Shown: in pieces, positions 1 to 64,000 of the stretch
Layout: the number at the start of each line of letters is the position of its first letter
Numbering within the stretch: the stretch's first letter is position 1
Origin: Candidatus Woesearchaeota archaeon
Lineage (GTDB): Archaea; Nanobdellota; Nanobdellia; SCGC-AAA011-G17; PNOQ01
DNA: 64,000 bases
Direction of reading: 5' to 3'
NCBI GenBank assembly: GCA_964344555.1
Contig: CAYFNK010000003.1
Location: 9,565 to 73,564 of the forward strand
Notes under the pieces: generated by a model
The model's database searches: none
What the model was told of the DNA's origin: nothing
Seen by the model: the letters and a program-made list of their open reading frames with translations, nothing else
Program-made: the position numbers and the translations under genes

Positions 1-66
1 GAAATCGAAACTCTAAAAGAAATTGCTGAATTAAAAAGAAAAGATAATTTAACATGGGGTATTTAG
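1..66 (+). CDS. 3' end of an unidentified upstream gene (partial; open frame ends at TAG 64-66)
   Basis: Open frame from the window edge: ...EIETLKEIAELKRKDNLTWGI*. No recognisable family. Confidence 0.25.
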   Translation, partial: EIETLKEIAELKRKDNLTWGI

Positions 67-67
67 A

Positions 68-562
68 ATGGCAGAATATGTATTAACAATAAATGCAAAG
101 GATGGAAAAAGTTACAAAAAGGAAGTTTCTGGTCCTGAAGCTGATAATATCTTAAACAAAAAGATAAATGAAAAAGTAAAGGGAGATTCATTAGGTCTAA
201 AAGGTTATGAACTTAAAATAACTGGAGGATCAGATAAACAAGGATTTCCTATAAGAGTAGATGTTGCTGCAGGAACAAGAAAAAGACCTCTTGTAGTTGA
301 AGGAGTTGGAGCAAAGCTTAAGGAAAAAGGAACAAAACAAAGAAAAACAGTTAGGGGAAATCTTATTGACGATAATCTTAAGCAAATAAACTTAAAAGTA
401 GAAAAAGAAGGTTCAACCAAATTAGATGAACTATTTGGCAGTACAAAGGAAGAAAAACCAACAGAAGAAACAAAAGTAGAATCACCTGTTGAAGAATCTA
501 AAGAAAGTACAGGGGAAGATAAGAAAGATGAAGGAAAAGAGTCAGAGGAAACAGGAAAATGA
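68..562 (+). CDS. rps6e: 30S ribosomal protein S6e
   Basis: 164-aa ORF. The motif KITGGSDKQGFPIRVDV...KRPLV is typical of S6e. Conserved S6e-aIF2gamma adjacency. Confidence 0.85.
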   Translation: MAEYVLTINAKDGKSYKKEVSGPEADNILNKKINEKVKGDSLGLKGYELKITGGSDKQGFPIRVDVAAGTRKRPLVVEGVGAKLKEKGTKQRKTVRGNLIDDNLKQINLKVEKEGSTKLDELFGSTKEEKPTEETKVESPVEESKESTGEDKKDEGKESEETGK

Positions 563-1784
563 TTTCATACCAGAGATAAATGTTGGTATGATTGGCCATG
601 TAGATCATGGTAAAACTACACTGACTCAAGCACTAAGTGGCAAATGGGCTGATGTTCATTCTGAAGAATTAAAAAGAGGAATTACAATAAAGTTAGGGTA
701 TGCCGATTCTATATTTTATAAATGTCCTAAATGTAAATCTCCAGAAAATTATACTCCTGTAGAAAAATGCACTATCTGTAAATCAAAATGTATCCCATTA
801 AGGAAAATCTCAATTATTGATGCTCCAGGTCATGAGACTTTAATGGCAACAATGTTATCAGGGGCAGCAATAATCGATGCAGCACTGTTACTTGTTTCTG
901 CTAATGAAGATTGCCCACAACCTCAAACAAAAGAACATCTAATGGCTCTAGAAATTATGGGAATCAAAAATATAATTGTTGTTCAAAATAAAATAGATTT
1001 GGCTGACAAAGAAAAACTAATGAAGAATTATAAACAAATAAAGGATTTTCTGAAAGGCACTATTGCAGAAAATGCCCCAATTATTCCTATCTCTGCACAA
1101 CATAAGGCAAACATAGATGTTTTGATACAAACAATGCAGGAAACTTTCAAAACTCCGGAAAGAGACAAAACAAAAGAGCCTATATTTTATGTTGCGAGAT
1201 CTTTTGATGTCAATAAACCAGGCACCCCTATTAAAAATATTATTGGGGGAGTTCTCGGTGGTGCGCTCAAACAAGGCTCACTTATGAACGGTCAAAAAAT
1301 AGAGATTAGGCCAGGAATTAAAAAAGAAAAACAAGGAAGGGCAACATGGAAACCAATCGAAGCCAAGATAGTTGGTTTAACAGTTGGAAATAATTCTGTA
1401 AAAGAAATTTCTCCAGGAGGGTCAGTAGGTATATTAACAGAACTAGATCCTTCAATCGTTAAATCAAATAATCTTTCTGGAAATGTTATAGGTTTACCCG
1501 AAAAAATGCCAAAGGTATGGGAAAAATTAGACCTCAAACTCCATCTCCTTGAAAGAGTAGTTGGTTCAAAAGACGAATTAAAAGTTGATCCAATAAAACT
1601 CGGAGAACCTTTGATGCTTAACGTAAACGCATCAGCAACAGTAGGAGTAGTTACAAATTTAAAGAAGGAACAAATTGAGGTAAATCTAAAAATTCCAGTA
1701 TGTGCAGATAAAGGAGACAAAGTCACAATATCAAGAAACATAGGTTCAAGATGGAGACTGATTGGATATTCTGATATAACTTAA
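527..1784 (+). CDS. eif2g: Translation initiation factor 2 gamma subunit (aIF2-gamma)
   Basis: [11 protein letters not shown]1 motif, DAPGHE, NKID. The zinc-knuckle C-x2-C...C-x2-C is typical of archaeal aIF2-gamma. The 5' end overlaps the S6e 3' end. The true start could be ATG 527 or ATG 588. Confidence 0.85.
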
Positions 1785-4176
1785 TGACTTTCTTTTTCTA
1801 ATGATACAACTGCCTTTATACTATCTCCAGAATTAAGCTTCATTAATCTTACTCCTTGAGTATTTCTTCCAATTTTGGAAATATTAGAAATTCCTGTCCT
1901 TATCAAAATACCTTTTTTTGTGATGAACATTACATCTTTATCCTCAGAAACACACTTAACTCCTACAACTCTGCCATTTCTCTCAGTGGTTTTTATGTTT
2001 ATAACTCCTTTTCCACCTCTATTAATTAACCTATAATCATTAACGTCAGTTCTTTTTCCATACCCATTTTTACTTACACTCAAACAATCTCCTTTAGCAA
2101 TCTCCATATCCACTACTTTATCTCCATTTGTTAATCTAATCCCTCTTACTCCGAAAGATCCTCTCCCACTAGCTCTTACCTGTTTTTCATTAAATCTAAC
2201 TGCCATTCCATTTGAGGAGGCGATTAACAATTCTTTATCCCCATCTGTAAGTTTAACACTAATTAATTTGTCATTATCTCTTAATTTAATTCCAATTATT
2301 CCTGTTTTTCTAGGTTTGCTGTATAAATCGAGAGAAGTTTTTTTAACAAGACCAGACTGAGTGGCCATTACTAAAAATTTATCCTTTGAAAATTTCTTAA
2401 TTGGAATTATTGCATTAATGGTTTCATCTTTATGTAATCCCAACAAGTTCACGATATTTGATCCTTTAGAATATCTAGATGAACTAGGGATTTTGTAAGT
2501 TTTCAACCAGTAAAGTTTACCTTTATTTGTAAAACAAAGTAAATAATCATGAGTATTTGAAACAAAAATATCTCTAACAAAATCTTCCTTTTTTGTGCCC
2601 ATGGCTTTTATTCCTTTTCCTCCCCTTCTTTGCTCCCTATATGTTTTAACAGGCAGTCTATTTAGATATCCTTCCTTTGTTAAAGTTACAACAACCTCTT
2701 CTTTCTTGATTAAATCTTCATCTTCTATTTCTTCTTCAAAATCTTCAATTTTGGTAAGTCTATCATCCCCATATTTCTTTTTCATATCAATCAGTTCATT
2801 TTTGATTATCTTGAAGATTCTAAGTTCATCTGAAAGAATATCTTTTAATTCTGCAATAAGCTTAATCAAACCTTCATATTCCTCTTTAAGTTTATTAGTT
2901 TCTAATGAAGTAATTTTCTGTAATTTCATATCTAAGATTGACTGTGCTTGTACTTCTGTAAGGTTGAAACTTTCTATCAAAGAAGATTTAGCAATACTAA
3001 CATCTTTGCTTGATTTTATTGTTTTAATTACAGGATCAATATTTTCCAATGCAATTTTTAATCCCTCAAGAATATGGGATCTCTTTTCAGCCTTATCTAA
3101 CTCAAATTTTGTCCTCTTAGTAATTACATCTTTCCTATGTATTAAGAAATTCTCAATTAGTTCTTTTAGGTTCAAAACCTTAGGCTCTCCATCTACAAGC
3201 GCCAAACAGTTTACTCCCATTGAAACTTGCAATTGTGTAAATTTGTATAACTGATTTAGTATTAACTCAGGATTTACTCCTCTTTTTAATTCTATAACGA
3301 TTCTCATACCCTTTCTATCGCTTTCATCTCTAATGTCGGATATTCCTTCTACTTTTTTTGATCTAACTAAATTAGCAATAGCTTCGATAAGATTTGTTTT
3401 GTTAACTTGGTAAGGTATTTCGGATACTATTATTCTTTTTTCTTCAATATCACAAACTGCTCTAACTTTCAAATGACCTCTCCCAGTTATAAGTGCACTT
3501 CTTATTCCAGAATTACCAAGAATTATTCCTCCAGTTGGAAAATCTGGGCCCTTTACAAATTCCATAAGTTCTAACGCTTCTACATCTGGATTGTCTATAA
3601 CCTTAATAGTTGCATCAACAACCTCGCCAAAATTATGAGGCAAAATATTTGTAGCCATGCCCACAGCTATACCATAAGAACCATTAATTAAAAGATTAGG
3701 AACTTTTGCTGGCAGAACTACAGGTTCTTCTAAACTATCATCAAAATTTGGAACAAAATCTACTGTGTCTTTGTCTATGTCTGATAACAACTCTTCGGCA
3801 AGATTACTTAACTTAGTCTCGGTATATCTCATTGCTGCAGGAGGATCGCCATCTATGGAACCAAAGTTTCCTTGTCCTTTTATTAAAGGATATCTTAAAG
3901 AAAAGGGCTGAGCCATTCTAACCAGAGAATCATAAACTGCGGTGTCCCCATGGGGATGATACTTACCAAGAACTTCTCCAACAACTCTTGCACATTTTTT
4001 AAAGGGCTTATTGTGTAACAATCCCATCTTATACATTGCGTAAAGAACTCTCCTATGTACTGGCTTCAAACCATCTTTTGCATCTGGCAAGGCCCTACCA
4101 ACTATAACAGACATAGCGTAGTCTATGTAACTTTCTTTCAATTCAGTTTCCAATAATCTTTGCCTAGTCTCTGCCA

Positions 4177-4177
<1 letters not shown>
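1781..4177 (-). CDS. gyrA: DNA gyrase subunit A
   Basis: 798 aa. N-terminal [29 protein letters not shown] is the GyrA/ParC signature with the catalytic Tyr region. C-terminal beta-pinwheel repeats. Confidence 0.9.
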
Positions 4178-6111
<1,934 letters not shown>

Positions 6112-6197
6112 TTACTATATAAAGGTTTCTGCTTAAATTTAGGTAGTACAGGACCTGTATTACTAAAATTCAATTTTAGATAATTTTTAGAAATAGT

Positions 6198-6689
6198 TTA
6201 TACTTTAACAAGTAATTTCTCTAGACTTTCTTTCTTTTTCTTATCTAAATTCCTACTAAAATCCATTAAAGAATCATAAATTTTAGAAGCTCCATCTTCA
6301 TTTAAGCCAACATCTTTCATAATTTCTAAATAAATCTCTTTAGGTAAATCTTCCCCTTCTAAAATTCCAAACATAACATAATTTCTTCTAGATTTAGTAT
6401 GTTTTTTCTTTATTTCCATAAATCTTTCATGTGCTTTTGGATCAACTTGCTTAAATTCTTGTAGCGCCAACGAATATGATCTTGCTAAGTTAGTATCTTC
6501 CCAATGTAGTTTTGCATCAACAGAAGATTTTTCGGGTAATTTGTTTCCCTTAACCAATCCTTCATAAACTTGTTTACCTACTTCTCTATATTTTCTGTCC
6601 AATCTTTTATACAAAGAACCAAACGGACTTGTAATGTTATTGTATGCTACAAGATTCTCTACATTTTCTAACAATTCTGTCTTTTTCAT
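6198..6689 (-). CDS. hypothetical protein (about 163 aa from internal Met MKKTELL)
   Basis: The ORF is 6198..6749, but the first 20 codons are hydrophobic junk. The likely start is 6689. No family recognised. Confidence 0.4.
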   Translation of the reverse strand: MKKTELLENVENLVAYNNITSPFGSLYKRLDRKYREVGKQVYEGLVKGNKLPEKSSVDAKLHWEDTNLARSYSLALQEFKQVDPKAHERFMEIKKKHTKSRRNYVMFGILEGEDLPKEIYLEIMKDVGLNEDGASKIYDSLMDFSRNLDKKKKESLEKLLVKV

Positions 6690-6908
6690 AAAAAGGTTAG
6701 TACAATAAAATATATAAAATGTTACAAAATAATTAAACAAATTACACAATGTTTAAATACTTCTTAGTTCATTATTATAATACGCAAGAGACAACTTCAA
6801 GACAAGGCGATTAAAACGAGACAAGCATTAACGACGCAAATCGAAGAGAATATTCTATACAAGATTAATAATTATAAATTCGACAATAAAATCCATAATC
6901 CTTCTGAG

Positions 6909-7778
6909 TTGATAGAAGAAAGTTTAAAGGAATACTTCTCAAAACATAAAACTCCAAAATTACCTCTTAAGGAAAGAATAAAAAGAAGCGTACTTTGTGG
7001 TCTTCTTAGTCCTGGAGAAAAAAATTTTGTTGTTAAATCTTTAGAGGATTATATTTTACCCAATAAGAAAAAAGGAACTTTCTTCGATCCAGTAAAAAAT
7101 AACTTATATTACTTAGTCGATGGAAATGTTCTGGAAAGAAGATTAAAAATCTATTCTAATGAAATAGAAGAAGAAGTAGTTCAAGATATTCTGTTCAAGG
7201 AAGAACTGTTCGGAATCCCATTAATAAGTAAAAAATATGCAGGTGAAGATAATAGATACAACACTTCCTGGGACTTCTTAAAAGATTCTGAAGTAATAAG
7301 AATACCTCTTCAAAAAGAAAAAGATTTAATCAAACATATTCCAAAAATGGAAGAAAATTTCTACCTCCTCAGAAACGAGAGAAGGGACAAATTAGAAGAC
7401 ATATCCATGATTAGAACAAGATGCGGATCAGAGGAAAAAGTAAGAGAAACTTTAAGTTTTATGTTAAACAAGAGGGGAGCCATGTCTCTAAATGGAGGAT
7501 ATTCTCATAGGCCAGCATTAATGAAACGAAATAATATAATTCATCGGTTTGGAAACTACTCCGATTATGGAATATTGCCCAAAGTAGGTCATGATAATCT
7601 TTCTTCTCTAGCATGTACGTCAAGAGAGACATTTTCAAGAGTTCTAAATGCATATGCTTTTCAAAGCAACGGAAGGAATTATAAACTTGCATTTGGAGAA
7701 GACAGTCATTTATTCATATGTAGATATTTGGATGATGAAGAGGGAAAACTTGTAAAGATAAAAGATTTGAAAGATTAA
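6909..7778 (+). CDS. hypothetical protein with a Crp/Fnr-like helix-turn-helix near the C-terminus
   Basis: 289 aa. LSSLACTSRETFSRVLNAY resembles the Crp-family HTH (LA...G.SRETVSR.L). Confidence 0.4.
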   Translation: MIEESLKEYFSKHKTPKLPLKERIKRSVLCGLLSPGEKNFVVKSLEDYILPNKKKGTFFDPVKNNLYYLVDGNVLERRLKIYSNEIEEEVVQDILFKEELFGIPLISKKYAGEDNRYNTSWDFLKDSEVIRIPLQKEKDLIKHIPKMEENFYLLRNERRDKLEDISMIRTRCGSEEKVRETLSFMLNKRGAMSLNGGYSHRPALMKRNNIIHRFGNYSDYGILPKVGHDNLSSLACTSRETFSRVLNAYAFQSNGRNYKLAFGEDSHLFICRYLDDEEGKLVKIKDLKD

Positions 7779-7817
7779 ACAAAAGCTTTTTAAGTTTATT
7801 TTCAGAATTCTAATACA

Positions 7818-8180
7818 ATGAAAACTATTCTTCTTGACACTAATTTTATAGTTTCAGCATTGAAAAATAAAATAAATTTGGACTTAGAACTAGATAGGAT
7901 AATGAAAGAAAAATATCAAAAAAAGATAATAGATAAAACTCTGGATGAATTAAAAAAATTAAACACGGAGCATTCAAAATTATCTATAAAAATCTTAGAA
8001 AAACAAAAAGTGAAGAAAATAAAGTCAAAAACAGACAACGTAGATAATGATATAGTAAAAAATTCAAATAAAGAAACTATAGTTGCTACATTAGATAGAG
8101 TGCTAAAAAAAAGACTAAAAGAAAAAGGAGTAAAAACAATAACAATTAGGCAAAAAAAGTACTTCAGCCTCAATAACTGA
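7818..8180 (+). CDS. PIN-domain protein (putative nuclease)
   Basis: N-terminal ILLDTNFIVSALK is the PIN acidic-residue motif. Sits immediately upstream of rpoE, as in the conserved archaeal PIN-RpoE-Spt4-S24e-S27ae cluster. Confidence 0.6.
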   Translation: MKTILLDTNFIVSALKNKINLDLELDRIMKEKYQKKIIDKTLDELKKLNTEHSKLSIKILEKQKVKKIKSKTDNVDNDIVKNSNKETIVATLDRVLKKRLKEKGVKTITIRQKKYFSLNN

Positions 8181-8225
8181 ATAGAAAGATTTATTAAAGG
8201 ACTTGAAACCAAATCAATATACAAA

Positions 8226-8774
8226 ATGTTTTATGAATTAAAGATTAAAGATCACATAAGAGTTTCCCCTTCTAAATTTGGAGATTCTGTAGAACAATCT
8301 GTATTGACTGCGTTAACTGATAAATTTGAAGGATATGTTTCCGAAGACATAGGATTCGCAGTTGGAGTAATTGAAGTGGAGAAGATTGGAGAAGGAGTAA
8401 TACTTCACGGAGACGGAGCAGCACATTACGAAACAACGTTCAAACTATTAACATTCAAACCAGAATTACAAGAAGTAGTTCTAGGAAAAATATCGGATAT
8501 AACTGACTTTGGAGCATTCATAGATATTGGAGCAATAGATGGAATGATTCACATTGGTCAAACTATGGATGATTATGTATCATTCAGCAACGGAGTATTA
8601 CAAGGTAAGGAATCAAAGAGGGCACTAAAAGTTAATGATCCTTGTAGGGCAAGAATAATTGCTATAAGTTACAAAGATCCTGCAAACCCAAAGATAGGTT
8701 TGACTATGAGACAAAACAGAATGGGTAACCTCAAGTGGGTAGAAGAAGACATAAAGAAGGAAAGTAAAAAATGA
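8226..8774 (+). CDS. rpoE: DNA-directed RNA polymerase subunit E' (Rpb7 homologue)
   Basis: 182 aa. N-terminal Rpb7 fold plus S1 domain (VVLGKISDITDFGAFIDIG...DGMIHIGQ). Confidence 0.85.
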   Translation: MFYELKIKDHIRVSPSKFGDSVEQSVLTALTDKFEGYVSEDIGFAVGVIEVEKIGEGVILHGDGAAHYETTFKLLTFKPELQEVVLGKISDITDFGAFIDIGAIDGMIHIGQTMDDYVSFSNGVLQGKESKRALKVNDPCRARIIAISYKDPANPKIGLTMRQNRMGNLKWVEEDIKKESKK

Positions 8775-8950
8775 AAAAGATATGTAAAAAATGTAAATTA
8801 TTTGTAGAAGGGACAAATTGTCCAGTTTGCAAGTCCAATCAATTCACAGACTCATTTAAGGGAAAGTTAATTATAACTGATGCTGAAAAGTCTGAAATTG
8901 CTAAAAAACTAGATCTTAAAGTTAAAGGAGAATACGCAATTAAAATATGA
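8771..8950 (+). CDS. spt4: Transcription elongation factor Spt4 / RNAP subunit E''
   Basis: 59 aa: MKKICKKCKLFVEGTNCPVCKSNQF..., a C-x2-C...C-x2-C zinc ribbon. Overlaps the rpoE stop and the S24e start in the canonical rpoE-spt4 arrangement. Below the 60-aa cutoff of the ORF track. Confidence 0.7.
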   Translation: MKKICKKCKLFVEGTNCPVCKSNQFTDSFKGKLIITDAEKSEIAKKLDLKVKGEYAIKI

Positions 8951-9333
8951 AATCTATAAGTGATGAAAAGAATTCTGTTTTACCAAGAAGAGAATTAGTT
9001 TTTGAAGTTGGACACGCTAAAACCTCAACTCCAAGCAAAGATAGTATTAAGGAAGAAGTTTCTAAGTCCATAAAGTGCGATAAGGAGTTAGTTGTAGTAA
9101 AAAAAATAAATACTCATTATGGTTCTACTAGCTCTCATGCCAAAGTTTATGTTTATGACAATAAAGATGAAATGAAAATCTTAGAAAAAGTAAAAGAGGA
9201 ACCTAAAAAAGAAGAAGTTACTGCAGAATCTAAACCTGCTGAAGAAAGATCTGCAGAAGAACCAAAAGAAGAGAAAGTAGAGGAAAAACAAGATGGCGAA
9301 GAAACCAAAGCCGAAGAACAAAGCACCGAGTAA
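8947..9333 (+). CDS. rps24e: 30S ribosomal protein S24e
   Basis: 128 aa: RRELVFEVGHAKTSTPSKDSIKEEVSK...ELVVVKK...GSTSSHAKVYVYD fits the S24e family. Acidic/Lys-rich C-terminal extension. Confidence 0.85.
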   Translation: MKSISDEKNSVLPRRELVFEVGHAKTSTPSKDSIKEEVSKSIKCDKELVVVKKINTHYGSTSSHAKVYVYDNKDEMKILEKVKEEPKKEEVTAESKPAEERSAEEPKEEKVEEKQDGEETKAEEQSTE

Positions 9334-9478
9334 AAAATTCGAGAAATATGAAGTTTCCGAAGGCAAAATAAATAGAAAGCAAACTTGCCCTAAATGCGGG
9401 GTTGGTATATTTTTAGCAATTCATAAGGATAGAAAACATTGTGGGAAGTGCGCATACACAGTTTTTGAAACACAATAA
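9293..9478 (+). CDS. rps27ae: 30S ribosomal protein S27ae
   Basis: 61 aa with a C4 zinc finger: KQTCPKCGVG...CGKCAYT. Overlaps the S24e 3' end, a conserved S24e-S27ae gene pair. Confidence 0.8.
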   Translation: MAKKPKPKNKAPSKKFEKYEVSEGKINRKQTCPKCGVGIFLAIHKDRKHCGKCAYTVFETQ

Positions 9479-9558
9479 TTCTGTAACTATTCATTAGTGG
9501 CACTCACCGAAAGATTTATAAATAATCAAAAACTCTAATTGTTATATCACCTCTTTTT

Positions 9559-9590
9559 CCCTAGGAGAAGACTTTGGTCTTTTCCCAGGG
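9559..9590. terminator. Inverted-repeat hairpin between convergent genes (GGAGAAGAC-TTTG-GTCTTTTCC), followed by T-run
   Basis: Read directly from the sequence. Lies between the S27ae stop (9478) and the stop of the minus-strand coiled-coil gene (9599). Confidence 0.3.
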
Positions 9591-9598
9591 TTTTATAA

Positions 9599-10246
9599 TC
9601 ATTTTTTATTTGAAAATTTTCTTTCAAAATTAAGATACAAATCTTCCATTTTTTTAAGATTTGCTTGCACAGAATTAGATATTTTTTCTATTTTTGTTAT
9701 TTCTCCCTTGACTTGTTTATTTAATTTTACTAATGCTTCACTATCTTTGAATCTTTTTATTGTAGTTCTCATATCTTTCATTTGAGAAAATATCTCATCA
9801 ATCATCCCTCTAAGAGATTCATTCTTAGTTTCAATTTTGTCCAATCTAACATCGTATCTGGCAAAGCCTTTTACAACCTTCTTGGGATTCATTGCTTTAA
9901 CTAAATCAGATGCCTTTTCAGCCTCGGTTTCAATTTTTTTTAATTTCTTTTCTTTTTCAAAGAATAAAGACCTTAAACTACCAATTTGTTCAGAAATATT
10001 ATTTATCTTATCAGAATCAGCCTTTCTAAAATCCTTTAGTATCTCTACCTCTGCTTCGAGTTTTTCAATTACTGCCTGAATTTTAGAATCATCAGAAATA
10101 CTTTGTTTAGGTTCTTCTTTTACTTCCATAGGTTGAGCAGATTGTTTACTCATGGGAGAAACCTCTGGAGCCCCTTTACCTAGGCTTTTTACTCTTTCTA
10201 GAAATCCTCTTTTTTGTGGAGTTTCTTTCTTTTGTTTTTTTGCCAT
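9599..10246 (-). CDS. coiled-coil protein, hypothetical (start probably internal Met near 10153)
   Basis: 215 aa with a heptad-rich Lys/Glu sequence. The N-terminal 31 codons overlap the 3' end of the giant gene in another frame, so the likely start is MSKQSAQP. Confidence 0.45.
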   Translation of the reverse strand: MAKKQKKETPQKRGFLERVKSLGKGAPEVSPMSKQSAQPMEVKEEPKQSISDDSKIQAVIEKLEAEVEILKDFRKADSDKINNISEQIGSLRSLFFEKEKKLKKIETEAEKASDLVKAMNPKKVVKGFARYDVRLDKIETKNESLRGMIDEIFSQMKDMRTTIKRFKDSEALVKLNKQVKGEITKIEKISNSVQANLKKMEDLYLNFERKFSNKK

Positions 10247-13200
10247 TGTTTACTTTCTTAGTTTTTTTCTTTTTAAGTTTTTTCATAGTTTGTTTCTTTT
10301 TGGCTCTTTCTACTTCCTTAGCCATTTCTTCCTTTGCTTCTTTAGTGACTGGGATTAAATCTTTTGGAGCTTTCTTTATGTACTTTTTTCTCATAGATTT
10401 AGCTCTATCAAGTATTTCTTTAAGTTCTTTACTTGTGAAAGTTTCTACCTTCTTTCTTCCAATCTTTCTTCTATGTTTCTTAACAATTTTATCTAAATTA
10501 GGTTTCATACTTTCTAAATATAAGTCAACCATATTGAAATTTCCTTGACTTAGCTTTTCATCAATAAGTTTCAACTCAATTTCAACATCAAATACATCCA
10601 CTTTTGCTTTCTTCAATTGTGAAATCTTCCATCTGATATCATCTAAGGTTTTGTTGTATTTTGTATATTTATTAAGTTCCTCGGCAGGTAATCCAAATGT
10701 GTTGTGTTTTAGAGGTCTAAATGAAACAAAGTAAGGAAGTCCCTTATTGTATCCTGCGTTAACATACATTCCCGTACCAATTGCTTCCCTAATTACAGAT
10801 TGAGAATACTTAGAACCATATTTCATTCTTATTCTCTTAAGGTCATTTTCATATCTAGTTCTGAACTGTATCTCATTTCCAATATTTGCCTTAATATCGC
10901 CTATAAAATCGCTCAATACCTGACTAATCAGAACCAAACCTACGCCCCATTTTCTAAATTCTCTTGCTCCTCTTTCTAGTTGAATTAATCCTGCACCTGA
11001 GCCTCCAAACTTCGATAATAATCTGTGAACTTCGTCATAAACCATTAAAAGTTTTAGTTTTCCAGTTTCAGGCAAGTTTGCTCTGAACACTTGTTCAACA
11101 GTCGTAGTAACTAGGACATCAATTTCTTTAGGTTTCAAATCCTTAACGACAAATACAGTTATTTTCCCAGGTTTAATATGTTCCTTAATATCAATTTGTT
11201 CCTTTGGATCTGTTATTTTGTAGATATTTCCTTCGTAAGCTTTAGCGGATTTAGGAGACATTCCAAAAAATCTATATCTATCTAACATGTTTGTTTGAGT
11301 AGATTTTCTTAAGTATCCTGTCCATTGTCCAGTTGGATCAAAAACAATTACTGAAACTTTTTTGTCTAAAGCTTCTTCAACTACATCCATAGCACCAACT
11401 GTTTTTCCACTTCCAGTGGCTCCAGCAATCAAAGTATGAGTTTGTAATTTATCTAAACCTATGTAAGAATTAATTGGGGTTTCAGCGACCTTACCAACAA
11501 ATGCTGCTCTGTCTGCAGATCTAGGTATAGATTTAATATCTACTTTTCCCTTGTATCTTCTTGTTTTTTGCCTTACAAACTCTAAAGAGTAAAATCCTCC
11601 AACTAGCAATAAAGCAATTGAAATTAATAATAAGTAATACTTGAATTTGATACCTAAGAAGGTTGCATTCAATACAGATCTAATTACTTCAATCTGAGCC
11701 ATAGAAATTGTTCCTCTTCCTGTAACTCCTGAATGTATTGCTTTTCCTTTCACATAGTAAAATCCTTCGTCTAAGTCAGAAGGAGTGCTTAATGATAGTA
11801 ATTCAGTATAATCAAATAGAACTTCTACGGTATAATTATCTTCACTCAAAGGAGTTTCAGTATCTTCCAAGTCTAATAGTTCAAGATTTATATCTACGTT
11901 TTGGTTGTTTCCATTATTTGTTACTTGAGTTTCAATACTAATATCATTTCCTGCAGAAACTGAATCTTGAAGAGGATCTATGTCTAAACTTAACAGATTA
12001 TATTCTGAATTAAGTACTCTTATTTCTACAAGTACTTCTGAATAGATGTCTGCTCTTGTGAAACTTATTTTCCCTTCATATAATCCATTATCTTTATCTT
12101 CTGGAATAGCTATGTTTACAATTAAATCTGGATTTGTTGCTATCTCTATACTACTTGGAACAGTAATTAAATCTTGTATTTCTCCACTAACTTCAACATC
12201 CAAACTAGTTACATCTTCAGTAATTGAACTTATATGGATTAATTCGTAAGCTTCTTCCCCTGGGAATAATTCTTTTTCTATCTTGTTCAAACTAAAAATT
12301 AAGCTCTCAGATAATTGTTGTTGCGGTTGAGAACCTCCAGAGGATCCGTCTCCGCCACCCCCAGAAGGGCCGCTAGGCTGACTAGGAGGTTGTTCAGAAT
12401 AAGTATCTGCAAAGTCCGCTCCACAACTAGTTTCAGTTTCCCAAGATTCTTGATCACCATTTCCGCAAGTGTTTATTGATAGGAGATATGCAGAGAATTC
12501 ATCTCCTTCTAGATCTTCTTCCTCCAATGGAGGAACATATGAAAAAACTCCTTCTTCAGAATCATAGGAATATTCCTCGGAAATAATTTCTATACTTTCA
12601 AGATCATTGCAAGTTCTTTCACTATAGCTCCAGTCATGACAAACTACATAGTTCATATGTTCAGTTAACCACCCAACATATCCAATATACCAGTAAGGAG
12701 TATCTTCGTCAAAGAAAGTACCGTCCATATGTAATTCATTTATAGTCCCAAGATCGAAAATTTCAGACTCAACAACTACCCCATAAAGAGATATATAATT
12801 ATTAACTAATGATTCCGGAATAAATGTCCCAGAATAATCAAAGAAGTCTAATGAAAAGAAATTACTATGTTCCTCCAACTGACTAAGGTCTACATCATAA
12901 AATGTAAAGTCAACTATACCTTGATAATTAATATTTAAATCCCAAATAGAATTTCCAATTTCTGATATTGTAAGTGAGTTCTCATTTTCAGCAGTAGTTA
13001 TTGGGTCGCTACAAGAGTCAGTTCCAGGTAAACAAAACATAAGAGAAACTCCAGTCAACTCATTTCCTTGTGCATCAGTGAATTCCATTTCAATATTGTA
13101 AATAAGATCTATAACTAAAAATTCACTATGGTTCACTGCAAGATTTCCATAATAGTCAGAAGTACTAACTTCAACAGTATAAATCTCATTTGACTCTAGC

Positions 13201-16200
13201 TCTCCATTATCATATAATTCACCAACATTCAACGAACAAACAATTTCCGTGGTAAGGCCAACTAATTCGGAAGAGCAGTCGTCGATTTCAGTTACTTCAA
13301 CTTCATCTTTAATCAACATAAAAGTAGTTAATTCGGATAAGTCTGCCTCAACGTTATCCTCAATTTCCGTCCTGATTTCTAAATTAGAATCACCGAATCC
13401 AGGATCAACAGATTCTTCCATAATTATATTAATTGTAGGAGGATAGGTGTCTGCATAATTAATATATTCATAAGTATAAGAGTCAATAATATTATATTCT
13501 AAATCCCTTACAACTACTTCTAAACCTAAATCTTTCTGTTCAAGCAGAGCATCTATTTCAGGTAATACACAAATTCCTTCAGAAGTGATTTCACAATCCC
13601 CTATCTCTTCTTCTTCATCTAATACAGTTACACTGATAAGTTCAAAATTAGAATACTCTGCGTCTTCTAAAGTTGTTAATATTGTTAATTCGATTTCTTC
13701 TCCACCTCTAAGGTCCTGGTCTTCATCTAGGAGTACATCTTCAACATCAAAATCTACAACTGTAATATTATAAGAGAAAGGAATGGAATTTCCATTTTCA
13801 TCTTCTACGGTAAATTCTCCTGGGTAATTTCCTTCAATATTTCCAAGCCACTCCAGAGTTAGTTCTCCAACTGTATTAGCTTCTATTGTTATTTCAGAAT
13901 CTTCAAAGTTTTCATTTTCAATACTAAATCCTAACTCTTGCTCTGCAGTATTTTCTACAATAATCTTTCCAAGATTTAAGCTTTGATCTGGAGCAACGTA
14001 AAGGTCATTCAAATCAACATCCAATTCCGTGCTAAATTGAGCATTCCAGGGATTGACTATTAACTCCATTACTAGGGGTTGGACATTTTCGTCTTGATCA
14101 CTTACAATGATACTAAGATTCCAAACAACATTCATTTCTTGGTAAGTTTCAGTCAATGAAAATTGTATATTTGTGCTTCCGCCATGAGGTACAGTATACT
14201 CTCCCTCTACATCCTGTATATTTTCTGATATCCCAAAATCTCCTTCAAGTTCAAGGTCTAAGATAAGATCAACATTTCCAAGATTTTCTAGAACAATGTA
14301 TCCTATGTCTGATTCAAACAAATCAACGCTCTCTCCTAAGTTGTCACCCAGTACTTGCCAACTTATATTTGGAATTACTTCAATAGTTATTGGAATCTCT
14401 TCATAAATTTGATTTTCATCATCATAATCAAAACTCATTATAATTTCACTGATATAAGTTTTACCTTCATAATCTTCTGGAACAGTTATAGTTACCGTTA
14501 GGTCTTCGGTTCCTGATATCTCCACGTCTAGTTGTTCGGTTGATAAACTTACAAGATCTACAATCTCCTCGTATACGGATAAATCTAATTCGATATCGAT
14601 ATTACCTTTGTTTTCAATCGAAATAGTTTGTTCTTCCGTTTCAGAGTTGTTTAATTGGAAAGACAGCTCGGTTGGAGAGTAATTTACATTTAAAATGGGA
14701 TTTGGACTATATTGGAATGAAATCTCTTCTTCTGATTCAGAACCATCATTGTTTATCCAATTGTAAACTATTTTGAAAGTGTAGGGATTATCTGGAGGGG
14801 CAGGCTCGGTACCCTCCTCAACTTGAATAGAAATGTCATTAATTTGACAATCCAAACCATATTCTGCAGAACCACATTCTCCATCCGACGGAGAAATTTG
14901 ATTTAGAATATCCCCTACTTCGTACTCTATTTCATAAGCCCATCCTTCTCCATTATTTGTAAATATTAAATCTCCAGTTAATGTAAAATTATCGTTAAAC
15001 ACAAAATCAAAAGTTAAATCTATGTTTGTAGTAGGAGATTCTATGTATATTCCTCCAACTGTGGATATTGGGAGATCTATTGCATCGTAATATTGCCCAG
15101 GGACGGAACACTGTACATTTCCATCAGTTAAACCAAAATTATATAATTGCACTGCGCATCCTTCATTATTAATTGATTCACAAGTTTCATCTCCAAAATT
15201 GACAGTACAAATACTTCCATTAATATTATCTCCATCTAAATTTGTGTAAACTGGAGTTATTGTAACTTCGGTATATCCATTTCCATAAGATACATCAGGA
15301 GAAGGAATGCTTAATCTCATTTCTTCCCAAATAATAATCGAGTCGGAATAAGATGACGAACTATGTCCAATTTTATCACAATATAACTCATAGAAATATT
15401 CTCCTTGTGTATTAAAATTAGTTGAGTAGGAATAAAAACTTTCTTCCTCTGTCATAGAAACCCCTTCATCACCAATATTAATATGACAATCTGCATCTGA
15501 AATAAGTTCTTCACTAGTAGAGTATACTACGTTAAAAGTTACTTCGTTTCCAATATAATATATTTCTTGGAAGGAAGCTATGTCATAAATCAAAGAAGTA
15601 TTATAAGGAATTATCGTAAAACTTTCTTCTTCAAACAACCCACCTTCATAAGTACAAGACACAGAATATGTATAGTCTCCATCTCCATCCTCTAAAAATT
15701 GAGTAGAATACGAATACAATCCTTCTTCAAGATTTCCAGAGTCATTTATTATTTCATTTCCTTCACTATTTAGCACACTTAATTGGCAAGTTGTTCCGTT
15801 AAAACTTTGTCCGAAGTCAAGAATCGTTGCAGTAAATTGATGATTATCATCATAGTATTCCCCTTCATGAGAGATAGATAAGCCTATAACATACACACCA
15901 AGAGTAAAATCAATTATTCCCCCATATCCATCATCAACAGTAAAACTTAGATCATTCTGACCTACATCATATTCATCAACAATAAAAGTATAAACTCCTC
16001 CTTCTACAACATTATTTCCTTCGTCGTAGAAAGTAAGTGAATCTTCATCTACATCACTAACGTAATCTTCCAAATTGATATCGATACTATCAGTTTTAAC
16101 AGATACATATACGTCAACAGGACTAGCTACAGGTGCACTATTAACAACTTCTATTTGCTGACTTGCTTCAGAACAACCATAAGCATCACAAGCTTCACAA

Positions 16201-18059
16201 GACACAGTAATAATTTCATGAGAATAATTTACTAAAAGGGATGCCCATAAAGAAGGGGCAATACACATATTATCATCACAAGAATGTACCAATTCTTCAT
16301 CTTCATCAGTAAAATATATAGAAAGATTTATTAGATCATTCTCAGGATCCCCATTATCCGTACACTCTGCGTACCACGGATCAATTCCAACATAAATTTC
16401 TTCTTCAGAAAGGGTTAAAGTTGGAACATTTGGTGGTGTATTAATAATCTCAAGTTCATTGGAAATAACAGTTTCTCCTTCTTCCACAATACCTATAGGA
16501 GTAACAGCAACAGACCAAATGTCTTCAACTTGAGTTTCGCTACTTAGTAATGTATTGACCGGATTTTCATTCTCCCCTGACAAATATTCTTCATAAATCT
16601 GTTCTTCAGAAAGGACCTTATCAAATATCTTTACCTCATCAATATATCCTTTAAATGATGAATACTGGTTAAAGTTACAATTGTCCCCAACATATGAATA
16701 ATATTTTGAACCAATCCTTAGTTCAGTTGCGCTACTTGAAGAATTAATTTGTTCAATCTCGCAAGTTTTATCAAGACCACCATTTATATATATTTTAACT
16801 TTGTGATCTTCATAAGTAAGTGCAACATGAGTCCAATCTTCATTAGAAACTACTTCGTAAGAGTAGCATGTGCTGCTTCCTCCAGACCATACATCATAGA
16901 ATCCCATGAACTTAATTTTTCCATCTGTACCAAGGTATATTCTATACCCTTCGGAACAAATATCATCACTTTCGCAACATCCTCCACTAGATTTAAATCC
17001 ATTTACAAATATATTTCTAGTGCTCCCAGTATCTTCTGGGTATATCCAAGCTTCCAAAGTATAACTTCCATTAACAAGAAATCTTTCAGGATATCCAAGA
17101 GGGATTCCTATTTTTTGATAATTATTTTGTTCAGGGAAGTAGTAAGATCCACCAATTTTTCCAGAAGAATCCCAAGAAATAGAATCATGGTAAGTTATGT
17201 TTCTATAGTATGTAGAAAAATCTGATCCCCCCTCTACGTCCAAGGGGAGATTTGCTAATGCAATGGATTCACCATCAACTCTCCAATCAGTATTTATTGT
17301 TTGAGTATTTTCATTAGCTTCGTAAGTGACGGTAAGATTATCAAACACTCCATTATTTCCACTACTTGAACTAAGAACAACGTCAGAAACTTCAGGAGTA
17401 GTACTTCTTGTCTCAGTTTCCTCACTTTTTTCAGTAACTTTTTCTACAATTTCTTCTTTCTCAGGCTCATCAAAAACAGAAACAACATCAACAATAACAT
17501 CTTCAACTTTTCCAACTTCACTAGGAACAACAATTCTAGAATCACCGGGCTCAACTTCTTTAGTATAAGTTTCTTTCCCCTCAGAACCAATAACAGTAAT
17601 TTCCACACTAATAGAACTATCGAATCCACTAATAATGTCTACTCCAACTCCACGGCCACTAGAGCTATACTCATAACTAAGGTCCTTACCAGGCCCTAAC
17701 TGAACAACTTCATAATCTGGAACAAAAAATAAAGTCAAAAATCCAACTAAAGATAACATAAGTAAAGATAATGCCAACAAAAAGAAAGGACCATGCTTAA
17801 AGAAAGAAAAGTCAGATTCCTTGTGGGATAACCCTAAATCCTTAGCCTTCTTCTTAGCAACTTTCTTATCAGAACCTAAGTATAAAGTCTTAGTTCCGCC
17901 TTCAGAATTACGTACAGTATGATAATAATAATCTTTATTTTTTATTCTCTTTTTGTGCAAGTTAACCCACACCTCTCTTTGACTAAAATAACTTAAATTA
18001 TAATATATAAATCTTTTCAATACAAAAATATTTAAACAATCAAAATAAGAAAAAATCAT
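10176..18059 (-). CDS. Giant membrane-anchored surface protein (2627 aa): N-terminal signal anchor, LamG/ConA-like domain, long array of beta-sandwich adhesin-like repeats, C-terminal TM helix, cytoplasmic HerA/FtsK-like (DUF87-type) P-loop ATPase, poly-Lys tail
   Basis: Single uninterrupted 7.9 kb ORF. LamG-like region (WTHVALTYEDHKVKIYINGG...YIDEVKIF). TM segment YYLLLISIALLLVGGFYSL. Walker A LIAGATGSGKTV and VFDPTGQW. Walker B LLMVYDEVHRL. The start is uncertain because it sits back-to-back with the scpA start. Confidence 0.8.
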   Translation of the reverse strand: MIFSYFDCLNIFVLKRFIYYNLSYFSQREVWVNLHKKRIKNKDYYYHTVRNSEGGTKTLYLGSDKKVAKKKAKDLGLSHKESDFSFFKHGPFFLLALSLLMLSLVGFLTLFFVPDYEVVQLGPGKDLSYEYSSSGRGVGVDIISGFDSSISVEITVIGSEGKETYTKEVEPGDSRIVVPSEVGKVEDVIVDVVSVFDEPEKEEIVEKVTEKSEETETRSTTPEVSDVVLSSSSGNNGVFDNLTVTYEANENTQTINTDWRVDGESIALANLPLDVEGGSDFSTYYRNITYHDSISWDSSGKIGGSYYFPEQNNYQKIGIPLGYPERFLVNGSYTLEAWIYPEDTGSTRNIFVNGFKSSGGCCESDDICSEGYRIYLGTDGKIKFMGFYDVWSGGSSTCYSYEVVSNEDWTHVALTYEDHKVKIYINGGLDKTCEIEQINSSSSATELRIGSKYYSYVGDNCNFNQYSSFKGYIDEVKIFDKVLSEEQIYEEYLSGENENPVNTLLSSETQVEDIWSVAVTPIGIVEEGETVISNELEIINTPPNVPTLTLSEEEIYVGIDPWYAECTDNGDPENDLINLSIYFTDEDEELVHSCDDNMCIAPSLWASLLVNYSHEIITVSCEACDAYGCSEASQQIEVVNSAPVASPVDVYVSVKTDSIDINLEDYVSDVDEDSLTFYDEGNNVVEGGVYTFIVDEYDVGQNDLSFTVDDGYGGIIDFTLGVYVIGLSISHEGEYYDDNHQFTATILDFGQSFNGTTCQLSVLNSEGNEIINDSGNLEEGLYSYSTQFLEDGDGDYTYSVSCTYEGGLFEEESFTIIPYNTSLIYDIASFQEIYYIGNEVTFNVVYSTSEELISDADCHINIGDEGVSMTEEESFYSYSTNFNTQGEYFYELYCDKIGHSSSSYSDSIIIWEEMRLSIPSPDVSYGNGYTEVTITPVYTNLDGDNINGSICTVNFGDETCESINNEGCAVQLYNFGLTDGNVQCSVPGQYYDAIDLPISTVGGIYIESPTTNIDLTFDFVFNDNFTLTGDLIFTNNGEGWAYEIEYEVGDILNQISPSDGECGSAEYGLDCQINDISIQVEEGTEPAPPDNPYTFKIVYNWINNDGSESEEEISFQYSPNPILNVNYSPTELSFQLNNSETEEQTISIENKGNIDIELDLSVYEEIVDLVSLSTEQLDVEISGTEDLTVTITVPEDYEGKTYISEIIMSFDYDDENQIYEEIPITIEVIPNISWQVLGDNLGESVDLFESDIGYIVLENLGNVDLILDLELEGDFGISENIQDVEGEYTVPHGGSTNIQFSLTETYQEMNVVWNLSIIVSDQDENVQPLVMELIVNPWNAQFSTELDVDLNDLYVAPDQSLNLGKIIVENTAEQELGFSIENENFEDSEITIEANTVGELTLEWLGNIEGNYPGEFTVEDENGNSIPFSYNITVVDFDVEDVLLDEDQDLRGGEEIELTILTTLEDAEYSNFELISVTVLDEEEEIGDCEITSEGICVLPEIDALLEQKDLGLEVVVRDLEYNIIDSYTYEYINYADTYPPTINIIMEESVDPGFGDSNLEIRTEIEDNVEADLSELTTFMLIKDEVEVTEIDDCSSELVGLTTEIVCSLNVGELYDNGELESNEIYTVEVSTSDYYGNLAVNHSEFLVIDLIYNIEMEFTDAQGNELTGVSLMFCLPGTDSCSDPITTAENENSLTISEIGNSIWDLNINYQGIVDFTFYDVDLSQLEEHSNFFSLDFFDYSGTFIPESLVNNYISLYGVVVESEIFDLGTINELHMDGTFFDEDTPYWYIGYVGWLTEHMNYVVCHDWSYSERTCNDLESIEIISEEYSYDSEEGVFSYVPPLEEEDLEGDEFSAYLLSINTCGNGDQESWETETSCGADFADTYSEQPPSQPSGPSGGGGDGSSGGSQPQQQLSESLIFSLNKIEKELFPGEEAYELIHISSITEDVTSLDVEVSGEIQDLITVPSSIEIATNPDLIVNIAIPEDKDNGLYEGKISFTRADIYSEVLVEIRVLNSEYNLLSLDIDPLQDSVSAGNDISIETQVTNNGNNQNVDINLELLDLEDTETPLSEDNYTVEVLFDYTELLSLSTPSDLDEGFYYVKGKAIHSGVTGRGTISMAQIEVIRSVLNATFLGIKFKYYLLLISIALLLVGGFYSLEFVRQKTRRYKGKVDIKSIPRSADRAAFVGKVAETPINSYIGLDKLQTHTLIAGATGSGKTVGAMDVVEEALDKKVSVIVFDPTGQWTGYLRKSTQTNMLDRYRFFGMSPKSAKAYEGNIYKITDPKEQIDIKEHIKPGKITVFVVKDLKPKEIDVLVTTTVEQVFRANLPETGKLKLLMVYDEVHRLLSKFGGSGAGLIQLERGAREFRKWGVGLVLISQVLSDFIGDIKANIGNEIQFRTRYENDLKRIRMKYGSKYSQSVIREAIGTGMYVNAGYNKGLPYFVSFRPLKHNTFGLPAEELNKYTKYNKTLDDIRWKISQLKKAKVDVFDVEIELKLIDEKLSQGNFNMVDLYLESMKPNLDKIVKKHRRKIGRKKVETFTSKELKEILDRAKSMRKKYIKKAPKDLIPVTKEAKEEMAKEVERAKKKQTMKKLKKKKTKKVNNGKKTKERNSTKKRISRKSKKPR

Positions 18060-18792
18060 GCAAGATCAAATACTAGACATGCTCCTAAAAAAGGATGAAT
18101 TAACATGGCAAGACATTCTTTATGACCTAATTAAAACAGAAAGGATGGATCCCTGGAACATAGACGTGTCTCAACTATCAAAAAAATATCTAGACATAGT
18201 TAGAAAACTGCAAGAAACTAATTTCTTTGTATCTGGAAAGGTAATTCTAGCATCAGCAATTCTACTTAAGATAAAATCAAACAAACTTTTAACAGAAAAT
18301 ATAGCAAATTTTGACAGCCAACTATATCATAAAGAAGATGATGAAGATTACACTGAACAATTAGAAGATCAGGATTTTGAACAAGGATCACAACCAAGAT
18401 TAACTATTAAAACACCAATAGCTAGAAAGAGAAGAGTTTCTTTAAATGATCTAGTAGATGCATTAGAAAAAGCCCTAGAAGTAGATACTAGAAGAAAAGT
18501 AAGAAGACAAAGATATGAATATCTGGATGAAGATTTTGCAATGCCAGCTAAAAAAGTAGATGTAGGACAAAAAATAAAAGAAGTGTACTCAAAAGTAACA
18601 GAATATTTCAAGATTAAACAAAGCAACCTAACTTTTACACAACTTCTACCTTCAAGTTCAAAAGAAGATAAAGTATTTACATTCATACCTTTACTACACT
18701 TAGAAAATCAAAAAAAAGTAGATATGCATCAGAAGAATTCATTCGATGAAATATATATTTCACTAAAAAAACAAAAGCTTAAAAATAATTAA
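18058..18792 (+). CDS. scpA: Segregation and condensation protein A (kleisin ScpA)
   Basis: 244 aa. N-terminal ...WNIDVSQLSKKYLDIV...FFVSGKVILASAILLKIKSNKLL matches the ScpA N-terminal kleisin motif. Confidence 0.7.
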   Translation: MQDQILDMLLKKDELTWQDILYDLIKTERMDPWNIDVSQLSKKYLDIVRKLQETNFFVSGKVILASAILLKIKSNKLLTENIANFDSQLYHKEDDEDYTEQLEDQDFEQGSQPRLTIKTPIARKRRVSLNDLVDALEKALEVDTRRKVRRQRYEYLDEDFAMPAKKVDVGQKIKEVYSKVTEYFKIKQSNLTFTQLLPSSSKEDKVFTFIPLLHLENQKKVDMHQKNSFDEIYISLKKQKLKNN

Positions 18793-18798
18793 AGATAC

Positions 18799-19071
18799 TT
18801 GAATATCAAGATGAAAGAATTAAAAAAAATAGATCCAATGTCCTTAGCTAAACTGCTTGGTCTTTTTGGTTTAATAATAGGACTTATTCTAAGTGTTCTA
18901 TTGGCTGCAGGACTATCATTTTCTGAAGAAGGATTTGCTGCCTTTTCAGGATGGATGGTAATTTTAATTCCAATTGGTTATGGGATAGCTTATTTCCTAA
19001 CTGGATTAATTTCAGCATGGATCTATAATTTCTTAGCTAAGAACATAGGTGGAGTAAAATTACACTTTTAA
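18799..19071 (+). CDS. small membrane protein, hypothetical (2 TM)
   Basis: 90 aa with two strongly hydrophobic segments. Confidence 0.4.
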   Translation: MNIKMKELKKIDPMSLAKLLGLFGLIIGLILSVLLAAGLSFSEEGFAAFSGWMVILIPIGYGIAYFLTGLISAWIYNFLAKNIGGVKLHF

Positions 19072-20319
19072 TTTTTTTATTATTTTTTCTAAATTTAACA
19101 AAACATTCTTTCCAGAATTAAGGTCCTTCAAGCTAAACGCATTCTTTTCTAATTCCTTAGGACCAATAATCAAAGCATAAGGGATATTCCACCTATTAGC
19201 ATAGTCTAAATTTTTAGAAATTCCCCTTCCTACCAAATCAATATCTGAATTAATTCCTTCTTTTCTTAATTTATCTAAGACTTTCACACTTTTTTTAGTA
19301 GTTTTTATTGGAATAATATAAACTTTAGTTTTAGTTTTCTCTTCTTTATAACTGATAGCCTCACTAATAACATCCAAACCAAAACTTATTCCTACTGCAG
19401 GATAATTCCCCTTACCAACATATTTTCCAATCATTTCATCATATCTTCCTCCGCCACAAACAGAAGAAGAAATCTTTCCTTTTTTTAGAAAACCCTCAAA
19501 TACAGTCCCAGTATAATATCCAAATCCCCTAGTAAGAGCTAAATTCAATCTAACCTCTGATTTTTTACCCAAATAACTAAAAAATTCTTTCAATTCACTC
19601 AATCCTTCAAGTCCCTTTTCATCTTTGATAAATAAACTTAATTTAGTTAATGATCTAGAGCCCAATATTTTAATCAAATCTTCCACATTTTTTTTACTAG
19701 AATATTTGCTCAACTCTTTTTTTACTTTAACTTCACCAATTTTACCTAATTTATCTAAGATAATCATAATCTTTCTCAAATCTTTCCTTACAAATCCAAA
19801 ATTTAGAAGTAAAGATTGCAATACTTTTCTATTATTAATTTCAATATAAACTTTCAAACCAAGTTTAGAAAATATATCTAGGGCCAATTTAACTAATTCT
19901 ACATCTGCCAACATATTACTTGTACCAACTACATCTACATCACATTGCCAAAACTCTCTATACCTTCCAAGCTTAATAGGGCCATCTCTAAACACTTCTC
20001 CAACCTGATATCTCTTAAAAGGTAATTTTAATCCCGGATTTGTTGCTACATATCTAGCAAGAGGGACAGTAAGATCAAACCTCAATCCAAGTTTTCTTTT
20101 TCCTTGGTCAGTTAATCTAAACGTTTCCTTCATAACATCTGTTCCCTCTCCAGCGCCAAATTTTGCAGAAAGAACGTCGTATCTCTCAACAATAGGAGTT
20201 TCTAAAGGAGAATAACCATATCTTTCAAAGACCTCAACCAATTTTTTCATAATACTATCTCTTAGAATCTTATTTTCAGGACTAAAATCCCTCATTCCTT
20301 TTGCAGTTTGAAGTTTCAT
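19060..20319 (-). CDS. hisS: Histidyl-tRNA synthetase
   Basis: 419 aa. Class II motifs: MRDFSPEN..., FDLTVPLARY, FRDGPIKLGRYREFWQCDVD, GGGRYD. Confidence 0.9.
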   Translation of the reverse strand: MKLQTAKGMRDFSPENKILRDSIMKKLVEVFERYGYSPLETPIVERYDVLSAKFGAGEGTDVMKETFRLTDQGKRKLGLRFDLTVPLARYVATNPGLKLPFKRYQVGEVFRDGPIKLGRYREFWQCDVDVVGTSNMLADVELVKLALDIFSKLGLKVYIEINNRKVLQSLLLNFGFVRKDLRKIMIILDKLGKIGEVKVKKELSKYSSKKNVEDLIKILGSRSLTKLSLFIKDEKGLEGLSELKEFFSYLGKKSEVRLNLALTRGFGYYTGTVFEGFLKKGKISSSVCGGGRYDEMIGKYVGKGNYPAVGISFGLDVISEAISYKEEKTKTKVYIIPIKTTKKSVKVLDKLRKEGINSDIDLVGRGISKNLDYANRWNIPYALIIGPKELEKNAFSLKDLNSGKNVLLNLEKIIKKLKV

Positions 20320-20372
20320 GTAATAGAATCCGGATTATGAGTTTATAAAATTTTTCAAATAAAAAAGAAAAA

Positions 20373-20392
20373 AAGAAGATAATTATCTTCTT
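20373..20392. terminator. Perfect 20-bp palindrome AAGAAGATAATTATCTTCTT overlapping the stop codon of the membrane-protein gene
   Basis: Read directly. Could be a hairpin terminator or an operator upstream of hisS. Confidence 0.3.
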
Positions 20393-20715
20393 GCTATTTC
20401 AAATACTGATTTCAGAGCAACTACGATTGTAGAAGTTGCAAATAAAGCAGTTAAATTAGCGAATACATCTTGCAAGAAAGGTATAGACTCAAGTGCAAAA
20501 CCACCAAAGCTACCAACTATAACTAAAACGGTTCCTGCAAATAAAAACTTAGATGTCTCAGAAGAAGTTATGTTCAAAAGCCCAACCACAATTCCTAAGA
20601 ACACTAATGTCCAAGCATATTGTGGGAAACTAACCAAGGTAAATAATACCGCTAGCAAGACTCCTAACAGAAACGCCCAACTTCCAAGCTGACCTGCTTG
20701 TTTTTTCTTTGCCAT
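20383..20715 (-). CDS. membrane protein, hypothetical (3 TM)
   Basis: 110 aa: MAKKKQAG... followed by three hydrophobic helices. Confidence 0.5.
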   Translation of the reverse strand: MAKKKQAGQLGSWAFLLGVLLAVLFTLVSFPQYAWTLVFLGIVVGLLNITSSETSKFLFAGTVLVIVGSFGGFALESIPFLQDVFANLTALFATSTIVVALKSVFEIARR

Positions 20716-20804
20716 TTTTCACCTCCCTTTTTTAATAATTATAATATTCTAATTTTTGAATTACACATATATAAATATTTCCTAAGAACAAATAGTGGTA
20801 AAAA

Positions 20805-20878
20805 GGACGACGTGTGAGAATCGAACTCACGTCATTCGGACCACAACCGAATATTCTAACCACTAAACTAACGCCGTC
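20805..20878 (-). tRNA. tRNA-His (anticodon GTG)
   Basis: The reverse complement folds as a cloverleaf. Anticodon loop TTGTGGT, T-arm GAGTTCGATTCTCAC. Adjacent to hisS. Confidence 0.8.
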
Positions 20879-20916
20879 ATAATAATACTCAAACTAAAAT
20901 TAAATTGTTTATAAAA

Positions 20917-21693
20917 TTAACCTTTAAACCCAAGCTTTCTAAGTAAATTTCCAAATCTTCCCTCTGCTTTTTCATCATAGTTTATCCCAATTAGTTCTGA
21001 AGCTAATTTTTTATAAGCAACAGAAGATTTGCTTCTTGGGGAAACATAAATAACAGGTTCCTTCTTAACTAAACTCTCCCTTATTGAACTATCATAAGGG
21101 ATTGTTACCAGAACTTCACTATCTAACATTTTCTCAACACTTTCTTCAGATAAATCATGGTCTCCGCCTGTCTTTGTTAGAACTATTCCTTTCACATTTT
21201 TACCCATGCCTTCAACAAATTTAGAAATTTTAAGAGCATCAGTGACTGCAGGGAGCTCAGGATTTGTGACTATTATCACATCTTCAACAGCATTTATTAC
21301 AGTAAGTGCGTCTCCTCCAATTCCAGGTGCACCATCCACTAAAACAATATCAGTTAAACCTTCCAATCTAATCAACTCCTTAGCCAAGTTCCCAGGTTTT
21401 ACATCTTTCAAATCATTAAGAGACAAACTAGCAGGAATTATTTTCAAACCAGAATTATGTTGATAAACACTTTCAAGAATATTGTTTTTTCCTTTCAAAA
21501 CATCATGAAGAGAAATTGGAACAACCGGGACTCCTAAATGTAACCCTAAATTTGGAGTAGATAAATTTCCATCAACAATTGTAACATCTCTTCCAAAATA
21601 ATTAAATGCAGCACCAAGATTAACAGCAGTAGTGGTTTTAGCAACCCCTCCTTTCCCAGAAAGAATTCCTACAAATCTCGTCATTAAATCCAA
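20917..21693 (-). CDS. minD: MinD/ParA-family P-loop ATPase
   Basis: 258 aa. Deviant Walker A GKGGVAKTTTAVNLGAA and the LVDGAPG Walker B region. Confidence 0.85.
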   Translation of the reverse strand: MDLMTRFVGILSGKGGVAKTTTAVNLGAAFNYFGRDVTIVDGNLSTPNLGLHLGVPVVPISLHDVLKGKNNILESVYQHNSGLKIIPASLSLNDLKDVKPGNLAKELIRLEGLTDIVLVDGAPGIGGDALTVINAVEDVIIVTNPELPAVTDALKISKFVEGMGKNVKGIVLTKTGGDHDLSEESVEKMLDSEVLVTIPYDSSIRESLVKKEPVIYVSPRSKSSVAYKKLASELIGINYDEKAEGRFGNLLRKLGFKG

Positions 21694-22124
21694 TCCTCCA
21701 TTAACTTAACAAATTCTTTTGCGTTTTCGAAATAATCCATTAGGGTTGGAACATCAACATTAACAGTTTTATCTTCAGAGATTCTAGAAATTAAAGTTAC
21801 TCCTTTTCTATATTCCGAAACTCTATCAAAATCAGCATTTTTAATTTCCATCAATAAAGAATAAACTTCCAAATAAGGTTTGATATTTTTTTTGAATTTA
21901 GAAACAAGGTCTGCTCTCATACTTTTAGAAGAAGGGATAAAATCGATTTTATCTTCAGATTTTGCCTTTTCCAATACGGCAAGAATTGCAAAGTCATAAG
22001 CGTTAATTAATCTTTGAATAATATTATGGATGACATCACAAGTTCTAGTATATTTCAGACTGACAAAAACTAAATGATCTGATCTTTTTAATTCATCTCT
22101 TGCTTTCTCTAAGTATTCGCTCAT
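21684..22124 (-). CDS. hypothetical protein, paralog A of a tandem pair downstream of minD
   Basis: 146 aa. Shares an N-terminal L-x-x-A-x-x-x-L-K-x-x-D-H and a C-terminal block with the next ORF. Confidence 0.5.
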   Translation of the reverse strand: MSEYLEKARDELKRSDHLVFVSLKYTRTCDVIHNIIQRLINAYDFAILAVLEKAKSEDKIDFIPSSKSMRADLVSKFKKNIKPYLEVYSLLMEIKNADFDRVSEYRKGVTLISRISEDKTVNVDVPTLMDYFENAKEFVKLMEDWI

Positions 22125-22587
22125 TAGATAGTATATTATTCAGCCTAAATATAAAAGGTTTTGCTTTTGAAATCATATGTTTTACACGTTCTAGAGTTAA
22201 TATTTTAGTATTATAATTATCAGAACAGATTACAAATTTGTCTCCTTTTACAAATTCCATAGGACTTTCTTTATGTTTTTTTATTAAATCATCTACTTCT
22301 TCAATAAACTCAAAATCACTTTGGGTAAAGGGATATCTTCTTGAACAAATTTTAGAAAATAATTCAACTTTTTCAACAAAACTAGAAGGATTGCTTCTAA
22401 CTCTCTTGTAAACTTGATCATATCTTATGAAAGCATCTATAGAAGATTTCATAGATTTATCAATATTTTCAAGAATATGAACTAATAATTTATTATCTTT
22501 AACTAAAGGATAAGTAACATGGAGCATATGGTCTGCTAGTTTCAGATTTTTATTAGCTTCTAAGACCAAACTCTTGAACTTTTCCAT
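22093..22587 (-). CDS. hypothetical protein, paralog B of the tandem pair
   Basis: 164 aa. Alignable to 21684..22124 (LKLADHMLHV versus LKRSDHLVFV; EFVKGDKFVICS versus EYRKGVTLISRIS). Confidence 0.5.
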   Translation of the reverse strand: MEKFKSLVLEANKNLKLADHMLHVTYPLVKDNKLLVHILENIDKSMKSSIDAFIRYDQVYKRVRSNPSSFVEKVELFSKICSRRYPFTQSDFEFIEEVDDLIKKHKESPMEFVKGDKFVICSDNYNTKILTLERVKHMISKAKPFIFRLNNILSNERILRESKR

Positions 22588-22618
22588 ACAAATAGTAAGT
22601 TAAGAAACTATTTAATGG

Positions 22619-22942
22619 TTATTTTTTCAACTTCAAAATAGCTTCTGCAAGATCTCCGCCAGTTTCTTCTAAAGTTTTTCTTGCTTCTTCTTCAGAAACT
22701 CCTGATTGCTCAGAAACAGTCTTGACATCTTCATCTAAAATATTAGATTCTTCAGAAATATCTCCAGTAATTTGTAGAGTTTTTTGGCCCATCATATCAA
22801 TTTTTGTAACTGAAGGATTATTTATCACTAATCTCTTATCTGGAGTCTTAATTATAACTTCAATAGCATCTATTTCTTCTTGTTTGATGCCCATTTTTTG
22901 CATCATCTTATTCATTTGTTTGGGATTCATTCCTGGCATCAT
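22619..22942 (-). CDS. nac: Nascent polypeptide-associated complex protein (archaeal alpha-NAC)
   Basis: MNPKQMNKMMQKMGIKQEE...EVIIKT is the NAC domain. The C-terminal UBA-like EEEARKTLEETGGDLAEAILKL. The start was chosen at MMPGMNPKQ. Confidence 0.75.
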   Translation of the reverse strand: MMPGMNPKQMNKMMQKMGIKQEEIDAIEVIIKTPDKRLVINNPSVTKIDMMGQKTLQITGDISEESNILDEDVKTVSEQSGVSEEEARKTLEETGGDLAEAILKLKK

Positions 22943-22943
22943 T

Positions 22944-23117
22944 TTACAAACCGAAAAAACCTCCCCCATACCTATGAAGTAAGAATTCTATAATTATAAC
23001 TAGTACTATAAGAAAAAGAACAGTTCCAGGTTTAAACATTATACTACTCTTATATTCATCAGAGTATCTCATTAGGCCCCCCATCCCGGAAGGCATTTGT
23101 ATTTTTTCTTGTGCCAT
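22944..23117 (-). CDS. secG: Preprotein translocase subunit Sec61-beta (SecG/Sbh1)
   Basis: MAQEKIQMPSGMGGLMRYSDEY...PGTVLFLIVLVIIIEFLL is the archaeal Sec61-beta motif (P..aGL.RYy) plus a C-terminal TM. Upstream ORF-track codons belong to the RNase P RNA. Confidence 0.6.
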   Translation of the reverse strand: MAQEKIQMPSGMGGLMRYSDEYKSSIMFKPGTVLFLIVLVIIIEFLLHRYGGGFFGL

Positions 23118-23127
23118 TTTTAATAAA

Positions 23128-23442
23128 AGTGTAGGCAAGCGTAAGCCACGTTTTGTTAGGTTCTCGATAACGAACGAACCCTCCGACATTCAACTTAGCG
23201 TCTCAATGACTTGCACAAGTCGGGTCTGCCGTTTCACCGTTCCCCCACATAAACTCAGCTGGTTAACTCACTTTTGTTACCAAAAGCTTCGCAACATCAT
23301 TGCTAACAATGTAAGGACGTGTCGTTTCTGTGCGGTTGCCTTGGATTTCTCCAACTTAATTTTAAGCGACCGATAATTAGTGCGTGGACTTTCCTCCCAG
23401 TTACAGGTTAGTCGGACACTCACCTACATAAAACCAGACTAA
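23128..23442 (-). ncRNA. rnpB: RNase P RNA (archaeal type A)
   Basis: GC-rich island. On the minus strand: CR-I GGGAGGAAAGUCCACGC, CR-II GGUGAAACGGCAG, CR-IV CACAGAAAC, CR-V ACAAAACGUGGCUUACG. Termini form a P1-like pairing (GUAGG/CCUAC). Confidence 0.75.
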
Positions 23443-23473
23443 ATTTTGATTTATAAAATTAACTATTTGACTA

Positions 23474-23496
23474 CATTGTTAAGTTAGCGGGACTTA
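23474..23496 (+). repeat. Left terminal inverted repeat of the 6.2 kb element
   Basis: CATTGTTAAGTTAGCGGGACTTA, preceded by ACTATTTGAC-TA. Confidence 0.55.
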
Positions 23497-23498
23497 TT

Positions 23499-24479
23499 TC
23501 AAATTAAGTTTGAATTTTTTAGATTTTGTAAATGTTTTTCCAATAATTCTTGGTAATAATTCACTGTTCTATTTTCACTTAAATTTAATTCCCCTTTCTT
23601 TGTTTTATCCAATCTTAAAGCATGCCATAATACCTCATGGACTCTAAATATATCTGTATACAAGTCAACTCTTGTTCTAAAATCTCCAGTTTTTCCTTGA
23701 TATTGATTTAATATCTTTTCAATATCTTTATTTGAAAAATCATTAGATCTTAAAAGAGATGAAATTTCAAATGCCCTATCGCCGACACTTGAATGCTCCC
23801 AATCGATAAATCTTATTTTTCCATTTGGAGTGTAAATGATGTTTTCGGGATGTAAACCCGTGTGTACAAGTCCCATTTGTGAATTATCAAATGCTTCTCT
23901 TTTTTCATTAATTTTTTCTACTCCTTTTTCTGTTGCTGTTCTTGATAATCTATAAATATCATCTTCTCCAACTCTGTCTGCATATTCAGCTATTTGTCTT
24001 TGTGCATGAAAAGGAAACATATGGACATAATCCCAACAACTGTCAATGTCTCTTTTAAATCCTTTTTTATTTCTTAATATTTCTGGAGATATTTCTGCCA
24101 TTGAATTTAAGGAATTTAATATCTGTTCAAGATATGACCCCATTTTCTCCCCCATTAATGTTTTTCCCTCTATCATTTCTAGAATCATTGACTGATTCTT
24201 CAATGAGTCCTCATCATAAATATAAGCACGAGGAGCCACTTCAAAACTCTCTAGAGCTTTCAGTTTATGATACTCTCTTTCAAAAAATTCCAGATCTTTT
24301 CCACTAACTCCATTAATCTTTAAAACAAATGGTTTGGATCCAAATTTTATAAAATGAACCTTATTAGATTCTCCAGAATATGATCCTATGATTATCGGTT
24401 TTTCTTTACAATCATATAAACCTAATCTTGCTTGATCAATTTTCTCTATATATTGTTGTATTTCTATTCCTTTATTCAT
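23499..24479 (-). CDS. Aminoglycoside-phosphotransferase/choline-kinase family kinase (APH fold)
   Basis: 326 aa. Catalytic loop VHTGLHPENIIY and IDWEHSSVGD (the DxxxxN / D-[FW]-E motifs of the APH/ChoK family). Confidence 0.75.
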   Translation of the reverse strand: MNKGIEIQQYIEKIDQARLGLYDCKEKPIIIGSYSGESNKVHFIKFGSKPFVLKINGVSGKDLEFFEREYHKLKALESFEVAPRAYIYDEDSLKNQSMILEMIEGKTLMGEKMGSYLEQILNSLNSMAEISPEILRNKKGFKRDIDSCWDYVHMFPFHAQRQIAEYADRVGEDDIYRLSRTATEKGVEKINEKREAFDNSQMGLVHTGLHPENIIYTPNGKIRFIDWEHSSVGDRAFEISSLLRSNDFSNKDIEKILNQYQGKTGDFRTRVDLYTDIFRVHEVLWHALRLDKTKKGELNLSENRTVNYYQELLEKHLQNLKNSNLI

Positions 24480-25398
24480 TTTTTATTAGAGTATATAATT
24501 TATTTGCACCAATATTTCCAATTGAGGGAAGTTTAGAAAAAACCCAGTTCGGCAATGAGTTTGAGGTTGCTTGAATTCCCATTGGCTTTAATATTTTTGG
24601 ATAAAGTACTCTTGACATATAATAATAAGAAGATGTTGGATCCTCTTCTCTGAAAACTGTGAGTCCGTTATCAGATGTTATTTTAATAAAATCTTCTGTT
24701 AAAGGGAGGCAGTGAAAGGGCAAATCAATTGATTCTAAACCAAAATCATTTCTTAGTTTATTTAGTCTTTCGTAACCTTCCATAAAAAGATCAAAAATAA
24801 ATATCTTACCCCCCGGTATTGTCAATCTAGATAATTCTTCAATAGCCCTTTTTTGTTCCCTTCTTGAAGGTAGATTTGATAAAGCCCTTTTAGCATACAC
24901 TATATCAAATGAATTACTTTCTCTAAGAACATTAGTCATTTCCCCAACCTCAAAATGAATTTCCCTTAGTCCTTTTTCTTGTTTTAAAATATTAGCCATA
25001 TCTATGGCTTTGCTATTAGCATCAATACCCAAAACATAATTATCTCCAGGTCTTGTAATAGCAATTGTACTATGCCCATTAGCACATCCTACATCAAGTA
25101 TTTTTTTACCCCCATAAGGATAAATTCTTTCTCTTAATATTCTATTTTCTCTATGGTTAAGATGTATGTCTGGAAACCCAAATTCTTCCGAATCTCTATA
25201 TTTTGTTGCACGTTTATTCCAAAAGTCTTTATTCATAACTCTTCTTGTGTCTTCAAGAAATACTTCGGGATTAGATAAAACAATTTGTGCATACTCCTTA
25301 GATTTTTCTAAATCAACCTGAGTGACTTTTTTTGCGAGATTATCTAATCCACAAAAAGGGTAAGATATTGTCATTGGGCTTGGAACACTTGCGACCAT
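24472..25398 (-). CDS. Class I SAM-dependent methyltransferase (true start probably the internal Met near 25236)
   Basis: Motif I ILDVGCANGHSTIAI; post-I acidic residue. The N-terminal 50-odd codons of the ORF are antisense to the radical-SAM N-terminal homology, which suggests a shorter gene. Confidence 0.7.
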   Translation of the reverse strand: MVASVPSPMTISYPFCGLDNLAKKVTQVDLEKSKEYAQIVLSNPEVFLEDTRRVMNKDFWNKRATKYRDSEEFGFPDIHLNHRENRILRERIYPYGGKKILDVGCANGHSTIAITRPGDNYVLGIDANSKAIDMANILKQEKGLREIHFEVGEMTNVLRESNSFDIVYAKRALSNLPSRREQKRAIEELSRLTIPGGKIFIFDLFMEGYERLNKLRNDFGLESIDLPFHCLPLTEDFIKITSDNGLTVFREEDPTSSYYYMSRVLYPKILKPMGIQATSNSLPNWVFSKLPSIGNIGANKLYTLIKNE

Positions 25399-25528
25399 TG
25401 CAAAAAGTGAGGGATTTAACGTTGGAGTATTAGATGCCGAAGCACAACCAAGAGGTTCTTTAGAAAATATTGCTCAAAAAATTAATTATCATTCACCAAG
25501 ATATGTTGGATTTAGTAGTAATACTCCC

Positions 25529-26677
25529 ATGTATTCTAATACTTTAGAATTATGTTCATTGTTAAATCAAGATATTCCAATAATTATTGGAGGAGCTCAT
25601 GCTTCTGCGTTACCCAAACAAACTGCTAAAGATTTTAAAGATATGAATTTTTATTTATTAATAAGAGGACCTGCTGAAGATGCGATTGTTGATATACTTT
25701 CAAATACTCCAAAGCAAAAAATTCCTAGATCAGTCTATTATAATCAAGGAGGTAGATTAGTTGAAAATGAGGTCATTCCTATCGGAAGTTTTCAAAACTA
25801 TCCGCATGTAGATAGATCTTTTTTTATTAATGATCCTCTAGAAATTGGAGGAAATATGACTTCTTTTCTATTATCTTCAAGGGGATGTTTTTATGATTGT
25901 TCTTTTTGCTCAATTCATACAACCTGGGATCAAAAAACAATGTTTAGGGAGGTTGATGATATCTTAGATGAAATGAAAAACCTTTATTCAAGAGGAGTAA
26001 GATCATTTAAATTTCTTGATGACTTATTTTTAATTAATTCAAAGAGACTAAATGAATTTTATCAAGGTTTAGGTAGAAGAGATTTATTGGGTAAATTGGA
26101 TTGGTCTGCAAATTCAAGAGTTAATGTAATAAATAGATTTTCTGACTATGATATAACCTTATTAGCGCAAAGTGGATGTGGTGGAATTGGACTAGGATTA
26201 GAATCGGGAAATGATGATCTCCTTAAAACTATCGGAAAGGGTTTTACCTCTGAAGAAAGTAGAGAGTCTGTAAGGAGGCTAAGAAATGCTGGAATAAAAT
26301 CTTATGGATATTTCATTATAGGTTTTCCGGAAGAAGATGATTCTCAGATAAATAATACAATTAATTTTGCTTATAGGTTATCTAATGAGTTTGGTTTAAA
26401 GGCGGGCATAGTTCCATATAAGCTTTATCCTGGTTCAAGAGATTATAAGAATATTATTGGAAATAACCCTTCAAACGAAAGAGTTCATCAACTAATTAAG
26501 TTTAAAACAGCATCTTTAACTCATCCAAATGATCCCGAATCAGTTAAGAATTTCTTAAAACAAAGGGAAAGACATACGGTTATTCACAATCCCGAACACT
26601 ATAATCCCTCAAACATAAGTTCAGACAAAATAGTTGAATATATAAGAGATTTTTATTTAAGGAGCAGATTTGGATAG
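25529..26677 (+). CDS. B12-binding-domain radical SAM protein (possible N-terminal disruption)
   Basis: C-x3-C-x2-C as GCFYDCSFCS, followed by a TIM-barrel radical SAM core. The B12-binding Rossmann homology continues upstream of the ATG to an in-frame TAA at 25361-25363. Confidence 0.75.
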   Translation: MYSNTLELCSLLNQDIPIIIGGAHASALPKQTAKDFKDMNFYLLIRGPAEDAIVDILSNTPKQKIPRSVYYNQGGRLVENEVIPIGSFQNYPHVDRSFFINDPLEIGGNMTSFLLSSRGCFYDCSFCSIHTTWDQKTMFREVDDILDEMKNLYSRGVRSFKFLDDLFLINSKRLNEFYQGLGRRDLLGKLDWSANSRVNVINRFSDYDITLLAQSGCGGIGLGLESGNDDLLKTIGKGFTSEESRESVRRLRNAGIKSYGYFIIGFPEEDDSQINNTINFAYRLSNEFGLKAGIVPYKLYPGSRDYKNIIGNNPSNERVHQLIKFKTASLTHPNDPESVKNFLKQRERHTVIHNPEHYNPSNISSDKIVEYIRDFYLRSRFG

Positions 26678-27052
26678 ATTAATAAGTTCAAGGAAAAAAT
26701 CTTTATAAGTTATAGGTTCCAGATTGGCAAGTTCCTCATATGTAAACCATCTATGATCTGAGTGTTCTTCTGAAATAACTACCTCTTTAGTCGTTGGTTT
26801 TCCAAGAAATACCATGGCCATAATCTCTCCATCTTTATCAAGTTCTTTAACAATCCTAATAATTTCTATATCCAAATTTACTTCCTCTTTAGTTTCTCTA
26901 ATTGCGGCATCTTCAAATGATTCCCCCTCCTCAAGTTTTCCTCCAGGACATTCCCAATTACCACAATGCTCAATTTTTTCCTTATCTGCTCTTTTCACTA
27001 GCAGATATTTTCCTTCATCGTCCTGAATAATAATTTTTACTTGTTTTGACAT
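26657..27052 (-). CDS. NUDIX hydrolase
   Basis: 131 aa. Nudix box GGKLEEGESFEDAAIRETKEEVNL. Confidence 0.85.
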   Translation of the reverse strand: MSKQVKIIIQDDEGKYLLVKRADKEKIEHCGNWECPGGKLEEGESFEDAAIRETKEEVNLDIEIIRIVKELDKDGEIMAMVFLGKPTTKEVVISEEHSDHRWFTYEELANLEPITYKDFFLELINLSKSAP

Positions 27053-27102
27053 AATATAAGAATAAAAGATTAATTTAAAAACTTAACTAAATTCGTATAA
27101 AC

Positions 27103-27597
27103 ATGGATAAAAATATAATTAAAATTTTCAAATATGTTCAAAAAATACCTTATAGAGTATGTAAATTTGAAAAAGAAAAGATTACTTATAAGCTTAAATA
27201 TGGGGATTGTAGGCATAAGGCCTTTTTATTAAAAACACTTTTAGAAAAACAAGGATATGAAGTTATGGAAATAAAGGTAATTTTTGATTGGAAAGATTTG
27301 CCAATACCAAAAGAGATAATCTCAATTTTAAAAAAATCTTCAACAATCTGGCCACATGATTCTTTAAAGGTAAAAATTAAAAATAGATGGGTTAAAATTG
27401 ATCCAACATGGAATCCTGAATTAGAAAAAAAGGGTTTTCCAATAACAAAAAAATGGGATGGGAAAACAGATACTAAACAAGTAACCGAAGGCAAATTAAA
27501 ATTTTATAAAAAAGAAAAATATATTAAAAAAAATAAAATTAATCTTGACGAAGCAAAAATGTTTGCAGAGATATTAAATGAATATTTAGCTGCATAA
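27103..27597 (+). CDS. Transglutaminase-like (papain-fold) domain protein
   Basis: 164 aa. Candidate Cys-His-Asp triad YGDCRHKAF ... WPHDS ... KIDPTWN. Confidence 0.5.
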   Translation: MDKNIIKIFKYVQKIPYRVCKFEKEKITYKLKYGDCRHKAFLLKTLLEKQGYEVMEIKVIFDWKDLPIPKEIISILKKSSTIWPHDSLKVKIKNRWVKIDPTWNPELEKKGFPITKKWDGKTDTKQVTEGKLKFYKKEKYIKKNKINLDEAKMFAEILNEYLAA

Positions 27598-28422
27598 AGA
27601 GATCTGATTTTTAATAGACAATGCTATTTTTTCCAAATTATTGCCATAAATTGCAGCAGTATGGGGAGTTAAAATAAGATTCTCAACATTTTTGTAAGAC
27701 TCTAAATCTAAATCATTTGGATAAGTATCAAAAATTGCTCCACCCAGAGTTCCATTTTTTACTCTTTCAAAAATTTCTTTTTCTTCCAAGATTCCAGTTC
27801 TTGAGAGATTTACAACAACTGAATTGGGTTTAATTATCCCTGTTTTATTTAATCCTATGCTCTTTGTAGCTTCAGACAAGGGAAGAGTGTTGATAATTAC
27901 ATCGCATGACATAAAAACCTTTTCCAACCCTTCCAATCCACCAGAATGAGCAACTTTTTCTAAAGGATTTAAAGGGGTTTCTTTTAAAATCCAAAATTTA
28001 CAATTATAATCACTTAAGGCAGAATAAATCTCCTTTCCAATATTTCCAAAGCCAAGTAATCCTACATTTTTTTTGTCAAAATACTCTTCTAAGGTTGTTC
28101 CAGCTAATTTTCTTATGTTATCCAAAAAATACTGAATTACCCCTTTAGATATAACTGATTTGTCTTGATAAATCGAAATACCTCTTTCTTTCACTTTTTC
28201 TAGTTCAATTTCTTCAGTTCCTGAAGTGGGAATAATTAGTGCTCTAAGGTTTGGTAATTTTCTTAAATCATCATTAGAGAGATAATTTGTTACAAGAATT
28301 TCGGTATTTGGGTCAATTACTCTTTGAGTATAATTCGCAACTACTCCATTATCTTTGAGAGCTTCGACTATATAATTTTCTCTCCATTTTGAAGGCGCTT
28401 TTATCCTGATTGAAGTTTTCAT
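27586..28422 (-). CDS. D-isomer-specific 2-hydroxyacid dehydrogenase family protein (NAD-binding)
   Basis: 278 aa. GLLGFGNIGKEI Rossmann motif. Catalytic region ...LSRTG...DTYPNDLD...TPHTA. Confidence 0.8.
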   Translation of the reverse strand: MKTSIRIKAPSKWRENYIVEALKDNGVVANYTQRVIDPNTEILVTNYLSNDDLRKLPNLRALIIPTSGTEEIELEKVKERGISIYQDKSVISKGVIQYFLDNIRKLAGTTLEEYFDKKNVGLLGFGNIGKEIYSALSDYNCKFWILKETPLNPLEKVAHSGGLEGLEKVFMSCDVIINTLPLSEATKSIGLNKTGIIKPNSVVVNLSRTGILEEKEIFERVKNGTLGGAIFDTYPNDLDLESYKNVENLILTPHTAAIYGNNLEKIALSIKNQISLCS

Positions 28423-28456
28423 AAATCTTGTAAAATCACTTAATTTATATTATTTT

Positions 28457-29401
28457 CTAGTTGCTCTTACTGCGCTTTATCAGCTCTAACCATTTATTAT
28501 TTTCCTTAAGTTTTAGATTGGTGGCCAATTCATAGGGGCAGCAATTTATAGTTTGATGTTTCCTTATGAAATTGTAAAAAATTACATAACCTTTCATAAT
28601 TGCATCTGCACTTTCTACACTTCCATGAAATCCACGAAAAGTTTTAGTTCGTTCTCTTATTGAGTTATGCAATCTCTCAATGTAAAGATTAAAACCTTCT
28701 CCATTTGAAGCAACAACAGGATTATGGATTATATTGTATTTCTGCTCTTTAAGATTCCAGCCCCAAGTTTTTTTTACAACCCCTTTATAAACTTGCCAGC
28801 CATCCGTTGTAATAGTGGTTACATAACCTTCTGTTTTGTATTTAACTTTGCCCATGATTTCCTTGATTTCTTGTTGTCCTCTTGCCTTGAAATATTTAGC
28901 ACTTACCAAATACCTTGTTTTAACATCAATACTATCAATAAACCAATCCTTACAAGTTCCTTTATTTTTATGTTCTTCTCGTCGATGATATTCCATTTCA
29001 TCAACCTGAATTTCTTTTCCAGAATTAATTTTTAATTTGTCTGTAAAACCTGAAATCATATTGGCGTATTTCACAACCCAATTATACACAGAAACATTAG
29101 TAGAATTACTAGGATAAAAAGCTTGGAAATGTTCTTGGACTTTTCTTGTAGAGACTCCCTTATAAAATAAATCCAAAGCACAGGTTACCTTATTGGGATG
29201 ATTTCTCATCCTAAAAAAACCATCGTCAATCACAAAACGATGCTTACAATTTTTACAAGAATACCTTTGTATCTTGCCCCTATTCTCTGTTTTTCTGAAA
29301 CCCCTCTTGATGATTTTTTCAGATTTACAATTAGGACAAGAAAGTTTTTTATAGTCGTTCCCTTTACTATTATTGGAATTGATTTGTGCTTGGTCGTGCA
29401 T
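28457..29401 (-). CDS. DDE transposase with N-terminal zinc ribbon (IS1595/IS6-like), copy 1
   Basis: 314 aa. C-x2-C...C-x2-C zinc ribbon, HTH (KGVSTRKVQEHF), DDE region (QVDEMEY, TTDGWQVY, NN-IERLHNSIRERTK...RGFH). About 50% identical to the ORF at 52295..53233. Confidence 0.8.
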   Translation of the reverse strand: MHDQAQINSNNSKGNDYKKLSCPNCKSEKIIKRGFRKTENRGKIQRYSCKNCKHRFVIDDGFFRMRNHPNKVTCALDLFYKGVSTRKVQEHFQAFYPSNSTNVSVYNWVVKYANMISGFTDKLKINSGKEIQVDEMEYHRREEHKNKGTCKDWFIDSIDVKTRYLVSAKYFKARGQQEIKEIMGKVKYKTEGYVTTITTDGWQVYKGVVKKTWGWNLKEQKYNIIHNPVVASNGEGFNLYIERLHNSIRERTKTFRGFHGSVESADAIMKGYVIFYNFIRKHQTINCCPYELATNLKLKENNKWLELIKRSKSN

Positions 29402-29407
29402 TTTGAT

Positions 29408-29428
29408 TCCCGAGCCCTTCGGGGCTCG
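29408..29428 (-). promoter_or_regulatory. Stable hairpin CGAGCCC-CGAA-GGGCUCG in the transposase 5' leader (about 7 nt upstream of the ATG on the mRNA); also 3' of the RHH gene
   Basis: A GC-rich 7-bp stem with a CGAA loop in an AT-rich context. A similar CGAA-loop hairpin precedes the second transposase copy at 52265-52281. Confidence 0.35.
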
Positions 29429-29443
29429 TTTAATTTATTATGA

Positions 29444-29599
29444 TTATCTTGTTAGCGGATCTTTCTTTTCTAAATCTCCTTTAATTAAAATTGCTATTCT
29501 GCTACTAAGATTAATTCCATTAGCTTCGCAAAATTTTCTAAAATCTGCAAGTAACTTTTTAGGCAGAGTTATGTTTAATCTTCCGTAATGTTTATCCAT
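29444..29599 (-). CDS. Ribbon-helix-helix (CopG/Arc-family) DNA-binding protein, 51 aa
   Basis: MDKHYGRLNITLPKKLLADFRKFCEANGINLSSRIAILIKGDLEK matches the RHH beta-strand plus two-helix consensus. Lies between the right TIR and the transposase. Below the ORF-track size cutoff. Confidence 0.5.
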   Translation of the reverse strand: MDKHYGRLNITLPKKLLADFRKFCEANGINLSSRIAILIKGDLEKKDPLTR

Positions 29600-29660
29600 A
29601 CTTATTAATGAGTATTGCTACTATTTAAATGTTTCTCTAAACTTCTTAGTTACAACTCGC

Positions 29661-29683
29661 TAAGCCCCGCTAACTTAACAATG
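29661..29683 (-). repeat. Right terminal inverted repeat of the 6.2 kb element
   Basis: The reverse complement is CATTGTTAAGTTAGCGGGGCTTA, followed on the plus strand by C-ACTATTTGAC. Confidence 0.55.
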
Positions 29684-30524
29684 CACTATTTGACATAATG
29701 AAATCTAAACCTTTTTCTAATCCATATCTATAATCATGTTCTATAGATTCTTGAAAATGCTTAATTGTAGTAGTTTTTAGATCTTCATCAGGTGCTATTT
29801 GATAAACTTCCAAATCTTCTGGAGGGGAATTCAAAAATTTTGCATCTTTATTATAAATTTCTGGATGGTGATATAGTACGTCTTGGAATTTTTCATATTC
29901 ATCATAAAATTTAGGACTTAAGATATCATTTAAAGTTCTATCTGAAATAAAATCAATTGGATGAGTTCTTAAAACTATAATTTTATTTGCCCCCATTTTG
30001 TAAGCTTGTTTGGCAGGTATAGGATCAGACATTCCTCCATCAAGTAATTTTCTTGAATCAACTTCACAATACTTAGAAGTTACTAAAGGTAATGAACTAG
30101 AAGCCTTTAGATATTTCTTCCAAGTTTTAGTAGTGGGTTCTAAATATACTGGCTCCCCTTTTTCTATATCTGTAGCAACTATCACAAGTTTCTTATCTTT
30201 GATGTTTTCTATAGCCTTTTTTACCTTAAAGGGATTTTTCTTATTTCCTTCTTCTATTAAAAGATCTAAATCCATATAATTTCCACCTTTTAGATATCTA
30301 AAAATACTAAGAAAATTAGAATTAGATGCAATGTCTTTTATTAGTTCTATATTTCTTTTATATTGTTTTGAAGAAAATGAAGATAAGTTCATTGCTCCAC
30401 TAGAAACTCCAACATAAATATCAAATGGATCATAGTTGTGTGAAATAAAGGTATCTAAAATTCCAGCAGTGAATGCAGCTTTAAATCCTCCTCCTTCGAC
30501 AACTAAAGCAGATTTTTCTTTCAT
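29670..30524 (-). CDS. Patatin-like phospholipase
   Basis: 284 aa. Oxyanion hole GGGFKAAFTAGIL, nucleophile elbow GVSSGA, DGG motif. The last 4 codons and stop derive from the inserted element's TIR. Confidence 0.8.
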   Translation of the reverse strand: MKEKSALVVEGGGFKAAFTAGILDTFISHNYDPFDIYVGVSSGAMNLSSFSSKQYKRNIELIKDIASNSNFLSIFRYLKGGNYMDLDLLIEEGNKKNPFKVKKAIENIKDKKLVIVATDIEKGEPVYLEPTTKTWKKYLKASSSLPLVTSKYCEVDSRKLLDGGMSDPIPAKQAYKMGANKIIVLRTHPIDFISDRTLNDILSPKFYDEYEKFQDVLYHHPEIYNKDAKFLNSPPEDLEVYQIAPDEDLKTTTIKHFQESIEHDYRYGLEKGLDFIMSNSALLS

Positions 30525-30609
30525 AAAAAAAATAGTATAAACTAGTATAAAAAATTAATTAAAAAAAATAAAAATTTTCCAAAAGGAAAATCATAAGCAA
30601 GCACAACTG

Positions 30610-33515
<2,906 letters not shown>

Positions 33516-33633
33516 AACAGTAAAGTAAGTAATATACTTACGTTAAGTGCTTGCCTATGCATGATCATATTATAAAATAAGATCCTTCATCCAGAAACTT
33601 AGTTTTTGAATTGCACAATTCCTTATGGAAAAA

Positions 33634-33704
33634 TGGACCCACCGGGAATCGAACCCGGGCCTGGGCGTTGCAAACGCCCTGTTCTACCACTAGACTATGG
33701 GCCC
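33634..33704 (-). tRNA. tRNA-Ala (TGC) in the 16S-23S spacer
   Basis: Reverse complement GGGCCCATAGTCTAGTGG...GGGCGTTTGCAACGCCC...GGTTCGATTCCCGGTGGGTCCA. Confidence 0.85.
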
Positions 33705-33774
33705 AAAAGTAAACATAGTCAAAAATGCAATCGATAGAATTTGTCTCATATTTAATATTATTATAAAATAATAT

Positions 33775-35244
33775 AGGAGGTGATCCATCCGCAGGTTCCC
33801 CTACGGATACCTTGTGACGACTTAACCCACCTCACTGAACTCTGGTTCGAATCAATCAAAAAATTAATCCTCACCAAAACCCTGCTCGGTTGGCTTGACG
33901 GGCAGTGTGTGCAAGGCTCGGGGACGTGTTCACCGGACTGTGTTGAAATCCGATTACTAGGAATTCCATCGTCATGGGGGCGAGTTACAGCCCTCAATCT
34001 GAACTAAGATAGGGTTTAGAGGCTTAGCTTCTCCTCTCGGAGTTGCATCCCGTTGTCCCTACCATTGTTGCGCGCGTGTAGCCCAGCAGATTCGGGGCAT
34101 ACAGACCTACCGTTGCCCAAGCCTTCCTCCTTGTTTCCAAGGCAGTCCTCATATTGTGCTCATTCCTTCCGGAGAAGATGCTAGCAAATATGAGCATGGG
34201 TCTCGTTCGTTTTACGACTTAACGTAACACCTTACGGCACGAACTGACGGCGGCCATGCACCACCTCTCGGCTTGTCAGGTAAAACCTTCAATCTGACCT
34301 TCATTCTGCCGTCGCTGCTGGTGAGATTTTCTGCGTATAGTTAGATTAAACCGCACGCCGCACTCCTTGTAGCGAGCCCCCGCCAATTCCTTTAAGTTTC
34401 GGTCTTGCGACTATACTTCCCAGGCGGTGAGCTTAACATCTTCACTTAAGCGCTGCACATCCACGAAGAAAATGCAACACTCAGCTCACAGCGTTTACAG
34501 CTAGGACTACTCGGGTATCTAATCCGTTTTGCTCCCCTAGCCTTCGTTCCTGACCGTCGAATCCGTTCTGGATAGATGCCTTCGCCATCGGTGGTCTCCT
34601 AAGGATTATAGCATTTTACCGCTCCCCTTAGAATACCTCTATCCCCTCCCGGTTCCAAGTTTGACAGTTTTTCTTGCACGTTGATCAGTTAGGCTGAACA
34701 ATTTCACAAGAAAGTTATCAAACCGGCTACGAACGCTTTAGGCCCAATAAACATGGTTACCACTTGTGGCGCTGGTGTTACCGCGGCGGCTGGCACCAGT
34801 CTTTCCCACCACTTATTCTCCAAGCTTTTTACACTTGGCAAAAGCCTATGCAATACATAAGCACTCGGGATACCCTTATCACGCTTTCGCGCATTGTAAA
34901 GTTTCCGTGACTGCTGCACCCCTTAGGGCTAGGACCAGTATCTCAGTGTCCTTCTTGAGGCTAAGACTCTCATCTCCCCTACTGATCGTCGGCTTGGTGA
35001 GCCATTACCTCACCAACAACCTAATCAGCCGCCGACTCATCCTTAGGCCTTACGTTTCAAAGAAAGAGCTTTCCAGCACCAATCTTCTATTTGGATTTAG
35101 CCTCAGTTTCCCGAGGTTATTCCAAACCTAAGGGCAGATTATCGACGTGTTACTAAGCCTTTCGCCGGTGTCCGAAGACCCCTGAACTTGCATGTCTAAT
35201 TCGTATCCCAATAGCAGTAACCTCCCGCAGGATCAACGGGAATT
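33775..35244 (-). rRNA. rrs: 16S ribosomal RNA
   Basis: The reverse complement starts with AATTCCCGTTGATCCTGCGGGAGG. It contains CTGGTGCCAGCCGCCGCGGTAA and ends ...GGATCACCTCCT. Confidence 0.9.
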
Positions 35245-35540
35245 AAAAAAATTAGTCGCAAAAAAAATAAAAGAATAGAGACTCACTCTATCAAGTTTTG
35301 CTTTGACTATGCCTACCTCATACAAGATAATTCTATCATGTATTCACAAAAACATCAAAAATTGAAGAAAATCTTCAAGAGATGCGCATCAAAATGGTGA
35401 AATAAGTTGTTTATAAATATTGCTATCTATTCTTACGTTTTCTTTTCTCTTTATTCATCTTTTTTCTTTGCCATTTCCATCTCATTTGGCCTTTCTTCTT
35501 CCAACGTCTTGAATTTCTTTTCATATTTATCTTTCACCTA

Positions 35541-35615
35541 TGCTCCTGCCGGGATTTGAACCCGGGTTTCTGCCTCGAAAGGGCAGCGTCCTGGACCGGA
35601 CTAGACTACAGAAGC
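35541..35615 (-). tRNA. tRNA-Glu (TTC)
   Basis: Reverse complement GCTTCTGTAGTCTAGTCCGG...CTGCCCTTTCGAGGCAG...GGTTCAAATCCCGGCAGGAGCA. Confidence 0.85.
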
Positions 35616-35667
35616 GATAAAACTCTTGGGTCTTAATCCATTTATAAAATTATTGCTAATTTAGATA

Positions 35668-35785
35668 TGGGTCTGGGCGGATTTGAACCGCCGATCTCTG
35701 GTGTTCTTAGATTTTTGGAGTTAAAATTTGTACCAAAAACGGTCATATAAGACCAGTGCTTTAAACCAGACTAAGCCACAGACCC
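35668..35785 (-). tRNA. Intron-containing tRNA, most likely tRNA-Ile (anticodon TAT); intron of about 42 nt after position 37
   Basis: Reverse complement: acceptor GGGTCTG, D-arm TGGCTTAGTCTGGTTTAAAGCA, anticodon stem CTGGT with loop CTTATA, then an intron (tgaccgtttttggtacaaattttaactccaaaaatctaagaa), then ACCAG, T-arm GGCGGTTCAAATCCGCC and CAGACCCA. Confidence 0.7.
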
Positions 35786-35804
35786 ATTAGAAAAAATGAC
35801 CAAA

Positions 35805-35818
35805 ACTTTCTATTTAAA
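35805..35818 (-). promoter_or_regulatory. TATA-like box (TTTAAATA on the minus strand), 22-30 nt upstream of the tRNA-Ile 5' end
   Basis: Read directly. Spacing is appropriate for an archaeal BRE/TATA promoter driving the tRNA-Ile/tRNA-Glu/rRNA cluster. Confidence 0.3.
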
Positions 35819-35827
35819 CTTTTCTTT

Positions 35828-36367
35828 TTAACTTAGAAAGATTTTACCTGCAAAGTAAAGATAACTCAACCAAATCAATCCTAATACTGAATCAAATAAT
35901 AAAAAATTAAATTTATGTTTTAATCTCTTAATGGTTAATTCTTTTTGTTCAATTCTTTTCTTTACTCCAAAAAATGAAAACCAACTTGGATAGGGCCAAA
36001 ATAACATTACTCCCGTATTAGATAGCATATCTAAGAATATGTGGGACAATACTCCTAATGAAATAAATATTGCTTCATTACTTAGATTAATTTTATTTAA
36101 AACAAAAAAACTTATTACAAATATAAAAAACATGAAGAAGATTGAATGAGTAAATGTTCTGTGTGTTTTTTTTTTGAAAAACCCATCAAAGAGTAAGTCT
36201 ACGTCTGGAAGAAGACTGCCAAATAATAATATCATCCAAGCAGTTCTAGTTAAATTCATTCCACTAAAAACTTCAAATAATTTTCCAAGAGTCCAACCAC
36301 CTATCAAATGACCAAATGCAAACATGGGTTTACTAATCCAGATTATATTAAAAGACTTATGAAACAA
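35828..36367 (-). CDS. Membrane-bound metal-dependent hydrolase family protein (DUF457/YdjM-like)
   Basis: 179 aa, polytopic. Conserved His-rich motifs (FAFGHL, HRTFTHS, LSHIFLD). Confidence 0.55.
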   Translation of the reverse strand: MFHKSFNIIWISKPMFAFGHLIGGWTLGKLFEVFSGMNLTRTAWMILLFGSLLPDVDLLFDGFFKKKTHRTFTHSIFFMFFIFVISFFVLNKINLSNEAIFISLGVLSHIFLDMLSNTGVMLFWPYPSWFSFFGVKKRIEQKELTIKRLKHKFNFLLFDSVLGLIWLSYLYFAGKIFLS

Positions 36368-36400
36368 AAGTTTTTTAATTTTAACAATAGGACAAAATCT

Positions 36401-37573
36401 ATGTTAATTGGAATTGTAGGAAAACCAAACTGCGGAAAATCAACATTTTTCAAAGCAATGACCTTGGCAGAAACTGAAATAGGAAACTATCCTTTTGTTA
36501 CAATAAAACCTAATCATGGAGTTGGTTATGTGAAAATTAAAGATGTAGCAAAAGAATTTAACAAAACTGCAAATCCTAGGGAAGGATATATTTCTGGAGA
36601 GCATAGATTTGTTCCAGTAGAATTATTAGATGTAGCAGGATTAGTTCCAGGTGCACATGAAGGAAAAGGAATGGGAAATCAATTTCTTGATGATTTAAAT
36701 CAAGCAGATGCATTAATACATGTAATAGATATCTCTGGATCAACAAATGAAAAAGGAGAATCAGTTAGTCCATTAAGTTACAATCCTTCAGAGGATATCA
36801 GATTTTTAGAATTTGAACTAGATATGTGGTATTTTAGGATAATAAAAAAAGGTTGGGAAAAATTCGCCAGATCTTTGGCAACAAACAAAGAAATTGCAAA
36901 AGCAATCGCTAAACAATTATCTGGTTTGAAAGTTACTGAAGAGATGGTTAAAGATTCAACAAAAGAATTGAGTGATAAACCTTCTGAGTGGTCAGATAAG
37001 GATTTACAAAGTTTAGCTACAAAATTGAGAGAGAGAAGTAAGCCAATGATAATTGTAGCTAATAAGATAGATGTTCCCGGAGCTGAGGATAATTTAAAAC
37101 AAGTTCAAAAAGAATTTCCAACCTATAAGATAGTTCCTTGTTCAGCAGAATCAGAACTTGCGTTAAAAGAAGCAGGAGATTTAATCAGTTATTCTTCTGG
37201 GGATAATCATTTTCAGACTAAAGGAGAGTTGAACGATAAACAAAAACAAGGTTTAAATTTTATCAAAGAGAATGTCCTTTCCAAATTTAATAGCACAGGT
37301 TTGCAAGAAGTTATGAATACTATTGTATTTGATATCTTAGATTATATTGCAATTCATCCAGGAGGAGCAAATAACCTAGAGGATTCAAAAGGAAATGTTC
37401 TTCCAGATTGTTTTTTAATGCCAAATGGTTCAACAGCAATAGACTTTGCATTTAGATTACATTCCGATATTGGAAATGGATTTATTAAAGCAATAAAGGT
37501 AAAAACAAAAGAAGTAATTGGTAGAGAATACAAATTGAATCATTTAGATATAATAGAAATTAAAACAAGTTAA
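36401..37573 (+). CDS. Obg-like/YchF-family GTPase with C-terminal TGS-like domain
   Basis: G1 IGIVGKPNCGKSTFF; G3 DVAGLV; G4 ANKID. The C-terminal region precedes the stop. The start was moved to the internal Met (MLIGIVGK) to avoid an antisense overlap. Confidence 0.7.
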   Translation: MLIGIVGKPNCGKSTFFKAMTLAETEIGNYPFVTIKPNHGVGYVKIKDVAKEFNKTANPREGYISGEHRFVPVELLDVAGLVPGAHEGKGMGNQFLDDLNQADALIHVIDISGSTNEKGESVSPLSYNPSEDIRFLEFELDMWYFRIIKKGWEKFARSLATNKEIAKAIAKQLSGLKVTEEMVKDSTKELSDKPSEWSDKDLQSLATKLRERSKPMIIVANKIDVPGAEDNLKQVQKEFPTYKIVPCSAESELALKEAGDLISYSSGDNHFQTKGELNDKQKQGLNFIKENVLSKFNSTGLQEVMNTIVFDILDYIAIHPGGANNLEDSKGNVLPDCFLMPNGSTAIDFAFRLHSDIGNGFIKAIKVKTKEVIGREYKLNHLDIIEIKTS

Positions 37574-37574
37574 T

Positions 37575-38288
37575 TTAATAGTTTCCGTTACCTTCTGGCC
37601 AAATAGTCTCTTCTAAACAAATTTTTATTCTATTCTCTTCATTCAAAGTACTCGCATGATAATACTCCAAAATCCTCATACAACCATATCCAATATTTGA
37701 ATTATCTGCAGGGTCAATACAATTAGGCTCATATTCATTAAGTCCCCATGAATGGCCATCTAATTCCATAGAAACAAATTCCTCTCTAGGATAAATATTA
37801 ATCCACTCAATATAGTGTGTATTCTCATAGACATCTTCGAAATGCCATCCTTTTCCAATACTACTTGGTAAAAGTTCATCGGTCCATATCATTTCTATAC
37901 CTTGACAAGGTCCAAAATTTTCTTCAATTAGTTCCAAACAAACATCTAATTCCCCCCTTCTTGGACTATAAGATAATGCACTTAATGAAACGTCGTTAGC
38001 TCCGTTATTGTTAAAATCATAGTAAACTGGATCACCATAAGTACCTCCAATCCCTGAAGAGGTACCGTCTATTTTAAAAGTAGCATAATCTCTATAAACA
38101 TTGAGCAACCTTACTACATGACTATTGCCTTCAGAATCATAAAAAATACTACTTGTTCTCATGGTCCAAGTAAATTCTTCTCCACTACAATAAGAAGTAT
38201 CTAATGTGGCAGGAGATTGTTGTACACAACCAGATAGAAAAACTAAACCAATCAAAAACAAACTTACAAATAATAACCTCTTTTTCAT
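37575..38288 (-). CDS. Putative secreted lipoprotein, hypothetical
   Basis: 237 aa. N-terminal MKKRLLFVSLFLIGLVFLSGC has a lipobox-like LSGC. The 5' 40 nt are near-identically repeated at 62042-62090. Confidence 0.55.
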   Translation of the reverse strand: MKKRLLFVSLFLIGLVFLSGCVQQSPATLDTSYCSGEEFTWTMRTSSIFYDSEGNSHVVRLLNVYRDYATFKIDGTSSGIGGTYGDPVYYDFNNNGANDVSLSALSYSPRRGELDVCLELIEENFGPCQGIEMIWTDELLPSSIGKGWHFEDVYENTHYIEWINIYPREEFVSMELDGHSWGLNEYEPNCIDPADNSNIGYGCMRILEYYHASTLNEENRIKICLEETIWPEGNGNY

Positions 38289-38325
38289 AACGTTAAAACT
38301 TATAAACTACTATATAAATATTTCT

Positions 38326-39291
38326 TTAATTAAATTCAACTTGATCAATTCTCTGATAAGGTTTTATGTCAATTTCATATTTTTCTTTTTTATCATAATA
38401 TTTCAAACCGGCAACAGCAATCATTGCTCCGTTATCAACTAAAACCGGATTTTCTGGGATAAAACATTTTGCACCTCTTTCCTCACACATTATTTTAGCC
38501 ATTTCTTTTAGTCTAGAATTACAAGCAACTCCTCCTCCTAGTAATAACTCTTTTTTATCAGTATGTGCCATTGCTCTTTCAGAAACTTCTAACAACATTG
38601 CGAAAGCAGTTTCCTGTAGGGAATAAGCAAGATCTTCCAGCCCTATTTTACCAGTATCATATAACTGTTTCAGTCTTGTTAACATTCCAGACAAAGCTAT
38701 ATCCATTCCTTTAACTGAATAGGGAAGTTCAATATAATTTTTAGACTCCTTGGCTAAATTATCTATTTTTGGTCCTCCAGGAAAACCTAGGCCAACATGT
38801 CTAGCAAAGGCATCAATAAGATTTCCAATTCCTTGATCTAAAGTTTCACCAAAAACTCTATACTTTCCACCTTCAAAGGCAATAACTTGTGTGTTAGCTC
38901 CAGAGGCATATAACAAAACAGGATCCTTAGCATTAGTAAGAAATTTACCAACCTCTATGTGGGCAACAGAATGATGAACTGGGATCAAGGGAATATTATA
39001 TTTTTTACTTAATTTCTTAGCTAAGGACATTCCCTCTTTCAAACAAGGTGCTATCCCAGGGGCATTAGAAAAAGCAATCAAATTAACATCTTCTATTTTT
39101 ATTTCAGCTTCAGTTAATGAATCTTGTAAAACCTTTTCCTTAACTTCTGCATGATGATTTGCAGCTTCAACAGGAATAATCCCTCCCTTTTCAGTAGTAT
39201 AGCTGTCTTTTACATTGGAGAGTATCTTTTTCTCATTTACAATGCCAACTCCGAAAGTATGAGCTGTACTTTCAATCCCTAAACATATCAT
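38326..39291 (-). CDS. kae1: tRNA N6-adenosine threonylcarbamoyltransferase Kae1
   Basis: 321 aa: MICLGIESTAHTFGVGIV...HHSVAHIE...ASGANTQVI...LLGGGVACNSRL, the Kae1/TsaD signature. Confidence 0.9.
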   Translation of the reverse strand: MICLGIESTAHTFGVGIVNEKKILSNVKDSYTTEKGGIIPVEAANHHAEVKEKVLQDSLTEAEIKIEDVNLIAFSNAPGIAPCLKEGMSLAKKLSKKYNIPLIPVHHSVAHIEVGKFLTNAKDPVLLYASGANTQVIAFEGGKYRVFGETLDQGIGNLIDAFARHVGLGFPGGPKIDNLAKESKNYIELPYSVKGMDIALSGMLTRLKQLYDTGKIGLEDLAYSLQETAFAMLLEVSERAMAHTDKKELLLGGGVACNSRLKEMAKIMCEERGAKCFIPENPVLVDNGAMIAVAGLKYYDKKEKYEIDIKPYQRIDQVEFN

Positions 39292-39368
39292 AAGAGAAAT
39301 AGTTTAAATTTCTTTAAAAATCTTATCAAAACAAAAGTTATTTATACATAATCTAATAAAAAACTAAT

Positions 39369-39962
39369 ATGAATCACAGAATTAATTTTGTTCTTATAGG
39401 CATGGTTTCCCTGGTAGTTCTCTTTGGAACAGTTGAAGCGATAAAAGATTATCATTTATCTACAATAACTGGAAGTGCAATATCTGGAGATTTTGGAATA
39501 GAGTCAATACAAGAAGCAGTTAATCCAATTACTGCAGTCTTACTAAGGGCAGAAGATCAAAAGTTAAATCAAGATGTTCATGAGTTAATAGAAGAAAAAG
39601 ACAATAATAATATAATCTTGAATCCCACAACTATTCCGCCTAGTGAAGACGAGGATTATTTGTTTATAGAATGGGGAAATAAGTTAAACCTTTTGTCCCT
39701 ATATATGAAAAAAGAAGGAGACAATGAGGCTTCTTTCGAAATTTGGGGGCCGGGAAATACAAAAATAGCAAGTGGAGAATTAACAAATGAATACAAGTGG
39801 TATCATTTTGAAGTTTCTTCAACAAAAATGAGCTCTTCAAATTATGCTATCTTTAATTTTGGCGGAAAAGAAGATATATTTATAGATAAAATATTAGGGA
39901 TCGAAGTAGGAGAAAATGGTCTTGCCAAACTTACAGGAATGATGATTGGAAGATTAGTTTAG
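39369..39962 (+). CDS. secreted/membrane-anchored hypothetical protein
   Basis: 197 aa with an N-terminal hydrophobic signal anchor. Confidence 0.45.
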   Translation: MNHRINFVLIGMVSLVVLFGTVEAIKDYHLSTITGSAISGDFGIESIQEAVNPITAVLLRAEDQKLNQDVHELIEEKDNNNIILNPTTIPPSEDEDYLFIEWGNKLNLLSLYMKKEGDNEASFEIWGPGNTKIASGELTNEYKWYHFEVSSTKMSSSNYAIFNFGGKEDIFIDKILGIEVGENGLAKLTGMMIGRLV

Positions 39963-40885
39963 AAAAAGTCTCTTAGAAATTTGAAAAACTTAACAAAAAC
40001 GGATTCTTCTAACCTTTCAGAAGAAGTAACTTTTCCAGTTATTTTGGGTTCACTATTTTTTTCTTCAATATTTCCACTCAATTTATTGTCTTCTTCATTT
40101 AAGTCATTATTAACTAAAACTTCCACAGAATATTCTCCAATTATTTTTTTATCCAGTTCAACCCTAATAATTTCATCAGGATCAAGATAGTAATTTACTT
40201 CAGATATTTCTTCGGAACCTTCAATTACAAGTTTAGTATTAAAGTAAGTTCCCTTGCTTCCCTTATTTTTAATTGAAACAACGCCTTTGTTCAAATCATT
40301 ACCAACTGATAAAATTTTAAGATCTGGTTTGAATTCTTCTTTTTTCTTCGATAAACATTGTCCATTTTCACAACCATTAGGACAAACATACCAAGAACTT
40401 TCACATTTACTCTCTTCATTGCAAAAATATTCCATAAGCGTTATACCATCTCCACTACAATAGTCTTCAGAATGAGAATCGCTCAACAATTTTTTAGTAT
40501 TATCGTTACAACTTCCTTTTTTGTAATGATTAACATTATTATCTAAATAATCTGAGCATTCAGGAACAAAATTTGGCTTAGAAGATTTTGATCTTCCATT
40601 ATCTTCTTCTTTTTTATCTTCTTTTGGTTTTTCTTCAACAATTTCTTGAGACTCTTCTATAGTTTCTTTTTCAATTTCTACCTTTTTATGTTCCGGAACA
40701 CTTATTTCCTCAAATTTTTCAGATCCACTAGGTTTTTCTTCTTTTACATCTAAAACTGCCATACCAGTAAATGTAAAAAACTCAGAAAAGAAATCTATTC
40801 CGTCTTCAACAAATTCCCCAAAAGAATAAGCACTTGCTAAAGGTAAACTAATCAAGATTAACAAAAATAATATCTGCCTCTTCAT
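39959..40885 (-). CDS. secreted Cys-rich, acidic hypothetical protein
   Basis: 308 aa. Signal peptide MKRQILFLLILISLPLASA. Glu/Lys-rich linker. A Cys-rich module (CSDY..C..C..C...CPNGCENGQC). Confidence 0.5.
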   Translation of the reverse strand: MKRQILFLLILISLPLASAYSFGEFVEDGIDFFSEFFTFTGMAVLDVKEEKPSGSEKFEEISVPEHKKVEIEKETIEESQEIVEEKPKEDKKEEDNGRSKSSKPNFVPECSDYLDNNVNHYKKGSCNDNTKKLLSDSHSEDYCSGDGITLMEYFCNEESKCESSWYVCPNGCENGQCLSKKKEEFKPDLKILSVGNDLNKGVVSIKNKGSKGTYFNTKLVIEGSEEISEVNYYLDPDEIIRVELDKKIIGEYSVEVLVNNDLNEEDNKLSGNIEEKNSEPKITGKVTSSERLEESVFVKFFKFLRDFF

Positions 40886-41141
40886 AAAATAATTCTATCC
40901 AAAGAATAATATAAGCTTTTCTACATCCCCTTAAATAAAGGATCTTTTATATTAACTTTAATTTCCTTCAAATTAGTAACTCTTTTCTCGGGAGGAAACC
41001 TTTCTCCATAAGATCTAATCAATTCTTTGGCAAATTTATTCAAGAATTTTATCTTAGCCCTTTCAACAGGATCTAGTAAAATATTTAATCTTTTAAGAAA
41101 TTCTAATTTCTCATCTTCTACATAAATAAAATGAGGTTCTT

Positions 41142-41504
41142 CTACTTGAAAAGGGGTTTTGGACTTAATTGAACATCACCTTTTTCTTTAACATATTTAT
41201 CTAATGCAACGACAGCTTGTGCCAAATCTTTATTTTGTCTAATAACTGCTTCTAATTTTTTAGCTAACTCCTCAACATCATCTGTTTCGTCTTTAGCCAT
41301 CCTATTTACATTCTTAGAAGCATCTTCAAATAGATCCAATAATAAATCCATTCTTTTAGTAAGTCCATTAATAGATTCAGTCATCCCAACTACAGTCTTA
41401 TGCAATACAACAGTACTATCTACCAATAATTCTAATTTTTTAGTGTCTAAAGATTTAGAAGTGCTAGTTGTTTTTTTCTTAACAGTTTTTTTCTTAGCTG
41501 GCAT
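41142..41504 (-). CDS. hypothetical coiled-coil protein; the reading frame appears to continue in the -1 frame to about 40920 (possible frameshift)
   Basis: 120-aa ORF ending ...QLSPKPLFK*. The next 74 codons downstream are stop-free in another frame across an A4C4T4 homopolymer tract. Confidence 0.45.
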   Translation of the reverse strand: MPAKKKTVKKKTTSTSKSLDTKKLELLVDSTVVLHKTVVGMTESINGLTKRMDLLLDLFEDASKNVNRMAKDETDDVEELAKKLEAVIRQNKDLAQAVVALDKYVKEKGDVQLSPKPLFK

Positions 41505-41542
41505 GTTAATAATTTAATTTTTAGTTATAAAAAAGTTTCGTA

Positions 41543-42463
41543 TTATTCCTCTAACCCTTTCTTTTTCAACTCTTCTTCTAATTCAAGTTTCTTAATTAAC
41601 TCTTTGTACCTATTTCTAATTGTAACTTCGGTAACACCTGCAACATCTGCAACTTCTCTTTGAGTTCTTTTCTCATTATTTATTAAAGCAGCTATGTAAA
41701 GACTTGCGGCTGCAATTCCAGTAGGCCCTCTCCCAGAAGTAAGCTCTGCTTCTTGAGCTTTTTCTAAAATTTCTACAGCATTACTTTGAGTTTCAGCATT
41801 TAGTTTTAATGCAGATGAAAATCTAGGTATGTAATCAATAGGATTACTTGGAAGTATTCTAATTTGTAATTCTCTTGTAACAAATCTGTAAGTTCTTCCT
41901 ATTTCTTTTTTATCTATTCCAGAAGCTTCAGAAATCTCGTCTAATGTTCTAGGGATTTCATGTCTCCTACAAGCAGCATATAGAGCTCCTGCAACTACAC
42001 TTTCCATTGATCTTCCTCTAACAAGTCCTCTTTGTACGGCTTGCCTATACACTTCAGAAGCATCTTCAACAACAGAATTTGGTAATTTTAAATAAGAACT
42101 AACTCTTTTAAGCTCCGCTAATGCAAGTTTAAGATTCCTTTCAATAGCAGTAGAAATTCTGTACTGCCATTTTTGTAATCTCATATATTTTCCTCTTTGT
42201 TTTCCTTCTAACTTGAATATATCTGAACCAGTTCCAATATTAGTACCTAATCCTTGATCAAATTTAGTGTTTGTTAAAGGTGCACCAGTTCTAGCTCTTT
42301 TAGCAGAAGAATCAGAATCAAACTCTCTCCATTCTTGACCGAAATCAACCATCTTTTCTTCGATGACTAATCCACAATCTTTACAGATTATTTCTCCTCT
42401 CTCATCTTTGAAAATTAAATTTATACTGCCACATTCAGGACATTTTTTAACATAATTCGCCAT
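41543..42463 (-). CDS. tfb: Transcription initiation factor IIB (TFB)
   Basis: 306 aa. N-terminal zinc ribbon CPECGS...CKDCG, B-finger, two cyclin folds. Confidence 0.9.
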   Translation of the reverse strand: MANYVKKCPECGSINLIFKDERGEIICKDCGLVIEEKMVDFGQEWREFDSDSSAKRARTGAPLTNTKFDQGLGTNIGTGSDIFKLEGKQRGKYMRLQKWQYRISTAIERNLKLALAELKRVSSYLKLPNSVVEDASEVYRQAVQRGLVRGRSMESVVAGALYAACRRHEIPRTLDEISEASGIDKKEIGRTYRFVTRELQIRILPSNPIDYIPRFSSALKLNAETQSNAVEILEKAQEAELTSGRGPTGIAAASLYIAALINNEKRTQREVADVAGVTEVTIRNRYKELIKKLELEEELKKKGLEE

Positions 42464-42485
42464 CTATTTCACCACCATCGGAAGG

Positions 42486-42500
42486 TATAATAAGATTTAT
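42486..42500 (-). promoter_or_regulatory. TATA box (TTTATATAAA), about 25-35 nt upstream of the tfb ATG
   Basis: Read directly. Typical archaeal short-leader promoter geometry. Confidence 0.3.
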
Positions 42501-42572
42501 ATAAAACTTTCATGATTTATTTATAAATCTTTCTATTTTAATAATTTTTAAAAAAAAATGTCGACGATAAAA

Positions 42573-42959
42573 TTATTTCTTCTCAATAAGAATTGCGTTC
42601 AAAGTGCCTTCTTGACCAGGCCTAGAAGTAATCTTAGCTTTACCAAGTTCAGTCTCTATAACTGTGCCTTTTGTTATAATTTTTCTTCTTACAAAGTGCC
42701 TATTAGCAGCATTTTCAATAACATTAGTAATTTTAACAATTTTACTTTTCTTTGTTTTAGGATCAACTAAATTTACTTTATCATTATACATAGTAACTTC
42801 TTTTTTCTTACCAGACATTCCTCTAAGTAGTTTAGTTTTTCTTTCACCAACTCTTGAAAAAGTAGGATCTCTTCCTAATTCAAACTGTTTTTTCTTCTTA
42901 AGATCAATATATCTAGAACCAGATATTTTTCTTTTAGATCTTGCCTGACTAACTGCCAT
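42573..42959 (-). CDS. rps8e: 30S ribosomal protein S8e
   Basis: MAVSQARSKRKISGSRY... is the S8e N-terminus. The start was chosen at the internal Met. Confidence 0.85.
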   Translation of the reverse strand: MAVSQARSKRKISGSRYIDLKKKKQFELGRDPTFSRVGERKTKLLRGMSGKKKEVTMYNDKVNLVDPKTKKSKIVKITNVIENAANRHFVRRKIITKGTVIETELGKAKITSRPGQEGTLNAILIEKK

Positions 42960-43086
42960 AACAAACTGCAGTGAACTGTTCATTTAAAAGTTTTATGTTT
43001 TTTAATCTATGACGGTAAAATTAGTATCGATAGTTTTTTAAATTGAATAATTCACCAAAAATTATATTTTGGGGGTGCAAAAAATA

Positions 43087-43314
43087 ATGACAGAAACAAG
43101 CAGACCATTAGATACATTGAATAGATCAAGAAACAAGAGAGTAATGCTTGAGTTGAAAAATGGAAAACAATTCGTTGGAAAATTAATATCATTTGATGTT
43201 CATATTAATACTGTTCTAGAAGAAGCCGAAGAAATGGAAAACGGTGAAGTTAAAAGAAAACTAGGAACAGTTTTTGTAAGAGGAGACACAATAATACTTA
43301 TTTTACCTGAATAA
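43087..43314 (+). CDS. Sm-like archaeal protein (LSm)
   Basis: [43 protein letters not shown]...[13 protein letters not shown], with Sm1 and Sm2 motifs. Confidence 0.8.
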
Positions 43315-43316
43315 AA

Positions 43317-43484
43317 ATGGCAAAAGGAACGCCCTCTATGGGTAAGAAATCTGGTAAGAAGAATTTTATCAGATGTAGGAGGTGTGGAAATCCTTCTTAT
43401 CATGTAAGGAAGAAGAAATGTTCTGGTTGCGGATTCGGTAAAACTGCAAAAATGAGAATGTTTTCTTGGTTTTCTAAGAAATAA
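43317..43484 (+). CDS. rpl37e: 50S ribosomal protein L37e
   Basis: 55 aa: [40 protein letters not shown], the L37e C4 zinc finger. Classic LSm-L37e pair. Below the ORF-track cutoff. Confidence 0.8.
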
Positions 43485-43523
43485 TTAATTATTTAAACTG
43501 AATATTTCTGTAATTTTATTAAC

Positions 43524-43607
43524 GCGGGAGTGCCGGAGCGGTCAAACGGGCATGGCTTAGGACCATGTGGCTTAGTGCCTACGCAGGTTCGAACCCTGTC
43601 TCCCGCA
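43524..43607 (+). tRNA. tRNA-Leu (TAG)
   Basis: GCGGGAGTGCCGGAGCGG...CATGGCTTAGGACCATG + long variable arm + GGTTCGAACCC...TCCCGCA. Confidence 0.85.
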
Positions 43608-43616
43608 TATTTAATT

Positions 43617-46600
43617 TTAACAAGAACTCAAACAAGTTTCCCAATTGTCTTCTAAATAACTTATTCCTTCCTCTCTATTCATATTTTTTAAGGATCCAGA
43701 AGCTTCATTTACTGAATCTGCATACCAAAAAGAATAATAATTTTCATCATTAAGGATTTCCCAATTAGTCCAAAATCCAAACGCCTGTTCTAACCTTCTC
43801 TCCCATTTATTTGATCCATCCCCATCAAATCTAAATTGCACATCTTGGGCAAGAGCAGTACAATCAAAATTAGTACAATATTCTAAACTTATATCTTGTT
43901 GAGTTTCATTTCCAATTTCAAAATCATCTGAATCTCCAGAACTTGTTTCTTCAAAATCTTCATTTGATTCTTCTTCAACAGATTCTTCTTCTTCTTCAGT
44001 TTCAGATTCATATTTACAGGCCTCATAAATTTCATTAATTTCTATATTTTTATAATCTCCAGAGTACTTTTTTTCACCAAGATAGTAAACAAAGAGTTCA
44101 TCTTCATATGCAGGACCTTTTAAAACCAAGATCATTTCCCTTATTCCTTTTTCAAATTTCAAAGACCTATCTATCGATTCTTCATTTATTGAGATTAATC
44201 CTTCGCATAAGTCTGTTATTGCTTCATCCATTTCACTTAAAAAATTGCACTTCTTTTGAGTTATTTCTCTAAATTTATAGAAATGTTCTAATCTTACACC
44301 ATCTCCTTCCGCAAGTAAGGTTTCACTAGTCTTAATTGTCCATAAATTCTTTTCAGCATTGAATCTGAATAGCCAATTAATATCAAAACCATCTTCCTCA
44401 TATTCCATTATACAATTCATTGGCCTATCTTCCCCATCACACGAGGTTAAAACATCTTCATAACTAATATGTATGTGTTCATCATCCCCCTTCAAGTCTT
44501 TCTTCTTAACTATAATATAATCGTCATTTCCTTCATGATCTTCTCCAGACCTAGGGTCATAATTTGAATATTCTATAATTCTTTTAAGTCCATTCGAAAA
44601 ACTAGACTTTCTACCCCCGTCTCTCAAATCACTTATCAATCTAGAGTATATATCTTCTAAAAAGTTACCAGTTCTGTTATCAATATCTTTATAGTTTTTA
44701 TCATATTTTTCCTTCCATTTCCATTCATTACCTATGAACTTAAACATAATATTAACAATCCTATTTTTGGAGTCTTCTTCATATTCTATTTCACAAAGAG
44801 TATCGGGATCTTCTTCATCAGTGATTATAGTTCCATCTTCATCAGTAATAGTTACATTATCAATATCAACTTTTTCTTCCACAGGATAGAAAACATAAGT
44901 ATCTCCAATTACATAATATGCGTCATATTTTGGACCATTAGATTCAGAGAATTCAATAACATCTCTTAATTCAAGTATCCCAAGCTTAACCTCCAATTCA
45001 TCAACTTCATCTTGGCTAACTTGTAGGTCATACTTTTCAATTATCTCTTGAATTAGTTTATTTGCATCTTCTTCATTTTTCTTTATTAAATTAATTGCTT
45101 CTAAAATTTCACTATTTAAGTAATTACTGACCACATCTTTAGAATCTTCACCATGTAAATTCAAACTATCTCTATCCAAATAACAATCTCCTTGCCAAAG
45201 CCCATATTCGTCTTCTCCACAAGTTCCAACTTTTACCCACTTTTCACCACTTCCATCAGGGTCTCCAGTATTGGAACATCTCCTAATCACTCCAGTTTGT
45301 AATAATCCAACTTCAGAAGAAGTAGGGATGCTTCCTAGATTAGGAGTAGTTCTAGGATATTCTGGAACACAATCGCTAGTTCCATTAATATCTCTCTGAG
45401 CCTCAGATTTAACAAGTTCGTCATTCAAGTAATTAACACTAAATGCACTAGTAACTTTTCCAAAATTACAATGAGGAACTCCGTCAAGATCCACACATAG
45501 TTCATCAAATCCAGGCTTGGCAACAAGAGTGAAACTCTTATCAACATACTCTCCAGCCTTCAAGAATCTAGCTCCAGCAAAAACAACATTGCTGTCAAGT
45601 GCACTCTGTATCTCTCCAAGAGAATTCTTCAAATAAACATTATATCTAACATCTCTATCTCTTCCAGAATAAATATGATAATAAACTCTGTATACTGATT
45701 TTCCTCCTTCTACATTAGTATATTCTAATTCATCAACCCATGCAGTAAACTGAGGAGGGCTTGTAGGGTCAGTTATTTGACTTAAGAAATCTCCACCAGT
45801 AGGAACTTTTCCACGAATTGCAGCCTTACAGATTTGTGAACCAAACTCTTCACTACTTCTTTGATTAAATGCAGAAAACGAACTTGTTGCATATTCATTT
45901 GCAAAGTAATCTACACTATCTCCAAGGTTATTGAAAGCATCCTTGAAATTAGTAGGGGCATATGCATCTCCTCCATCAAATCTATTGCTAATTGCCCCAA
46001 CGACTAAATCACTAATCTTTCCAACTGCATCAGTAAGAGCTAAAGCTTCTCTCCATAACATTTCACAAGCATAAATTCCAGTTATTTCATTACAAACTCC
46101 AACATATTCTCCGCCAGTTTTTGCTTTTTGTAAACAATCTTGATATCCTAGATATCCGGTTCTTATGTTATCCAGTCCAGCATGAACTCCAGTTAAACAA
46201 ATAGGTGGAACCCACATATCTCCTCCAAGAGCTACAGAGTTAGGAATTCCTAACATTACACTACCAATTATACCTGTAGAAATAACATCGCTAACTTGCC
46301 ACTTTCCTCCAAGATCAAATCTAGATGCAGGACACATTACAGGATCACAAACATTGAATAAAATCTGACAATCTTTTGCACTCATATAAGATTGACAACT
46401 CCCTCCAGCAAGAGCCTTATCAACTGCATTTTGGAAAGTCTTCATAACAAATTTATTTCCATCTAGATTTACTGTACTTCCTCCTTTGTAATCCTTTTCT
46501 AATGCTTTTTGATCTAGTCTCTTGTAGTATCTTTCCAATTCTTCATGCCTCAATGGATAAAAATCCTCAAACTCATTTTTATTCAATACAACTAAATCAT

Positions 46601-49600
46601 CATTAAGAGTTTCATAAACATTGTAATCAATTAATCCATCAGAACCAACATTAACTATAGAAAATCCTTCAACCTCTCCAAACTGATCAAAATGAGTTAT
46701 AACATAATTCGCATGGTCGCTATACTTGAAGATTCCTGATCGCGCATAGGGATAAGAGAATATCCACAATTTATTATCTTTTAAAGAAATACTAGGGTTT
46801 TCACTAAACTCCTTATTGTATTCTCCTACTTCAACGGTTCTTACAGCATAAATCGTTCCATTTGTATCATTATAGAACGTATCTCCTTTCACAGTTAGAG
46901 GACTTCCCTCTTCATAATCTATACTTTCAACTTTTATTTTTTCTCCACCTGCATAGACATAATGCTCTTCATTTTCTTCTAGCACTTTATCTTTTCTTAT
47001 TGCTTCTTTTCCGGCAGGTAACACATTTTCCTTTAAGAATTCAATTCTGAAATCATCTCCTTCATAGTCACTAGCAGTAGATTTCTCTTCTTCTTCAAAT
47101 ACAGAGGAGATTATCTCACTAACTTTTTCTTTAAACTTAGTATCATTTTTGTCTAGTTCATTAATTTTATTTGCTATCAATTCATAATCATCTTTCTTTG
47201 AAACATCAAACAAAGACTGTTTTTTTATTGCATATGCTTCAAGATCCGTTTCTTTTAACAACAAAAGCTCAGATATATCTTCCGCAGAAACATCTCCAGT
47301 AAATTCATTAGTTTTTAATTGAGAATCTAATAATTCTTTTTCAGTTCTATTTAACAAACTATTTTTTATATACTCTACGGATTCATTGTTTCCAAATTTT
47401 TTTTTGTCAAAAGTTTTAAAAAATCTTTTCTGATTTTGTATTCCTTTATCATATTTTTCGATATAATCTCCTATATCCTCTTTTTCTAACTCTTTATGTT
47501 TCAAACAATTATTTACTTTTTCTTGTATGTCCTTTCCTTCATATCTGTCAGTTTCTTCAGATAATTCGCCAGCACAAACTTCAGTATAATGTTTAATGGC
47601 TGCCTTTCTTGGCTGAATTGTTTTAAGATTTTTCAAAACCAATGCAGAATAAGTTGCTATACATGTTGTTTTCCAGCCTTTGATTAATTTACCCATGCTA
47701 TCAAGAACCTTATCCATTTTCTCAATGGTACTTGCAGTCTTCTCTATTTTCTTATCAATCTCTTCAGGAGTCCATTGTATCAATCTTTTTTCTACAGGCA
47801 AACTTATTGTAAAATCAGAAGAGCCGTACGCCAAACCAGAACCAGGTAATATACTAATTATGGCAGCTTTTTCAAAATTAATTCTTTGAACTTTTATTTT
47901 TGTGTCACCTACATAATTAATTCCAACTGTCAATTCTTTGTCTTCTTCAATATTACTTGGTGAAGTTTTAACTACAACTTTTTCCTTACTTATGCTCTTA
48001 ACTTTCCAGTCATAATCTCTTCCGCCAGGACCTTCAACATCTTTAACTAAAGTATCTCCTATAACATATCTTTTTTCACCAGAAGAAATAGCAATAGTTT
48101 CAAAATCTTCATATTTACTTTTTTTACTATTTACTTTTTCAACATAATCTACATCTGCACCAGATTCACAACCCCAGCCATTATAGGCCCTAATTGCAGC
48201 ATCCCATTCCTTATACTCTCCATATTTTGAATAAGAAGAAATACAATTATTTACGAGTTGTTTGAAATCCCCAATTGAATATTCCTGACTAGATGTAACT
48301 CCGTTCTTATATGAATTATATTTTTGTTTCAATAATTTTGCACCACAGTCAATATTATTATTTACATCTAAGATCTCATTTTCAGTATAGCCACAATCTT
48401 CCCAAGAAACTATTTGCATAACTCCTATTGCTCCAGAACTACTTTTAGTAATGTCATTTTCACCACATTCAAAACTTCCATCTTTACAATGTTTAAAATT
48501 ACTTTCCTGTTCAGCAATAGCTAATAATATATCAATTGGAATATTCCTTGATTCTGATTCTAGCGCAATCAAATTTTGTAGTTCATCTTCTCCACTAATC
48601 TGTTGTTGAGGTTCTTCTCCCTCAATTATTGCAGTAAAATAAGTCTCTTCATGAATTTCTTCAATATCGCTTAAGAAAATAGTTACATCATCTATAAATA
48701 CAGAAGGAATATCTATTTTATCCCTTAAAGATATAATTTTATCTAATACATAGGGCTTATCTGCCAGATATTCTTCACTAATTTTCTCATAATATTCTAA
48801 TCTAATTTTATGTGCTCCAAGTTCTTCATAGGCCTCTGCAATTCTGAGATATGCTTCGTCTCTATCTTTAACATTCTCTGCATAATCCAGAGATAATTTA
48901 TAATCTACAATTCCACTACAAACTAATTGAGTTTTTGTAGCAGTTTCTAGTTCTTCAATCAGAAAGTCTTCATCTAAATGAGGAATATTTTCACAAGGAT
49001 CTTCCAGAACTACAGATTTACTTCCGGAAAGTTCAACTTTATCTCCCTCTTCACTTTCAAAAATTATACTATCAAAAGTTATTTCTTTAACAACCCATGA
49101 ACTACCTATAAAGGGCTTCATTCCCTTAACAACAGTAGTCCTAACAACCTCTCCTTCTTTTTCGACAATTAGTTTTGCATTTGTTTGAGGAGTAAGAACA
49201 TCCTTAAGTTTGACTCTCATCTGATTTGCAAATAAACTAGGTGCTCCCCTAAGATGCGTTTGATATTCTTTTCCTTCTTTTAATTCAAAATTAGATATAG
49301 TTTGTAAGGAACCATCATAAAGTTCAATTTTTGCACTATTCTTATCAATGTCTAATATTCTCACATATCCCCTATTTGACCAGAATGCCCCACTAGTAGG
49401 ATCTCTCAAGAATGAACCTTCTTCTTCAGGATACAAGAAAAGATCCTGTTGACCAAAAAGTCCAAATTTAGAAACTCCATCAAATCTAAATTTAGCGGTA
49501 ACATCAAGTTCAATTTCTTCAGGAATGTCCTCTTCCCTTTCCATCTTCCTAAGATTAACTATGAGATACCCAAGATCTACTTCACCTTTAGAATTAACTC

Positions 49601-49937
49601 TTATTTTATTCCCCCTAGGGAATATTGGATTATTTATTCTGGCAAACTCATGGCCTTCTTTAAGTTGAACAGTAAAACTTTTTATCCCTATTCCTCCAAA
49701 GAAAGGAGCAATATCAGGAGAATCTTCTCCAAATAATAAAGAACCTAAGGTAAATCCTCTAAGGAATACTGTAACCGGAAAATCTCTTGCCTTAAGATAG
49801 TCGGAACTTATACTCATTGGCTCAACGTGATCTACGGATACAGTTATAACTTCTCCAAGATTATTTGGGTCTTCAGCAGAATAAGTAGAACTAACTAATA
49901 AGATCATACAAATCACCAATATCCCGCCCTTTTTCAT
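43617..49937 (-). CDS. Giant secreted protein (2106 aa) containing a lytic transglycosylase (SLT, GH23-like) domain
   Basis: Signal peptide MKKGGILVICMILLVSSTYSA. SLT motifs LLAIAEQESNF...GAIGVMQIV...AYNGWG. A later Cys-rich/hydrophobic region and acidic C-terminal repeats. Confidence 0.8.
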   Translation of the reverse strand: MKKGGILVICMILLVSSTYSAEDPNNLGEVITVSVDHVEPMSISSDYLKARDFPVTVFLRGFTLGSLLFGEDSPDIAPFFGGIGIKSFTVQLKEGHEFARINNPIFPRGNKIRVNSKGEVDLGYLIVNLRKMEREEDIPEEIELDVTAKFRFDGVSKFGLFGQQDLFLYPEEEGSFLRDPTSGAFWSNRGYVRILDIDKNSAKIELYDGSLQTISNFELKEGKEYQTHLRGAPSLFANQMRVKLKDVLTPQTNAKLIVEKEGEVVRTTVVKGMKPFIGSSWVVKEITFDSIIFESEEGDKVELSGSKSVVLEDPCENIPHLDEDFLIEELETATKTQLVCSGIVDYKLSLDYAENVKDRDEAYLRIAEAYEELGAHKIRLEYYEKISEEYLADKPYVLDKIISLRDKIDIPSVFIDDVTIFLSDIEEIHEETYFTAIIEGEEPQQQISGEDELQNLIALESESRNIPIDILLAIAEQESNFKHCKDGSFECGENDITKSSSGAIGVMQIVSWEDCGYTENEILDVNNNIDCGAKLLKQKYNSYKNGVTSSQEYSIGDFKQLVNNCISSYSKYGEYKEWDAAIRAYNGWGCESGADVDYVEKVNSKKSKYEDFETIAISSGEKRYVIGDTLVKDVEGPGGRDYDWKVKSISKEKVVVKTSPSNIEEDKELTVGINYVGDTKIKVQRINFEKAAIISILPGSGLAYGSSDFTISLPVEKRLIQWTPEEIDKKIEKTASTIEKMDKVLDSMGKLIKGWKTTCIATYSALVLKNLKTIQPRKAAIKHYTEVCAGELSEETDRYEGKDIQEKVNNCLKHKELEKEDIGDYIEKYDKGIQNQKRFFKTFDKKKFGNNESVEYIKNSLLNRTEKELLDSQLKTNEFTGDVSAEDISELLLLKETDLEAYAIKKQSLFDVSKKDDYELIANKINELDKNDTKFKEKVSEIISSVFEEEEKSTASDYEGDDFRIEFLKENVLPAGKEAIRKDKVLEENEEHYVYAGGEKIKVESIDYEEGSPLTVKGDTFYNDTNGTIYAVRTVEVGEYNKEFSENPSISLKDNKLWIFSYPYARSGIFKYSDHANYVITHFDQFGEVEGFSIVNVGSDGLIDYNVYETLNDDLVVLNKNEFEDFYPLRHEELERYYKRLDQKALEKDYKGGSTVNLDGNKFVMKTFQNAVDKALAGGSCQSYMSAKDCQILFNVCDPVMCPASRFDLGGKWQVSDVISTGIIGSVMLGIPNSVALGGDMWVPPICLTGVHAGLDNIRTGYLGYQDCLQKAKTGGEYVGVCNEITGIYACEMLWREALALTDAVGKISDLVVGAISNRFDGGDAYAPTNFKDAFNNLGDSVDYFANEYATSSFSAFNQRSSEEFGSQICKAAIRGKVPTGGDFLSQITDPTSPPQFTAWVDELEYTNVEGGKSVYRVYYHIYSGRDRDVRYNVYLKNSLGEIQSALDSNVVFAGARFLKAGEYVDKSFTLVAKPGFDELCVDLDGVPHCNFGKVTSAFSVNYLNDELVKSEAQRDINGTSDCVPEYPRTTPNLGSIPTSSEVGLLQTGVIRRCSNTGDPDGSGEKWVKVGTCGEDEYGLWQGDCYLDRDSLNLHGEDSKDVVSNYLNSEILEAINLIKKNEEDANKLIQEIIEKYDLQVSQDEVDELEVKLGILELRDVIEFSESNGPKYDAYYVIGDTYVFYPVEEKVDIDNVTITDEDGTIITDEEDPDTLCEIEYEEDSKNRIVNIMFKFIGNEWKWKEKYDKNYKDIDNRTGNFLEDIYSRLISDLRDGGRKSSFSNGLKRIIEYSNYDPRSGEDHEGNDDYIIVKKKDLKGDDEHIHISYEDVLTSCDGEDRPMNCIMEYEEDGFDINWLFRFNAEKNLWTIKTSETLLAEGDGVRLEHFYKFREITQKKCNFLSEMDEAITDLCEGLISINEESIDRSLKFEKGIREMILVLKGPAYEDELFVYYLGEKKYSGDYKNIEINEIYEACKYESETEEEEESVEEESNEDFEETSSGDSDDFEIGNETQQDISLEYCTNFDCTALAQDVQFRFDGDGSNKWERRLEQAFGFWTNWEILNDENYYSFWYADSVNEASGSLKNMNREEGISYLEDNWETCLSSC

Positions 49938-51907
49938 GATAATTCTGGCTCCCTATAGTTACTGTTTAGATGGTTTAGTCCAATATTATTAAATATACTT
50001 GTTAAGTCACCAACATTTTCAGGAAGTTCGCCAACCATGCCATATAATTTCAAATTACTATAGGTTCTTACTTCCGGAACATTCCATTCGAATTCTGCTC
50101 CCCCAATAATCACATTTTCAATTTCAAATTCATCAAATTCTACTTCAAAACATTTCTCTTCCTTAAAGAATAATCCAAGAACTCCTTCTTTAGGAACTTC
50201 AACACATTCTGTTTGAACATTTCCTCCAGTTTCAACATCAAAGTCAGGATTACCATAAACATAAGATGTAACTGTATAATATCCAGGAATCAAGTTAATA
50301 GTATCATCTTCCTCAGTAACTACTGCCATATACTCGTTGTCTATATTCCTAAATTGGAAGGTAACGTGTTGATCTTCTTCAAGTTCTTGAACGTTACCAG
50401 AACCAAGATTTAGAATTCTAATGTCTAAGCCCAATTCAGTGTAAGGATAAGGTTTAGTAACTATCAATTCTTCTTCATTAGTTGAAAACATATCGCTGTA
50501 AGGATAATATCCTTCTTTTTGGGCAACTATTTCTCCATTAAAACATGCTGGAGCCATCCCTTCAAAAATCCCATTAGAATCGGTTTTACCAAGATAACAA
50601 GTAGTAACTGAACATTGATAAGATATATCTGCTCCAGAAATTGGAGAAAGAGTTTCATAATCATATGATTCAACAGTAACACCAACCGAAGGGAAGTTAC
50701 ATATGTTTTCTTTCATTTCAAGGCTTTCACCATAATTAGCAAATTCAGATTCAGATATTTTTGGTTGATTATTTTTAACAATTACCATATTTGCAAACTG
50801 GAAAACGTAACCAGATTCATCCATCAAACTAATAAGAGTAGGATATTTTATATCATAAACAAAATTGTAATTATTTATACAAAAGAATAAATTTAACATT
50901 CTATTTACCGTAGGATTGCTTTGACCTAAGGAATCACTAAATAAAAAGTCTCCTTGAGAAGGAGTTACTTCCATCGCAAAAGGCCAGTTGTTGCTGTATA
51001 GGAAATTTGATGTAACTCCTCCCGGAGACCTAACGTCAATTGAGAAATAATCATGAGGATCATCTGTAAAAACATAGTCTTCACCAGTCAATCTAAGTGC
51101 TCCAATATTAGTGCTAGCTATTTGTTTAAAATTCTCTTTTACTTCTTGTTTACTCCAAGTTCTTCTTCCACAATCAAGTTCAAGATCATTATATGGGATT
51201 TCTTCATAAGTAGCCATCATATCAATAGTATATTCTTCAAGGAAATTTTCTTCTGTCTCTTCAGATAATATCGCCTTAGACAAATCATAAAACTTTCCTA
51301 AAGGAATATCTAATTTCAAAGCATAATTTTCAACTTCCTTGGATACTTCATTCAAGGAAATAGTAGTTGGGGCGTCAACTGTCACTTCAATATGATTAGT
51401 TTCAACATTAACACTAGAAAAAGTATAAGTTGGTAAAACAATCTCAAAACCTTCATTTTCATAAAATCCTAAATCTTCATAACAATCCTGAAAGTTTGAA
51501 TCAATATAATCTGCAAGTTCAAGTTCCATTTCATCCAAATTTGGAATCTGTTCCTGTTGAATTCCGTTTGCAGATTCATAAAACCAATAAGCGACATCTG
51601 AACCAGGATATAATTCTAAAGAATTCGAAAATGGATTTGTTATGGATCTAGGAAGTATGTCTTCAGGAATGTCTAGATAACCTCCTCTTGCGCTAAGAGT
51701 ATACACAGCGCCTGTAGCAATTTCAGTTAGACAATCGTCAATAAATGATTTTACAGGAACTAGTTCTTGAGGTACAACTCCTCTTTCTAATTGTTTTTCA
51801 AAGTCCGATTTAAAGAATCCAAATCTTATAGCAGCTAAAGATCCAAAAACGACTAAGATTACTATACCTAACGCTATAACTATTGTTATCTGGCCTCTTT
51901 TTTGCAT
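49934..51907 (-). CDS. Membrane-anchored extracellular protein with pilin-like (class III) N-terminal signal, hypothetical
   Basis: 657 aa. MQKRGQITIVIALGIVILVVFGSLAA resembles archaeal prepilin signals (KG/RG then Q plus a hydrophobic helix). Overlaps the start of the SLT giant gene by 4 nt, so it is likely operonic. Confidence 0.6.
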   Translation of the reverse strand: MQKRGQITIVIALGIVILVVFGSLAAIRFGFFKSDFEKQLERGVVPQELVPVKSFIDDCLTEIATGAVYTLSARGGYLDIPEDILPRSITNPFSNSLELYPGSDVAYWFYESANGIQQEQIPNLDEMELELADYIDSNFQDCYEDLGFYENEGFEIVLPTYTFSSVNVETNHIEVTVDAPTTISLNEVSKEVENYALKLDIPLGKFYDLSKAILSEETEENFLEEYTIDMMATYEEIPYNDLELDCGRRTWSKQEVKENFKQIASTNIGALRLTGEDYVFTDDPHDYFSIDVRSPGGVTSNFLYSNNWPFAMEVTPSQGDFLFSDSLGQSNPTVNRMLNLFFCINNYNFVYDIKYPTLISLMDESGYVFQFANMVIVKNNQPKISESEFANYGESLEMKENICNFPSVGVTVESYDYETLSPISGADISYQCSVTTCYLGKTDSNGIFEGMAPACFNGEIVAQKEGYYPYSDMFSTNEEELIVTKPYPYTELGLDIRILNLGSGNVQELEEDQHVTFQFRNIDNEYMAVVTEEDDTINLIPGYYTVTSYVYGNPDFDVETGGNVQTECVEVPKEGVLGLFFKEEKCFEVEFDEFEIENVIIGGAEFEWNVPEVRTYSNLKLYGMVGELPENVGDLTSIFNNIGLNHLNSNYREPELS

Positions 51908-51991
51908 GAGAAGAAACTCGTCTTGTTGATATTTAAATGTTTTGCAATATGTACATTGTAACGTTAAAGGGAGTTATTTAACTCAAAAAAA

Positions 51992-52147
51992 TTATTTCTT
52001 CTTAACCTTTCTTTTTCTCGGTTTATTCCAATAGGGGCTTTTACATTTTGGGCAAACAGATGGCTCTTCATCACTTCCACGAGGAACCCATTTATGTCCA
52101 CATCTTTCACATTGGAAACCTTCAACTTCTATTTTTACTCTTGCCAT
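51992..52147 (-). CDS. small zinc-ribbon protein, hypothetical (51 aa)
   Basis: MARVKIEVEGFQCERCGHKWVPRGSDEEPSVCPKCKSPYWNKPRKRKVKKK: C-x2-C...C-x2-C and a basic tail. Below the ORF-track cutoff. Confidence 0.4.
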   Translation of the reverse strand: MARVKIEVEGFQCERCGHKWVPRGSDEEPSVCPKCKSPYWNKPRKRKVKKK

Positions 52148-52294
52148 TAAGAAATATATGATTAACTAGTATATAAATATTTAGTATATTCTCTACTCTA
52201 GAAAAGTTTAAATAGTTAATATACTTAACTGGTATATTATTAACTAATAATATAAGAGAGACTCCGAAGAGTCCCTCAGATTCCACTCGCTAAA

Positions 52295-53233
52295 ATGAAA
52301 TCCAAAGATATAATTGAACAGAAGTATAAAAATGTAACCTGTCCTAAATGCAATTCTAATCGGGTTAAGAAAGATGGAAAAAGAAAAACTAACAACAGAG
52401 GCAAAATACAAAGATACAGATGTAAAGAATGTAATCTTAGGTTTGTAGTTGATGATGGTTTTTACAGAATGAGAAACCATCCAAATAAAATTACTGCTGG
52501 AATTGATTTGTATTATAAGGGCGTTTCTTTAAGAAAAGTGCAAGAACATTTTCAAGCTTTTTATCCTCATAATTCAAGCCATATGTCAGTTTACAGATGT
52601 ATAGTAAAATATGCTGAGATGGTAGGAAACTTAGTTGATAATATTCCAATAAAATGCGGAAAGGAAATGCAAAGCGATGAAATGGAATATTATAGAAGAA
52701 AAAGTAAATACTACAAAGGCAAAGAACAAAATTGGTTTGTTGATACTTTTGATGTAGAAACTAAATTTATGGTAACTGGAAATTATATGGGAAGTAGGAC
52801 TAATGAAAACTTAATCAAAGTTATGAAAAGAGCTAAATTCAAAACAGGCGAACAAGTCGAGATTGTAACAACAGATGGATTAAGAGGTTATCCGAGAGTG
52901 TTAAGAAAAACATTCAGCTTACAATCTCCTTATCGTGCATCTTCAAAAACCAAAAGTAAGATAATTCACAATGTTGTTATAGCAGATGAGAGAGGTTATA
53001 ATTATCCTATTGAAAGATTGCACAATACAATAAGGGAGAGAACAAAAGTAATGCGTGGTTTTCATGGTTGTATAGAAAGTGCTCATGCGATTATGAAAGG
53101 TTTAGAGATTAATTATAATTTTAATAGAAGGCATATGTCTTTAGGCAAAAAGACACCTGCCGAGATTGCTATACCTCAATTAGAATTAGGAGTTAATAAG
53201 TGGTTAGATTTGATTAGGATATCAAAATTATGA
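52295..53233 (+). CDS. DDE transposase with N-terminal zinc ribbon (IS1595/IS6-like), copy 2 (diverged)
   Basis: 312 aa. Same architecture as 28457..29401 (CPKC...CKEC, KGVSLRKVQEHFQAFYP, SDEMEY, TTDGLRGY, IERLHNTIRERTK...RGFHG). No TIRs recognised around it. Confidence 0.75.
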   Translation: MKSKDIIEQKYKNVTCPKCNSNRVKKDGKRKTNNRGKIQRYRCKECNLRFVVDDGFYRMRNHPNKITAGIDLYYKGVSLRKVQEHFQAFYPHNSSHMSVYRCIVKYAEMVGNLVDNIPIKCGKEMQSDEMEYYRRKSKYYKGKEQNWFVDTFDVETKFMVTGNYMGSRTNENLIKVMKRAKFKTGEQVEIVTTDGLRGYPRVLRKTFSLQSPYRASSKTKSKIIHNVVIADERGYNYPIERLHNTIRERTKVMRGFHGCIESAHAIMKGLEINYNFNRRHMSLGKKTPAEIAIPQLELGVNKWLDLIRISKL

Positions 53234-53863
53234 TTATATATCACCAATATCCCACAAATAATATATATTTTTGATTGATTTAATTTTAATCTTTTTTATA
53301 GGTTCTCCTATTAAAACTGCCTTATATCCCACATTTAATGCAGGAACTATATCGACTTCTAAGTTATTACCTACAATGAGAACTTCCTCTTTTTTCAATT
53401 TGTTTTCCTTTCTTATATATTCATAAACAGGTAATTTGGATGTTCTTGGAAGAAAATCTACTGAATAATATGTTTTTTTAATTAAATTATTTATTCCTAA
53501 TGTTCTTTGCAGATTTTTTGAATATTTCTTTGAAGAAAAGGTCACTACGAATTTTTTTCCTTTTAGGTTTTTTAAGATAGAGATAAGTTTTTCATCTCTA
53601 GACAGATATTTATTTGGTTTTGTGGCATCAAAAACATTTTTATGGTAATTTTTTATAGATAGACTTAATGATTGAAATCCTTCTAAAGCATTAGGATATT
53701 TTTTTGGGAGTTTTCTATATAAATCCTCCATTTCCTTTTTATCTAAGGAAAGTCTATCCATTATCCATTTTTTAGTTTTCTCCCTTAAAATATTTGTAAG
53801 CTCGCTCTTCTCTGGATAAAAAGTTCCGTCTTGATCAAATATAAAACATTTAATTTCTTTCAT
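53234..53863 (-). CDS. HAD-superfamily hydrolase
   Basis: 209 aa. Motif I FIFDQDGTFY. Later motifs include KGKKFVVTFSSKKY and IVGNNLEVDI. Confidence 0.7.
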   Translation of the reverse strand: MKEIKCFIFDQDGTFYPEKSELTNILREKTKKWIMDRLSLDKKEMEDLYRKLPKKYPNALEGFQSLSLSIKNYHKNVFDATKPNKYLSRDEKLISILKNLKGKKFVVTFSSKKYSKNLQRTLGINNLIKKTYYSVDFLPRTSKLPVYEYIRKENKLKKEEVLIVGNNLEVDIVPALNVGYKAVLIGEPIKKIKIKSIKNIYYLWDIGDI

Positions 53864-54855
53864 GGTCTAAAAACTATTTTAATAGCTCCCGAATCTTTTT
53901 TATTTTTTATTAAGTTTAATCCTTTCTTAAATTCCTTCAAAGGTATTGTGTGAGTTATAATTTTTGAGAATCTTGTTCTTAATTTTTTTAACAAATTTAT
54001 TGCAATATCAAATTCGTTTTTTCCATTAAAAAAACCATAAGAATTTGAGCCGAGAATTTTTGCTTCTTTATAAAAGGTATCTCTTAAAGGAATTTTACCC
54101 AAAAAATTTTTTTCAAATACTCCAAGAACTATTATTTTACCATGTGGCTTTATGAGCCTTATAGCTTGCTGTAATGTTTTGTCTTGCTTTCTTCCGACAA
54201 TCTCAAAAATGATATCATAATCCTTCATTAACTTTTTGGCCCTATTAATTTTTAGAGTATCTATTCCAAGAGTGGAAGCTAATTTTAAATTTCTATCATT
54301 TTTTCCAATAATTGTTACTTTGTTTCCAAATTCAAGACAAAGGAGACCTGTGATTAATGCGAGAGACCCATCTCCAATTACCAGTATATCTTTTTTAGTA
54401 GGAGAATCCGAAAGATTATATCCATGTAATGCTACTGCAATACTATCTACTAATACAGCTTCTTCAAATTTTATACTAGAAGGAATTTTCTTTAAATTTT
54501 GATACGGAACTAAAAGAAACTCTGCAAAACCTCCAGGATAATCCTTGCCTATAGATTTGGTTTTGATAATGTCTTCATTTTTCTTTCTAACTAAAGTGTT
54601 TACAACTACTCTATCTCCTACTTTAAATTTTTTTACATTTTTCCCAACTTCTTGTATTACGCCAGAAATTTCATGACCCCAAATTTTTGTTTTTACTGAA
54701 TTTAAGGCCTTTCGATCAGAAAATAATTTCCGGGTATCACTTCCACAGAGTCCAGCAGCTCTTACATTTACTTTTATATAATCTTTTTTTGTTTTTGGTT
54801 CTTTAATTTCCTTATAATCTATTTTTCCATTCTTAGAGATAATTATTGCTTTCAT
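53860..54855 (-). CDS. Zinc-binding alcohol dehydrogenase family (MDR) oxidoreductase
   Basis: 331 aa: GLCGSD, GHEISGVI, GDGSLALITG Rossmann motif. Confidence 0.8.
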   Translation of the reverse strand: MKAIIISKNGKIDYKEIKEPKTKKDYIKVNVRAAGLCGSDTRKLFSDRKALNSVKTKIWGHEISGVIQEVGKNVKKFKVGDRVVVNTLVRKKNEDIIKTKSIGKDYPGGFAEFLLVPYQNLKKIPSSIKFEEAVLVDSIAVALHGYNLSDSPTKKDILVIGDGSLALITGLLCLEFGNKVTIIGKNDRNLKLASTLGIDTLKINRAKKLMKDYDIIFEIVGRKQDKTLQQAIRLIKPHGKIIVLGVFEKNFLGKIPLRDTFYKEAKILGSNSYGFFNGKNEFDIAINLLKKLRTRFSKIITHTIPLKEFKKGLNLIKNKKDSGAIKIVFRP

Positions 54856-54856
54856 T

Positions 54857-55978
54857 TTATAGATGCTTCTTTATTTTTTTCTCATCTCCATTTGTTTCTT
54901 TAATTACTTCTAACAATTTTTTAAAGGGGAGTCCTTTTTTAATAACTTTTTTAGAAATCATATAACCTTCTTTAAGATTTTTTGCTTTTTTAGCTAAATA
55001 AAGAATTGTTCCAGCATCGATACAGATTATGTCTTCTCTTGCTTTTTCACCTTTGCCCCTTAGAACATCTATAGCCAGTTTAATATTATCTTTTTTATTC
55101 TCTCCTTCACAAATATCTTTAGGTTTATATTTTGGTAATTTTAATTCAGTCAATGGATTAAATGTTTTGGTATATCCTATCTTGCCATTCTGAATACCTT
55201 TTATTTTAGTTAATCCATAAACACCCATTTCATCAATGTAATGTATTTTATCATTAGTTGTAGAAGCCACCATTACATTGTTAATTCCGAATTTTTTCAA
55301 AACATTTACAGCGAGATCTATGTTTGGGTGGGCTAAACCATATAAAAAGTTGTCATATTTAATTGGGCTTGCCAATGCGGCTAAACCAAAACTCAGGGCA
55401 TGTGGAGCATAAAATTTTTTCGCATAAATTGAATCAAATTTGGGTAAGAGACTTTCTATTGTAAATACTCCAAATCTTGTTTTTGTTATTATTTTTTCCA
55501 TTTCTTTAACTGAGAGATTAAGATTTATCCCAACTTCTCGCAGAAGATCTGCAGAGCCAGTTAAAGAACTTGTAGAACTAGAAGCCACTTTTGCTGTAAA
55601 TGCGCCGGCACTCGCAGCAGTTAAAAGCGCAGGTGTAGAAATATTCATTGTCTTTACTCCCTTTTTCCCGCTACCTATTGCTCCCACTAGTACTTCTCCT
55701 AGAGGAATTTTTATTTTGTGTCTTTTCTTAGGATTAAATTTATCTAATTTGAAGACAGATTTTAATAGTGTTACAATTTCATCTGTTGTTGGTCCTCTTG
55801 ACATTATTCCAGTTAAGATTGCTCCCAATTGGATATCTCTTATTGATTGTTTGGGATTAGATAGAACAGAATCAAAAGCTTTTTCTAGAAGCCTAAGATC
55901 TATTTTTGATTGGACATTAAGCCTATACAAAACTTCACTAACTGCATCATTTTTATCTATTCTTTCCATTTTGAGCAT
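54857..55978 (-). CDS. Glycosyl transferase family 3 protein (anthranilate/nucleoside phosphoribosyltransferase-like, TrpD-like)
   Basis: 373 aa. GSGKKGVKTMNISTPALLTAASAG and SLTGSADLLREVG correspond to the TrpD GTGGD...NIST and SADVLEALG blocks. Confidence 0.6.
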   Translation of the reverse strand: MLKMERIDKNDAVSEVLYRLNVQSKIDLRLLEKAFDSVLSNPKQSIRDIQLGAILTGIMSRGPTTDEIVTLLKSVFKLDKFNPKKRHKIKIPLGEVLVGAIGSGKKGVKTMNISTPALLTAASAGAFTAKVASSSTSSLTGSADLLREVGINLNLSVKEMEKIITKTRFGVFTIESLLPKFDSIYAKKFYAPHALSFGLAALASPIKYDNFLYGLAHPNIDLAVNVLKKFGINNVMVASTTNDKIHYIDEMGVYGLTKIKGIQNGKIGYTKTFNPLTELKLPKYKPKDICEGENKKDNIKLAIDVLRGKGEKAREDIICIDAGTILYLAKKAKNLKEGYMISKKVIKKGLPFKKLLEVIKETNGDEKKIKKHL

Positions 55979-57027
55979 ATTTTTATTAGAACATTAGCAT
56001 AATCTCTCTTTGCCTCTTCCCAGTCTGAGCCTCTCTTTAAACATAAACGATATAATTTCTTAATTTCTTCTGCAGTATAATAACTTACAGAAGCCATCAT
56101 TTGATAAACAACATTATTCTCTGGTTTATCATATTTCCCTTCACCATTGATTATCTTATCCCTTATTTCTTCTGATTTCATATTCACATTAATACTTGAT
56201 TTTGGAAAGCTCTTTGACATCTTTGGATAATCATAAAAGCCTTTTATCATTGGAGAATAAATCGCAGAAAGAGTCATATTGAAATTATTAAATTGTTTAC
56301 TTTTTTTCATTCTCTTTATTGTTTCTTTTCCAAATCTAATATATTGGTGTTCATCTATACCAAGCATAACGAGGACATTTTTATACTTTTTAGCCATATG
56401 AAGATGGATGAAATCTGCAATCATCAGATTTAAAGATAATTTTCTTCGGTAACTCATCCCTTTATCTACCTTACCTCTTTTATGATAGAAAGAATGAAGG
56501 TCTTCTTCAGCTTCATTAAACATTTTATCGTCCATGAAATGTCCTATAATGTAAGCTGTCCGTAAAATGTCTAGTTTATCATATTGTGCCCTAAGAATAG
56601 ATCCCTTTCTCTTATTAAAACCAAGAGATAATATAAACTTCTCATATTTTTTTGCTAATTCCAGTGTTCTTTTCAAATCAATATTTTTACCATTATAAGC
56701 ATCTAAATCCCCTAATACTATCTGAACAGGAATGCCTGCTTTTTGTAATGCTATTGATCTCAAAATTTGTGAAAGTGTTCCTACATGTGGTTCTCCTGAT
56801 AATCCAAATCCCGTACTTACAATTACTTTTTTACCTTCTCTTAAATCTTTAGCAAAGCTTTTTCCATCATGATGACACAACCACATTCTTTGAAGGTCGT
56901 CTTTTTTTAAATTTCCCAGTGAAAAATTAATCTTCTCAAATTCTAATGGATTATAACCAAATTCCTTCATAAGAGGATTATAATATTTTTTGTCGAAGAC
57001 TACTATTATTTCTCTCTTTTTTGCCAT
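55957..57027 (-). CDS. Class Ic aminoacyl-tRNA synthetase, TrpRS-like (degenerate HIGH motif)
   Basis: 356 aa. KMSKS is present. The HIGH position reads GEPHVGT. The Rossmann core resembles archaeal TrpRS/TyrRS. Confidence 0.5.
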   Translation of the reverse strand: MAKKREIIVVFDKKYYNPLMKEFGYNPLEFEKINFSLGNLKKDDLQRMWLCHHDGKSFAKDLREGKKVIVSTGFGLSGEPHVGTLSQILRSIALQKAGIPVQIVLGDLDAYNGKNIDLKRTLELAKKYEKFILSLGFNKRKGSILRAQYDKLDILRTAYIIGHFMDDKMFNEAEEDLHSFYHKRGKVDKGMSYRRKLSLNLMIADFIHLHMAKKYKNVLVMLGIDEHQYIRFGKETIKRMKKSKQFNNFNMTLSAIYSPMIKGFYDYPKMSKSFPKSSINVNMKSEEIRDKIINGEGKYDKPENNVVYQMMASVSYYTAEEIKKLYRLCLKRGSDWEEAKRDYANVLIKICSKWKE

Positions 57028-57029
57028 TT

Positions 57030-58043
57030 CTATCCATAAGCCTTTTTATGAAGATTTAGCAATTCTTTATCGTCTCTAAATCTTCTTAATAAGAGATTTA
57101 ATTCTTTAGCAACTGCATTTTTTAAATCCAATGGATGTAGTTTTTTGGATTTGAAGTCTTTTTCAATTTCTTCATAACTTCCATACTCAATATTTCCTCC
57201 AAACTTCTCAGATCTTTCAACTGTGAAACCTCTTTTTGCATCTTTTTTCAAGATCATAATCAAATATTTTAAAAGAGACATTATTCCATTATCAGGATCT
57301 CCCTCAATACACTCTGCACCATTTATCTTTTTCTTGAGATTATCTTCATTATCTAGTAAATCAATTTTTGTTGCTTCTATGCTAGAACTCATTTTTTCAC
57401 CGACTAATCCTCTAATCATTGGAGACATTAACTCTACTCTTGGTTTATATCCAATCTTTGGAAGATATTCTCTAGCGTAAACCATTATCTTTCTTTGATC
57501 TAATCCAGCATATTGAATATCTACTTTAAGGTATTCTTCATCTAATGTTTGCATTATGGGATAAACAAGATTCCCTAAAAGAGGATTATCTGTCATCTTC
57601 ACTACTTCAGATGCTGCTTTATTGCAATTTCTAATAGTAGAAACCATACCTAATTTCAATACATCTTCAAAATACTTTCCATTTAATTGTAAATTGCTCC
57701 CCTTAACAAATTCAAGTTTTTTTATGTCCACCCCAATTGTTTTTAAGATTAGAACTATTGCTTTTTTATAGTATTCCGTTCTTTTCTCTAATAACTCCCA
57801 TGGAACTCCATCTAAGGCCGCATGTAAATCTGCTAATAGAATTTTAACCTTTAATCCAGCCTTTAAAAAATCAGCTATTTTTAACATCGGAAAAAAATAC
57901 GCTATAGAGATACTTCCTGTAGGCATAGTCCCCCAATAAACAGAGATTTCTTTTTTCTTCTTCAATAATTCCTCTAACTCCTCTTTTGTGATTACCTCTT
58001 GCAAATTCCTCGTTATTAAATTGATTCTTTCTTTTAATTCCAC
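57030..58043 (-). CDS. tyrS: Archaeal-type tyrosyl-tRNA synthetase (HIGH replaced by ISIAY)
   Basis: 337 aa. Collinear with the M. jannaschii-type TyrRS (LLADLHA, YPIMQ, KMSSS, KFGGxxxxxSYEExExxFKxKxLHPxDLKNAVAxEL). The HIGH site is PTGSISIAYF. Confidence 0.7.
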   Translation of the reverse strand: MELKERINLITRNLQEVITKEELEELLKKKKEISVYWGTMPTGSISIAYFFPMLKIADFLKAGLKVKILLADLHAALDGVPWELLEKRTEYYKKAIVLILKTIGVDIKKLEFVKGSNLQLNGKYFEDVLKLGMVSTIRNCNKAASEVVKMTDNPLLGNLVYPIMQTLDEEYLKVDIQYAGLDQRKIMVYAREYLPKIGYKPRVELMSPMIRGLVGEKMSSSIEATKIDLLDNEDNLKKKINGAECIEGDPDNGIMSLLKYLIMILKKDAKRGFTVERSEKFGGNIEYGSYEEIEKDFKSKKLHPLDLKNAVAKELNLLLRRFRDDKELLNLHKKAYG

Positions 58044-58091
58044 CTTAATATTTTTAGATAAAACTTATTTATAAAGATGTTTATTTGATTC

Positions 58092-59303
58092 TTACTCTTT
58101 TTCATATTTTAATCTTCTAAAATATCTTTTTCCAATTTGAACAACTTGGTCGTCCCGAGGAGAAACAACATAGCTGATATCATTAATAGTCTCCCCATCA
58201 AGTCTTACTCCACCTTGCTCTATAAGTCTCCTAGCTTCACTATTAGAACTTATCCTTCCCATCTGTCTAAGAACTTTCACAATTGACAAACCATCCTCAT
58301 TTGTTGCATATTTTATAACCTGTTCTTCTAATTTCTCTGGAACATTCTTTTTTCTGTGTACATAGTTGAATCTTTCTTCAGCAGAGATTGCAAGATTTTG
58401 GTCGTGATATCTAGAGATAATTTCCCTTGCTAATCTTTGTTTGTACTCCATAGGATTCACACTTCCAGAAGAAATAGCTGTTCTAATCTCTTGAAATTCT
58501 TCTAAAGGAGTTTCAGATAGTAACTCATAATATTTTAGCATTAAATCATCAGAAATAGACATTATTTTTCCGTACATATCATTAGGATTATCATTTACAC
58601 CTATTGCATTTCCAAAACTTTTGCTCATCTTCCTAACACCATCTACTCCTTCGAGCAAAGGAAGCGATATGATCACTTCTGGTTCTTGTCCATATGCTTT
58701 TTGTATTTCTCGACTTGCCATGAAATTAAATAATTGGTCTGTTCCTCCGATTTCTACATCGCTTTTAAGGTGTACAGAGTCATAGCCAACGAGAAGGGGG
58801 TACAACAATTCAGTAACAGAGAGTGGTCTACTCTGTTTTATTCTCTCTCCAAAATCTCTTCTCTGTAAAAGCTGTTGAACTGTATATTTTGAACCCAATT
58901 TAATAACATCTGTTCCAGAAAATCTTTCTAACCACTGGCCATTATATACCAAATCGGTTCTATCAGGATCTAAAATCTTAAAGACTTGTTTTTGATATGT
59001 CTTCATGTTGCTCTCTATTTCTTCTCTAGTTAGTGTAGGTCTTGTTTCACTTCTTCCACTTGGATCACCTATCATTGCAGTATAATCTCCTATTATCAAT
59101 TGGATATTGTGTCCTGAATCTTGAAACTGTTTTAATTTTTGTAAAGGTACAGTGTGACCTAGGTGAATATCTGGAGCTGTAGGATCCACTCCAAATTTAA
59201 CATTAAGGGGTCTATTTTGTTTTAGTTTTCTAACTAACTCTTCTTCTGCGAGGATATCTACAGAGCCCCTTCTAATTTCTCCTAATTGGTCTTCAAGTGT
59301 CAT
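58092..59303 (-). CDS. tyrS: Bacterial-type tyrosyl-tRNA synthetase with C-terminal S4 domain
   Basis: 403 aa. HIGH motif DIHLGHTVPL, GDYTAMIGDPSG, QxxDxG, KMSKS. C-terminal S4 RNA-binding domain (ARRLIEQGGVRLDGETIND). Confidence 0.8.
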   Translation of the reverse strand: MTLEDQLGEIRRGSVDILAEEELVRKLKQNRPLNVKFGVDPTAPDIHLGHTVPLQKLKQFQDSGHNIQLIIGDYTAMIGDPSGRSETRPTLTREEIESNMKTYQKQVFKILDPDRTDLVYNGQWLERFSGTDVIKLGSKYTVQQLLQRRDFGERIKQSRPLSVTELLYPLLVGYDSVHLKSDVEIGGTDQLFNFMASREIQKAYGQEPEVIISLPLLEGVDGVRKMSKSFGNAIGVNDNPNDMYGKIMSISDDLMLKYYELLSETPLEEFQEIRTAISSGSVNPMEYKQRLAREIISRYHDQNLAISAEERFNYVHRKKNVPEKLEEQVIKYATNEDGLSIVKVLRQMGRISSNSEARRLIEQGGVRLDGETINDISYVVSPRDDQVVQIGKRYFRRLKYEKE

Positions 59304-59445
59304 TTTTATGTCTTAAGTATTTTTTCTTAATATACATTTAGGACAGGACATTACTTTTAAAGCTTTCTATATTTACTACTTTATAGTTAATATAATAAAA
59401 ATTAGGCAGAAGATAACTTCCTTTAACGTTACAATGTATGCAATA

Positions 59446-59517
59446 TGAGCCCGGAGAGAATCGAACTCCCGACCTTCACCAAGTCAAGGTGATGTCATAC
59501 CACTAGACCACGGGCTC
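59446..59517 (-). tRNA. tRNA-Val (GAC)
   Basis: Reverse complement GAGCCCGTGGTCTAGTGG...TCACCTTGACTTGGTGA...GGTTCGATTCTCTCCGGGCTCA. Confidence 0.85.
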
Positions 59518-59541
59518 AAAATTAATGAATAATAAAAATAA

Positions 59542-60114
59542 TTATTTTCTTTTAAGAAATCTAACTTCAAAAACACCAATAGGATATATCTTGCTCAATT
59601 TTTGTTTCATATTTTTTTGTAAGGAATAATTTATTACTTCATCAAATAATTTGTTGGAAGTTTTTTTACTTATTTCATTAGATACCAACTCTCTTGCAGA
59701 TTTTCCTATCGCAGTTAAAACCCCCTTGGAAACCTTTCCCCTAGTAAGTATGATATATTTAATTGTAAAATCTTTACCATCCTTTGATTTAACAACATGT
59801 GAAATGTCTAATTTACTTTTTCTTTTCCTAACCATCCTCTTAACATACCCAGGAAGCATCTTATAAGAAATAAGTTCAGTAACTCCAGAATCATCTTTTA
59901 CAGAACTTACTTTGAAAGTTAAACGTATATTTGAATTTCTAGTTCTGGCAACAGCCATCATGTTAACTCTGACTTCTTTTCCAACAAGATCTCCAGAATC
60001 AAGAACATAAGCTTCTCCAAGCTCTTTCTTTCCAAATTCTGAAGGAGCAAAAATTGAGATCCATCTCTTTTTCTTCTTGCTCAAACTTTGTGTTTTTCTT
60101 TTTACTTTTGCCAT
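59542..60114 (-). CDS. rps3ae: 30S ribosomal protein S3Ae (S1e)
   Basis: 190 aa: MAKVKRKTQSLSKKKKRWISIFAPSEFG...VRVNMMAV... S3Ae family. Confidence 0.85.
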   Translation of the reverse strand: MAKVKRKTQSLSKKKKRWISIFAPSEFGKKELGEAYVLDSGDLVGKEVRVNMMAVARTRNSNIRLTFKVSSVKDDSGVTELISYKMLPGYVKRMVRKRKSKLDISHVVKSKDGKDFTIKYIILTRGKVSKGVLTAIGKSARELVSNEISKKTSNKLFDEVINYSLQKNMKQKLSKIYPIGVFEVRFLKRK

Positions 60115-60116
60115 AT

Positions 60117-60572
60117 TTAACTACCAACTAATAATTTAGCTTTGTTTTTATCATATTTCCAATCTTTTGAAAGTTTTCCACTTTTCTTGTAATATCTAAT
60201 TAATCTATTAATTTTACTTTCCGTAAGTCTTAATCCTCTCTTAGCAGTTTGATCTTTGTGATTGCCTTCTAAATGTTTAAGAATTTCTATTTGTCTCTTG
60301 ATTAAAAATGTAAGATCTTCGGGAACATTATAAGTTATTTTATTCTTTTCAAGAATTTCAGTAATTCTTTTTTTAGTTAAAGTTTTTACATCGGGTATTC
60401 CATATGAATCTCTAAGAACTAAACCAATTTGTGAAGGTTTCATATCTTGTTTACCAAGCTTAACAACTAAATCCTCAATTTCCTTAGTTTTGTATCTAAC
60501 CCAAGGAGCACTTTTCTTTTCTAAAGGCTTAGTGCTTCCACTTTTTCCTTTTTTTCTTGAATGCATACGTGC
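60117..60572 (-). CDS. rps15: 30S ribosomal protein S15 (S13e)
   Basis: MARMHSRKKGKSGSTKP...GLVLRDSYGIP...HLE.N.KD...RGL... S15P/S13e. The start was taken at the internal Met. Confidence 0.85.
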   Translation of the reverse strand, partial: ARMHSRKKGKSGSTKPLEKKSAPWVRYKTKEIEDLVVKLGKQDMKPSQIGLVLRDSYGIPDVKTLTKKRITEILEKNKITYNVPEDLTFLIKRQIEILKHLEGNHKDQTAKRGLRLTESKINRLIRYYKKSGKLSKDWKYDKNKAKLLVGS

Positions 60573-60688
60573 CATTTTAATTGTTAAATCCAGAAATAGT
60601 AATTTTATCTCTGGCATAAGTAAGCCCTCACCAACCTATCCTTTGATATTTGTGAAAATAATTTATTTATAAAACTTTGGTTTGATAA

Positions 60689-60958
60689 TTATTTTTTATT
60701 TATTCTTCTAACCGTTGAAGCTCTTATGAATGCAAAAATTATTCCAATTCCAATAAGAACATAAAAACTTGTGAATATTTTTCCAGCGTCAGTTATGGGA
60801 ACTAAATCTCCATAACCAACAGTAGTCAAAGTTATTACACTAAAATACATTGAATCTAGAACATTCCAACCTTCAACAAAGTTATAAAATAAAGTTCCTA
60901 TTAACAACGTTATAATTACTGTAGAAATTAATATATTAAATGTGTGTTCGTCATTCAT
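60689..60958 (-). CDS. Minimal 2-TM potassium channel (89 aa), pore only
   Basis: TM1, pore helix and selectivity filter TLTTVGYGD, TM2. No cytoplasmic domain. Confidence 0.75.
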   Translation of the reverse strand: MNDEHTFNILISTVIITLLIGTLFYNFVEGWNVLDSMYFSVITLTTVGYGDLVPITDAGKIFTSFYVLIGIGIIFAFIRASTVRRINKK

Positions 60959-60993
60959 GATAAGATTTTTAATTTAAATATATAAAAGATTAA

Positions 60994-61944
60994 CTAAATA
61001 CTTCCTCCCCAGTAATCTCCAGAACATTCTGCAACTTCTAAATCCCCTGTTGGAACACAAGTTATATTACTCAAACCACCCTCACAATGAAATCCAGTAG
61101 TGATTTGTCCATTTGCCCAACGATTAAACATATCTACTAAATCAAGAGTATCAAATAAACAAATACCCTCTATGCCTATACTTGAAGATAGATCATTTTG
61201 CATATCTTGTTGAATTTGAACTATCTGTTCCTGAGTTTGTCCCGCTTCTAAATAATTGTTTATAGCTTCTTCAGTAAAGATTAATGAATAATCTTCATGG
61301 ACTAAATAATACTCACATTTACCAGATTCTATGCCTCTAATTTCAAAATGATCCATAGAAGTTATTTGAACTCCATAAAACACAGCCACACCATGCATAT
61401 CATATTCTACTAATTCACAATTTTCAGCCGCGTTTGCAACACAGCTATAAACTGACTCAGCATTTGTTGTTTCCCCCTCATCAAATGGATTATCTTCTAC
61501 ATACCTAGTTATAACTCCACAATCAATAATTTCCCCTTCTACAACTTCTTCTGAACTTTCTTCTTCACCAGATTCTTCTTCAGAACTTTCTTCGTCTGAG
61601 GATTCTTCATCGCTAGATTCTTCTTCAGAATCTTCTCTTGATTCTTCTTCAGCAGGTTCATCAGCTTCTTCTGAATCTTCCATATCTTCATCAGATGATT
61701 CTTCGTCAGATTTTTCTTCAGAAGCAGATTCCCCAGTAGTTTCTGTTGTAGGGAGTGTACTAACACCAGATCCTGGTTCTTGAGTAGAGAGTAAAAAAAA
61801 CAAAATACCAGAAATAAAAACTAAAATAAAGATAGAGAGGAACAACAACTTTTTATTTGAGTTTTGAAGAAGATTATGATTATCCTCCCACATGCTATTT
61901 CCTTCTACTTCAATATCCTCATTATAAAATGAATCATCAGCCAT
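60994..61944 (-). CDS. membrane-anchored acidic, Cys-rich hypothetical protein
   Basis: 316 aa. TM LLFLSIFILVFISGILFFLL. Long Ser/Glu/Asp low-complexity tract (ESSDEESSDEE...). C-terminal Cys-containing globular domain. Confidence 0.5.
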   Translation of the reverse strand: MADDSFYNEDIEVEGNSMWEDNHNLLQNSNKKLLFLSIFILVFISGILFFLLSTQEPGSGVSTLPTTETTGESASEEKSDEESSDEDMEDSEEADEPAEEESREDSEEESSDEESSDEESSEEESGEEESSEEVVEGEIIDCGVITRYVEDNPFDEGETTNAESVYSCVANAAENCELVEYDMHGVAVFYGVQITSMDHFEIRGIESGKCEYYLVHEDYSLIFTEEAINNYLEAGQTQEQIVQIQQDMQNDLSSSIGIEGICLFDTLDLVDMFNRWANGQITTGFHCEGGLSNITCVPTGDLEVAECSGDYWGGSI

Positions 61945-62080
61945 ATTCTACACAATCAGTATCACAATCAACATCAGAACCAAAGCTATCTTCAACTCTC
62001 AATGGAGATTCTTGCGCACAACTAGAAATAAATAAAATACTAATCAAAAACAAACTTACAAATAATAATCTTTTTTTCAT
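61937..62080 (-). CDS. 47-aa lipoprotein-signal ORF (MKKRLLFVSLFLISILFISSC...), probably a remnant duplicated signal-peptide gene fragment
   Basis: The first about 14 codons and about 40 nt are near-identical to the start of 37575..38288. Ends at TGA overlapping the ATG of 60994..61944 (ATGGCTGATGA). Confidence 0.3.
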   Translation of the reverse strand: MKKRLLFVSLFLISILFISSCAQESPLRVEDSFGSDVDCDTDCVEYG

Positions 62081-62138
62081 AATTTAACATTAAAAAGATT
62101 GATATTTATATATATCGGTTTCCAAGAATAAAATAAAG

Positions 62139-62211
62139 TAGTCCTGCCAGGATTTGAACCTGGGTCACATGGACCAAAACCATGTATACTGGGCCACTAT
62201 ACTACAGGACT
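62139..62211 (-). tRNA. tRNA-Gln (TTG)
   Basis: Reverse complement AGTCCTGTAGTATAGTGG...CATGGTTTTGGTCCATG...GGTTCAAATCCTGGCAGGACTA. Confidence 0.85.
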
Positions 62212-62252
62212 CTAGAAAATCGAACACATTATTTTATTTAAAAAACTTTTTG

Positions 62253-62867
62253 TTAAGAACCTTTTCTCTTATATCTTCCTCTCTTTTCAACATTCTTCAA
62301 TCTTTTAATTACAGAATCATACTTCTTACTTTTCTTATATCCTTCTAAAAAACATTTGTAAACTTCTTCATGATGTCTATAATGTTTACTATCAAATGCT
62401 TGTCTTAATAATCTAATATCTACTGCCTTCGGTTCATCCTTATTTGATATCATTCCAAGTCCAAAATCAATAAAATAAACTCTACTATCTTTCAAAATCA
62501 CGTTAGAAGTAGTTAAATCTCCATGAATAATATCGTTATCATGCATTAATGCAACTTGTTCACCAATTTTTTTACAAATCTTCTTTCTTTTTTCAGAAGA
62601 ATAGCCATCTAACTTATTTTTCAAAACATCACCTTTAACATATTCCATAACTATTTTCATATCATTATCATCGAACATAAAAACTTCAGGAACATTCATT
62701 CCTACTTCTTTAGCCTTCAATAATAGTTTATTTTCTCTCCTAGTAGGGTATTTTCTTTTACTTATATCAATATGTTCATGCCTATAAGATTTAGAAACTC
62801 TTTCCTTCACTAAATTCCCATTTTCAAGATACAAAATAGCTTCAGCACCAGAATGTAAGATTTTCAT
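62253..62867 (-). CDS. bud32: Kae1-associated kinase Bud32 (PRPK)
   Basis: 204 aa. Atypical small RIO-like kinase: GAEAILY, ...HDNDIIHGDLTTSNVIL, YFIDFGLG. Confidence 0.85.
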   Translation of the reverse strand: MKILHSGAEAILYLENGNLVKERVSKSYRHEHIDISKRKYPTRRENKLLLKAKEVGMNVPEVFMFDDNDMKIVMEYVKGDVLKNKLDGYSSEKRKKICKKIGEQVALMHDNDIIHGDLTTSNVILKDSRVYFIDFGLGMISNKDEPKAVDIRLLRQAFDSKHYRHHEEVYKCFLEGYKKSKKYDSVIKRLKNVEKRGRYKRKGS

Positions 62868-62870
62868 TTT

Positions 62871-64000
62871 CTAAAATGGTAATTTTCCTTTGAATTTTTT
62901 CATAAGTTTTTCAGGACTTCCTTTCATCATTTTGGCCATTTTTTTGCTTTGACGATACTGCTTCAATAATTCCCTAACTTCACCAGAAGTAACCCCTGAA
63001 CCTTTGGCAACCCTTTCTATTCTTTTTCTATTAAACATCAAATCAGGATCCTCTAATTCTTTTTTAGTCATACTTTGCATAATGTGCTTCCATTTCTTTA
63101 ATTTGTCTTCTTGAACTTCAAGAGCCTCCTTAGGGAGATCAACTTTACTCATTCCAGGAATCATTTCCATAACTTTACTAAGGGGGCCCATTTTCTTCAT
63201 TGCGCTCATTTGTTCATATAAATCTAAAAAATTAAATTCTCCTTTCAAAAACTTCTTACCTAAATCTTGAGCATCTTCTTCACTCATCACTTCTTTTGCT
63301 TTTTCTAAAAGAGATTTTATATCTCCCATGCCTAAAATCCTTCCAACAAATCCTTCTGGATCAAATTCTTCAAGATCATCTGCTTTTTCTCCAACCCCTA
63401 TAAATTTGATTGGAGCTCCAGTAACAGCACAAGCGCTAAGCGCTCCACCGGCCTTAGCAGTTCCATCCATTTTAGTAGCCATAACTCCAGTTATATCGCA
63501 ACTTTCATGAAATTGTTTTGCTTGTTTTTCTGCAGTCTGTCCAAGATCTGCACTTAGAACCAATAACTTTTCATGAGGACTAACTATTTTATTCAAACTT
63601 TCAATCTCTTTAACCAAATCTTCAGAAAGTGCATCCCTCCCTGAAGTGTCAACAATAATTATATCGTATCCGGAAATCTCAGATTCATTTTGTTTCCACA
63701 ATTTAGAAGCATCTTTCTCTTTCTCATCAACAAAAACATCAACACCAAGATCTTCTCCAAGTTGCTTTAACTGTTTCATTGCAGCAGGCCTATGAACATC
63801 AAGTCCAACTAATCCAACCTTATATCCTCTTTTTGTATAATATTTAGCAAGCTTTGAAGCAGAAGTGGTTTTTCCATTTCCAAATAATCCTACAAGCATT
63901 ATTTTGAAAGGCCTCTGTTTACCAATCTTAATTCCTTTAACCTCCCCTCCTAAGAATTTAACTAACTCTTCATAAACAATTCTTACTAAATAATCTCTGT
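62871..64000 (-). CDS. srp54: Signal recognition particle protein SRP54 (5' end runs off the window)
   Basis: NG domain (GLFGNGKTTSASKLA, DTSGR, TKMDG), M domain with a Met-rich C-terminus. The frame stays open past 63899 to the window edge (...IKIGKQRPFKIMLVGL). Confidence 0.85.
   Translation of the reverse strand, partial: RDYLVRIVYEELVKFLGGEVKGIKIGKQRPFKIMLVGLFGNGKTTSASKLAKYYTKRGYKVGLVGLDVHRPAAMKQLKQLGEDLGVDVFVDEKEKDASKLWKQNESEISGYDIIIVDTSGRDALSEDLVKEIESLNKIVSPHEKLLVLSADLGQTAEKQAKQFHESCDITGVMATKMDGTAKAGGALSACAVTGAPIKFIGVGEKADDLEEFDPEGFVGRILGMGDIKSLLEKAKEVMSEEDAQDLGKKFLKGEFNFLDLYEQMSAMKKMGPLSKVMEMIPGMSKVDLPKEALEVQEDKLKKWKHIMQSMTKKELEDPDLMFNRKRIERVAKGSGVTSGEVRELLKQYRQSKKMAKMMKGSPEKLMKKFKGKLPF

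Follow-up and report, generated by a model that had tools for sequence, protein, structure and literature searches.

The closest described relatives of the gene analysed here are the SPEARE proteins of DPANN archaea. Hamm et al. (2019, PMC6642349) defined these as very long, mostly extracytoplasmic proteins that carry at least one laminin-G domain and, near the C-terminus, a transmembrane (TM) helix, with a P-loop region in the cytoplasm that is conserved. Named members include NAR1_1133 of Ca. Nanohaloarchaeum antarcticus (5,998 aa), proteins of up to 8,553 aa in Ca. Nanopetramus SG9, and SVXNc_0300 and BNXNv_0298, of 9,409 and 8,880 aa, respectively (PMC6642349, PMC10266531). Proteomics showed that SPEARE proteins are expressed in culture, and relatives were reported in Woese-, Aenigm- and Micrarchaeota and in Altiarchaeales (PMC6642349). 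Reva et al. (2023, PMC10266531) later reinterpreted the cytoplasmic region as an ATPase resembling VirB4/TraG with a coiled coil after it. DPANN archaea lack many biosyntheses, and SPEARE-type proteins are the most conspicuous candidate for the means by which they obtain host material.

The window, a 64,000-nucleotide stretch of DNA from a Candidatus Woesearchaeota archaeon, contains a real gene for such a giant cell-surface protein of a symbiotic DPANN archaeon. It is a single unbroken open reading frame (ORF) of 2627 codons plus a stop at 10176..18059 on the minus strand, which carries all the features described below; amino acid numbering counts from the start of this maximal ORF. The continuous 7.9 kb ORF reported in a first-pass annotation is thus real, but of the 2627-aa protein given there only the codon count stands. 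Because ATG 18059 overlaps the start of the divergent ScpA gene (18058) and a TATA-like TTTATATA at 18011-18004 lies within the first codons of the maximal ORF, GTG 17972 is the more likely translation start (10176..17972, 2598 aa; public gene calls give 2597-2598 aa). TTG 17960, placed 9 nt past a GAGGTG, is an alternative (10176..17960, 2594 aa), and from either start the protein would therefore comprise about 2594-2598 aa.

Analysis by the Kyte-Doolittle method revealed only two hydrophobic segments in the whole protein, which agree with the signal-anchor helix and second TM helix proposed earlier. TM1 (17721..17786, aa 92-113, peak 2.54), predicted to be a signal-anchor or uncleaved signal sequence, is preceded by a basic, presumably cytoplasmic N-terminal segment (17787..17972, aa 30-91, pI 9.95), likewise recognized earlier; this contains KDYYYHTVRNSEGGTKTLYLG, which was not seen at the N-termini of other SPEARE family members. 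TM2 (11583..11639, aa 2141-2159) is followed by the basic EFVRQKTRRYKGK, the protein continuing past the helix with RQKTRRYKGK and 468 residues devoid of Cys. Since the ectodomain between the helices (aa 114-2140, about 2,030 aa) is acidic (pI 4.05) and contains 32 Cys, whereas the flanking segments have a pI of about 10 and no Cys, the composition points to an in-out-in topology in which the C-terminal region would be cytoplasmic. In 115 of 119 family representatives, a TM helix precedes Walker A by no more than 130 aa.

The variable acidic part of the ectodomain (12399..17720, aa 114-1887, 32 Cys) is beta-rich and harbors the anticipated laminin-G/ConA-like lectin domain (16596..17075, aa 329-488; Pfam PF13385, Laminin_G_3, E 3.9e-23). 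The roughly 1800 aa of beta-sandwich-like repeats described earlier are indeed beta-rich but do not repeat: self-comparison by BLAST gave no off-diagonal match at E <= 10, and the ectodomain is a chain of dissimilar beta-rich domains rather than of sequence-level repeats. Comparison with the ectodomains of other family members gave only sporadic weak matches for this variable part. A Gly/Ser/Pro/Gln linker (12315..12395, aa 1889-1915) separates it from the conserved core, and family-wide conservation starts directly past this linker, with a membrane-proximal module (11655..12317, aa 1915-2135) of two Ig-like beta-sandwich domains (pLDDT 90), the only part of the ectodomain that was modelled.

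The cytoplasmic part comprises a HerA-clade RecA-fold ATPase (10686..11522, aa 2180-2458), in which all the motifs previously assigned to an intracellular P-loop NTPase were located, namely Walker A GATGSGKT (11400..11423, aa 2213-2220), the VFDPTGQW motif (DPTGQW; 11322..11345, aa 2239-2246) and Walker B LLMVYDEVHRL (11019..11051, aa 2337-2347), together with the sensor ISQ (ISQV; 10917..10928, aa 2378-2381). In 91 homologues, the Walker A Lys, the Arg, Glu, Arg and Lys of REFRKWG and the Ser-Gln of ISQ are invariant, and at least 90% retain the Walker B Asp-Glu; the catalytic Lys, Asp and Glu are thus present and conserved. Pfam matched the DUF87/HerA central domain (2.6e-9) and HerA_C (1.6e-8). 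The HerA/VirB4/FtsK similarity suggested earlier was recovered as a HerA/VirB4 fold by structural comparison of the predicted cytoplasmic domain, while the family profile matched HerA-type chains only among PDB sequences at E <= 1e-3, with no VirB4, TrwB or FtsK. The best single-sequence PDB match of the ATPase is E. coli YjgR/DUF853 (PDB 11kk, E 3e-8). In the model, only about 50 residues, forming one beta-hairpin, separate TM2 from the P-loop strand; no N-terminal HAS beta-barrel is present in this interval, and the VirB4 N-terminal domain (PF03135, CagE_TrbE_VirB) gave no Pfam match and has no room between TM2 and the ATPase. With its RecA-like core and HerA-type motifs, the ATPase resembles HerA, not a nuclease and not a canonical VirB4. 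It is followed by a family-conserved helical domain (10500..10685, aa 2459-2520; helices 340-399 of the model) and by a Lys/Arg-rich tail (10179..10499, aa 2521-2627, pI 10.8), whose basic nature had been correctly described but whose length is about 107 rather than 120 aa.

Like the SPEARE proteins, the window protein thus combines an N-terminal export signal, a very long, acidic ectodomain in which laminin-G (PF13385, aa 329-488) is among the adhesion-type beta domains, about 2,030 of some 2,600 aa lying between the two hydrophobic helices, a single TM helix toward the C-terminus (aa 2141-2159) whose cytoplasmic side is assigned from composition, and a conserved P-loop ATPase with ResIII, DUF87 and HerA_C matches and a HerA/VirB4 fold, followed by terminal helices. 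Its ATPase shares 53-56% identity, across some 390 aa, with giant ORFs of nanohaloarchaeal MAGs (L005, L026, L049 and L054), a comparison made with Nanohaloarchaea/Nanohalarchaeota MAG ORFs rather than with the type proteins NAR1_1133 and AOV94740.1. The L026 ORF is complete, with 3,530 aa, and L054, a 9.4-kb Guaymas contig, agrees with the '9 kbp, deep sea hydrothermal vent sediments' entry of Hamm et al. (PMC6642349). We are therefore confident that the giant protein belongs to the SPEARE family, and the architecture, which the first-pass annotation held to be undescribed, is that already published (PMC6642349, PMC10266531). Unlike the named SPEAREs, the window protein is smaller (about 2,600 aa), is encoded in a low-GC genome of a non-halophilic DPANN archaeon, begins with a long basic segment and anchor helix instead of a short signal peptide, and shows no detectable protease, toxin-like or WD40 regions.

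The architecture found in the window is not new, but the comparison gives a clearer view of the family, which exceeds its published size by far, comprising hundreds of species and proteins of 400 to over 6,000 aa. In GTDB genomes, at least 558 loci were counted, alongside 356 sequence clusters, and 1,095 family representatives were found at E <= 1e-3; family members measure 400 to 6,253 aa, and the ATPase is C-terminal in every case. The family core, aa ~1930-2550 in the window protein, consists of two Ig-like domains, the TM helix, the HerA-clade ATPase and a short helical end. Distal parts are variable: a fast-evolving, lineage-specific ectodomain, here of about 1,800 aa with laminin-G, is joined N-terminal to the core.

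A soluble coiled-coil protein is encoded directly downstream (9599..10153, 184 aa as called; maximal ORF to 10246), its gene beginning 22 nt past the stop of the giant gene. This partner gene is conserved and was previously unremarked: in 47 of 67 loci the next gene downstream, on the same strand, is a homologue, and in 4 further loci a homologue follows a tandem paralogue. Long forms are usually co-transcribed with it, and short members (about 780 aa) mostly have no partner gene. The protein matched no Pfam or NCBIfam family, its only weak matches being SMC/Rad50 coiled coils. The other neighbours in the window are housekeeping genes (GyrA/B, ScpA, HisRS, MinD, Rpo7, S24e); no NurA, Mre11/Rad50 or defence effector partner was found among them, and PADLOC returned only generic weak HerA matches.

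Other HerA/VirB4-like ATPases were also compared with the window protein. HerA itself (of the HerA-NurA DNA end-resection translocase; PDB 4d2i) carries a HAS barrel where the window ATPase has a TM helix, and the window protein is membrane-anchored with an extracellular part; no NurA, Mre11 or Rad50 gene lies near the window gene, and the NCBIfam HerA equivalogs score 26 bits against a cut-off of 800. CedB and CedD are archaeal TM-anchored HerA/VirB4-like ATPases at cell-cell contacts, needed for DNA import (PMC11868833). The CedD match is weak (E 4.5e-8, aa 2189-2265, 32.2 bits, far below the cut-off of 600), and the Ced proteins have a VirB4-like N-terminal domain, lack an ectodomain and act together with pili and the multi-TM CedA/CedE, none of which were found adjoining the window gene. 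EccC/EssC of type VII systems and TrwB/VirD4 are more distant in both structure and sequence; EccC has multiple ATPase domains and TrwB an all-alpha domain, and both lack a giant ectodomain and are encoded in operons with channel components. YjgR/DUF853 shares a P-loop near the N-terminus and the absence of a HAS barrel, and HerA_C, the Pfam family formerly called DUF853, matches the window ATPase; unlike the window protein, YjgR is a soluble bacterial protein without TM helix or ectodomain.

From this anatomy, we infer a possible mechanism, somewhat short of probable, in which a host-binding adhesin is anchored to a hexameric translocase that drives polymer transport with ATP. The laminin-G-bearing part would bind a glycan or protein on the surface of the partner cell; the ATPase, like its structural relatives, would form a ring under the membrane, bundling six ectodomains at the contact site; ATP hydrolysis would drive a polymer through or along the surface complex, most likely nucleic acid taken in from the partner, as CedB and CedD of Sulfolobales suggest by analogy; and the coiled-coil protein could be a cytoplasmic adaptor or regulator. 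The published hypotheses likewise envisage ATP-driven transfer where symbiont and host meet. Taken whole, SPEARE identity together with this mechanism is the explanation that we lean slightly towards accepting. It seems rather unlikely that the conserved core and its coiled-coil partner form a separate kind of cell-to-cell transfer machine found across DPANN, unlike type IV, type VII and Ced systems in composition, moving DNA or protein between symbiont and host with a fast-diversifying lectin tip that sets the host range. Several observations sit poorly with transport: a single TM helix in each subunit, or two should the N-terminal anchor be retained, does not suffice for a DNA or protein channel, no multi-TM channel protein is conserved beside the gene (about 4 kb flanks, 74 loci), the window has no type IV secretion, Ced or pilus component in the vicinity of the gene, the short members mostly lack the partner gene, and the basic tail, a possible DNA binder, is not conserved in the family. 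In the small number of DPANN-host pairs that can be cultivated, the Walker motifs, the partner gene and the lectin domain offer concrete targets.

Given that members consisting only of a TM helix and ATPase exist (P0018, 402 aa), the giant gene could be imagined as an assembly chimera or as an adhesin gene joined by read-through to a separate TM-ATPase gene, but this is hardly conceivable here: six independent assemblies (ENA, Logan, NCBI) carry the protein at 2597-2598 aa, on contigs of up to 237 kb, and two of them align to the window over 12 kb with the same gene context, GC content is uniform along the gene, and the ectodomain/TM/ATPase junction is kept in more than 70 loci in other genomes of other DPANN lineages. 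Hardly more credible is the original reading by Hamm et al. (PMC6642349) of a cytoplasmic type III restriction endonuclease that degrades imported DNA and an ectodomain serine protease. The type of match behind that annotation is reproduced here (Pfam ResIII, E 1.3e-5, aa 2203-2349), but it is confined to the generic P-loop/helicase part, DUF87 and HerA_C score higher, the HerA-like fold and helices account for the whole modelled cytoplasmic domain with no nuclease domain, and no protease family in Pfam or NCBIfam matched the protein; Reva et al. concluded likewise for the nanohaloarchaeal proteins (PMC10266531).

That the ATPase is instead of VirB4/TraG type and the giant protein a type IV secretion-like 'straw' injecting protein effectors into the host, as Reva et al. 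proposed, appears improbable to us. Weak matches to Pfam TrwB_AAD_bind (1.7e-5) and NCBIfam TraC/TraD agree with it, as does the VirB4/TraG ATPase with PF03135 reported as the next gene in two cultured nanohaloarchaea (PMC10266531); in the window, however, and in the nanohaloarchaeal loci examined (L026, L049, L051, L054 and L056), the next gene is the coiled-coil partner, and no second diverged ATPase was found at BLAST sensitivity within up to 10 kb on either side at 80 loci. Against it also stand the restriction of the family profile to HerA-type PDB chains, the missing VirB4 N-terminal domain, with only about 50 aa between TM and P-loop domain, and the lack of VirB6/VirB3/VirB8-like or pilin genes within about 10 kb in the window and among conserved neighbours within about 4 kb at 74 loci; moreover, a chain of Ig-like domains is no conduit. 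A purely structural or mechanical role, in which an ATPase ring would serve as anchor or assembly platform to oligomerise, insert, tension or remodel the adhesin without any transport, is unlikely but less so. It accords with the lack of a conserved channel partner (74 loci), the conservation of the core together with the Ig-like stalk base and the cytoskeleton-like partner, weakly matching only SMC/Rad50 coiled coils. Several HerA proteins of defence systems are scaffolds and regulators of a bound effector, and such HerA structures appear among the structure and PDB matches of the ATPase. The strict conservation of the catalytic motifs over a very wide radiation nevertheless argues for real work, and the characterised membrane-bound relatives (FtsK, TrwB/VirD4, VirB4, EccC, CedB/D) all belong to transport machines.

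The proposed recognition by the laminin-G region can be set beside strain-level variation. In a sample of only seven near-identical sequences with biallelic sites, 24 nucleotide differences were found over 12 kb, and 23 of them lie in a hot spot at 16680..17201 (codons 287-460). The differences are almost exclusively nonsynonymous, with a pN of 0.034-0.046 versus a pS of about 0.009 (pN/pS ~4-5) in the hot spot; elsewhere in the gene, some 1,520 synonymous and 5,750 nonsynonymous sites show one change at most. Of the 20 variable codons, 19 lie inside the 174 codons of the hot spot, out of 2,598 in all (binomial P ~1e-21). Part of this mosaic could be an assembler consensus of two co-existing alleles. 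A target of a diversity-generating retroelement was considered but found no support: the 64-kb window holds no second copy of the region that could serve as template repeat (a distant template is conceivable), no reverse transcriptase was found among the larger window ORFs scanned, and the variable sites are biallelic and not restricted to AAY codons. The concentration of nonsynonymous variation in the laminin-G region, within one natural population, fits a recognition surface under diversifying selection. In one close relative, the whole distal part has been swapped.

The window, with a GC content of ~31%, carries archaeal 16S and 23S rRNA genes and an archaeal RNase P RNA gene, and is thus archaeal. 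The first-pass annotation placed the giant gene at 10176..18059 (-), and this frame is indeed uninterrupted over 2627 codons; the ATG at 18059, taken there as the start, is not retained. The codon shares bases with the start (18058) of ScpA, a divergently oriented gene, and the two maximal ORFs, that of ScpA at 18058..18792 (+) and that of the giant gene, begin back-to-back with a 2-nt overlap. A TATA-like TTTATATA lies at 18011-18004, within the first codons of the giant ORF, so that promoter and leader, not coding sequence, probably occupy the first 29-33 codons. The true start is probably GTG 17972, as in public gene calls, or else TTG 17960, which is preceded by GAGGTG.

A hydropathy scan of the window protein revealed two hydrophobic segments only, at aa 92-113 and aa 2141-2159. 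The intervening stretch has a pI of 4.05, 32 Cys and 19 N-X-S/T sequons, whereas the N-terminal 62 and C-terminal 468 residues have a pI of ~10 and zero Cys. This opposition between an acidic, Cys-bearing middle and basic, Cys-free ends fits a predicted in-out-in topology. The basic N-terminal cytoplasmic segment (aa 30-91, 17787..17972, -) bears a KDYYYHTVRNSEGGTKTLYLG motif before the first TM helix and is replaced by short ordinary signal peptides in other family members. If this first helix is uncleaved, the ectodomain would be a loop with both ends anchored. Pfam matches comprised Laminin_G_3 at aa 329-488 (3.9e-23) and, in the C-terminal part, the DUF87/HerA central domain (2.6e-9), HerA_C (1.6e-8), ResIII (1.3e-5) and TrwB_AAD_bind (1.7e-5). 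The sequence motifs quoted in the first-pass annotation were all recovered at their places, and the basic Lys-rich tail is present with a length of ~107 aa instead of ~120; the repeats attributed to the ectodomain did not hold up, since BLAST detected no internal sequence repeats. No second copy of the ATPase or of the ectodomain was found in the window.

An assembly chimera was ruled out. Six independent assemblies, drawn from ENA, Logan and NCBI and with contigs of up to 237 kb, encode this protein as 2597-2598 aa with at least 99% identity, and the ectodomain/TM/ATPase junction is kept in more than 70 loci of other lineages. Two of the six, aligned to the window across 12 kb, showed an unchanged gene order.

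The architecture, initially put forward as undescribed, has in fact been published. Hamm et al. (2019) named the 'SPEARE' proteins in Nanohaloarchaeota, largely extracytoplasmic proteins of up to 8,553 aa that carry a TM near the C-terminal end, one or more laminin-G domains and a cytoplasmic region, which is conserved best and matches type III restriction enzymes; relatives were reported in Woese-, Aenigm- and Micrarchaeota and Altiarchaeales, and expression was demonstrated by proteomics (PMC6642349). The re-analysis of Reva et al. (2023) found no endonuclease; it assigned an ATPase of VirB4/TraG-like type with a coiled coil behind it and suggested a 'straw' for type IV-like secretion (PMC10266531). 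Every published family feature is present in the window protein, and giant ORFs of nanohaloarchaeal MAGs share 53-56% identity with its ATPase; one of these relatives (locus L054), on a 9.4-kb Guaymas contig, corresponds to an entry among the hits given by Hamm et al. The window protein, from a non-halophilic DPANN genome, therefore very probably belongs to the SPEARE family as a new member of smaller size. The closest relatives of its ATPase come from MAGs of Woese-, Pace- and Nanoarchaeota.

Comparison of the window ATPase with known structures gave, in a value column bearing no heading, 26.0 for Sulfolobus HerA (4d2i), 24.1 for the DptH/DndH C-domain (7es4), 23.1 for VirB4 (4ag5), 18-22 for further HerA proteins (9c1m and others), 19.0 for TrwB (1e9r), 17.2 for FtsK (2ius) and 17.1 for EccC (4nh0). 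At E <= 1e-3, the family profile matched HerA-type chains alone among PDB sequences, YjgR included. The Walker A lysine, the Arg, Glu, Arg and Lys of REFRKWG and the Ser-Gln of ISQ show no substitution in any of the 91 sequences, and at least 90% of these keep the Walker B Asp-Glu. The window protein lacks the HerA HAS barrel, its TM helix and P-loop domain being only ~50 residues apart, and has neither the VirB4 N-terminal domain nor a nuclease domain. The ATPase is thus a HerA-clade member of the FtsK-HerA superfamily, predicted to be active, and the HerA/FtsK-like class first assigned to it was correct. The reading of the cytoplasmic region as a restriction endonuclease was rejected for lack of a nuclease domain. 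A role in anti-phage defence was also discarded, the HerA matches being superfamily-level only and the gene context housekeeping.

More than 150 DPANN proteins with 40-60% identity came out of a first homologue search, all of them fragments or short forms of at most 700 aa, many partial. Scanning one genome per GTDB species raised the family to at least 558 loci. In the 80 loci fetched, the ATPase forms the end of ORFs that fall into three size classes (~780 aa, ~1,300 aa, and 2,400 to more than 4,000 aa); the 10-kb flank was too short for many in the largest class. An exhaustive search at E <= 1e-3 yielded 1,095 cluster representatives, of which 356 passed E <= 1e-30, with lengths of up to 6,253 aa (median 1,468, for 119 measured of the best 150). 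The ATPase is C-terminal in every measured representative, and 115 of the 119 have a TM helix ahead of Walker A. Mapped on the window protein, conservation is concentrated in aa ~1930-2550, common to most loci, while aa 114-1900 are almost unique. The shared extracellular part was modelled as two Ig-like sandwiches (pLDDT 90), and structural neighbours of this membrane-proximal module were generic Ig-like sandwiches only. The family also occurs as tandem paralogues in one genome: at four loci (L015, L029, L034 and L063), a ~780-aa member is followed at once by a 1,500-1,750-aa paralogue and then by a coiled-coil gene. Soluble forms of the ATPase exist as well, three close homologues (P0045, P0086 and P0093; 366-417 aa, 44-51% identical) being devoid of TM helix and ectodomain; contigs of 1.2-1.3 Mb carry two of them.

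Across 12 kb aligned between the window and two independent assemblies, we counted 24 nucleotide differences, every one inside the giant gene and 23 of them within codons 287-460 (16680..17201, -), which encode the laminin-G domain and its N-terminal flank. These changes are essentially all nonsynonymous (pN 0.034-0.046 versus pS ~0.009), against at most one change in the remaining ~7,270 sites of the gene; GyrA, GyrB and HisRS are identical in all assemblies. The variable sites are biallelic and mosaic among seven sequences. A diversity-generating retroelement is an unlikely cause, since the window contains no template repeat, no reverse transcriptase was found among its larger ORFs scanned, and the changes are not AAY-type. 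In addition, a close relative with an ATPase 87% identical is without the whole laminin-G-bearing distal part. The hot spot and the swapped distal end, both new points of the present analysis, indicate that the distal end is the fast-changing, putatively specificity-determining part of the protein.

A further new point is the association with a partner gene, 9599..10153 (-), located 22 nt downstream of the giant gene and encoding a soluble coiled-coil protein of 184 aa as called. At 47 of the 67 loci with enough sequence, the next gene downstream, on the same strand, is a homologue, and at four more the homologue follows a tandem second paralogue; it is mostly missing beside the short ~780-aa forms. 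The partner protein is conserved over ~160 residues, a SEQIGELR motif included. No Pfam or NCBIfam family matches it; searches of Pfam, NCBIfam and PADLOC, and a profile search of PDB sequences, gave generic coiled-coil matches only, and the gene is mentioned neither by Hamm et al. 2019 (PMC6642349) nor by Reva et al. 2023 (PMC10266531).

The SPEARE-type family bears on the question of how DPANN archaea take material from their hosts. We think that the distal lectin-bearing ectodomain would bind the partner cell, that the ATPase would assemble beneath the membrane as a ring, like its relatives, and that ATP hydrolysis would power the movement of a polymer at the contact site. This polymer would most likely be nucleic acid, as suggested by analogy with CedB and CedD, TM-anchored HerA/VirB4-like ATPases required for DNA import between touching Sulfolobales cells (PMC11868833). 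The main argument against this polymer-moving mechanism is that six, at most 12, TM helices cannot form a channel and that no channel partner was found. Beside this objection, a purely structural or mechanical role of the ring can be considered, which we regard as unlikely; the catalytic motifs are conserved. Type IV-like effector secretion, as published for SPEARE, appears somewhat less probable still. No conserved channel-like, T4SS, Ced or pilus gene was found beside the family loci, nor any such gene near the giant gene in the window. This lack of conserved transport neighbours is likewise new here. The flanks fetched for the 80 loci showed no second, diverged ATPase at BLAST sensitivity.

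Elsewhere in the window, a second giant ORF of 2106 aa, 43617..49937 (-), contains at aa 460-586 a domain of lytic transglycosylase (SLT) type (E 1.7e-8). The presence of a murein-type hydrolase in an archaeon may be a sign that the partner or prey is bacterial. Immediately ahead of this giant ORF stands a 657-aa ORF, 49934..51907 (-), with no family match. A 312-aa ORF, 52295..53233 (+), with weak Mutator-transposase and integrase-core matches, may be a mobile element remnant adjoining this second giant gene. The rRNA operon (16S, tRNA, 23S), 30608..35785 (-), has ~43% GC versus 31% for the genome, and a tRNA match at 35668..35785 covers 118 nt, a span which suggests the presence of an intron.

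What the first reader, a model, noticed from the sequence alone, without database searches (positions are those of the whole stretch)
23462..29694. A 6.2 kb cargo-carrying transposon with 23-bp TIRs and a 10-bp target-site duplication, inserted into the 3' end of a patatin gene next to RNase P RNA
The sequence CATTGTTAAGTTAGCGGGACTTA occurs at 23474-23496, and its reverse complement (22/23 identical) occurs at 29661-29683. Both copies are flanked on the outside by the same 10-mer ACTATTTGAC, in direct orientation, at 23462-23471 and 29685-29694. Reading the patatin frame through the left flank reconstructs a pre-insertion C-terminus ...MSNS-TAA. After insertion it reads ...MSNSALLS-TAG, with the new stop supplied by the TIR. 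Inverted termini, a direct target duplication and a repaired host ORF together are the signature of a single transposition event. One end holds an RHH gene and a zinc-ribbon DDE transposase, both co-oriented with six passenger enzyme genes. Cargo-bearing transposons are essentially undescribed in small-genome DPANN-type archaea.
Basis: seen in the sequence. Interest (0 to 1): 0.85.

Follow-up and report, generated by a model that had tools for sequence, protein, structure and literature searches.

The report
Promoter-targeting cargo transposon in DPANN archaeon
A 6.2 kb mobile DNA element carrying its own transposase and six passenger genes inserted between a lipase gene and the RNase P RNA gene of a tiny archaeon; it belongs to a large, apparently undescribed transposon family that always carries cargo and lands just upstream of gene promoters.

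Summary
There the patatin gene ends ...MSNS-TAA and runs straight into the RNase P RNA promoter, with one copy of GTCAAATAG.

Corrections:
- The element spans 23472-29685 (6214 bp).
- The inverted ends are 25 bp (TACATTG.../TGCATTG...).
- The target duplication is 9 bp, not 10.
- Two of the six cargo genes lie on the other strand.
- Two cargo genes are 5'-truncated by a ~3.7 kb internal deletion of a conserved cargo cluster.

The transposase has a zinc ribbon, an HTH and a DDE core, and is a distant IS6-family relative.

The element is one member of a large DPANN family: 203 relatives in GTDB species genomes and more than 1,400 protein clusters. Complete copies are 1.9-8.3 kb. None is a bare IS. 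Cargo is mostly restriction-modification systems, plus metabolic clusters and aminoacyl-tRNA synthetases.

38 of 42 insertions sit exactly 5 bp upstream of a BRE/TATA promoter motif. A second copy lies at 51952-59438, and another sits in a head-tailed virus contig.

The parts
23131..23427 (-). Host RNase P RNA gene, downstream neighbour of the insertion
   Evidence: Rfam RF00373, 139 bits, full length
23450..23457 (-). TTTATAAA TATA box of the RNase P RNA promoter. It is the target-site motif, 5 bp from the duplicated 9-mer and 22 nt from the RNA 5' end
   Evidence: Sequence. The same motif sits at the same distance in 38/42 family insertions. It is present in the empty site L093
23463..23471 (.). 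Target-site duplication, left copy (CTATTTGAC)
   Evidence: A single copy is present in the empty site L093
23472..23496 (+). Terminal inverted repeat at the cargo end, TACATTGTTAAGTTAGCGGGACTTA
   Evidence: Family PWM score 31.7
23499..24479 (-). Cargo: APH/choline-kinase-like kinase, 326 aa
   Evidence: Pfam PF01636 6.8e-14, PF01633. Conserved last gene of the cargo cluster in L122, L124 and L125
24472..25398 (-). Cargo: SAM methyltransferase, 308 aa. It is the 3' ~300 codons of a 507-519 aa nucleotidyltransferase-methyltransferase fusion found in relatives, so the gene is 5'-truncated with a fortuitous new start
   Evidence: Pfam. Residues 7-306 align to 207-506 of the L124 protein. The first ~10 codons are antisense to the radical SAM remnant
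25364..25380 (.). Approximate junction of a ~3.7 kb internal deletion that removed GT4, HAD, Glycos_transf_3 and the 5' parts of the two divergent flanking genes
   Evidence: Comparison with the L124 and L125 gene order and protein alignments
25364..26677 (+). Cargo: B12-binding radical SAM remnant. The frame is open from 25364 and the first ATG is at 25529. The first ~37 codons and the original start are missing
   Evidence: Pfam PF04055 1.3e-20. Aligns to residues 38-468 of the 470-aa L124 homologue, 63% identical
26657..27052 (-). Cargo: Nudix hydrolase, 131 aa
   Evidence: PF00293 3.5e-23. 69-82% identical to the cluster homologues
27103..27597 (+). Cargo: conserved 164-aa protein of unknown function
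   Evidence: No Pfam or NCBIfam hit. 67-74% identical homologues at the same position in L122, L124 and L125
27586..28422 (-). Cargo: D-isomer-specific 2-hydroxyacid dehydrogenase, 278 aa
   Evidence: PF02826 4e-22. Also the first cargo gene after the transposase in L125
28457..29401 (-). Transposase, 314 aa. Zinc ribbon C22/C25/C49/C52; HTH at about 69-120; DDE core with D134, D200, E242 (+R249)
   Evidence: NCBIfam IS6 1.1e-13, IS1 4.9e-11, IS1_IS1595_Zn above cut-off. Invariant columns. hhalign to IS26 transposase. AF2 RNase H-like core with Foldseek hits to DDE transposases and integrases
29444..29599 (-). 51-aa ribbon-helix-helix protein, co-directional with and just upstream of the transposase; putative regulator
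   Evidence: PF07878 1.3e-4. 71-94% identical homologues in the same position in L013, L038, L055, L063 and L078
29661..29685 (-). Terminal inverted repeat at the transposase end, TGCATTGTTAAGTTAGCGGGGCTTA. It supplies 4 codons and the stop of patatin
   Evidence: PWM score 31.2
29686..29694 (.). Target-site duplication, right copy (CTATTTGAC)
29670..30524 (-). Host patatin-like phospholipase. The C-terminus changed from ...MSNS* to ...MSNSALLS*
   Evidence: Pfam PF01734 and PF19890. 280-aa orthologues P0122 and P0124 end in ...MSNS and ...MLNS

Best explanation
Window 23472-29685 is a single 6214-bp unit transposon that inserted once, as one piece, into a 9-bp target (GTCAAATAG on the gene strand). 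That target spans the last codons of a patatin gene and lies immediately upstream of the BRE/TATA promoter of the RNase P RNA gene.

Shown:
- 25-bp inverted ends, a 9-bp target duplication, and an exact empty site in a relative.
- One transposase gene only, with no internal end copies.
- The same architecture in dozens of independent insertions in other DPANN genomes.

Transposition module: a 314-aa transposase (N-terminal zinc ribbon, HTH, RNase H-fold DDE core; distant IS6-family relative) plus a small upstream gene. Here that gene encodes a 51-aa RHH protein; in most relatives it is a divergent ~50-aa zinc-ribbon protein.

Inferred mechanism: the transposase binds the two 25-bp ends, cuts at the T tips, and joins them to target DNA with a 9-bp stagger. 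Whether this is cut-and-paste or IS6-style replicative cointegration is not decided.

Target choice is not random. The family inserts so that the duplicated 9-mer ends 5 bp upstream of a TTTATAAA box preceded by AA, at about -43 to -35 of a leaderless archaeal promoter. This leaves both neighbouring genes intact. Whether the transposase reads that sequence itself or recognises a TBP/TFB-bound promoter is unknown.

The cargo is a degraded copy of a conserved 8-10-gene cluster that travels in this family: 2-hydroxyacid dehydrogenase, 164-aa protein, Nudix, B12 radical SAM, GT4, HAD, Glycos_transf_3, nucleotidyltransferase-methyltransferase, kinase. The copy here has lost ~3.7 kb internally.
For: - Repeats are non-random.
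- Empty site: L093 aligns colinearly across the reconstructed junction, 88% over 887 nt, with the ~45 nt around the junction identical and one copy of the 9-mer. No TIR is present in L093.
- Patatin orthologues of 280 aa end ...MSNS.
- Only two family-type ends lie in and around this element, and one transposase ORF.
- The arrangement is identical on 7 contigs from the source project.
- Family: 203 relatives in GTDB species genomes. 49/80 loci have ends on both sides of the transposase, with spans of 1.9-8.3 kb, and 40/49 have an exact 9-bp duplication. Flanks are unrelated between loci.
- L125 carries the same cargo order inside W2-type ends with an exact 9-bp duplication.
- Transposase: IS6 is the best NCBIfam hit for 15/15 members. 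hhalign to IS26 gives E 4e-5 from the HTH through the DDE. The end motif C3 A4. T6 G7 T8 T9. C11 is in the same register as the IS26 end GGCACTGTTGCAAA (PMC7986276). The model has an RNase H fold whose best structural matches are DDE transposases and integrases.
- Target motif: found at 38/42 sites against ~0.5 expected. AA at +2/+3 is present in 32 and 37 of 38 sites and was not part of the filter. The modal distance from the motif to the outward ORF start is 21 nt.
- Internal deletion.
Against: - No second identical copy or excised form was seen, so current activity is unproven.
- The two ends differ at 2 of 25 positions.
- The transposase scores below the curated thresholds of every named IS family (51 bits vs 125 for IS6), so the IS6-like mechanism is an analogy.
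- The structure model is only moderately confident (pLDDT 66).
- Purifying selection in very compact genomes would also enrich surviving insertions near promoters. The single-nucleotide spacing argues for direct targeting but does not prove it.
- About 9 of 49 elements, including the one on the virus contig, lack a clean duplication.
- The organism's assignment to DPANN rests on relatives' labels, not on a phylogeny made here.
Confidence: 0.9

Rival explanations
1. The promoter-adjacent position is not a property of the transposition machinery. Insertion would be near-random, and only copies that fall in the few neutral bases between genes survive in these compact genomes.
For: Only 7/42 reconstructed targets are spanned by an ORF of 80 aa or more. 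Intergenic spacers here are tiny; the patatin stop lies 4 nt from the rnpB TATA box.
Against: Spacing is fixed to the nucleotide in 38/42 independent sites. The extra AA at +2/+3 is 84-97% conserved. The motif lies on one side only, in either orientation. The same spacing holds where the other flank has more than 100 nt of free space, for example L044.
Confidence: 0.15
2. The block is not one transposon. It would be a short IS (RHH + transposase) plus host DNA that was mobilised once through a stray or surrogate far end, or a decayed composite of two IS copies.
For: Two cargo genes are truncated, showing internal rearrangement. Decayed versions exist elsewhere: L122 has a degenerate end and no transposase.
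Against: No inner end copy exists next to the transposase; only 34 nt separate it from the first cargo gene. None of 49 complete relatives has bare-IS size. The same cargo order lies inside ends with a duplication in L125. The far end is a full-scoring family end.
Confidence: 0.04
3. An integrative island inserted by a site-specific recombinase, with the direct repeats acting as att sites.
For: Direct repeats flank the block and it lies next to a stable RNA gene.
Against: No integrase or serine recombinase gene is present. The repeat is 9 bp and differs at every family insertion, whereas the inverted ends are conserved. The DDE transposase fold is supported.
Confidence: 0.01
4. The element is a fixed, no longer mobile relic. 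It inserted once in this lineage and is now decaying.
For: It is single-copy and sits at the same place in all 7 contigs. The cargo carries an internal deletion. There are 2 mismatches between the ends. Immobilised remnants of the same cluster exist (L122, L124).
Against: The transposase is full length and keeps every family-invariant residue, including the four cysteines and D134/D200/E242. Both ends score as high as the family median.
Confidence: 0.35

Closest known systems
IS6 (IS26) family insertion sequences, especially the zinc-finger-bearing clade h
   Same: The transposase core is HTH + DDE + K/R. IS6 is the best NCBIfam hit for 15/15 members, and hhalign to IS26 TnpA gives E 4e-5 over 179 columns. 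Most homologues are pre-annotated with the Pfam IS240 DDE domain. The end motif CA(y)TGTT(G)C is in the same register from the tip as IS26 GGCACTGTTGCAAA and the family's 'cTGTt' motif (PMC7986276).
   Different: - Scores lie far below the curated IS6 cut-off (51 vs 125 bits).
- The duplication is 9 bp, not 8 bp.
- Ends are 24-26 bp with T(A/G/T) tips, not 14-20 bp with GG tips.
- Elements are 1.9-8.3 kb with internal cargo, not ~0.8 kb.
- IS6 moves cargo as pseudo-compound transposons between two direct IS copies, and only one passenger-carrying member (ISDsp3) is recorded (PMC7986276).
- This family has a second small module gene and a strict target motif.
IS1 family (including its archaeal single-ORF/ISMhu11-type members) and IS1595-family 'transporter IS' with passenger genes
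   Same: The N-terminal zinc ribbon passes the NCBIfam IS1/IS1595 Zn-domain cut-off (30.9 vs 28). The 9-bp duplication matches IS1, and passenger genes lie inside a single pair of ends. These last two points are from my own knowledge of Siguier et al. 2009 and ISfinder, and were not checked here.
   Different: The IS1 transposase profile is only a weak partial hit (43 bits vs 100). IS1595 is hit by 3/15 members. End sequences are unrelated. A literature check for ISMhu11 found nothing in the held library.
Unit transposons such as the Tn3 family
   Same: Same concept: one pair of inverted ends, a target duplication, and a transposition module plus variable passenger genes, including defence and metabolic genes.
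   Different: Tn3 has a ~1000-aa TnpA, 38-bp ends, a 5-bp duplication and a resolvase/res system (my own knowledge). None of these is present here.
Promoter- or safe-site-targeting elements (yeast Ty3/Ty1 at Pol III genes, S. pombe Tf1 at Pol II promoters, Tn7 at attTn7)
   Same: It works alike in outcome. Insertion occurs at a fixed position just outside a transcription unit, which avoids gene disruption in a gene-dense genome.
   Different: The enzymes are unrelated, the host is archaeal, and the cue is BRE/TATA. No tethering factor has been identified. This is a functional analogy only, drawn from my own knowledge.

Membership tests
IS6 / IS26 family | Transposase matches the family profile at the curated threshold | tested here: not met
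   NF033587 scores 51.3 bits against a cut-off of 125. The best of 15 members has E 2.7e-19, still below cut-off. Homology itself is supported.
IS6 / IS26 family | 8-bp target duplication | tested here: not met
   An exact 9-bp duplication occurs in 40/49 complete elements, including this one. The 8-bp figure for IS6 comes from PMC7986276.
IS6 / IS26 family | Short (14-20 bp) ends with a GG tip and cTGTt/caaa motifs | tested here: inconclusive
   T6 G7 and T9 are invariant, and TGTT is present in 52/74 ends, in the IS26 register. However, the tips are T-A/G/T, there is no caaa, and the length is 24-26 bp.
IS6 / IS26 family | Simple IS of ~0.7-1.8 kb with a single ORF; cargo only in pseudo-compound transposons | tested here: not met
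   Spans are 1.9-8.3 kb, with one transposase and cargo inside one pair of ends.
IS6 / IS26 family | Transposition through cointegrates | not testable with these tools
   The only hint is that a minority of copies lack a duplication (L097, L071, L086).
IS1 family | InsA-type zinc finger + HTH followed by a DDE domain that matches the IS1 profile | tested here: not met
   The Zn domain NF050000 is met (30.9 vs 28). The IS1 transposase profile NF033558 scores 42.9 against 100 and covers only model positions 1-171 of 199.
IS1 family | 8-9 bp target duplication | tested here: met
   9 bp. The IS1 value is from my own knowledge.
IS1595 family | Transposase matches the IS1595 profile (DDNK/DDE core) | tested here: not met
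   NF033547 is hit weakly by only 3 of 15 members and not by the window protein.
DDE transposon with passenger genes (unit transposon / transporter IS), structural class | One pair of inverted ends, a flanking target duplication, a DDE transposase and non-transposition genes between the ends, and a demonstrable empty site | tested here: met
Tn3 family | Large TnpA, ~38-bp ends, 5-bp duplication, resolvase | tested here: not met
   The transposase is 314 aa, the ends are 25 bp, the duplication is 9 bp, and no resolvase is present.

The most novel reading that the evidence does not exclude
The element represents an undescribed family of IS6-related unit transposons that spans DPANN archaea. Its features are a two-gene module (small zinc-ribbon or RHH protein plus zinc-ribbon DDE transposase), 25-bp ends and a 9-bp duplication. 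The family never occurs as a bare IS. It is tethered to, or reads, archaeal BRE/TATA promoters so as to insert at about -35 without harming genes. It serves as a main shuttle for restriction-modification systems, metabolic clusters and extra aminoacyl-tRNA synthetases among ultra-small archaea, including via their head-tailed viruses.
Probability: 0.5. Interest if true: 0.8.

Novelty: new variant of a known kind. Interest (0 to 1): 0.72.

Why it matters
DPANN archaea have tiny, gene-dense genomes, and how they gain accessory functions is poorly understood. This is a directly verified case, with occupied and empty sites, of a multi-gene block delivered by a transposon.

It also opens onto a whole family that moves defence systems, metabolic clusters and tRNA synthetase paralogues, and that also occurs in a virus genome.

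The fixed insertion position next to BRE/TATA elements would be, if mechanistic, an archaeal counterpart of the promoter-targeted integration known from yeast retrotransposons. It would explain how kilobase-sized insertions are tolerated where intergenic spacers are ~35 bp.

The defined 25-bp ends, small transposase and predictable target would also make the family a candidate genetic tool for archaea.

Tried and rejected
- Looked for an inner end copy that would define a short IS next to the transposase. None was found at up to 6 mismatches or by PWM.
- My first inverted-repeat script merged seeds on one antidiagonal and missed the window element. It was rewritten.
- A regex anchor for the tips mis-placed 7 elements. 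It was replaced by a PWM scan.
- Base composition shows no contrast between element and flanks, so it gives no evidence on foreign origin.
- Literature: 'ISMhu11' gave 0 papers, and IS1595 subgroup names gave nothing useful. Searches on DPANN/Pacearchaeota transposons and on TATA-targeted archaeal insertion found no relevant paper.
- A PDB sequence search with the family profile found no solved IS6 or IS1 relative. The best hit was the IS256-family ISCth4, E 0.056.
- The exact 18-mer end in JGI metagenomes gave 23 loci. Most were too short to hold both ends.
- No near-identical element pairs were found among species representatives, so there is no direct evidence of very recent spread.
- The virus-borne copy has no target duplication.
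- The patatin variant P0123 was checked as a possible second insertion of this family at the same site. It has other DNA there but no family end.


Full report
**1. Observation.** The 23-mer occurs at 23474-23496. Its reverse complement (22/23) occurs at 29661-29683. These are the only matches in the window at up to 3 mismatches, with none expected. The 10-mer ACTATTTGAC occurs only at 23462-23471 and 29685-29694, in direct orientation. Patatin (29670-30524, -) ends ...MSNSALLS, with its stop inside the repeat. RNase P RNA lies at 23131-23427 (-), and the 23S/16S rRNA operon starts 84 nt beyond patatin.

**2. Anatomy.** Between the repeats, on the - strand unless stated, lie the following genes:
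- A 51-aa RHH protein (29444-29599).
- A 314-aa zinc-ribbon DDE transposase (28457-29401).
- A 2-hydroxyacid dehydrogenase.
- A conserved 164-aa protein (+ strand).
- A Nudix hydrolase.
- A B12/radical SAM protein (+ strand).
- A SAM methyltransferase.
- An APH/choline-kinase-like kinase.

So four, not six, cargo genes are co-oriented with the transposase. There is no integrase, no second transposase and no inner end copy. GC content does not differ from the flanks. The same arrangement is on all 7 contigs that encode this exact transposase, from ENA project PRJEB17505.

**3. Empty site.** Among patatin homologues, P0122 (90% identical) is 280 aa and ends ...FIMSNS, exactly the predicted pre-insertion end. 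P0124 (70%) is also 280 aa. P0122 lies on a Tara Oceans scaffold (L093). There the patatin stop is followed directly by TAATTTTATAAATCAAAATTTAGTCTG, then the RNase P RNA, Sec61-beta, NAC and the same downstream genes as in the window. A reconstructed empty site (window flanks joined with one 9-mer copy) aligns to L093 colinearly across the junction. Identity is 88% over 887 nt, and the ~45 nt around the junction are identical. L093 has no family end.

**4. Exact boundaries.** Relatives show that the conserved end starts two bases further out. The consensus is T-(A/G/T)-C-A-T-T-G-T-T-A-C-C-T-T-A-A-C-G-G-G..T, with T6, G7 and T9 invariant in 74 ends. With tips defined this way, 30/37 elements and, by PWM, 40/49 elements have an exact 9-bp duplication. 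For the window element this gives:
- Ends at 23472-23496 and 29661-29685 (23/25 identical).
- A 6214-bp element.
- The duplication CTATTTGAC at 23463-23471 and 29686-29694.

The tenth matching base is the first T of the end, which coincides with the next target base.

**5. The family.** The transposase has more than 1,400 homologous 90% clusters, and sources name them Pacearchaeota 'IS1/IS6 family transposase'. A scan of one genome per GTDB species found 203 relatives. The best 80 are all in Pacearchaeota, Woesearchaeota or Nanoarchaeota MAGs.
- 49 of the 80 loci have ends on both sides of the transposase, spanning 1.9-8.3 kb.
- 29 have one end, mostly because the contig is cut. Two have none.
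- No copy has the ~1.3 kb expected of a bare IS.
- Flanks are unrelated between loci, so these are independent insertions.

The transposase is always preceded by a small gene. In at least 46/80 loci this is a divergent 47-51-aa zinc-ribbon protein. In 6 loci, including the window element, it is a co-directional 51-aa RHH protein.

A census of 133 cargo ORFs from 32 elements is dominated by restriction-modification genes:
- N6_N4_Mtase 9, N6_Mtase 4, Eco57I 3, RE_MjaI 2, plus C5, D12 and MmeI types.
- Also Fic, MazE, class-I tRNA synthetases, SpoU and Nudix.

Close relatives of the window transposase carry quite different cargo. L014 and L009 (85% identical) carry a CDP-alcohol phosphatidyltransferase and a CarS-like gene. 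L013 (88%) carries unknown proteins. L038 carries a mix of methyltransferases, a thioredoxin-reductase-like protein and others.

**6. The cargo of this element.** The kinase has only 20 homologues. Their contexts show a conserved cluster. In L124 it reads: 2-hydroxyacid dehydrogenase, 164-aa protein, Nudix, a full 470-aa B12 radical SAM, GT4, HAD, Glycos_transf_3, a 507-aa nucleotidyltransferase-methyltransferase fusion, and the kinase. L124 has no transposase and no ends. L122 has a degenerate end after the kinase.

In L125 the cluster (without the radical SAM gene) lies in a complete 8370-bp element with an exact 9-bp duplication (GCAAAGTAG). Its transposase is 90% identical to the window's second element and only 52% identical to the first. 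So the same cargo rides behind divergent modules.

The window copy has a ~3.7 kb internal deletion:
- The radical SAM frame is homologous only from residue 38 of the L124 protein. It lacks its start; the frame is open from 25364 and the first ATG is at 25529.
- The methyltransferase corresponds to residues ~207-506 of the fusion.
- The two remnants abut back to back near 25364-25380.

The biochemical role of the cluster is unknown. I only infer a small-molecule or nucleotide-sugar pathway.

**7. The transposase.** NCBIfam results:
- IS6: E 1.1e-13, 51 bits against a cut-off of 125, covering the whole model.
- IS1: 43 bits against 100.
- IS1/IS1595 zinc domain: 30.9 against 28.

IS6 is the top hit for 15/15 family members. 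hhalign against IS26 TnpA, fetched from plasmid NTP16, aligns the HTH through the DDE (E 4e-5, probability 70%).

Family-invariant residues include C22, C25, C49, C52, D134 (QVDEMEY), D200 (TTDG), E242 and R249. The AF2 model (pLDDT 66; core ~85) has the beta-beta-beta-alpha-beta-alpha-beta-alpha RNase H topology. Its best PDB matches are ISCth4 transposase, retroviral integrases, TnsB, IstA and MuA.

The ends share C3-A4-.-T6-G7-T8-T9-.-C11 with the IS26 end GGCACTGTTGCAAA, in the same register. They also share the 'cTGTt' motif described for IS6 (PMC7986276). The differences from IS6 are the 9-bp rather than 8-bp duplication, the T tips, the longer ends, the internal cargo and the extra gene. 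IS6 has a single recorded passenger-carrying member and otherwise moves cargo as pseudo-compound transposons. I therefore treat the family as a distant IS6-like lineage, not a member.

**8. Target choice.** I aligned 42 reconstructed targets with exact duplications. In 38 of them the sequence (A)AA-NN-TTTATAAA-(C) lies immediately outside the duplication, on one side only. It is on the left in 22 and on the right in 16, relative to the transposase. The motif's background frequency is 0.006 per position, so about 0.5 sites are expected. The AA at +2/+3 was not used for selection and is present in 32 and 37 of 38 sites.

The outward-reading ORF starts exactly 21 nt after the 8-mer in 11 of 29 scorable cases, with 22 and 24 nt in others. 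That is the geometry of a leaderless archaeal BRE/TATA promoter.

In the window element, the motif (23450-23457) is the RNase P RNA promoter, 22 nt from the RNA 5' end. In the second element it is TTTAAATA, 22 nt from the start of the 657-aa gene.

Because the 9-mer is duplicated, both the promoter (to about -43) and the upstream gene's end are preserved. Patatin only gains four codons. I consider direct targeting, by sequence readout or by a promoter-bound factor, more likely (~0.8) than pure post-insertion selection. The reason is the single-nucleotide precision.

**9. What remains inferred.**
- The chemistry: 3'-OH strand transfer with a 9-bp stagger.
- The roles of the RHH and zinc-ribbon proteins, presumed to be regulators or cofactors.
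- Replicative versus cut-and-paste movement.
- Current activity.
- The route between cells. One family member with R-M cargo sits in a head-tailed virus contig.
- The DPANN assignment of the window's organism, which rests on archaeal rRNAs, ~30% GC, relatives' labels and the Tara 0.1-0.22 µm size fraction.

**10. Verdict.** The finding is real and correctly interpreted in its essentials. It is a new variant of a known kind: a DDE unit transposon, or 'transporter IS'. The family-level features are obligate cargo, a two-gene module, promoter-adjacent targeting, wide spread in DPANN genomes and one copy on a virus contig. These make it more interesting than a single insertion, and I found no description of it in the held literature.

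Noticed in passing
window 51943-59447: A second transposon of the same family, 7487 bp (51952-59438).
- 25-bp ends: TACATTGTAACGTTAAAGGGAGTTA and, at the other end, ...GGAAGTTA.
- Exact 9-bp duplication TGCAATATG at 51943-51951 and 59439-59447.
- Divergent 51-aa zinc-ribbon gene (51992-52147, -).
- Transposase 52295-53233 (+), 51% identical to the first element's.
- Cargo: HAD, Zn-ADH, Glycos_transf_3 and three class-Ib (Tyr/Trp-type) tRNA synthetase paralogues.
- It is inserted between the promoter of a 657-aa gene and the 3' end of tRNA-Val.

Its empty site was not sought.
   Followed up: partly
L097 (IMGVR_UViG_3300001335_000237) 6535-10599: A complete 4065-bp family member: end PWM scores 34 and 32, N6_N4 DNA methylase/RAMA cargo, and a transposase 70% identical to the window's. 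It sits directly after the portal gene of a head-tailed virus contig that also encodes an HK97-type capsid and a prohead protease. It has no target duplication. It is a possible vehicle for spread between cells.
   Followed up: partly
L126 1011-1771 (also L127-L129): In a third relative (patatin 81% identical, 293 aa), the sequence diverges from the empty site five bases into the same 9-mer (ATTATGTCAA|CC...). It continues into unrelated DNA with an AbrB/MazE-like 47-aa gene and two ~45-bp direct repeats. No family end is present. The patatin/rnpB boundary may be a recurrent insertion or rearrangement point.
   Followed up: partly
L122/L123 10986-11010; L124: The same cargo cluster occurs without a transposase. 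In L122 a degenerate end (TTCATTATTACCTTAAGGGGGCTTA) remains after the kinase. In L124 there is no end at all, and the radical SAM gene is intact. These look like immobilised or domesticated copies.
   Followed up: partly
L120 1143-1201: Two family ends lie back to back, 9 bp apart, pointing away from each other. This suggests two elements inserted side by side.
   Followed up: no
L014/L009 element (about L014 9670-12194): A 2.5-kb family member, with a transposase 85% identical to the window's, carries a CDP-alcohol phosphatidyltransferase and a CarS-like CDP-archaeol synthase gene. Lipid head-group genes on a transposon are notable in a lineage usually said to lack lipid synthesis.
   Followed up: no
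window 35668-35785 (-): Rfam reports a 118-nt tRNA match here that ARAGORN does not list. It is probably an intron-containing tRNA.
   Followed up: no
window 28457-29401 (residues 18-57 of the transposase): The N-terminal zinc ribbon gives weak Pfam matches to Elf1 and TFIIB-type zinc ribbons (E 0.0025 and 0.0054, below cut-offs). Given the promoter-adjacent targeting this may be worth a look, but it may equally be generic zinc-ribbon similarity.
   Followed up: no

Follow-up and report, generated by a model that had tools for sequence, protein, structure and literature searches.

Insertion sequences that transport passenger genes are recognised under the ISfinder concept of the tIS, which is set out in a review of the IS6 family (PMC7986276). 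A tIS contains one DDE-type transposase gene, terminal inverted repeats (TIRs) and a target-site duplication (TSD) of fixed length; genes that have nothing to do with transposition lie between the transposase and one end, and the whole unit is mobile together. The IS6 elements themselves have 14-bp inverted repeats and 8-bp direct repeats (PMC7986276). The criteria for IS1 include an N-terminal zinc finger and repeats of 8-9 bp.

With respect to chemistry, the tubercidin pathway provides a precedent in which PRPP-dependent assembly is joined by reactions of a Nudix protein, a reductase and a radical SAM enzyme (PMC6112128). In tubercidin and toyocamycin formation a PRPP-dependent phosphoribosyltransferase (PRTase) attaches the base to ribose-5-phosphate, and the subsequent tailoring involves a Nudix hydrolase, a radical SAM enzyme, an oxidoreductase that uses NAD(P) and a protein of a kinase family (PMC6112128). 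The gene cluster considered here resembles this scheme in both respects, although without any orthologous enzymes; TubE is a type I purine PRTase rather than a TrpD-like one, and the radical SAM enzyme of tubercidin formation is QueE (PMC6112128). Moreover, the cluster has a nucleotidyltransferase-methyltransferase (NTase-MT) step and a glycosyltransferase that are absent from tubercidin, so the likeness is one of pathway logic only.

The locus is a block of six enzyme genes within the window, the whole 64-kb stretch of DNA that was analysed. The block is best read as the cargo of a tIS in a DPANN-type archaeon and as the deletion remnant of a conserved cluster that, when intact, would be nucleoside-related, a reading with a probability of about 0.7.

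The transposon and its family

The 6214-bp unit is a passenger-carrying insertion sequence with the six-gene block as its cargo (Table 1), and it shares the tIS arrangement outlined above, with six ORFs unrelated to transposition and the transposase gene between its TIRs. These TIRs, of 25 bp each, are complementary at 23/25 positions; their 21-nt core occurs twice in the 64-kb window, against 0.01 occurrences expected, and a 9-bp match at a fixed position has a chance of about 1e-5. The element sits at the stop codon of a patatin gene, adjoining the RNase P RNA, where 9 bp have been duplicated, and with this TSD enclosing all of it the whole unit, cargo included, inserted as one. The preliminary description had placed the genes inside a mobile element, which the TIRs, transposase and perfect TSD bear out.

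Table 1. Positions of the transposon, its cargo genes and the deletion junction in the window
Feature	Position	Strand	Details
Transposon, TIR to TIR	23472-29685		6214 bp; bounded by TIRs and a perfect TSD
Left target-site duplication	23463-23471		CTATTTGAC; same 9-mer recurs at 29686-29694
Left TIR	23472-23496	+	TACATTGTTAAGTTAGCGGGACTTA; 2 nt short of the kinase stop codon
Kinase-fold ORF	23499-24479	-	326 aa, full length; APH/choline-kinase fold
Methyltransferase ORF	24472-25398	-	Class I SAM methyltransferase, truncated
Deletion junction	25376-25380		About 3476 bp gone relative to the related locus L006
Radical SAM gene	25376-26677	+	5'-truncated; ORF from first canonical start 25529-26677
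Nudix ORF	26657-27052	-	MutT-like hydrolase, 131 aa, Nudix box intact
Transglutaminase/papain-like ORF	27103-27597	+	164 aa; Cys36-His85-Asp100
2-Hydroxyacid dehydrogenase family ORF	27586-28422	-	D-isomer-specific, 278 aa
Transposase	28457-29401	-	314 aa; N-terminal zinc ribbon and DDE-type catalytic domain
Right TIR	29661-29685	-	Reverse complement TGCATTGTTAAGTTAGCGGGGCTTA; runs into last patatin codons
Right target-site duplication	29686-29694		CTATTTGAC, immediately outside right TIR

In profile searches the transposase matches IS6, IS1 and IS256 models weakly, each below the family cutoff. The element does not fit IS6 either in these low scores (NF033587, 51 bits against 125; PF13610, 25.6 bits against 27) or in the lengths of its TIRs and TSD. 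As regards IS1, the zinc ribbon scores 30.9 bits with NF050000 (cutoff 28) and the TSD has 9 bp, but the transposase reaches only 42.9 of the 100 bits asked by NF033558.

Relatives of the transposase number at least 218 in metagenomes, and 16 elements of the family have been delimited, each at a different site: two in the window, one at the related locus L007 and 13 more, which span 2.1-8.0 kb and have perfect 9-bp TSDs in 11 cases. The second element of the window (51952-59438) and that of L007 encode transposases with 51% and 52% identity, respectively, to the one described here, and each has its own perfect 9-bp TSD. In L007 the homologous transposon, with homologous TIRs, surrounds an intact version of the gene cluster, while L010 and L004 retain a homologous TIR directly behind the kinase stop codon, in the same position as in the window. 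At least 14 other elements, the window's second among them, carry unrelated cargo, including aminoacyl-tRNA synthetase genes, DNA methylases, ArsP and GT4. Unlike the tIS as generally described, the family transports large loads, reaching some 7 kb or 8-9 genes, that differ between near-identical chassis, and transposases with 90% identity carry wholly different cargo. A literature search found no description of such a cargo-carrying IS family in DPANN archaea. It is a tentative proposal that this is a previously unclassified, prolific family that serves as a chief route by which the reduced genomes of DPANN archaea gain and lose genes, and that it carries an undescribed pathway; if so, it would move that pathway, tRNA synthetases, DNA methylases and arsenic genes among these organisms.

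The six genes and the deletion junction

The six ORFs lie at exactly the coordinates first claimed for them. Their orientation is - - + - + -, with only the methyltransferase and kinase genes forming a co-oriented overlapping pair, and the close packing initially described, with overlaps of 7-20 nt, holds for three junctions (8, 21 and 12 nt) but not for the other two, which are gaps of 130 and 50 nt. The original family assignments stand at superfamily level, except that the kinase lacks its catalytic Asp and the B12-binding domain of the radical SAM protein is incomplete. In profile searches no enzyme of the cluster attains an equivalog-level match.

The kinase-fold protein matches PF01636 (52.6 bits, cutoff 23.2) and PF01633 (31.7 bits, cutoff 29), and its sole relative in the PDB is the pneumococcal choline kinase LicA (4R77). 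Its Brenner motif HxDxxxxN has Gly at the position of the catalytic Asp (HTGLHPEN against HIDLVPEN in LicA), and this residue, G208, is invariant in 18 members of the family. Among its 20 relatives, of which eight were looked up, each one whose contig is long enough for a judgement adjoins the NTase-MT fusion, L009 excepted. The methyltransferase matches several class I SAM Pfam models at about 60 bits, and its best sequence matches in the PDB include plant and Plasmodium phosphoethanolamine methyltransferases. Taken with LicA, these matches might suggest that the pair makes phosphocholine, as an ethanolamine/choline kinase and a phosphoethanolamine N-methyltransferase served by a LicC-like NTase. 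This is highly improbable given that the methyltransferase similarity is confined to the generic SAM core (residues 96-204), that no such N-methyltransferase structure is among the 50 fold matches listed, and that the choline-kinase catalytic Asp is absent; furthermore, some related clusters (type B, below) have a thymidylate-kinase-like protein instead of the kinase, and the PRTase would be left without a role.

The radical SAM protein matches PF04055 with 74.7 bits and contains the CxxxCxxC motif as GCFYDCSFC. Its B12-binding domain gives only 20.6 bits with PF02310, against a cutoff of 32.1, and covers model positions 79-120 only, whereas the protein of L006 has a complete B12-binding domain (PF02310, 51.3 bits; PF04055, 89.3 bits). 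The intact relatives thus resemble the class B radical SAM methyltransferases PhpK, HpnJ and BzaD in having an N-terminal B12-binding domain and a CxxxCxxC core, from which the window copy differs by the loss of 37 codons and the start codon; it nears no class B subfamily cutoff, the best being PhpK with 108 bits against 600. The Nudix protein (PF00293, 82.5 bits) has the box GKLEEGESFEDAAIRETKEEVNL, in which the sole change from GX5EX7REUXEEXGU is that of the final G to N. The dehydrogenase matches the NAD-domain model PF02826 with 78.9 bits, its catalytic domain scores 17.1 bits with PF00389 against a cutoff of 24.6, and it nears no equivalog cutoff (best 71 bits against 389).

The comparison with L006 explains the truncations. 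When the 470-aa radical SAM protein of that locus is used in tblastn, residues 38-468 are found in the window, and with its NTase-MT fusion of about 507 aa residues 207-506 are recovered at 24481-25380, so that the two homologies meet head-to-head at 25376-25380. The methyltransferase ORF therefore represents the C-terminal 60% of the fusion, and its first six codons, to the ATG at 25398, are new and antisense to the radical SAM fragment; all 14 close methyltransferase relatives are fusions of 507-520 aa. Missing relative to L006 are codons 1-37 of the radical SAM gene, GT4, a HAD-family gene, a TrpD-like PRTase and codons 1-206 of the NTase domain, and tblastn found no copies of GT4, HAD or NTase elsewhere in the 64-kb window. 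These alignments show that a single deletion of about 3.5 kb across a divergent promoter region took both 5' ends. The junction is spanned with 100% identity in an independent assembly, L003. No ATG, GTG or TTG lies upstream of 25529 in the radical SAM gene, where the ATG corresponds to residue ~89, and with the first 37 codons also gone most of the B12-binding domain would be untranslatable.

The retained coding sequence is without decay and has kept its family-invariant residues (none of 91 is altered in the methyltransferase), which makes the deletion look recent. As the invariant core has been lost and two flanking genes have been decapitated, the original pathway has most likely been disabled and no longer runs in the present genome. 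The lack of decay is equally compatible with ongoing selection for a residual function. Candidates for such a function are the kinase with the methyltransferase, the Nudix protein, the 164-aa protein and the dehydrogenase.

That the six genes constitute a self-sufficient, horizontally acquired tailoring or resistance module, working as it stands, is improbable. The genes do ride on a transposon as cargo, those retained have intact motifs and no excess of substitutions, and the methyltransferase and kinase genes are still co-oriented with their 8-nt overlap, but the window is alone among 14 loci in having kept both cluster ends without the PRTase, NTase domain and HAD, and the methyltransferase and radical SAM genes have been deprived of their 5' ends and shared promoter region. 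The tailoring function originally suggested still fits the intact cluster best, whereas the six genes, two of them truncated, fall short of the module they were taken for. GC, GC3 and codon usage are the same as in the host genome, leaving no compositional mark of recent foreign origin, and the proposed antibiotic, phosphonate and resistance connections find no support in profiles, structures or neighbourhoods; none of the proteins specifically matches a family concerned with resistance or phosphonates.

The intact cluster and its possible chemistry

The same genes occur in 13 further DPANN loci, within a conserved cluster of 8-10 genes whose order is maintained while the flanks are unrelated, so the co-localisation expected in the preliminary description was found. 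To the genes of the window the intact cluster adds the TrpD-like PRTase, GT4, HAD and the CCA-enzyme-like NTase fused to the methyltransferase. From this conservation the ancestral cargo is reconstructed as about 8-10 genes, with two divergent operons, one reading TrpD-like PRTase, NTase-MT fusion and kinase-fold protein, the other HAD, GT4 and, in some cases, B12-radical SAM, alongside which lie the Nudix, transglutaminase-like and 2-hydroxyacid dehydrogenase genes. The radical SAM gene, to which a central part had been assigned, is missing from eight of the 13 related clusters and a remnant in one more, a distribution that marks it as dispensable. GT4 is restricted to type A clusters. Type B clusters have a thymidylate-kinase-like P-loop protein where the APH-fold gene would stand, followed immediately by a canonical DxDGT HAD, and the dehydrogenase is conserved at the same end in both types. 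The type A HAD is without the Asp+2 general acid and the kinase-fold protein without its canonical catalytic Asp, and hence the labels 'kinase' and 'phosphatase' may both be wrong.

The invariant core of the cluster consists of the TrpD-like PRTase and the NTase domain, both scored in intact clusters since they are deleted in the window. The former resembles anthranilate phosphoribosyltransferase TrpD in fold, length and PRPP/Mg motifs (GTGGD, NxST and DE are retained), and all its PDB relatives are such enzymes (E down to 1.5e-31). It differs in scoring 178 bits with TIGR01245, under the equivalog cutoff of 199, and in an altered anthranilate-site motif (KHGN to KNGF); no other trp genes are found in the neighbourhoods of the cluster loci. 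The NTase domain matches the head and neck of archaeal class I CCA-adding enzymes (sequence E 7e-22, Foldseek E 4e-14) with an invariant GS...DxD signature, but gives only 77.8 bits with TIGR03671 (cutoff 281; model positions 2-270 of 410), where genuine CCA enzymes reach 340-470 bits. In place of the tRNA-binding body and tail of the latter it carries the methyltransferase, whose structural neighbours are the small-molecule enzymes RebM, AtmM, TleD and MitM. A search of 1.84 billion representatives gives 15 matches to the domain at E<=1e-30, of which some 11 are fusions of 503-528 aa.

On this evidence the intact cluster probably makes a small molecule that resembles a nucleoside, derives from PRPP and is methylated. 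In such a pathway the PRTase would couple PRPP to an aromatic amine or N-heterocycle other than anthranilate. The domain descended from CCA enzymes would then use an NTP to attach a nucleotidyl group, and methylation of the product would fall to the methyltransferase fused to it. The phosphorylation state would depend on the HAD, the Nudix enzyme and the kinase-fold protein, and optional tailoring would come from GT4, the dehydrogenase, the radical SAM enzyme and the transglutaminase-like protein. A nucleoside- or nucleotide-like compound would in this way be made or recycled. A more specific and only speculative proposal is that of an undescribed pathway, shuttled by the IS family, in which the TrpD-derived PRTase and the NTase-MT together produce a methylated metabolite that resembles a nucleotide or dinucleotide; such a product could be a cofactor analogue, a signal or a toxin.

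Since the NTase has its origin in a tRNA enzyme, an RNA substrate is conceivable, and the nearest relatives of the domain are indeed archaeal tRNA CCA-adding enzymes. In T4 Pnkp a kinase domain is followed by a phosphatase domain, the order in which the P-loop kinase and DxDGT HAD stand in type B clusters. The intact cluster might then be an RNA end-healing or end-modifying system, with Pnkp-like kinase and phosphatase, CCA-like 3' nucleotide addition and a Hen1-like methyltransferase cap, rather than a small-molecule pathway. This scheme is unlikely, however, since the NTase lacks the tRNA-binding parts and scores far below the CCA cutoff, the methyltransferase resembles enzymes of small molecules, and the HADs show similarity to capped HAD-IA/HAD_2 models, as is usual where the substrate is a small molecule; nor is there a role for GT4 or for a PRTase with intact PRPP motifs.

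The nucleoside-like product could instead belong to a conflict or defence module, as a modified nucleotide that acts as toxin, signal or immunity molecule. Such a function, although unlikely, would account for the mobility and patchiness of the cluster. The cluster is transposon-borne, patchy and rare, with the few kinase and NTase relatives noted above; a type I R-M system adjoins it in L006, its neighbours in L011 are an integrase and a DNA methylase, and there are weak GT4-conflict and CBASS-cyclase-like matches. Against this, PADLOC models match generic domains only, no effector or sensor is recognisable in the cluster, it was not found on viral contigs, and mobility is unspecific, as the transposon family hauls cargo of all kinds.

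The 164-aa protein, for which the Pfam search gave no match, has 60 homologs. In this family H85 and D100 do not vary, and C36 (in GDCRHK) hardly does. Its predicted structure (pLDDT 95.6) shows weak matches to the transglutaminase/papain-like fold (best E 3e-3, TM 0.40-0.50), among them PeiP/PeiW, TglA and arylamine N-acetyltransferases. In type A clusters its gene conservedly adjoins that of the Nudix protein, and it also occurs on its own in many genomes.

The six-gene block and its transposon

The six enzyme genes at 23499-28422 are the two ends of a conserved, rare and uncharacterised DPANN gene cluster that has undergone an apparently recent 3.5-kb internal deletion. All six open reading frames proposed for this interval in a preliminary description are present, with exact coordinates, and profile searches uphold five of its family labels at superfamily level, namely APH/choline-kinase fold, class I SAM methyltransferase, radical SAM, Nudix (MutT-like) and the NAD-binding domain of D-2-hydroxyacid dehydrogenases (2-HADH). 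The sixth label, transglutaminase-like, was given to a 164-aa protein that is matched by no Pfam or NCBIfam model. Among its 60 homologs a GDCRHK motif is near-invariant and His85 and Asp100 are invariant. The structure is modelled confidently (pLDDT 95.6), and its best structural matches, although weak (E from 3e-3 upward, TM 0.40-0.50), are transglutaminase/papain-like Cys-His-Asp enzymes, including pseudomurein endoisopeptidases, TglA and arylamine N-acetyltransferases, so that the label is reasonable at fold level. The tight packing by overlaps that had been described holds for three junctions (8, 21 and 12 nt), but at two others the genes lie 130 and 50 nt apart. The genes are oriented - - + - + -, which makes the methyltransferase and the kinase the sole co-oriented, overlapping pair.

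The suggestion that these genes travel inside a mobile element is borne out by terminal inverted repeats (TIRs), a 9-bp target-site duplication (TSD) and a transposase, and their status as passengers of a transposon is proven. A 21-nt core of the TIRs occurs twice in the window, both times at the TIRs, with 0.01 occurrences expected. The unit measures 6214 bp from TIR to TIR and contains the six genes and the transposase, which gives weak matches to the IS6, IS1 and IS256 models, under all family cutoffs. As read from the sequence, the insertion point is the stop codon of a patatin-like phospholipase gene, in the short spacer toward the RNase P RNA; the patatin reading frame (29670-30524) now terminates inside the right TIR, four codons longer, with its end changed from FIMSNS to FIMSNSALLS. 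Before insertion, a few tens of nt separated the patatin gene from the RNase P RNA.

Coordinates of the principal features in the window
Feature	Position	Details
Archaeal RNase P RNA	23131-23427	
Transposon TIRs	23472-23496 and 29661-29685	23-nt inverted repeat extending to 25 nt; 23/25 complementary
Transposon TSD	23463-23471 and 29686-29694	9-mer CTATTTGAC, directly outside both TIRs
Transposon transposase	28457-29401	314 aa; N-terminal zinc ribbon and DDE-type domain
Archaeal LSU/SSU rRNA operon	30608-35243	
Element 2 (second transposon)	51952-59438	7487 bp
Element 2 TIRs	51952-51976 and 59414-59438	24/25 complementary
Element 2 TSD	51943-59447 (outer bounds)	perfect 9 bp, TGCAATATG
Element 2 transposase	52295-53233	

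A comparison of the 23.5-28.4 kb interval with 41 background genes revealed no foreign composition, GC (0.303 vs 0.319), GC3 (0.187 vs 0.202) and codon usage all lying within the background range, with the short Nudix gene as the exception in codon-usage distance. An argument for recent horizontal transfer from composition is therefore dropped. The transposon context supports mobility of the block, whereas composition gives no foreign mark; any horizontal transfer would date far back or have come from a compositionally similar donor.

A conserved cluster and its internal deletion

Relatives of the kinase are rare, numbering about 20 among 5.8 billion proteins. A neighbourhood check on the contigs of eight of them found a larger conserved cluster in all but one (L009), with unrelated flanks each time; further cluster loci emerged when species-representative genomes were scanned for the 164-aa protein. 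Two layouts were found. In type A (9 loci) the first arm reads [2-HADH] - 164-aa protein - Nudix - [B12-radical SAM] - GT4 - HAD, and the divergent arm TrpD-like phosphoribosyltransferase (PRTase) - NTase-MT fusion - APH-fold protein, where the fusion joins a CCA-enzyme-like nucleotidyltransferase to a SAM methyltransferase. In type B (4 loci) the arms are MT215 - 2-HADH - 164-aa protein - [B12-radical SAM] and TrpD-like PRTase - NTase-MT fusion - P-loop thymidylate-kinase-like protein - HAD. Common to both are the PRTase, the fusion of about 507 aa, a gene at the kinase position and one of the HAD family, as well as the 164-aa protein; most loci also have 2-HADH. The radical SAM gene varies between loci: 4 have it at full length, one has a remnant of 80 codons and 8 lack it.

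When the window is compared with L006, the fullest copy of the cluster, the radical SAM match covers residues 38-468 and starts at 25376 on the + strand, and the fusion match covers residues 207-506 and ends at 25380 on the - strand, so that the two truncated genes abut head-to-head. L006 has 3476 bp between these points that the window lacks. Lost with this segment are the PRTase, the GT4 and HAD genes, the divergent promoter region that the two arms share, the 5' end of the radical SAM gene and the entire nucleotidyltransferase domain. No GT4, HAD or NTase copy was found elsewhere in the window, and the sole Glycos_transf_3 match is a paralog at 54866-55873 with 25% identity. The 14 close methyltransferase relatives are without exception fusions of 507-520 aa; the 308-aa reading frame of the window alone is short, and its first six codons are new sequence, antisense to the radical SAM fragment. 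The radical SAM frame holds no ATG, GTG or TTG between the upstream TAA and the ATG at 25529; at best, the sequence could yield a protein without the equivalent of the first ~88 residues, a loss that would remove most of the B12-binding domain.

Misassembly at the junction is ruled out by L003, an independent assembly from another sample, which is 100% identical to the window and extends 45 nt across the junction. L003 and L002, likewise an independent assembly from another sample of the same project, end at window positions 25425 and 25353, less than 50 nt from the junction; strain heterogeneity, with intact and deleted alleles coexisting, could have broken the assembly graph at these points. 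The working six-gene pathway that had been envisaged is thus not borne out, since the genes are the two ends of a larger cluster with a 3.5-kb internal deletion, and in annotation they should not be taken as such a pathway.

Relaxed selection was expected in the retained genes, which were scored against control relatives for substitutions at residues invariant in intact relatives. No excess loss of such residues was found, and there are no frameshifts. The methyltransferase has lost 0 of 91, the Nudix protein 1 of 68 and the 164-aa protein 2 of 74, and the losses in the kinase (7/114; controls 2-11), 2-HADH (10/67; 6-14) and radical SAM protein (9/138; 4-41) fall within those of the controls. 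This absence of decay fits a recent deletion and a continued usefulness of some of these genes on their own equally well.

The association of the cluster with the transposon is old. In L007 an intact type A cluster lies between homologous 25-bp repeats with its own perfect 9-bp duplication, GCAAAGTAG, forming a unit of 8370 bp whose cargo proteins are 40-68% identical to those of the window. There, as in the window, the repeat starts 2 nt past the kinase stop codon and the transposase lies beyond 2-HADH. In L010 and L004 the transposase is absent and the repeat after the kinase is still recognisable, with 21/25 and 20/25 matches (background maximum 16-17); it has been lost in L006, L008, L017 and L019. 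The repeats in L007, L010 and L004 thus speak for an old association, of which several copies are now immobile.

At L009 (4285-10576) there is a truncated kinase homolog of 191 aa (62% BLASTP identity over 58% of the window-kinase query), next to genes for a Nudix protein, an RNase T-like exonuclease, a double methyltransferase, a 554-aa HD-domain protein and a PRK-family kinase, together with a stand-alone NTase-like gene (25% identical). The cluster may have been rearranged, or have decayed, at this locus too. A PADLOC search for known defence systems yielded weak generic domain matches and nothing more. A viral origin was also rejected, as IMG/VR contains only stand-alone relatives of the MT domain, at no more than 35% identity, with the other cluster genes absent nearby. 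Literature searches found no description of the cluster.

Possible chemistry of the intact cluster

The intact cluster is built on two recruited housekeeping folds, a tryptophan-pathway PRTase and the catalytic half of the tRNA CCA-adding enzyme. On the trpD model the TrpD-like protein reaches 178 bits, short of the cutoff of 199, and its PDB matches are anthranilate phosphoribosyltransferases only. The PRPP/Mg motifs (GTGGD, NxST and DE) are conserved, but the acceptor-site KHGN is replaced by KNGF. The compound that it ribosylates is probably an amine or a heterocycle, and not anthranilate. The NTase domain corresponds to the head and neck of an archaeal class I CCA-adding enzyme (sequence E 7e-22, fold E 4e-14), with an invariant GS...DxD signature and without the tRNA-binding body and tail. 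In an exhaustive profile search of 1.84 billion representatives it was found, at a threshold of E<=1e-30, in 15 proteins, of which about 11 are fusions, the next-best matches being head-and-neck-only proteins of ~250 aa and then canonical CCA enzymes. Six such stand-alone proteins (P0116, P0118-P0120, P0122 and P0123), the closest relatives of the fusion's NTase domain, score 65-72 bits on TIGR03671 over model positions ~15-257. The structural neighbours of the MT domain are the small-molecule enzymes RebM, AtmM, TleD and MitM.

The nearest relatives of the GT4 are BshA/MshA-type enzymes, which add sugars to small acceptors, and the replacement of the APH-fold gene by a thymidylate-kinase-like P-loop protein in type B suggests a nucleoside- or nucleotide-like substrate. 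The product of the intact cluster would probably be a PRPP-derived N-riboside or nucleotide, which could then be phosphorylated or dephosphorylated, nucleotidylylated and methylated, with glycosylation and C-methylation as optional further steps. The tubercidin pathway follows a comparable logic with enzymes that are not orthologous to those of the cluster (PMC6112128). As a rare, conserved enzyme set on two recruited folds, the cluster is a concrete candidate for biochemical discovery.

Two of the presumed catalysts depart from the canonical motifs. The APH-fold protein (23499-24479) has Gly at residue 208 where LicA and other proteins of this fold carry the catalytic Asp (HTGLHPEN vs HIDLVPEN in LicA). 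The Gly is constant across all 18 members of its own family, with an invariant His two residues later; by its motifs the protein would be either an atypical kinase or not a kinase. HAD motifs were compared in genes of L004, L006, L007, L008, L010, L013, L014, L017 and L019, and at 12239-12892 of L011. Type A HADs start FD[LF][WF]GTL and have D-x-[W/F]-G-T instead of DxDxT, so that the Asp+2 general acid of HAD phosphatases is missing; these motifs resemble those of 2-haloacid dehalogenases. In the type B HADs and that of element 2 the motif is the canonical DxDGT.

The antibiotic, phosphonate and resistance roles raised in the preliminary description received no specific support. A phosphocholine route, combining a LicA-like kinase with a PMT-like methyltransferase, was rejected because the catalytic Asp of choline kinases is missing, the resemblance of the methyltransferase to PMTs is confined to the generic SAM core (residues 96-204) and no PMT appears among the 50 fold matches listed. 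Nor does such a route give the PRTase a part, and in type B a thymidylate-kinase-like protein stands in for the kinase. Analogies with cobamide lower-ligand, thiamine, NAD and methanopterin metabolism were set aside, with no equivalog-level match in support. To our knowledge, a TrpD-type inverting reaction on PRPP cannot yield an alpha-riboside.

The transposon family and the genomic setting

Element 2 has a transposase 89.7% identical to that of L007 and a left repeat identical to the L007 kinase-side repeat. Despite this near-identity its cargo is wholly unlike that of L007, comprising a nucleotidase-like HAD, a Zn-dehydrogenase, a TrpD-like protein, a divergent TrpRS-like protein and both archaeal-type and bacterial-type TyrRS. 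Its right TSD overlaps the first 3 nt of a tRNA-Val (59445-59518).

A metagenome scan returned at least 218 relatives of the transposase. From 80 fetched loci, 13 further elements (2136-7989 bp) could be delimited by the family repeat, 11 of them with perfect 9-bp duplications, and the layout is invariably repeat, leader of ~330 nt, transposase, cargo and repeat. Among the genes carried are LeuRS-like and AlaRS-like ones, dCTP deaminases, an LD-carboxypeptidase, a GT4 with a SPASM radical SAM enzyme, a carbamoyltransferase, an ArsP permease with a methyltransferase, DNA methylases, a 2-HADH and a CDP-alcohol phosphatidyltransferase. Single cluster genes also travel in this way, since a homolog of the 164-aa protein (L046, 3268-4731) and a Nudix158-like gene (L112, 1162-1617) each lie directly beside a family transposase.

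Insertion sequences that carry passenger genes already form an accepted category, 'tIS' (PMC7986276). IS6 has 14-bp repeats and 8-bp duplications (PMC7986276), which does not fit the 25-bp ends and 9-bp duplications of the present family. As far as the searchable literature shows, the family is undescribed in DPANN; it carries multi-gene cargo between genomes.

The window, part of a 237-kb metagenome contig, is archaeal and AT-rich (~31% GC outside the rRNA operon). The organism is most likely a DPANN archaeon, since nearly all relatives of the block proteins belong to metagenome-assembled genomes with the labels Woesearchaeota, Pacearchaeota or Nanoarchaeota. Members of the DPANN are host-dependent and their genomes are tiny. 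Metabolic gain and loss in these organisms are poorly understood, and the window shows both at one locus. Two giant reading frames are also present, at 10176-18059 (2627 aa) and 43617-49937 (2106 aa), for the first of which the precomputed L001 annotation lists Laminin_G_3, DUF87/HerA-like and ResIII matches; surface or ATPase proteins of such size are typical of DPANN genomes. A 118-nt tRNA match by Rfam at 35668-35785, which adjoins a tRNA-Glu and has no ARAGORN call, is probably an intron-containing archaeal tRNA.

Follow-up and report, generated by a model that had tools for sequence, protein, structure and literature searches.

Organization of the operon

The window, that is, the whole 64,000-nucleotide stretch of the Candidatus Woesearchaeota contig that was analysed, carries six tightly packed minus-strand genes that constitute one operon (53234-59303). 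The preliminary description had treated three genes alone, as tandem class Ic synthetase-like genes; these are indeed present at the head of the operon, on the minus strand, at 55957-57027, 57030-58043 (with a GTG start codon) and 58092-59303, and each of them matches Pfam PF00579 (class I W/Y synthetases). In operon order, followed by one flanking gene, the features are:

58092-59303, minus strand: bacterial-type TyrRS with a C-terminal S4 domain (TIGR00234, S4 domain)
57030-58043, minus strand: eukaryote-like (archaeal/eukaryotic type) TyrRS, presumed housekeeping (NF006330, human TyrRS match)
55957-57027, minus strand: TybB-like class Ic adenylate-forming enzyme ('TrpRS-like'), putative, with no S4 domain (family alignment, AF2 fold)
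54857-55978, minus strand: TybC-like glycosyltransferase family 3 (GT3), TrpD fold (profile score, identity to the Bacillus cluster GT3)
53860-54855, minus strand: TybE-like Zn-dependent medium-chain dehydrogenase/reductase (ADH), polyol or polyol-phosphate type (best solved relatives)
53234-53863, minus strand: phosphatase of the HAD family, the operon's terminal gene, resembling pyrimidine 5'-nucleotidases below the threshold
52295-53233, plus strand: IS-type transposase (zinc ribbon + DDE/rve-like) abutting the operon end, a flank and not a cluster gene

The TybC-like gene and its upstream neighbour share a 22 nt overlap. No tRNA-Tyr gene was found in the window; the tRNA near the operon is an ordinary tRNA-Val(GAC).

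The two tyrosyl-tRNA synthetases

The bacterial-type TyrRS scored 366 bits against TIGR00234 (cut-off 113.8), and the canonical HIGH/KMSKS pair and C-terminal S4 domain previously attributed to it were all found, with HLGH at 59154-59165, KMSKS at 58617-58631 and S4 at residues 341-384. Its bacterial origin was also corroborated, the nearest relatives being a DPANN-only clade (at least 56% identity), followed by housekeeping bacterial TyrRS (at most 54%). This clade, which unites the window copy and the other DPANN copies apart from the TyrRS of bacterial clusters, retains HIGH, KMSKS and S4. The substrate-binding set is incomplete (B. stearothermophilus numbering): Asp78, Tyr169 and Asp176 are kept, and Gln173 is replaced by Val (Val172 in the window protein, within 58779-58796) in all DPANN copies that were examined, the Gln being kept in 98% of bacterial relatives. 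Moreover, the acceptor-contact helix is remodelled (QQLLQRRD, 58854-58877), all DPANN copies examined having Arg in place of the Asp at the Glu152-equivalent position, which would be expected if this TyrRS had to adapt to archaeal tRNA-Tyr.

The second gene had been presented as an archaeal TyrRS with a degenerate HIGH motif. It scored above the NCBIfam NF006330 (TyrRS) cut-off (294 bits against 220), and its assignment to the archaeal/eukaryotic family stood, but its best solved relative was the human cytoplasmic TyrRS (339 bits) rather than the M. jannaschii TyrRS (180). The sequence S-I-A-Y was confirmed at residues 46-49 (57897-57908), where the M. jannaschii enzyme has H-L-G-H; the motif as a whole is not aberrant, however, and only its first His is unusual, because human cytoplasmic TyrRS has H-V-A-Y and H-[IVL]-[AG]-Y is the norm of the subfamily in the nearest 50%-identity representatives. 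The second signature, KMSSS, lies at 57381-57395. The window protein shares with human TyrRS (PDB 1N3L/5THH; H-V-A-Y, KMSSS) the A-Y pair, KMSSS and the Tyr- and anticodon-binding residues, but differs from it by the Ser in place of the first His and by a two-residue deletion after LDxx that removes 'KA' (human K84-A85), including a conserved Lys. The absence of both His49 and Lys84 (human numbering) characterizes the S-I-A-Y clade and could result in a weaker adenylation activity.

The loss of the sole signature His and of a conserved Lys near the ATP site favours a reading in which the acquired bacterial TyrRS took over the charging with Tyr while the archaeal-type copy decays or has turned non-catalytic, e.g., binding only tRNA or tyrosine, and this would also agree with the co-transcription of both TyrRS genes in the window and with the remodelled acceptor-contact helix of the DPANN bacterial copy, consistent with the use of an archaeal tRNA. 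Against it, S-[IVLF]-A-Y was observed in 120 of the 120 closest homologues (68-94% identity), and the Tyr-binding residues Y32, Y151, Q155, D158 and Q173 (Mj numbering) are present in the window protein and invariant in the S-I-A-Y clade, as are the MSSS core and D286, with H283 in at least 90% of members; the G34-binding residues (F261, H283, D286) are all present in the window protein. Likewise, the S-I-A-Y TyrRS evolves no faster than its neighbours, and contigs of 382, 617 and 652 kb carry it among housekeeping genes with no cluster present, in one case adjoining a canonical TrpRS. The bacterial TyrRS, in turn, is accounted for by the linkage described below, which extends to bacteria with their own tyrS. 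A takeover therefore appears very unlikely. Since all 120 homologues share the motif and the Tyr- and anticodon-binding residues are kept, the S-I-A-Y gene, judged by its conservation, is not decaying, and it presumably encodes the housekeeping enzyme of the organism; the deviating signature motifs are conserved rather than noise, in line with the other alternative first proposed. We infer that the S-I-A-Y enzyme is catalytically competent. Bacterial TrpRS are active with T-I-G-N in place of HIGH, a hydroxyl residue replacing the first His, and the S-I-A-Y TyrRS would work in the same way with Ser for its single signature His; these are another enzyme and another fourth residue, so that the case serves as precedent only.

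The TybB-like enzyme and its linked genes

The third gene of the operon head, named 'hypothetical protein' by NCBI, had been described as TrpRS-like with a non-canonical HIGH (PHVGT), and H-V-G-T was verified at residues 81-84 (56776-56787). This protein also presents KMSKS at 56209-56223 and WLCH, invariant in the family, at 56872-56883; H-x-G-T and KMSKS are likewise invariant across the family alignment. PF00579 is its only domain, the S4 tRNA-binding domain being absent, and its AF2 model (pLDDT 87) has the TrpRS/TyrRS fold (TM 0.70, 16-19% identity). A role as tryptophan synthetase, however, was not borne out: its scores against the TrpRS models, 72.8 for a cut-off of 176.75 (TIGR00233) and 82.7 for one of 451 (NF008925), are below every cut-off, and related genomes encode a canonical TrpRS (495 bits against a cut-off of 478). 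In addition, profile alignment places Ser71 (Ser, Thr or Ala in the family) at the ring-contacting Tyr position (Mj Y32), whose counterpart in human TrpRS is Y159, contacting the indole/phenol ring. These sub-threshold scores, the lost Tyr, the canonical TrpRS in relatives and the occurrence of the family in Firmicutes led to the rejection of a housekeeping TrpRS, and the product is probably a TybB-like adenylating enzyme. The TrpRS-A as well as the TrpRS-A-like enzymes of CPR and DPANN are invariably linked with ORF1 and tRNA-Trp(A73), and TrpD-like or ADH neighbours were not described for them (Mukai et al. 2017, PMC5370408); in our loci neither an ORF1-like gene nor a linked tRNA-Trp could be seen, and that system was discarded owing to its different gene context.

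The TybC-like GT3 scored 145 bits against TIGR01245 (cut-off 199). Its GTGGD motif is changed to GSGKKG (55658-55675), invariant in 29 members, and KHGN to KVAS; the DE motif is retained, and conservation is lacking in the anthranilate-binding region. Its full TrpD fold, its own GSGKKG and its degenerate anthranilate site argued against both a TrpD2/YbiB DNA-binding protein and a true anthranilate PRT, and a literature search for either identity returned nothing. Among solved structures, galactitol-1-P 5-dehydrogenase, RspB and the sorbitol/xylitol dehydrogenases come closest to the TybE-like protein. Other loci have the HAD phosphatase joined in one protein with a shikimate-kinase-like P-loop domain or with the cluster TyrRS.

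The linkage of these genes was assessed in 36 genome loci and 80 metagenome loci, about 120 together. In the genome loci, the TybB-like family was accompanied by GT3 (27), ADH (26), HAD (18) and HIT (11) genes and by a TyrRS-family gene in 30, of bacterial type in 26. The linkage of GT3, Zn-ADH, HAD and TyrRS was also found in the metagenome loci (GT3 and ADH in most), and a bacterial-type TyrRS stands beside the cluster in most of the roughly 120 loci, across DPANN, CPR, Firmicutes and others. The hosts comprise DPANN, CPR, Firmicutes, Thermodesulfobacteriota and Acidobacteria; on this distribution, the tybB-, tybC- and tybE-like genes and the HAD gene form a horizontally spread four-gene module. 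A bacterial TyrRS would be present in an archaeon because the module usually carries one beside it. A HinT-like HIT hydrolase often adjoins the cluster, a Y1 transposase flanks the CPR copy, and Bacilli variants include sulfotransferase and CysNC, APH, CAT-like and GNAT genes. No carriage of the module by viruses was found in IMG/VR. A genetic-code-expansion cassette (pyl-like) with a dedicated tRNA was dismissed, as 35 loci had no consistent tRNA and the one near the window operon is the tRNA-Val mentioned above, and so was an anti-phage defence system, PADLOC giving no meaningful matches.

Downstream of the same four genes, Bacillus pseudomycoides and a related contig carry MFS, NRPS (C-A-PCP-C) and PPTase genes, and a TyrRS is found upstream; the window proteins are 54% (TybB-like), 46% (GT3), 38% (ADH) and 35% (HAD) identical to those of this cluster. 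NRPS, PPTase and exporter genes are absent from the window, from the 36 genome loci and from the 80 metagenome loci, and present in these Bacillus relatives. The notion that NRPS clusters lack a TyrRS, the two being alternative routes of self-protection, was abandoned since one locus (L131) has both.

The cluster TyrRS copies differ at adenylate and amino-acid contacts, with Q173V in DPANN, Q173M in Clostridia and Acidobacteria, and KQSKS in CPR and Bacillus, where Gln173 is retained (CPR-type and Bacilli copies). The T-box-regulated or distant housekeeping TyrRS retain Gln and KMSKS/KMGKT, and such a second tyrS occurs in the Bacilli and Clostridia loci. The Bacilli cluster copy is a tandem duplicate, 75-84% identical, of the Tyr-T-box tyrS. 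The full tRNA-binding architecture (helical domain and S4) is retained in all cluster copies.

A putative tyb-like pathway and the proposed role of its TyrRS

The closest known counterpart of this module is the Lactobacillus iners cluster for tyrocitabine (tyb; Patel et al. 2022, described in PMC13235161). According to this description, TybB is TyrRS-like without a tRNA-binding domain and adenylates a PRPP-glycated, reduced tyrosine, TybC uses PRPP to glycosylate Tyr, TybE serves as a reductase, TybD is an NRPS and TybA an exporter, and a PPTase is also encoded; a spread of tyb-type clusters to archaea and 'Candidatus' bacteria and an antimicrobial activity of the characterised relative are likewise reported. 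The likeness, drawn from the Bacillus cluster architecture and the review description, lies in the S4-less TyrRS/TrpRS-like Rossmann enzyme adjoining a PRPP-type glycosyltransferase and a reductase in both systems, in the four-gene core of Bacillus running into MFS, NRPS and PPTase as in the published layout, and in the agreement of the reported spread with the DPANN/CPR distribution. In the window, the class Ic S4-less TybB-type enzyme does adjoin a predicted PRPP-type glycosyltransferase and a reductase, but the NRPS, PPTase and exporter are missing, a HAD phosphatase is added and two full-length TyrRS genes stand at the head. Based on gene order, homology, conservation and linkage statistics, we consider it probable that the operon is a minimal, NRPS-less relative of tyb with its own bacterial TyrRS, next to the eukaryote-like TyrRS of the host; the chemical steps, the part in resistance and catalysis by the S-I-A-Y enzyme are deduced from these observations.

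By analogy with tyb, the TrpD-like enzyme would place the phosphoribosyl group of PRPP on tyrosine's amino group; reduction of the rearranged sugar by the Zn-dehydrogenase would give an open-chain form, from which the HAD enzyme would probably take off the phosphate. The TrpRS-like enzyme, by means of H-x-G-T and KMSKS, would then use ATP to adenylate the carboxylate, yielding an N-substituted tyrosyl-adenylate analogue. Most likely, the bacterial-type TyrRS would charge tRNA while being insensitive to this tyrosyl-adenylate mimic or titrating it, with the alpha-amino-binding Gln173 exchanged for Val and the acceptor-stem helix altered toward archaeal tRNA-Tyr. Self-resistance copies of synthetases are known from antibiotic clusters, such as the indolmycin TrpRS, the mupirocin IleRS and the albomycin SerRS (PMC9437257). 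As in those cases, a second, divergent synthetase copy, distinct from the housekeeping one, is encoded together with a pathway whose product would mimic a reaction intermediate; in contrast to them, the DPANN spare copy and the host enzyme stem from different domains of life, and the Bacilli one is a near-identical tandem duplicate. A self-resistance or target-copy function is the likeliest role of the bacterial-type TyrRS.

A biosynthetic role, in which the cluster TyrRS activates or hands over tyrosine or N-glycated tyrosine and the change of Gln173 to Val or Met opens the alpha-amino pocket, could explain the HAD-TyrRS fusion proteins (619-631 aa, in at least four distinct loci), the replacement of this alpha-ammonium binder in two independent cluster lineages and the presence of a TyrRS even in an NRPS-type cluster with a prodrug self-protection route. 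We regard it as unlikely, given that all cluster copies keep the helical and S4 domains, parts that tend to disappear from a purely adenylating enzyme, as they did from TybB, and that the Bacilli copy is so close to the housekeeping tyrS. Quite unlikely is an ordinary metabolite, e.g., a ribityl- or ribosyl-tyrosine cofactor or signal, as product of the DPANN/CPR module, with the TyrRS linkage reflecting shared regulation by the supply of tyrosine: the DPANN, CPR and Clostridia versions without exporter, NRPS and PPTase, the small, auxotrophic host genomes and the repeated adjacency of a housekeeping tyrS (T-box tyrS in Bacilli, archaeal TyrRS in DPANN) would suit it, but the patchy, horizontally spread distribution with flanking transposases, the tailoring/resistance genes of Bacilli, the adjacent HIT hydrolases and the antimicrobial relative oppose it.

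A self-resistance or target-copy role would point to TyrRS as the target of tyrocitabine, which a 2026 review describes as still unknown. More tentatively, and with less than even confidence in the combination, it can be proposed that every tyb-like cluster, in Bacillus as in DPANN archaea, recruits its own TyrRS, that TyrRS is the tyrocitabine-type target, that the DPANN copy is re-tuned and resistant, and that the S-I-A-Y TyrRS is inhibitor-tolerant and active. If so, the TyrRS would come from independent sources, i.e., three bacterial subtypes with changes at adenylate/alpha-amino contacts, tyrS tandem duplicates and HAD-TyrRS fusions; the DPANN copy would be a bacterial TyrRS re-tuned to archaeal tRNA-Tyr and resistant to the inhibitor, and the woesearchaeotal S-I-A-Y TyrRS, lacking the His and the Lys, would represent a second, independently evolved tolerant and fully active enzyme.

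Translation genes that looked superfluous or in decay in a tiny archaeal genome would be a small-molecule pathway acquired horizontally, with a probable immunity gene, and they also supply a target hypothesis (TyrRS) for tyrocitabine. The locus offers two natural variants, a bacterial TyrRS with Val for Gln173 that seems to have adapted to its archaeal host, and a eukaryote-like TyrRS without any histidine in its HIGH signature, and both bear on the necessity of textbook residues and on the engineering of orthogonal TyrRS/tRNA pairs.

A six-gene archaeal operon with a putative tyb-like core

The host of the window is a DPANN archaeon; the stretch is low in GC (~31%), has an RNase P RNA gene besides an archaeal rRNA operon, and finds its closest homologues in sequences named Woesearchaeota or Nanoarchaeota. 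The three class Ic synthetase-family ORFs placed here by the preliminary description were found head to tail at exactly those positions on the minus strand, all three matching PF00579, and belong to a six-gene operon (53234-59303, minus strand), whose genes, read from its upstream end, first stand 48 and 2 nt apart and then follow with two overlaps and one gap of 1 nt:

58092-59303, minus strand, bacterial-type TyrRS
57030-58043, minus strand, middle TyrRS with an S-I-A-Y signature
55957-57027, minus strand, TrpRS-like (TybB-like) protein
54857-55978, minus strand, TrpD-like GT3 (TybC-like)
53860-54855, minus strand, Zn-dependent dehydrogenase (TybE-like)
53234-53863, minus strand, HAD phosphatase

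An IS-type transposase gene with an InsA-like zinc ribbon and DDE/rve domain (52295-53233, plus strand) lies immediately against the operon's final gene, and a Y1 (IS200/IS605) transposase stands alongside the Magasanikbacteria copy of the cluster (L005-L007; L-numbers denote other loci with the cluster or related genes). Elsewhere, the window carries a tRNA with a 43-nt intron and anticodon UAU (Ile) (35668-35785, minus strand; matched by Rfam, missed by ARAGORN), which is unusual, since archaea normally decode AUA by an agmatidine-modified CAU anticodon. There are also two giant ORFs for a small-genome archaeon (10176-18059, 2627 aa; 43617-49937, 2106 aa; both minus strand), and a gene for a 316-aa protein (60994-61944, minus strand) that combines a long acidic stretch, rich in Ser, Glu and Asp, with a C-terminal part rich in Cys; the product of the adjoining gene (60689-60958, minus strand; 89 aa) bears TVGYGD, the pore signature of K+ channels.

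The gene at 55957-57027 had been labelled TrpRS-like; the TrpRS label is wrong, its product scoring far under the cut-offs of all TrpRS models. The protein is one of a small family (275 matches at E < 1e-5, named 'hypothetical protein' at NCBI) with invariant motifs of its own (WLCH, PHxGT, GDLDA, MSYRRKLSLNLMxADF, GIDEH, PKMSKS and PENNV), in which the ring-contacting Tyr of TyrRS is replaced by Ser, Thr or Ala. Its AlphaFold model (pLDDT 87, pTM 0.88) presented a complete TrpRS-TyrRS fold of the archaeal/eukaryotic kind, with identities of only 16-19%. Scanned for across GTDB species genomes, the family came up in 36 loci, from archaea (Woesearchaeota, Nanoarchaeota, Aenigmatarchaeota), CPR (Magasanik-, Moran-, Doudna- and Kaiserbacteria, Saccharimonadia), gut Clostridia and Bacilli, and other bacteria (Thermodesulfobacteriota, Acidobacteriaceae). 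In these genome loci it was linked to a TyrRS-family gene (30/36), a TrpD-like gene (27/36), a dehydrogenase (26/36), HAD (18/36) and a HinT-like HIT gene (11/36), and 80 metagenome loci revealed the same pattern. An isolated 132-nt relic with 87% DNA identity to window positions 56735-56866, inside the tybB-like gene, adjoins a canonical archaeal TrpRS in Nanoarchaeota H51-bin114_1 (L045, 8213-8344), suggesting cluster loss in a relative or a chimeric assembly.

According to a review on natural products of the Lactobacillaceae (PMC13235161), in the tyrocitabine (tyb) cluster of Lactobacillus iners TybC uses PRPP to glycosylate tyrosine, via an Amadori rearrangement; reduction by TybE then gives the linear form, and TybB, a TyrRS-like Rossmann protein without tRNA-binding domain, puts AMP on the carboxylate. 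The review also places tyb-related clusters in many 'Candidatus' bacteria as well as in archaea, and calls the tyrocitabine target unknown. The TrpRS-like protein of the window shared 54% identity with one from Bacillus pseudomycoides whose gene is neighboured by GT3 (46% identical to that of the window), Zn-ADH (38%), HAD (35%), MFS, NRPS (C-A-PCP-C) and PPTase genes. Since this Bacillus architecture matches the review's description of tyb, the region 53234-57027 was assigned, by analogy, as a putative minimal tyb-like core; this core has no NRPS, whereas L. iners tyb includes the NRPS TybD, which acylates the product into a prodrug, the exporter TybA and a PPTase (PMC13235161).

The features of the TrpD-like protein and the dehydrogenase fit this assignment. 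In the former the TrpD fold is complete (93 bits to PDB 9UCW), with GTGGD changed to a family-invariant GSGKKG, KHGN changed to KVAS, the DE motif kept and the anthranilate-site pattern absent, while the latter was closest to polyol-phosphate and sugar dehydrogenases. Variant clusters in uncultured Bacilli add typical tailoring genes around the TybB-like gene: a sulfotransferase together with CysNC, an APS kinase fusion, in L030 (5550-9992), and genes for an APH-type kinase, a CAT-like acetyltransferase and GNAT in L039 (7362-14250). The L039 cluster also encodes a YgjV membrane protein and a 562-aa protein, and has neither a TrpD-like gene nor ADH. Radical-SAM genes, some with SPASM, occur in or beside several tyb-like clusters (L008 9058-10066, L037 15533-16444, L048 75-989, L131 2050-2919); in L008, 48 aa of the TrpD-like N-terminus stand duplicated ahead of the radical-SAM gene.

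The middle TyrRS and its S-I-A-Y signature

The middle protein passed the curated archaeal/eukaryotic TyrRS model NF006330 (294 bits, cut-off 220). Its closest solved relative was human cytoplasmic TyrRS (339 bits); scores fell to 292 for the yeast enzyme, 235 for that of A. fulgidus and 180 for that of M. jannaschii. Its HIGH motif had been described as degenerate. At the aligned position, human TyrRS reads H-V-A-Y and the window S-I-A-Y; among 1.8 billion representatives searched, the clusters nearest to it (35-51% identity) carried HIGY, HIAY, HLGY, HVAY or HVGY, and HLGH or HIGH appeared in only 11 of ~146 scored domains. Therefore, the Ala-Tyr end is the subfamily norm, and only the change of the first His to Ser is a real oddity.

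One of the two readings offered in the preliminary description, that the bacterial-type enzyme has taken over while this one is decaying or repurposed, is not supported, given its conservation across the clade and its occurrence outside the operon. S-[IVLF]-A-Y was present in all 120 closest homologues (68-94% identity); Tyr32, Tyr151, Gln155, Asp158, Gln173 and Asp286 (M. jannaschii numbering) were invariant, KMSSS was kept, and His283 was kept in at least 90%. Only two strongly conserved positions differed from His-type relatives, His49 replaced by Ser and Lys84 deleted (human numbering), and Lys84 was also missing in two of three other Ser-first representatives; this joint loss hints that the ATP-phosphate site was remodelled in a coupled way. 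Outside the operon, the enzyme was encoded on three contigs: one of 382 kb, where it lies between Kae1 and Rpp14; one of 652 kb, where it stands alone; and one of 617 kb, where its neighbour is a canonical archaeal TrpRS (495 bits, cut-off 478) and ProRS and GatD are nearby. Among the listed matches, no cluster of bacterial-type TyrRS or TrpRS-like proteins had a longest contig corresponding to any of these three, which is suggestive. Judging by these sequence comparisons, the S-I-A-Y enzyme is probably the working TyrRS of the lineage, with a His-less signature.

Origin, subtypes and arrangements of the cluster TyrRS

The upstream protein was confirmed as a bacterial-type TyrRS with a canonical signature pair, scoring 366 bits on TIGR00234 (cut-off 113.8) and carrying HLGH, KMSKS and an S4 domain. 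Its nearest relatives were DPANN sequences down to ~56% identity, followed at 54% or less by ordinary bacterial TyrRS of Desulfomonilia, Saccharicenans, Atribacteria and Anoxybacter, one of them encoded in a housekeeping context beside RNase Y and ZapA/B. Third-position GC is host-like, but Arg/Lys usage is still foreign; the transfer is therefore of bacterial origin but old, in line with the proposed horizontal acquisition.

A bacterial-type TyrRS lay beside the tyb-like core in nearly every sufficiently long locus, and its subtypes were unrelated. The DPANN type (DPANN archaea and three unlabelled metagenome loci) has Gln173 changed to Val (B. stearothermophilus numbering) and, in the acceptor helix, the Glu152-equivalent Asp changed to Arg and the neighbouring Ala, Arg and Glu changed to Gln. 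The long type (445-485 aa; Clostridia, Acidobacteria) has Gln173 changed to Met, and the CPR/Bacillus type keeps Gln, with KQSKS instead of KMSKS. Housekeeping TyrRS copies in cluster loci, including genes behind a T-box with specifier UAC (Tyr) and a distant second copy, retained Gln and KMSKS/KMGKT.

Gene arrangements in DPANN-type loci

Arrangement 1: bacterial-type TyrRS, S-I-A-Y TyrRS, tybBCE-like genes, HAD; the window, L003, L010, L012-L014, L018, L051, L052, L057 (partial in L011 and L076)
Arrangement 2: bacterial-type TyrRS, long canonical archaeal TyrRS (374-380 aa, HLGT, 420 bits on NF006330), tybBCE-like genes; L016, L040, many metagenome loci
Arrangement 3: bacterial-type TyrRS, HIT, tybBCE-like genes, no archaeal TyrRS; L008, L017, L019, L062, L069

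Thus, a TyrRS gene that is the host's own, whether S-I-A-Y or long canonical, lies repeatedly between the cluster TyrRS and tybB. This is paralleled in Bacilli, where a T-box tyrS stands beside the cluster copy, which in two loci is its tandem duplicate (75-84% identical). Several DPANN- or CPR-type cluster contigs in public MAGs (L017, L019, L020 and search matches P0156/P0177/P0273/P0281) are labelled Bacteroidota, Methanosarcinales, Gammaproteobacteria, Heimdallarchaeaceae or Thorarchaeota, probably through binning errors rather than as true hosts.

Proposed role of the cluster TyrRS

From work by Fersht and Bedouelle, Gln173 of TyrRS reportedly binds the α-ammonium group of the substrate, and Glu152 is said to lie on the acceptor-stem contact surface. 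The DPANN-specific acceptor-helix changes would fit an adaptation to C1-G72 tRNA-Tyr. The tyb-like core is predicted to make a tyrosyl-adenylate analogue, and the recurrent, independent recruitment of a full-length, tRNA-competent TyrRS beside such a pathway is what typically marks a self-resistance or target-copy gene, comparable to the self-resistance aaRS copies of antibiotic clusters (PMC9437257). A biosynthetic role rather than resistance is a less likely rival; it is kept alive by the HAD-TyrRS fusions of several loci (HAD-KQSKS type, single ORFs of 619-631 aa with HAD at residues 1-205; L074 4160-6052, L075, L080, L086, L095) and by the presence of TyrRS even in NRPS-type clusters, a second contig of this kind (L131) having an upstream TyrRS and a radical-SAM/SPASM gene. 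With the cluster TyrRS as a self-resistance or target copy, the simplest idea for the host TyrRS inside the DPANN operon is that sensitive and insensitive enzymes would be co-regulated.

The locus is thus best described, by analogy, as a putative archaeal, NRPS-less tyrocitabine-type cluster with a domain-crossing TyrRS, built around a eukaryote-like housekeeping TyrRS without any His in its HIGH signature. From the consistent linkage we infer that TyrRS may be the target of tyrocitabine; neither this nor the linkage to tyb-like clusters was found stated in the accessible literature. The linkage and the target that it would indicate are the most valuable part of these results and are directly testable.
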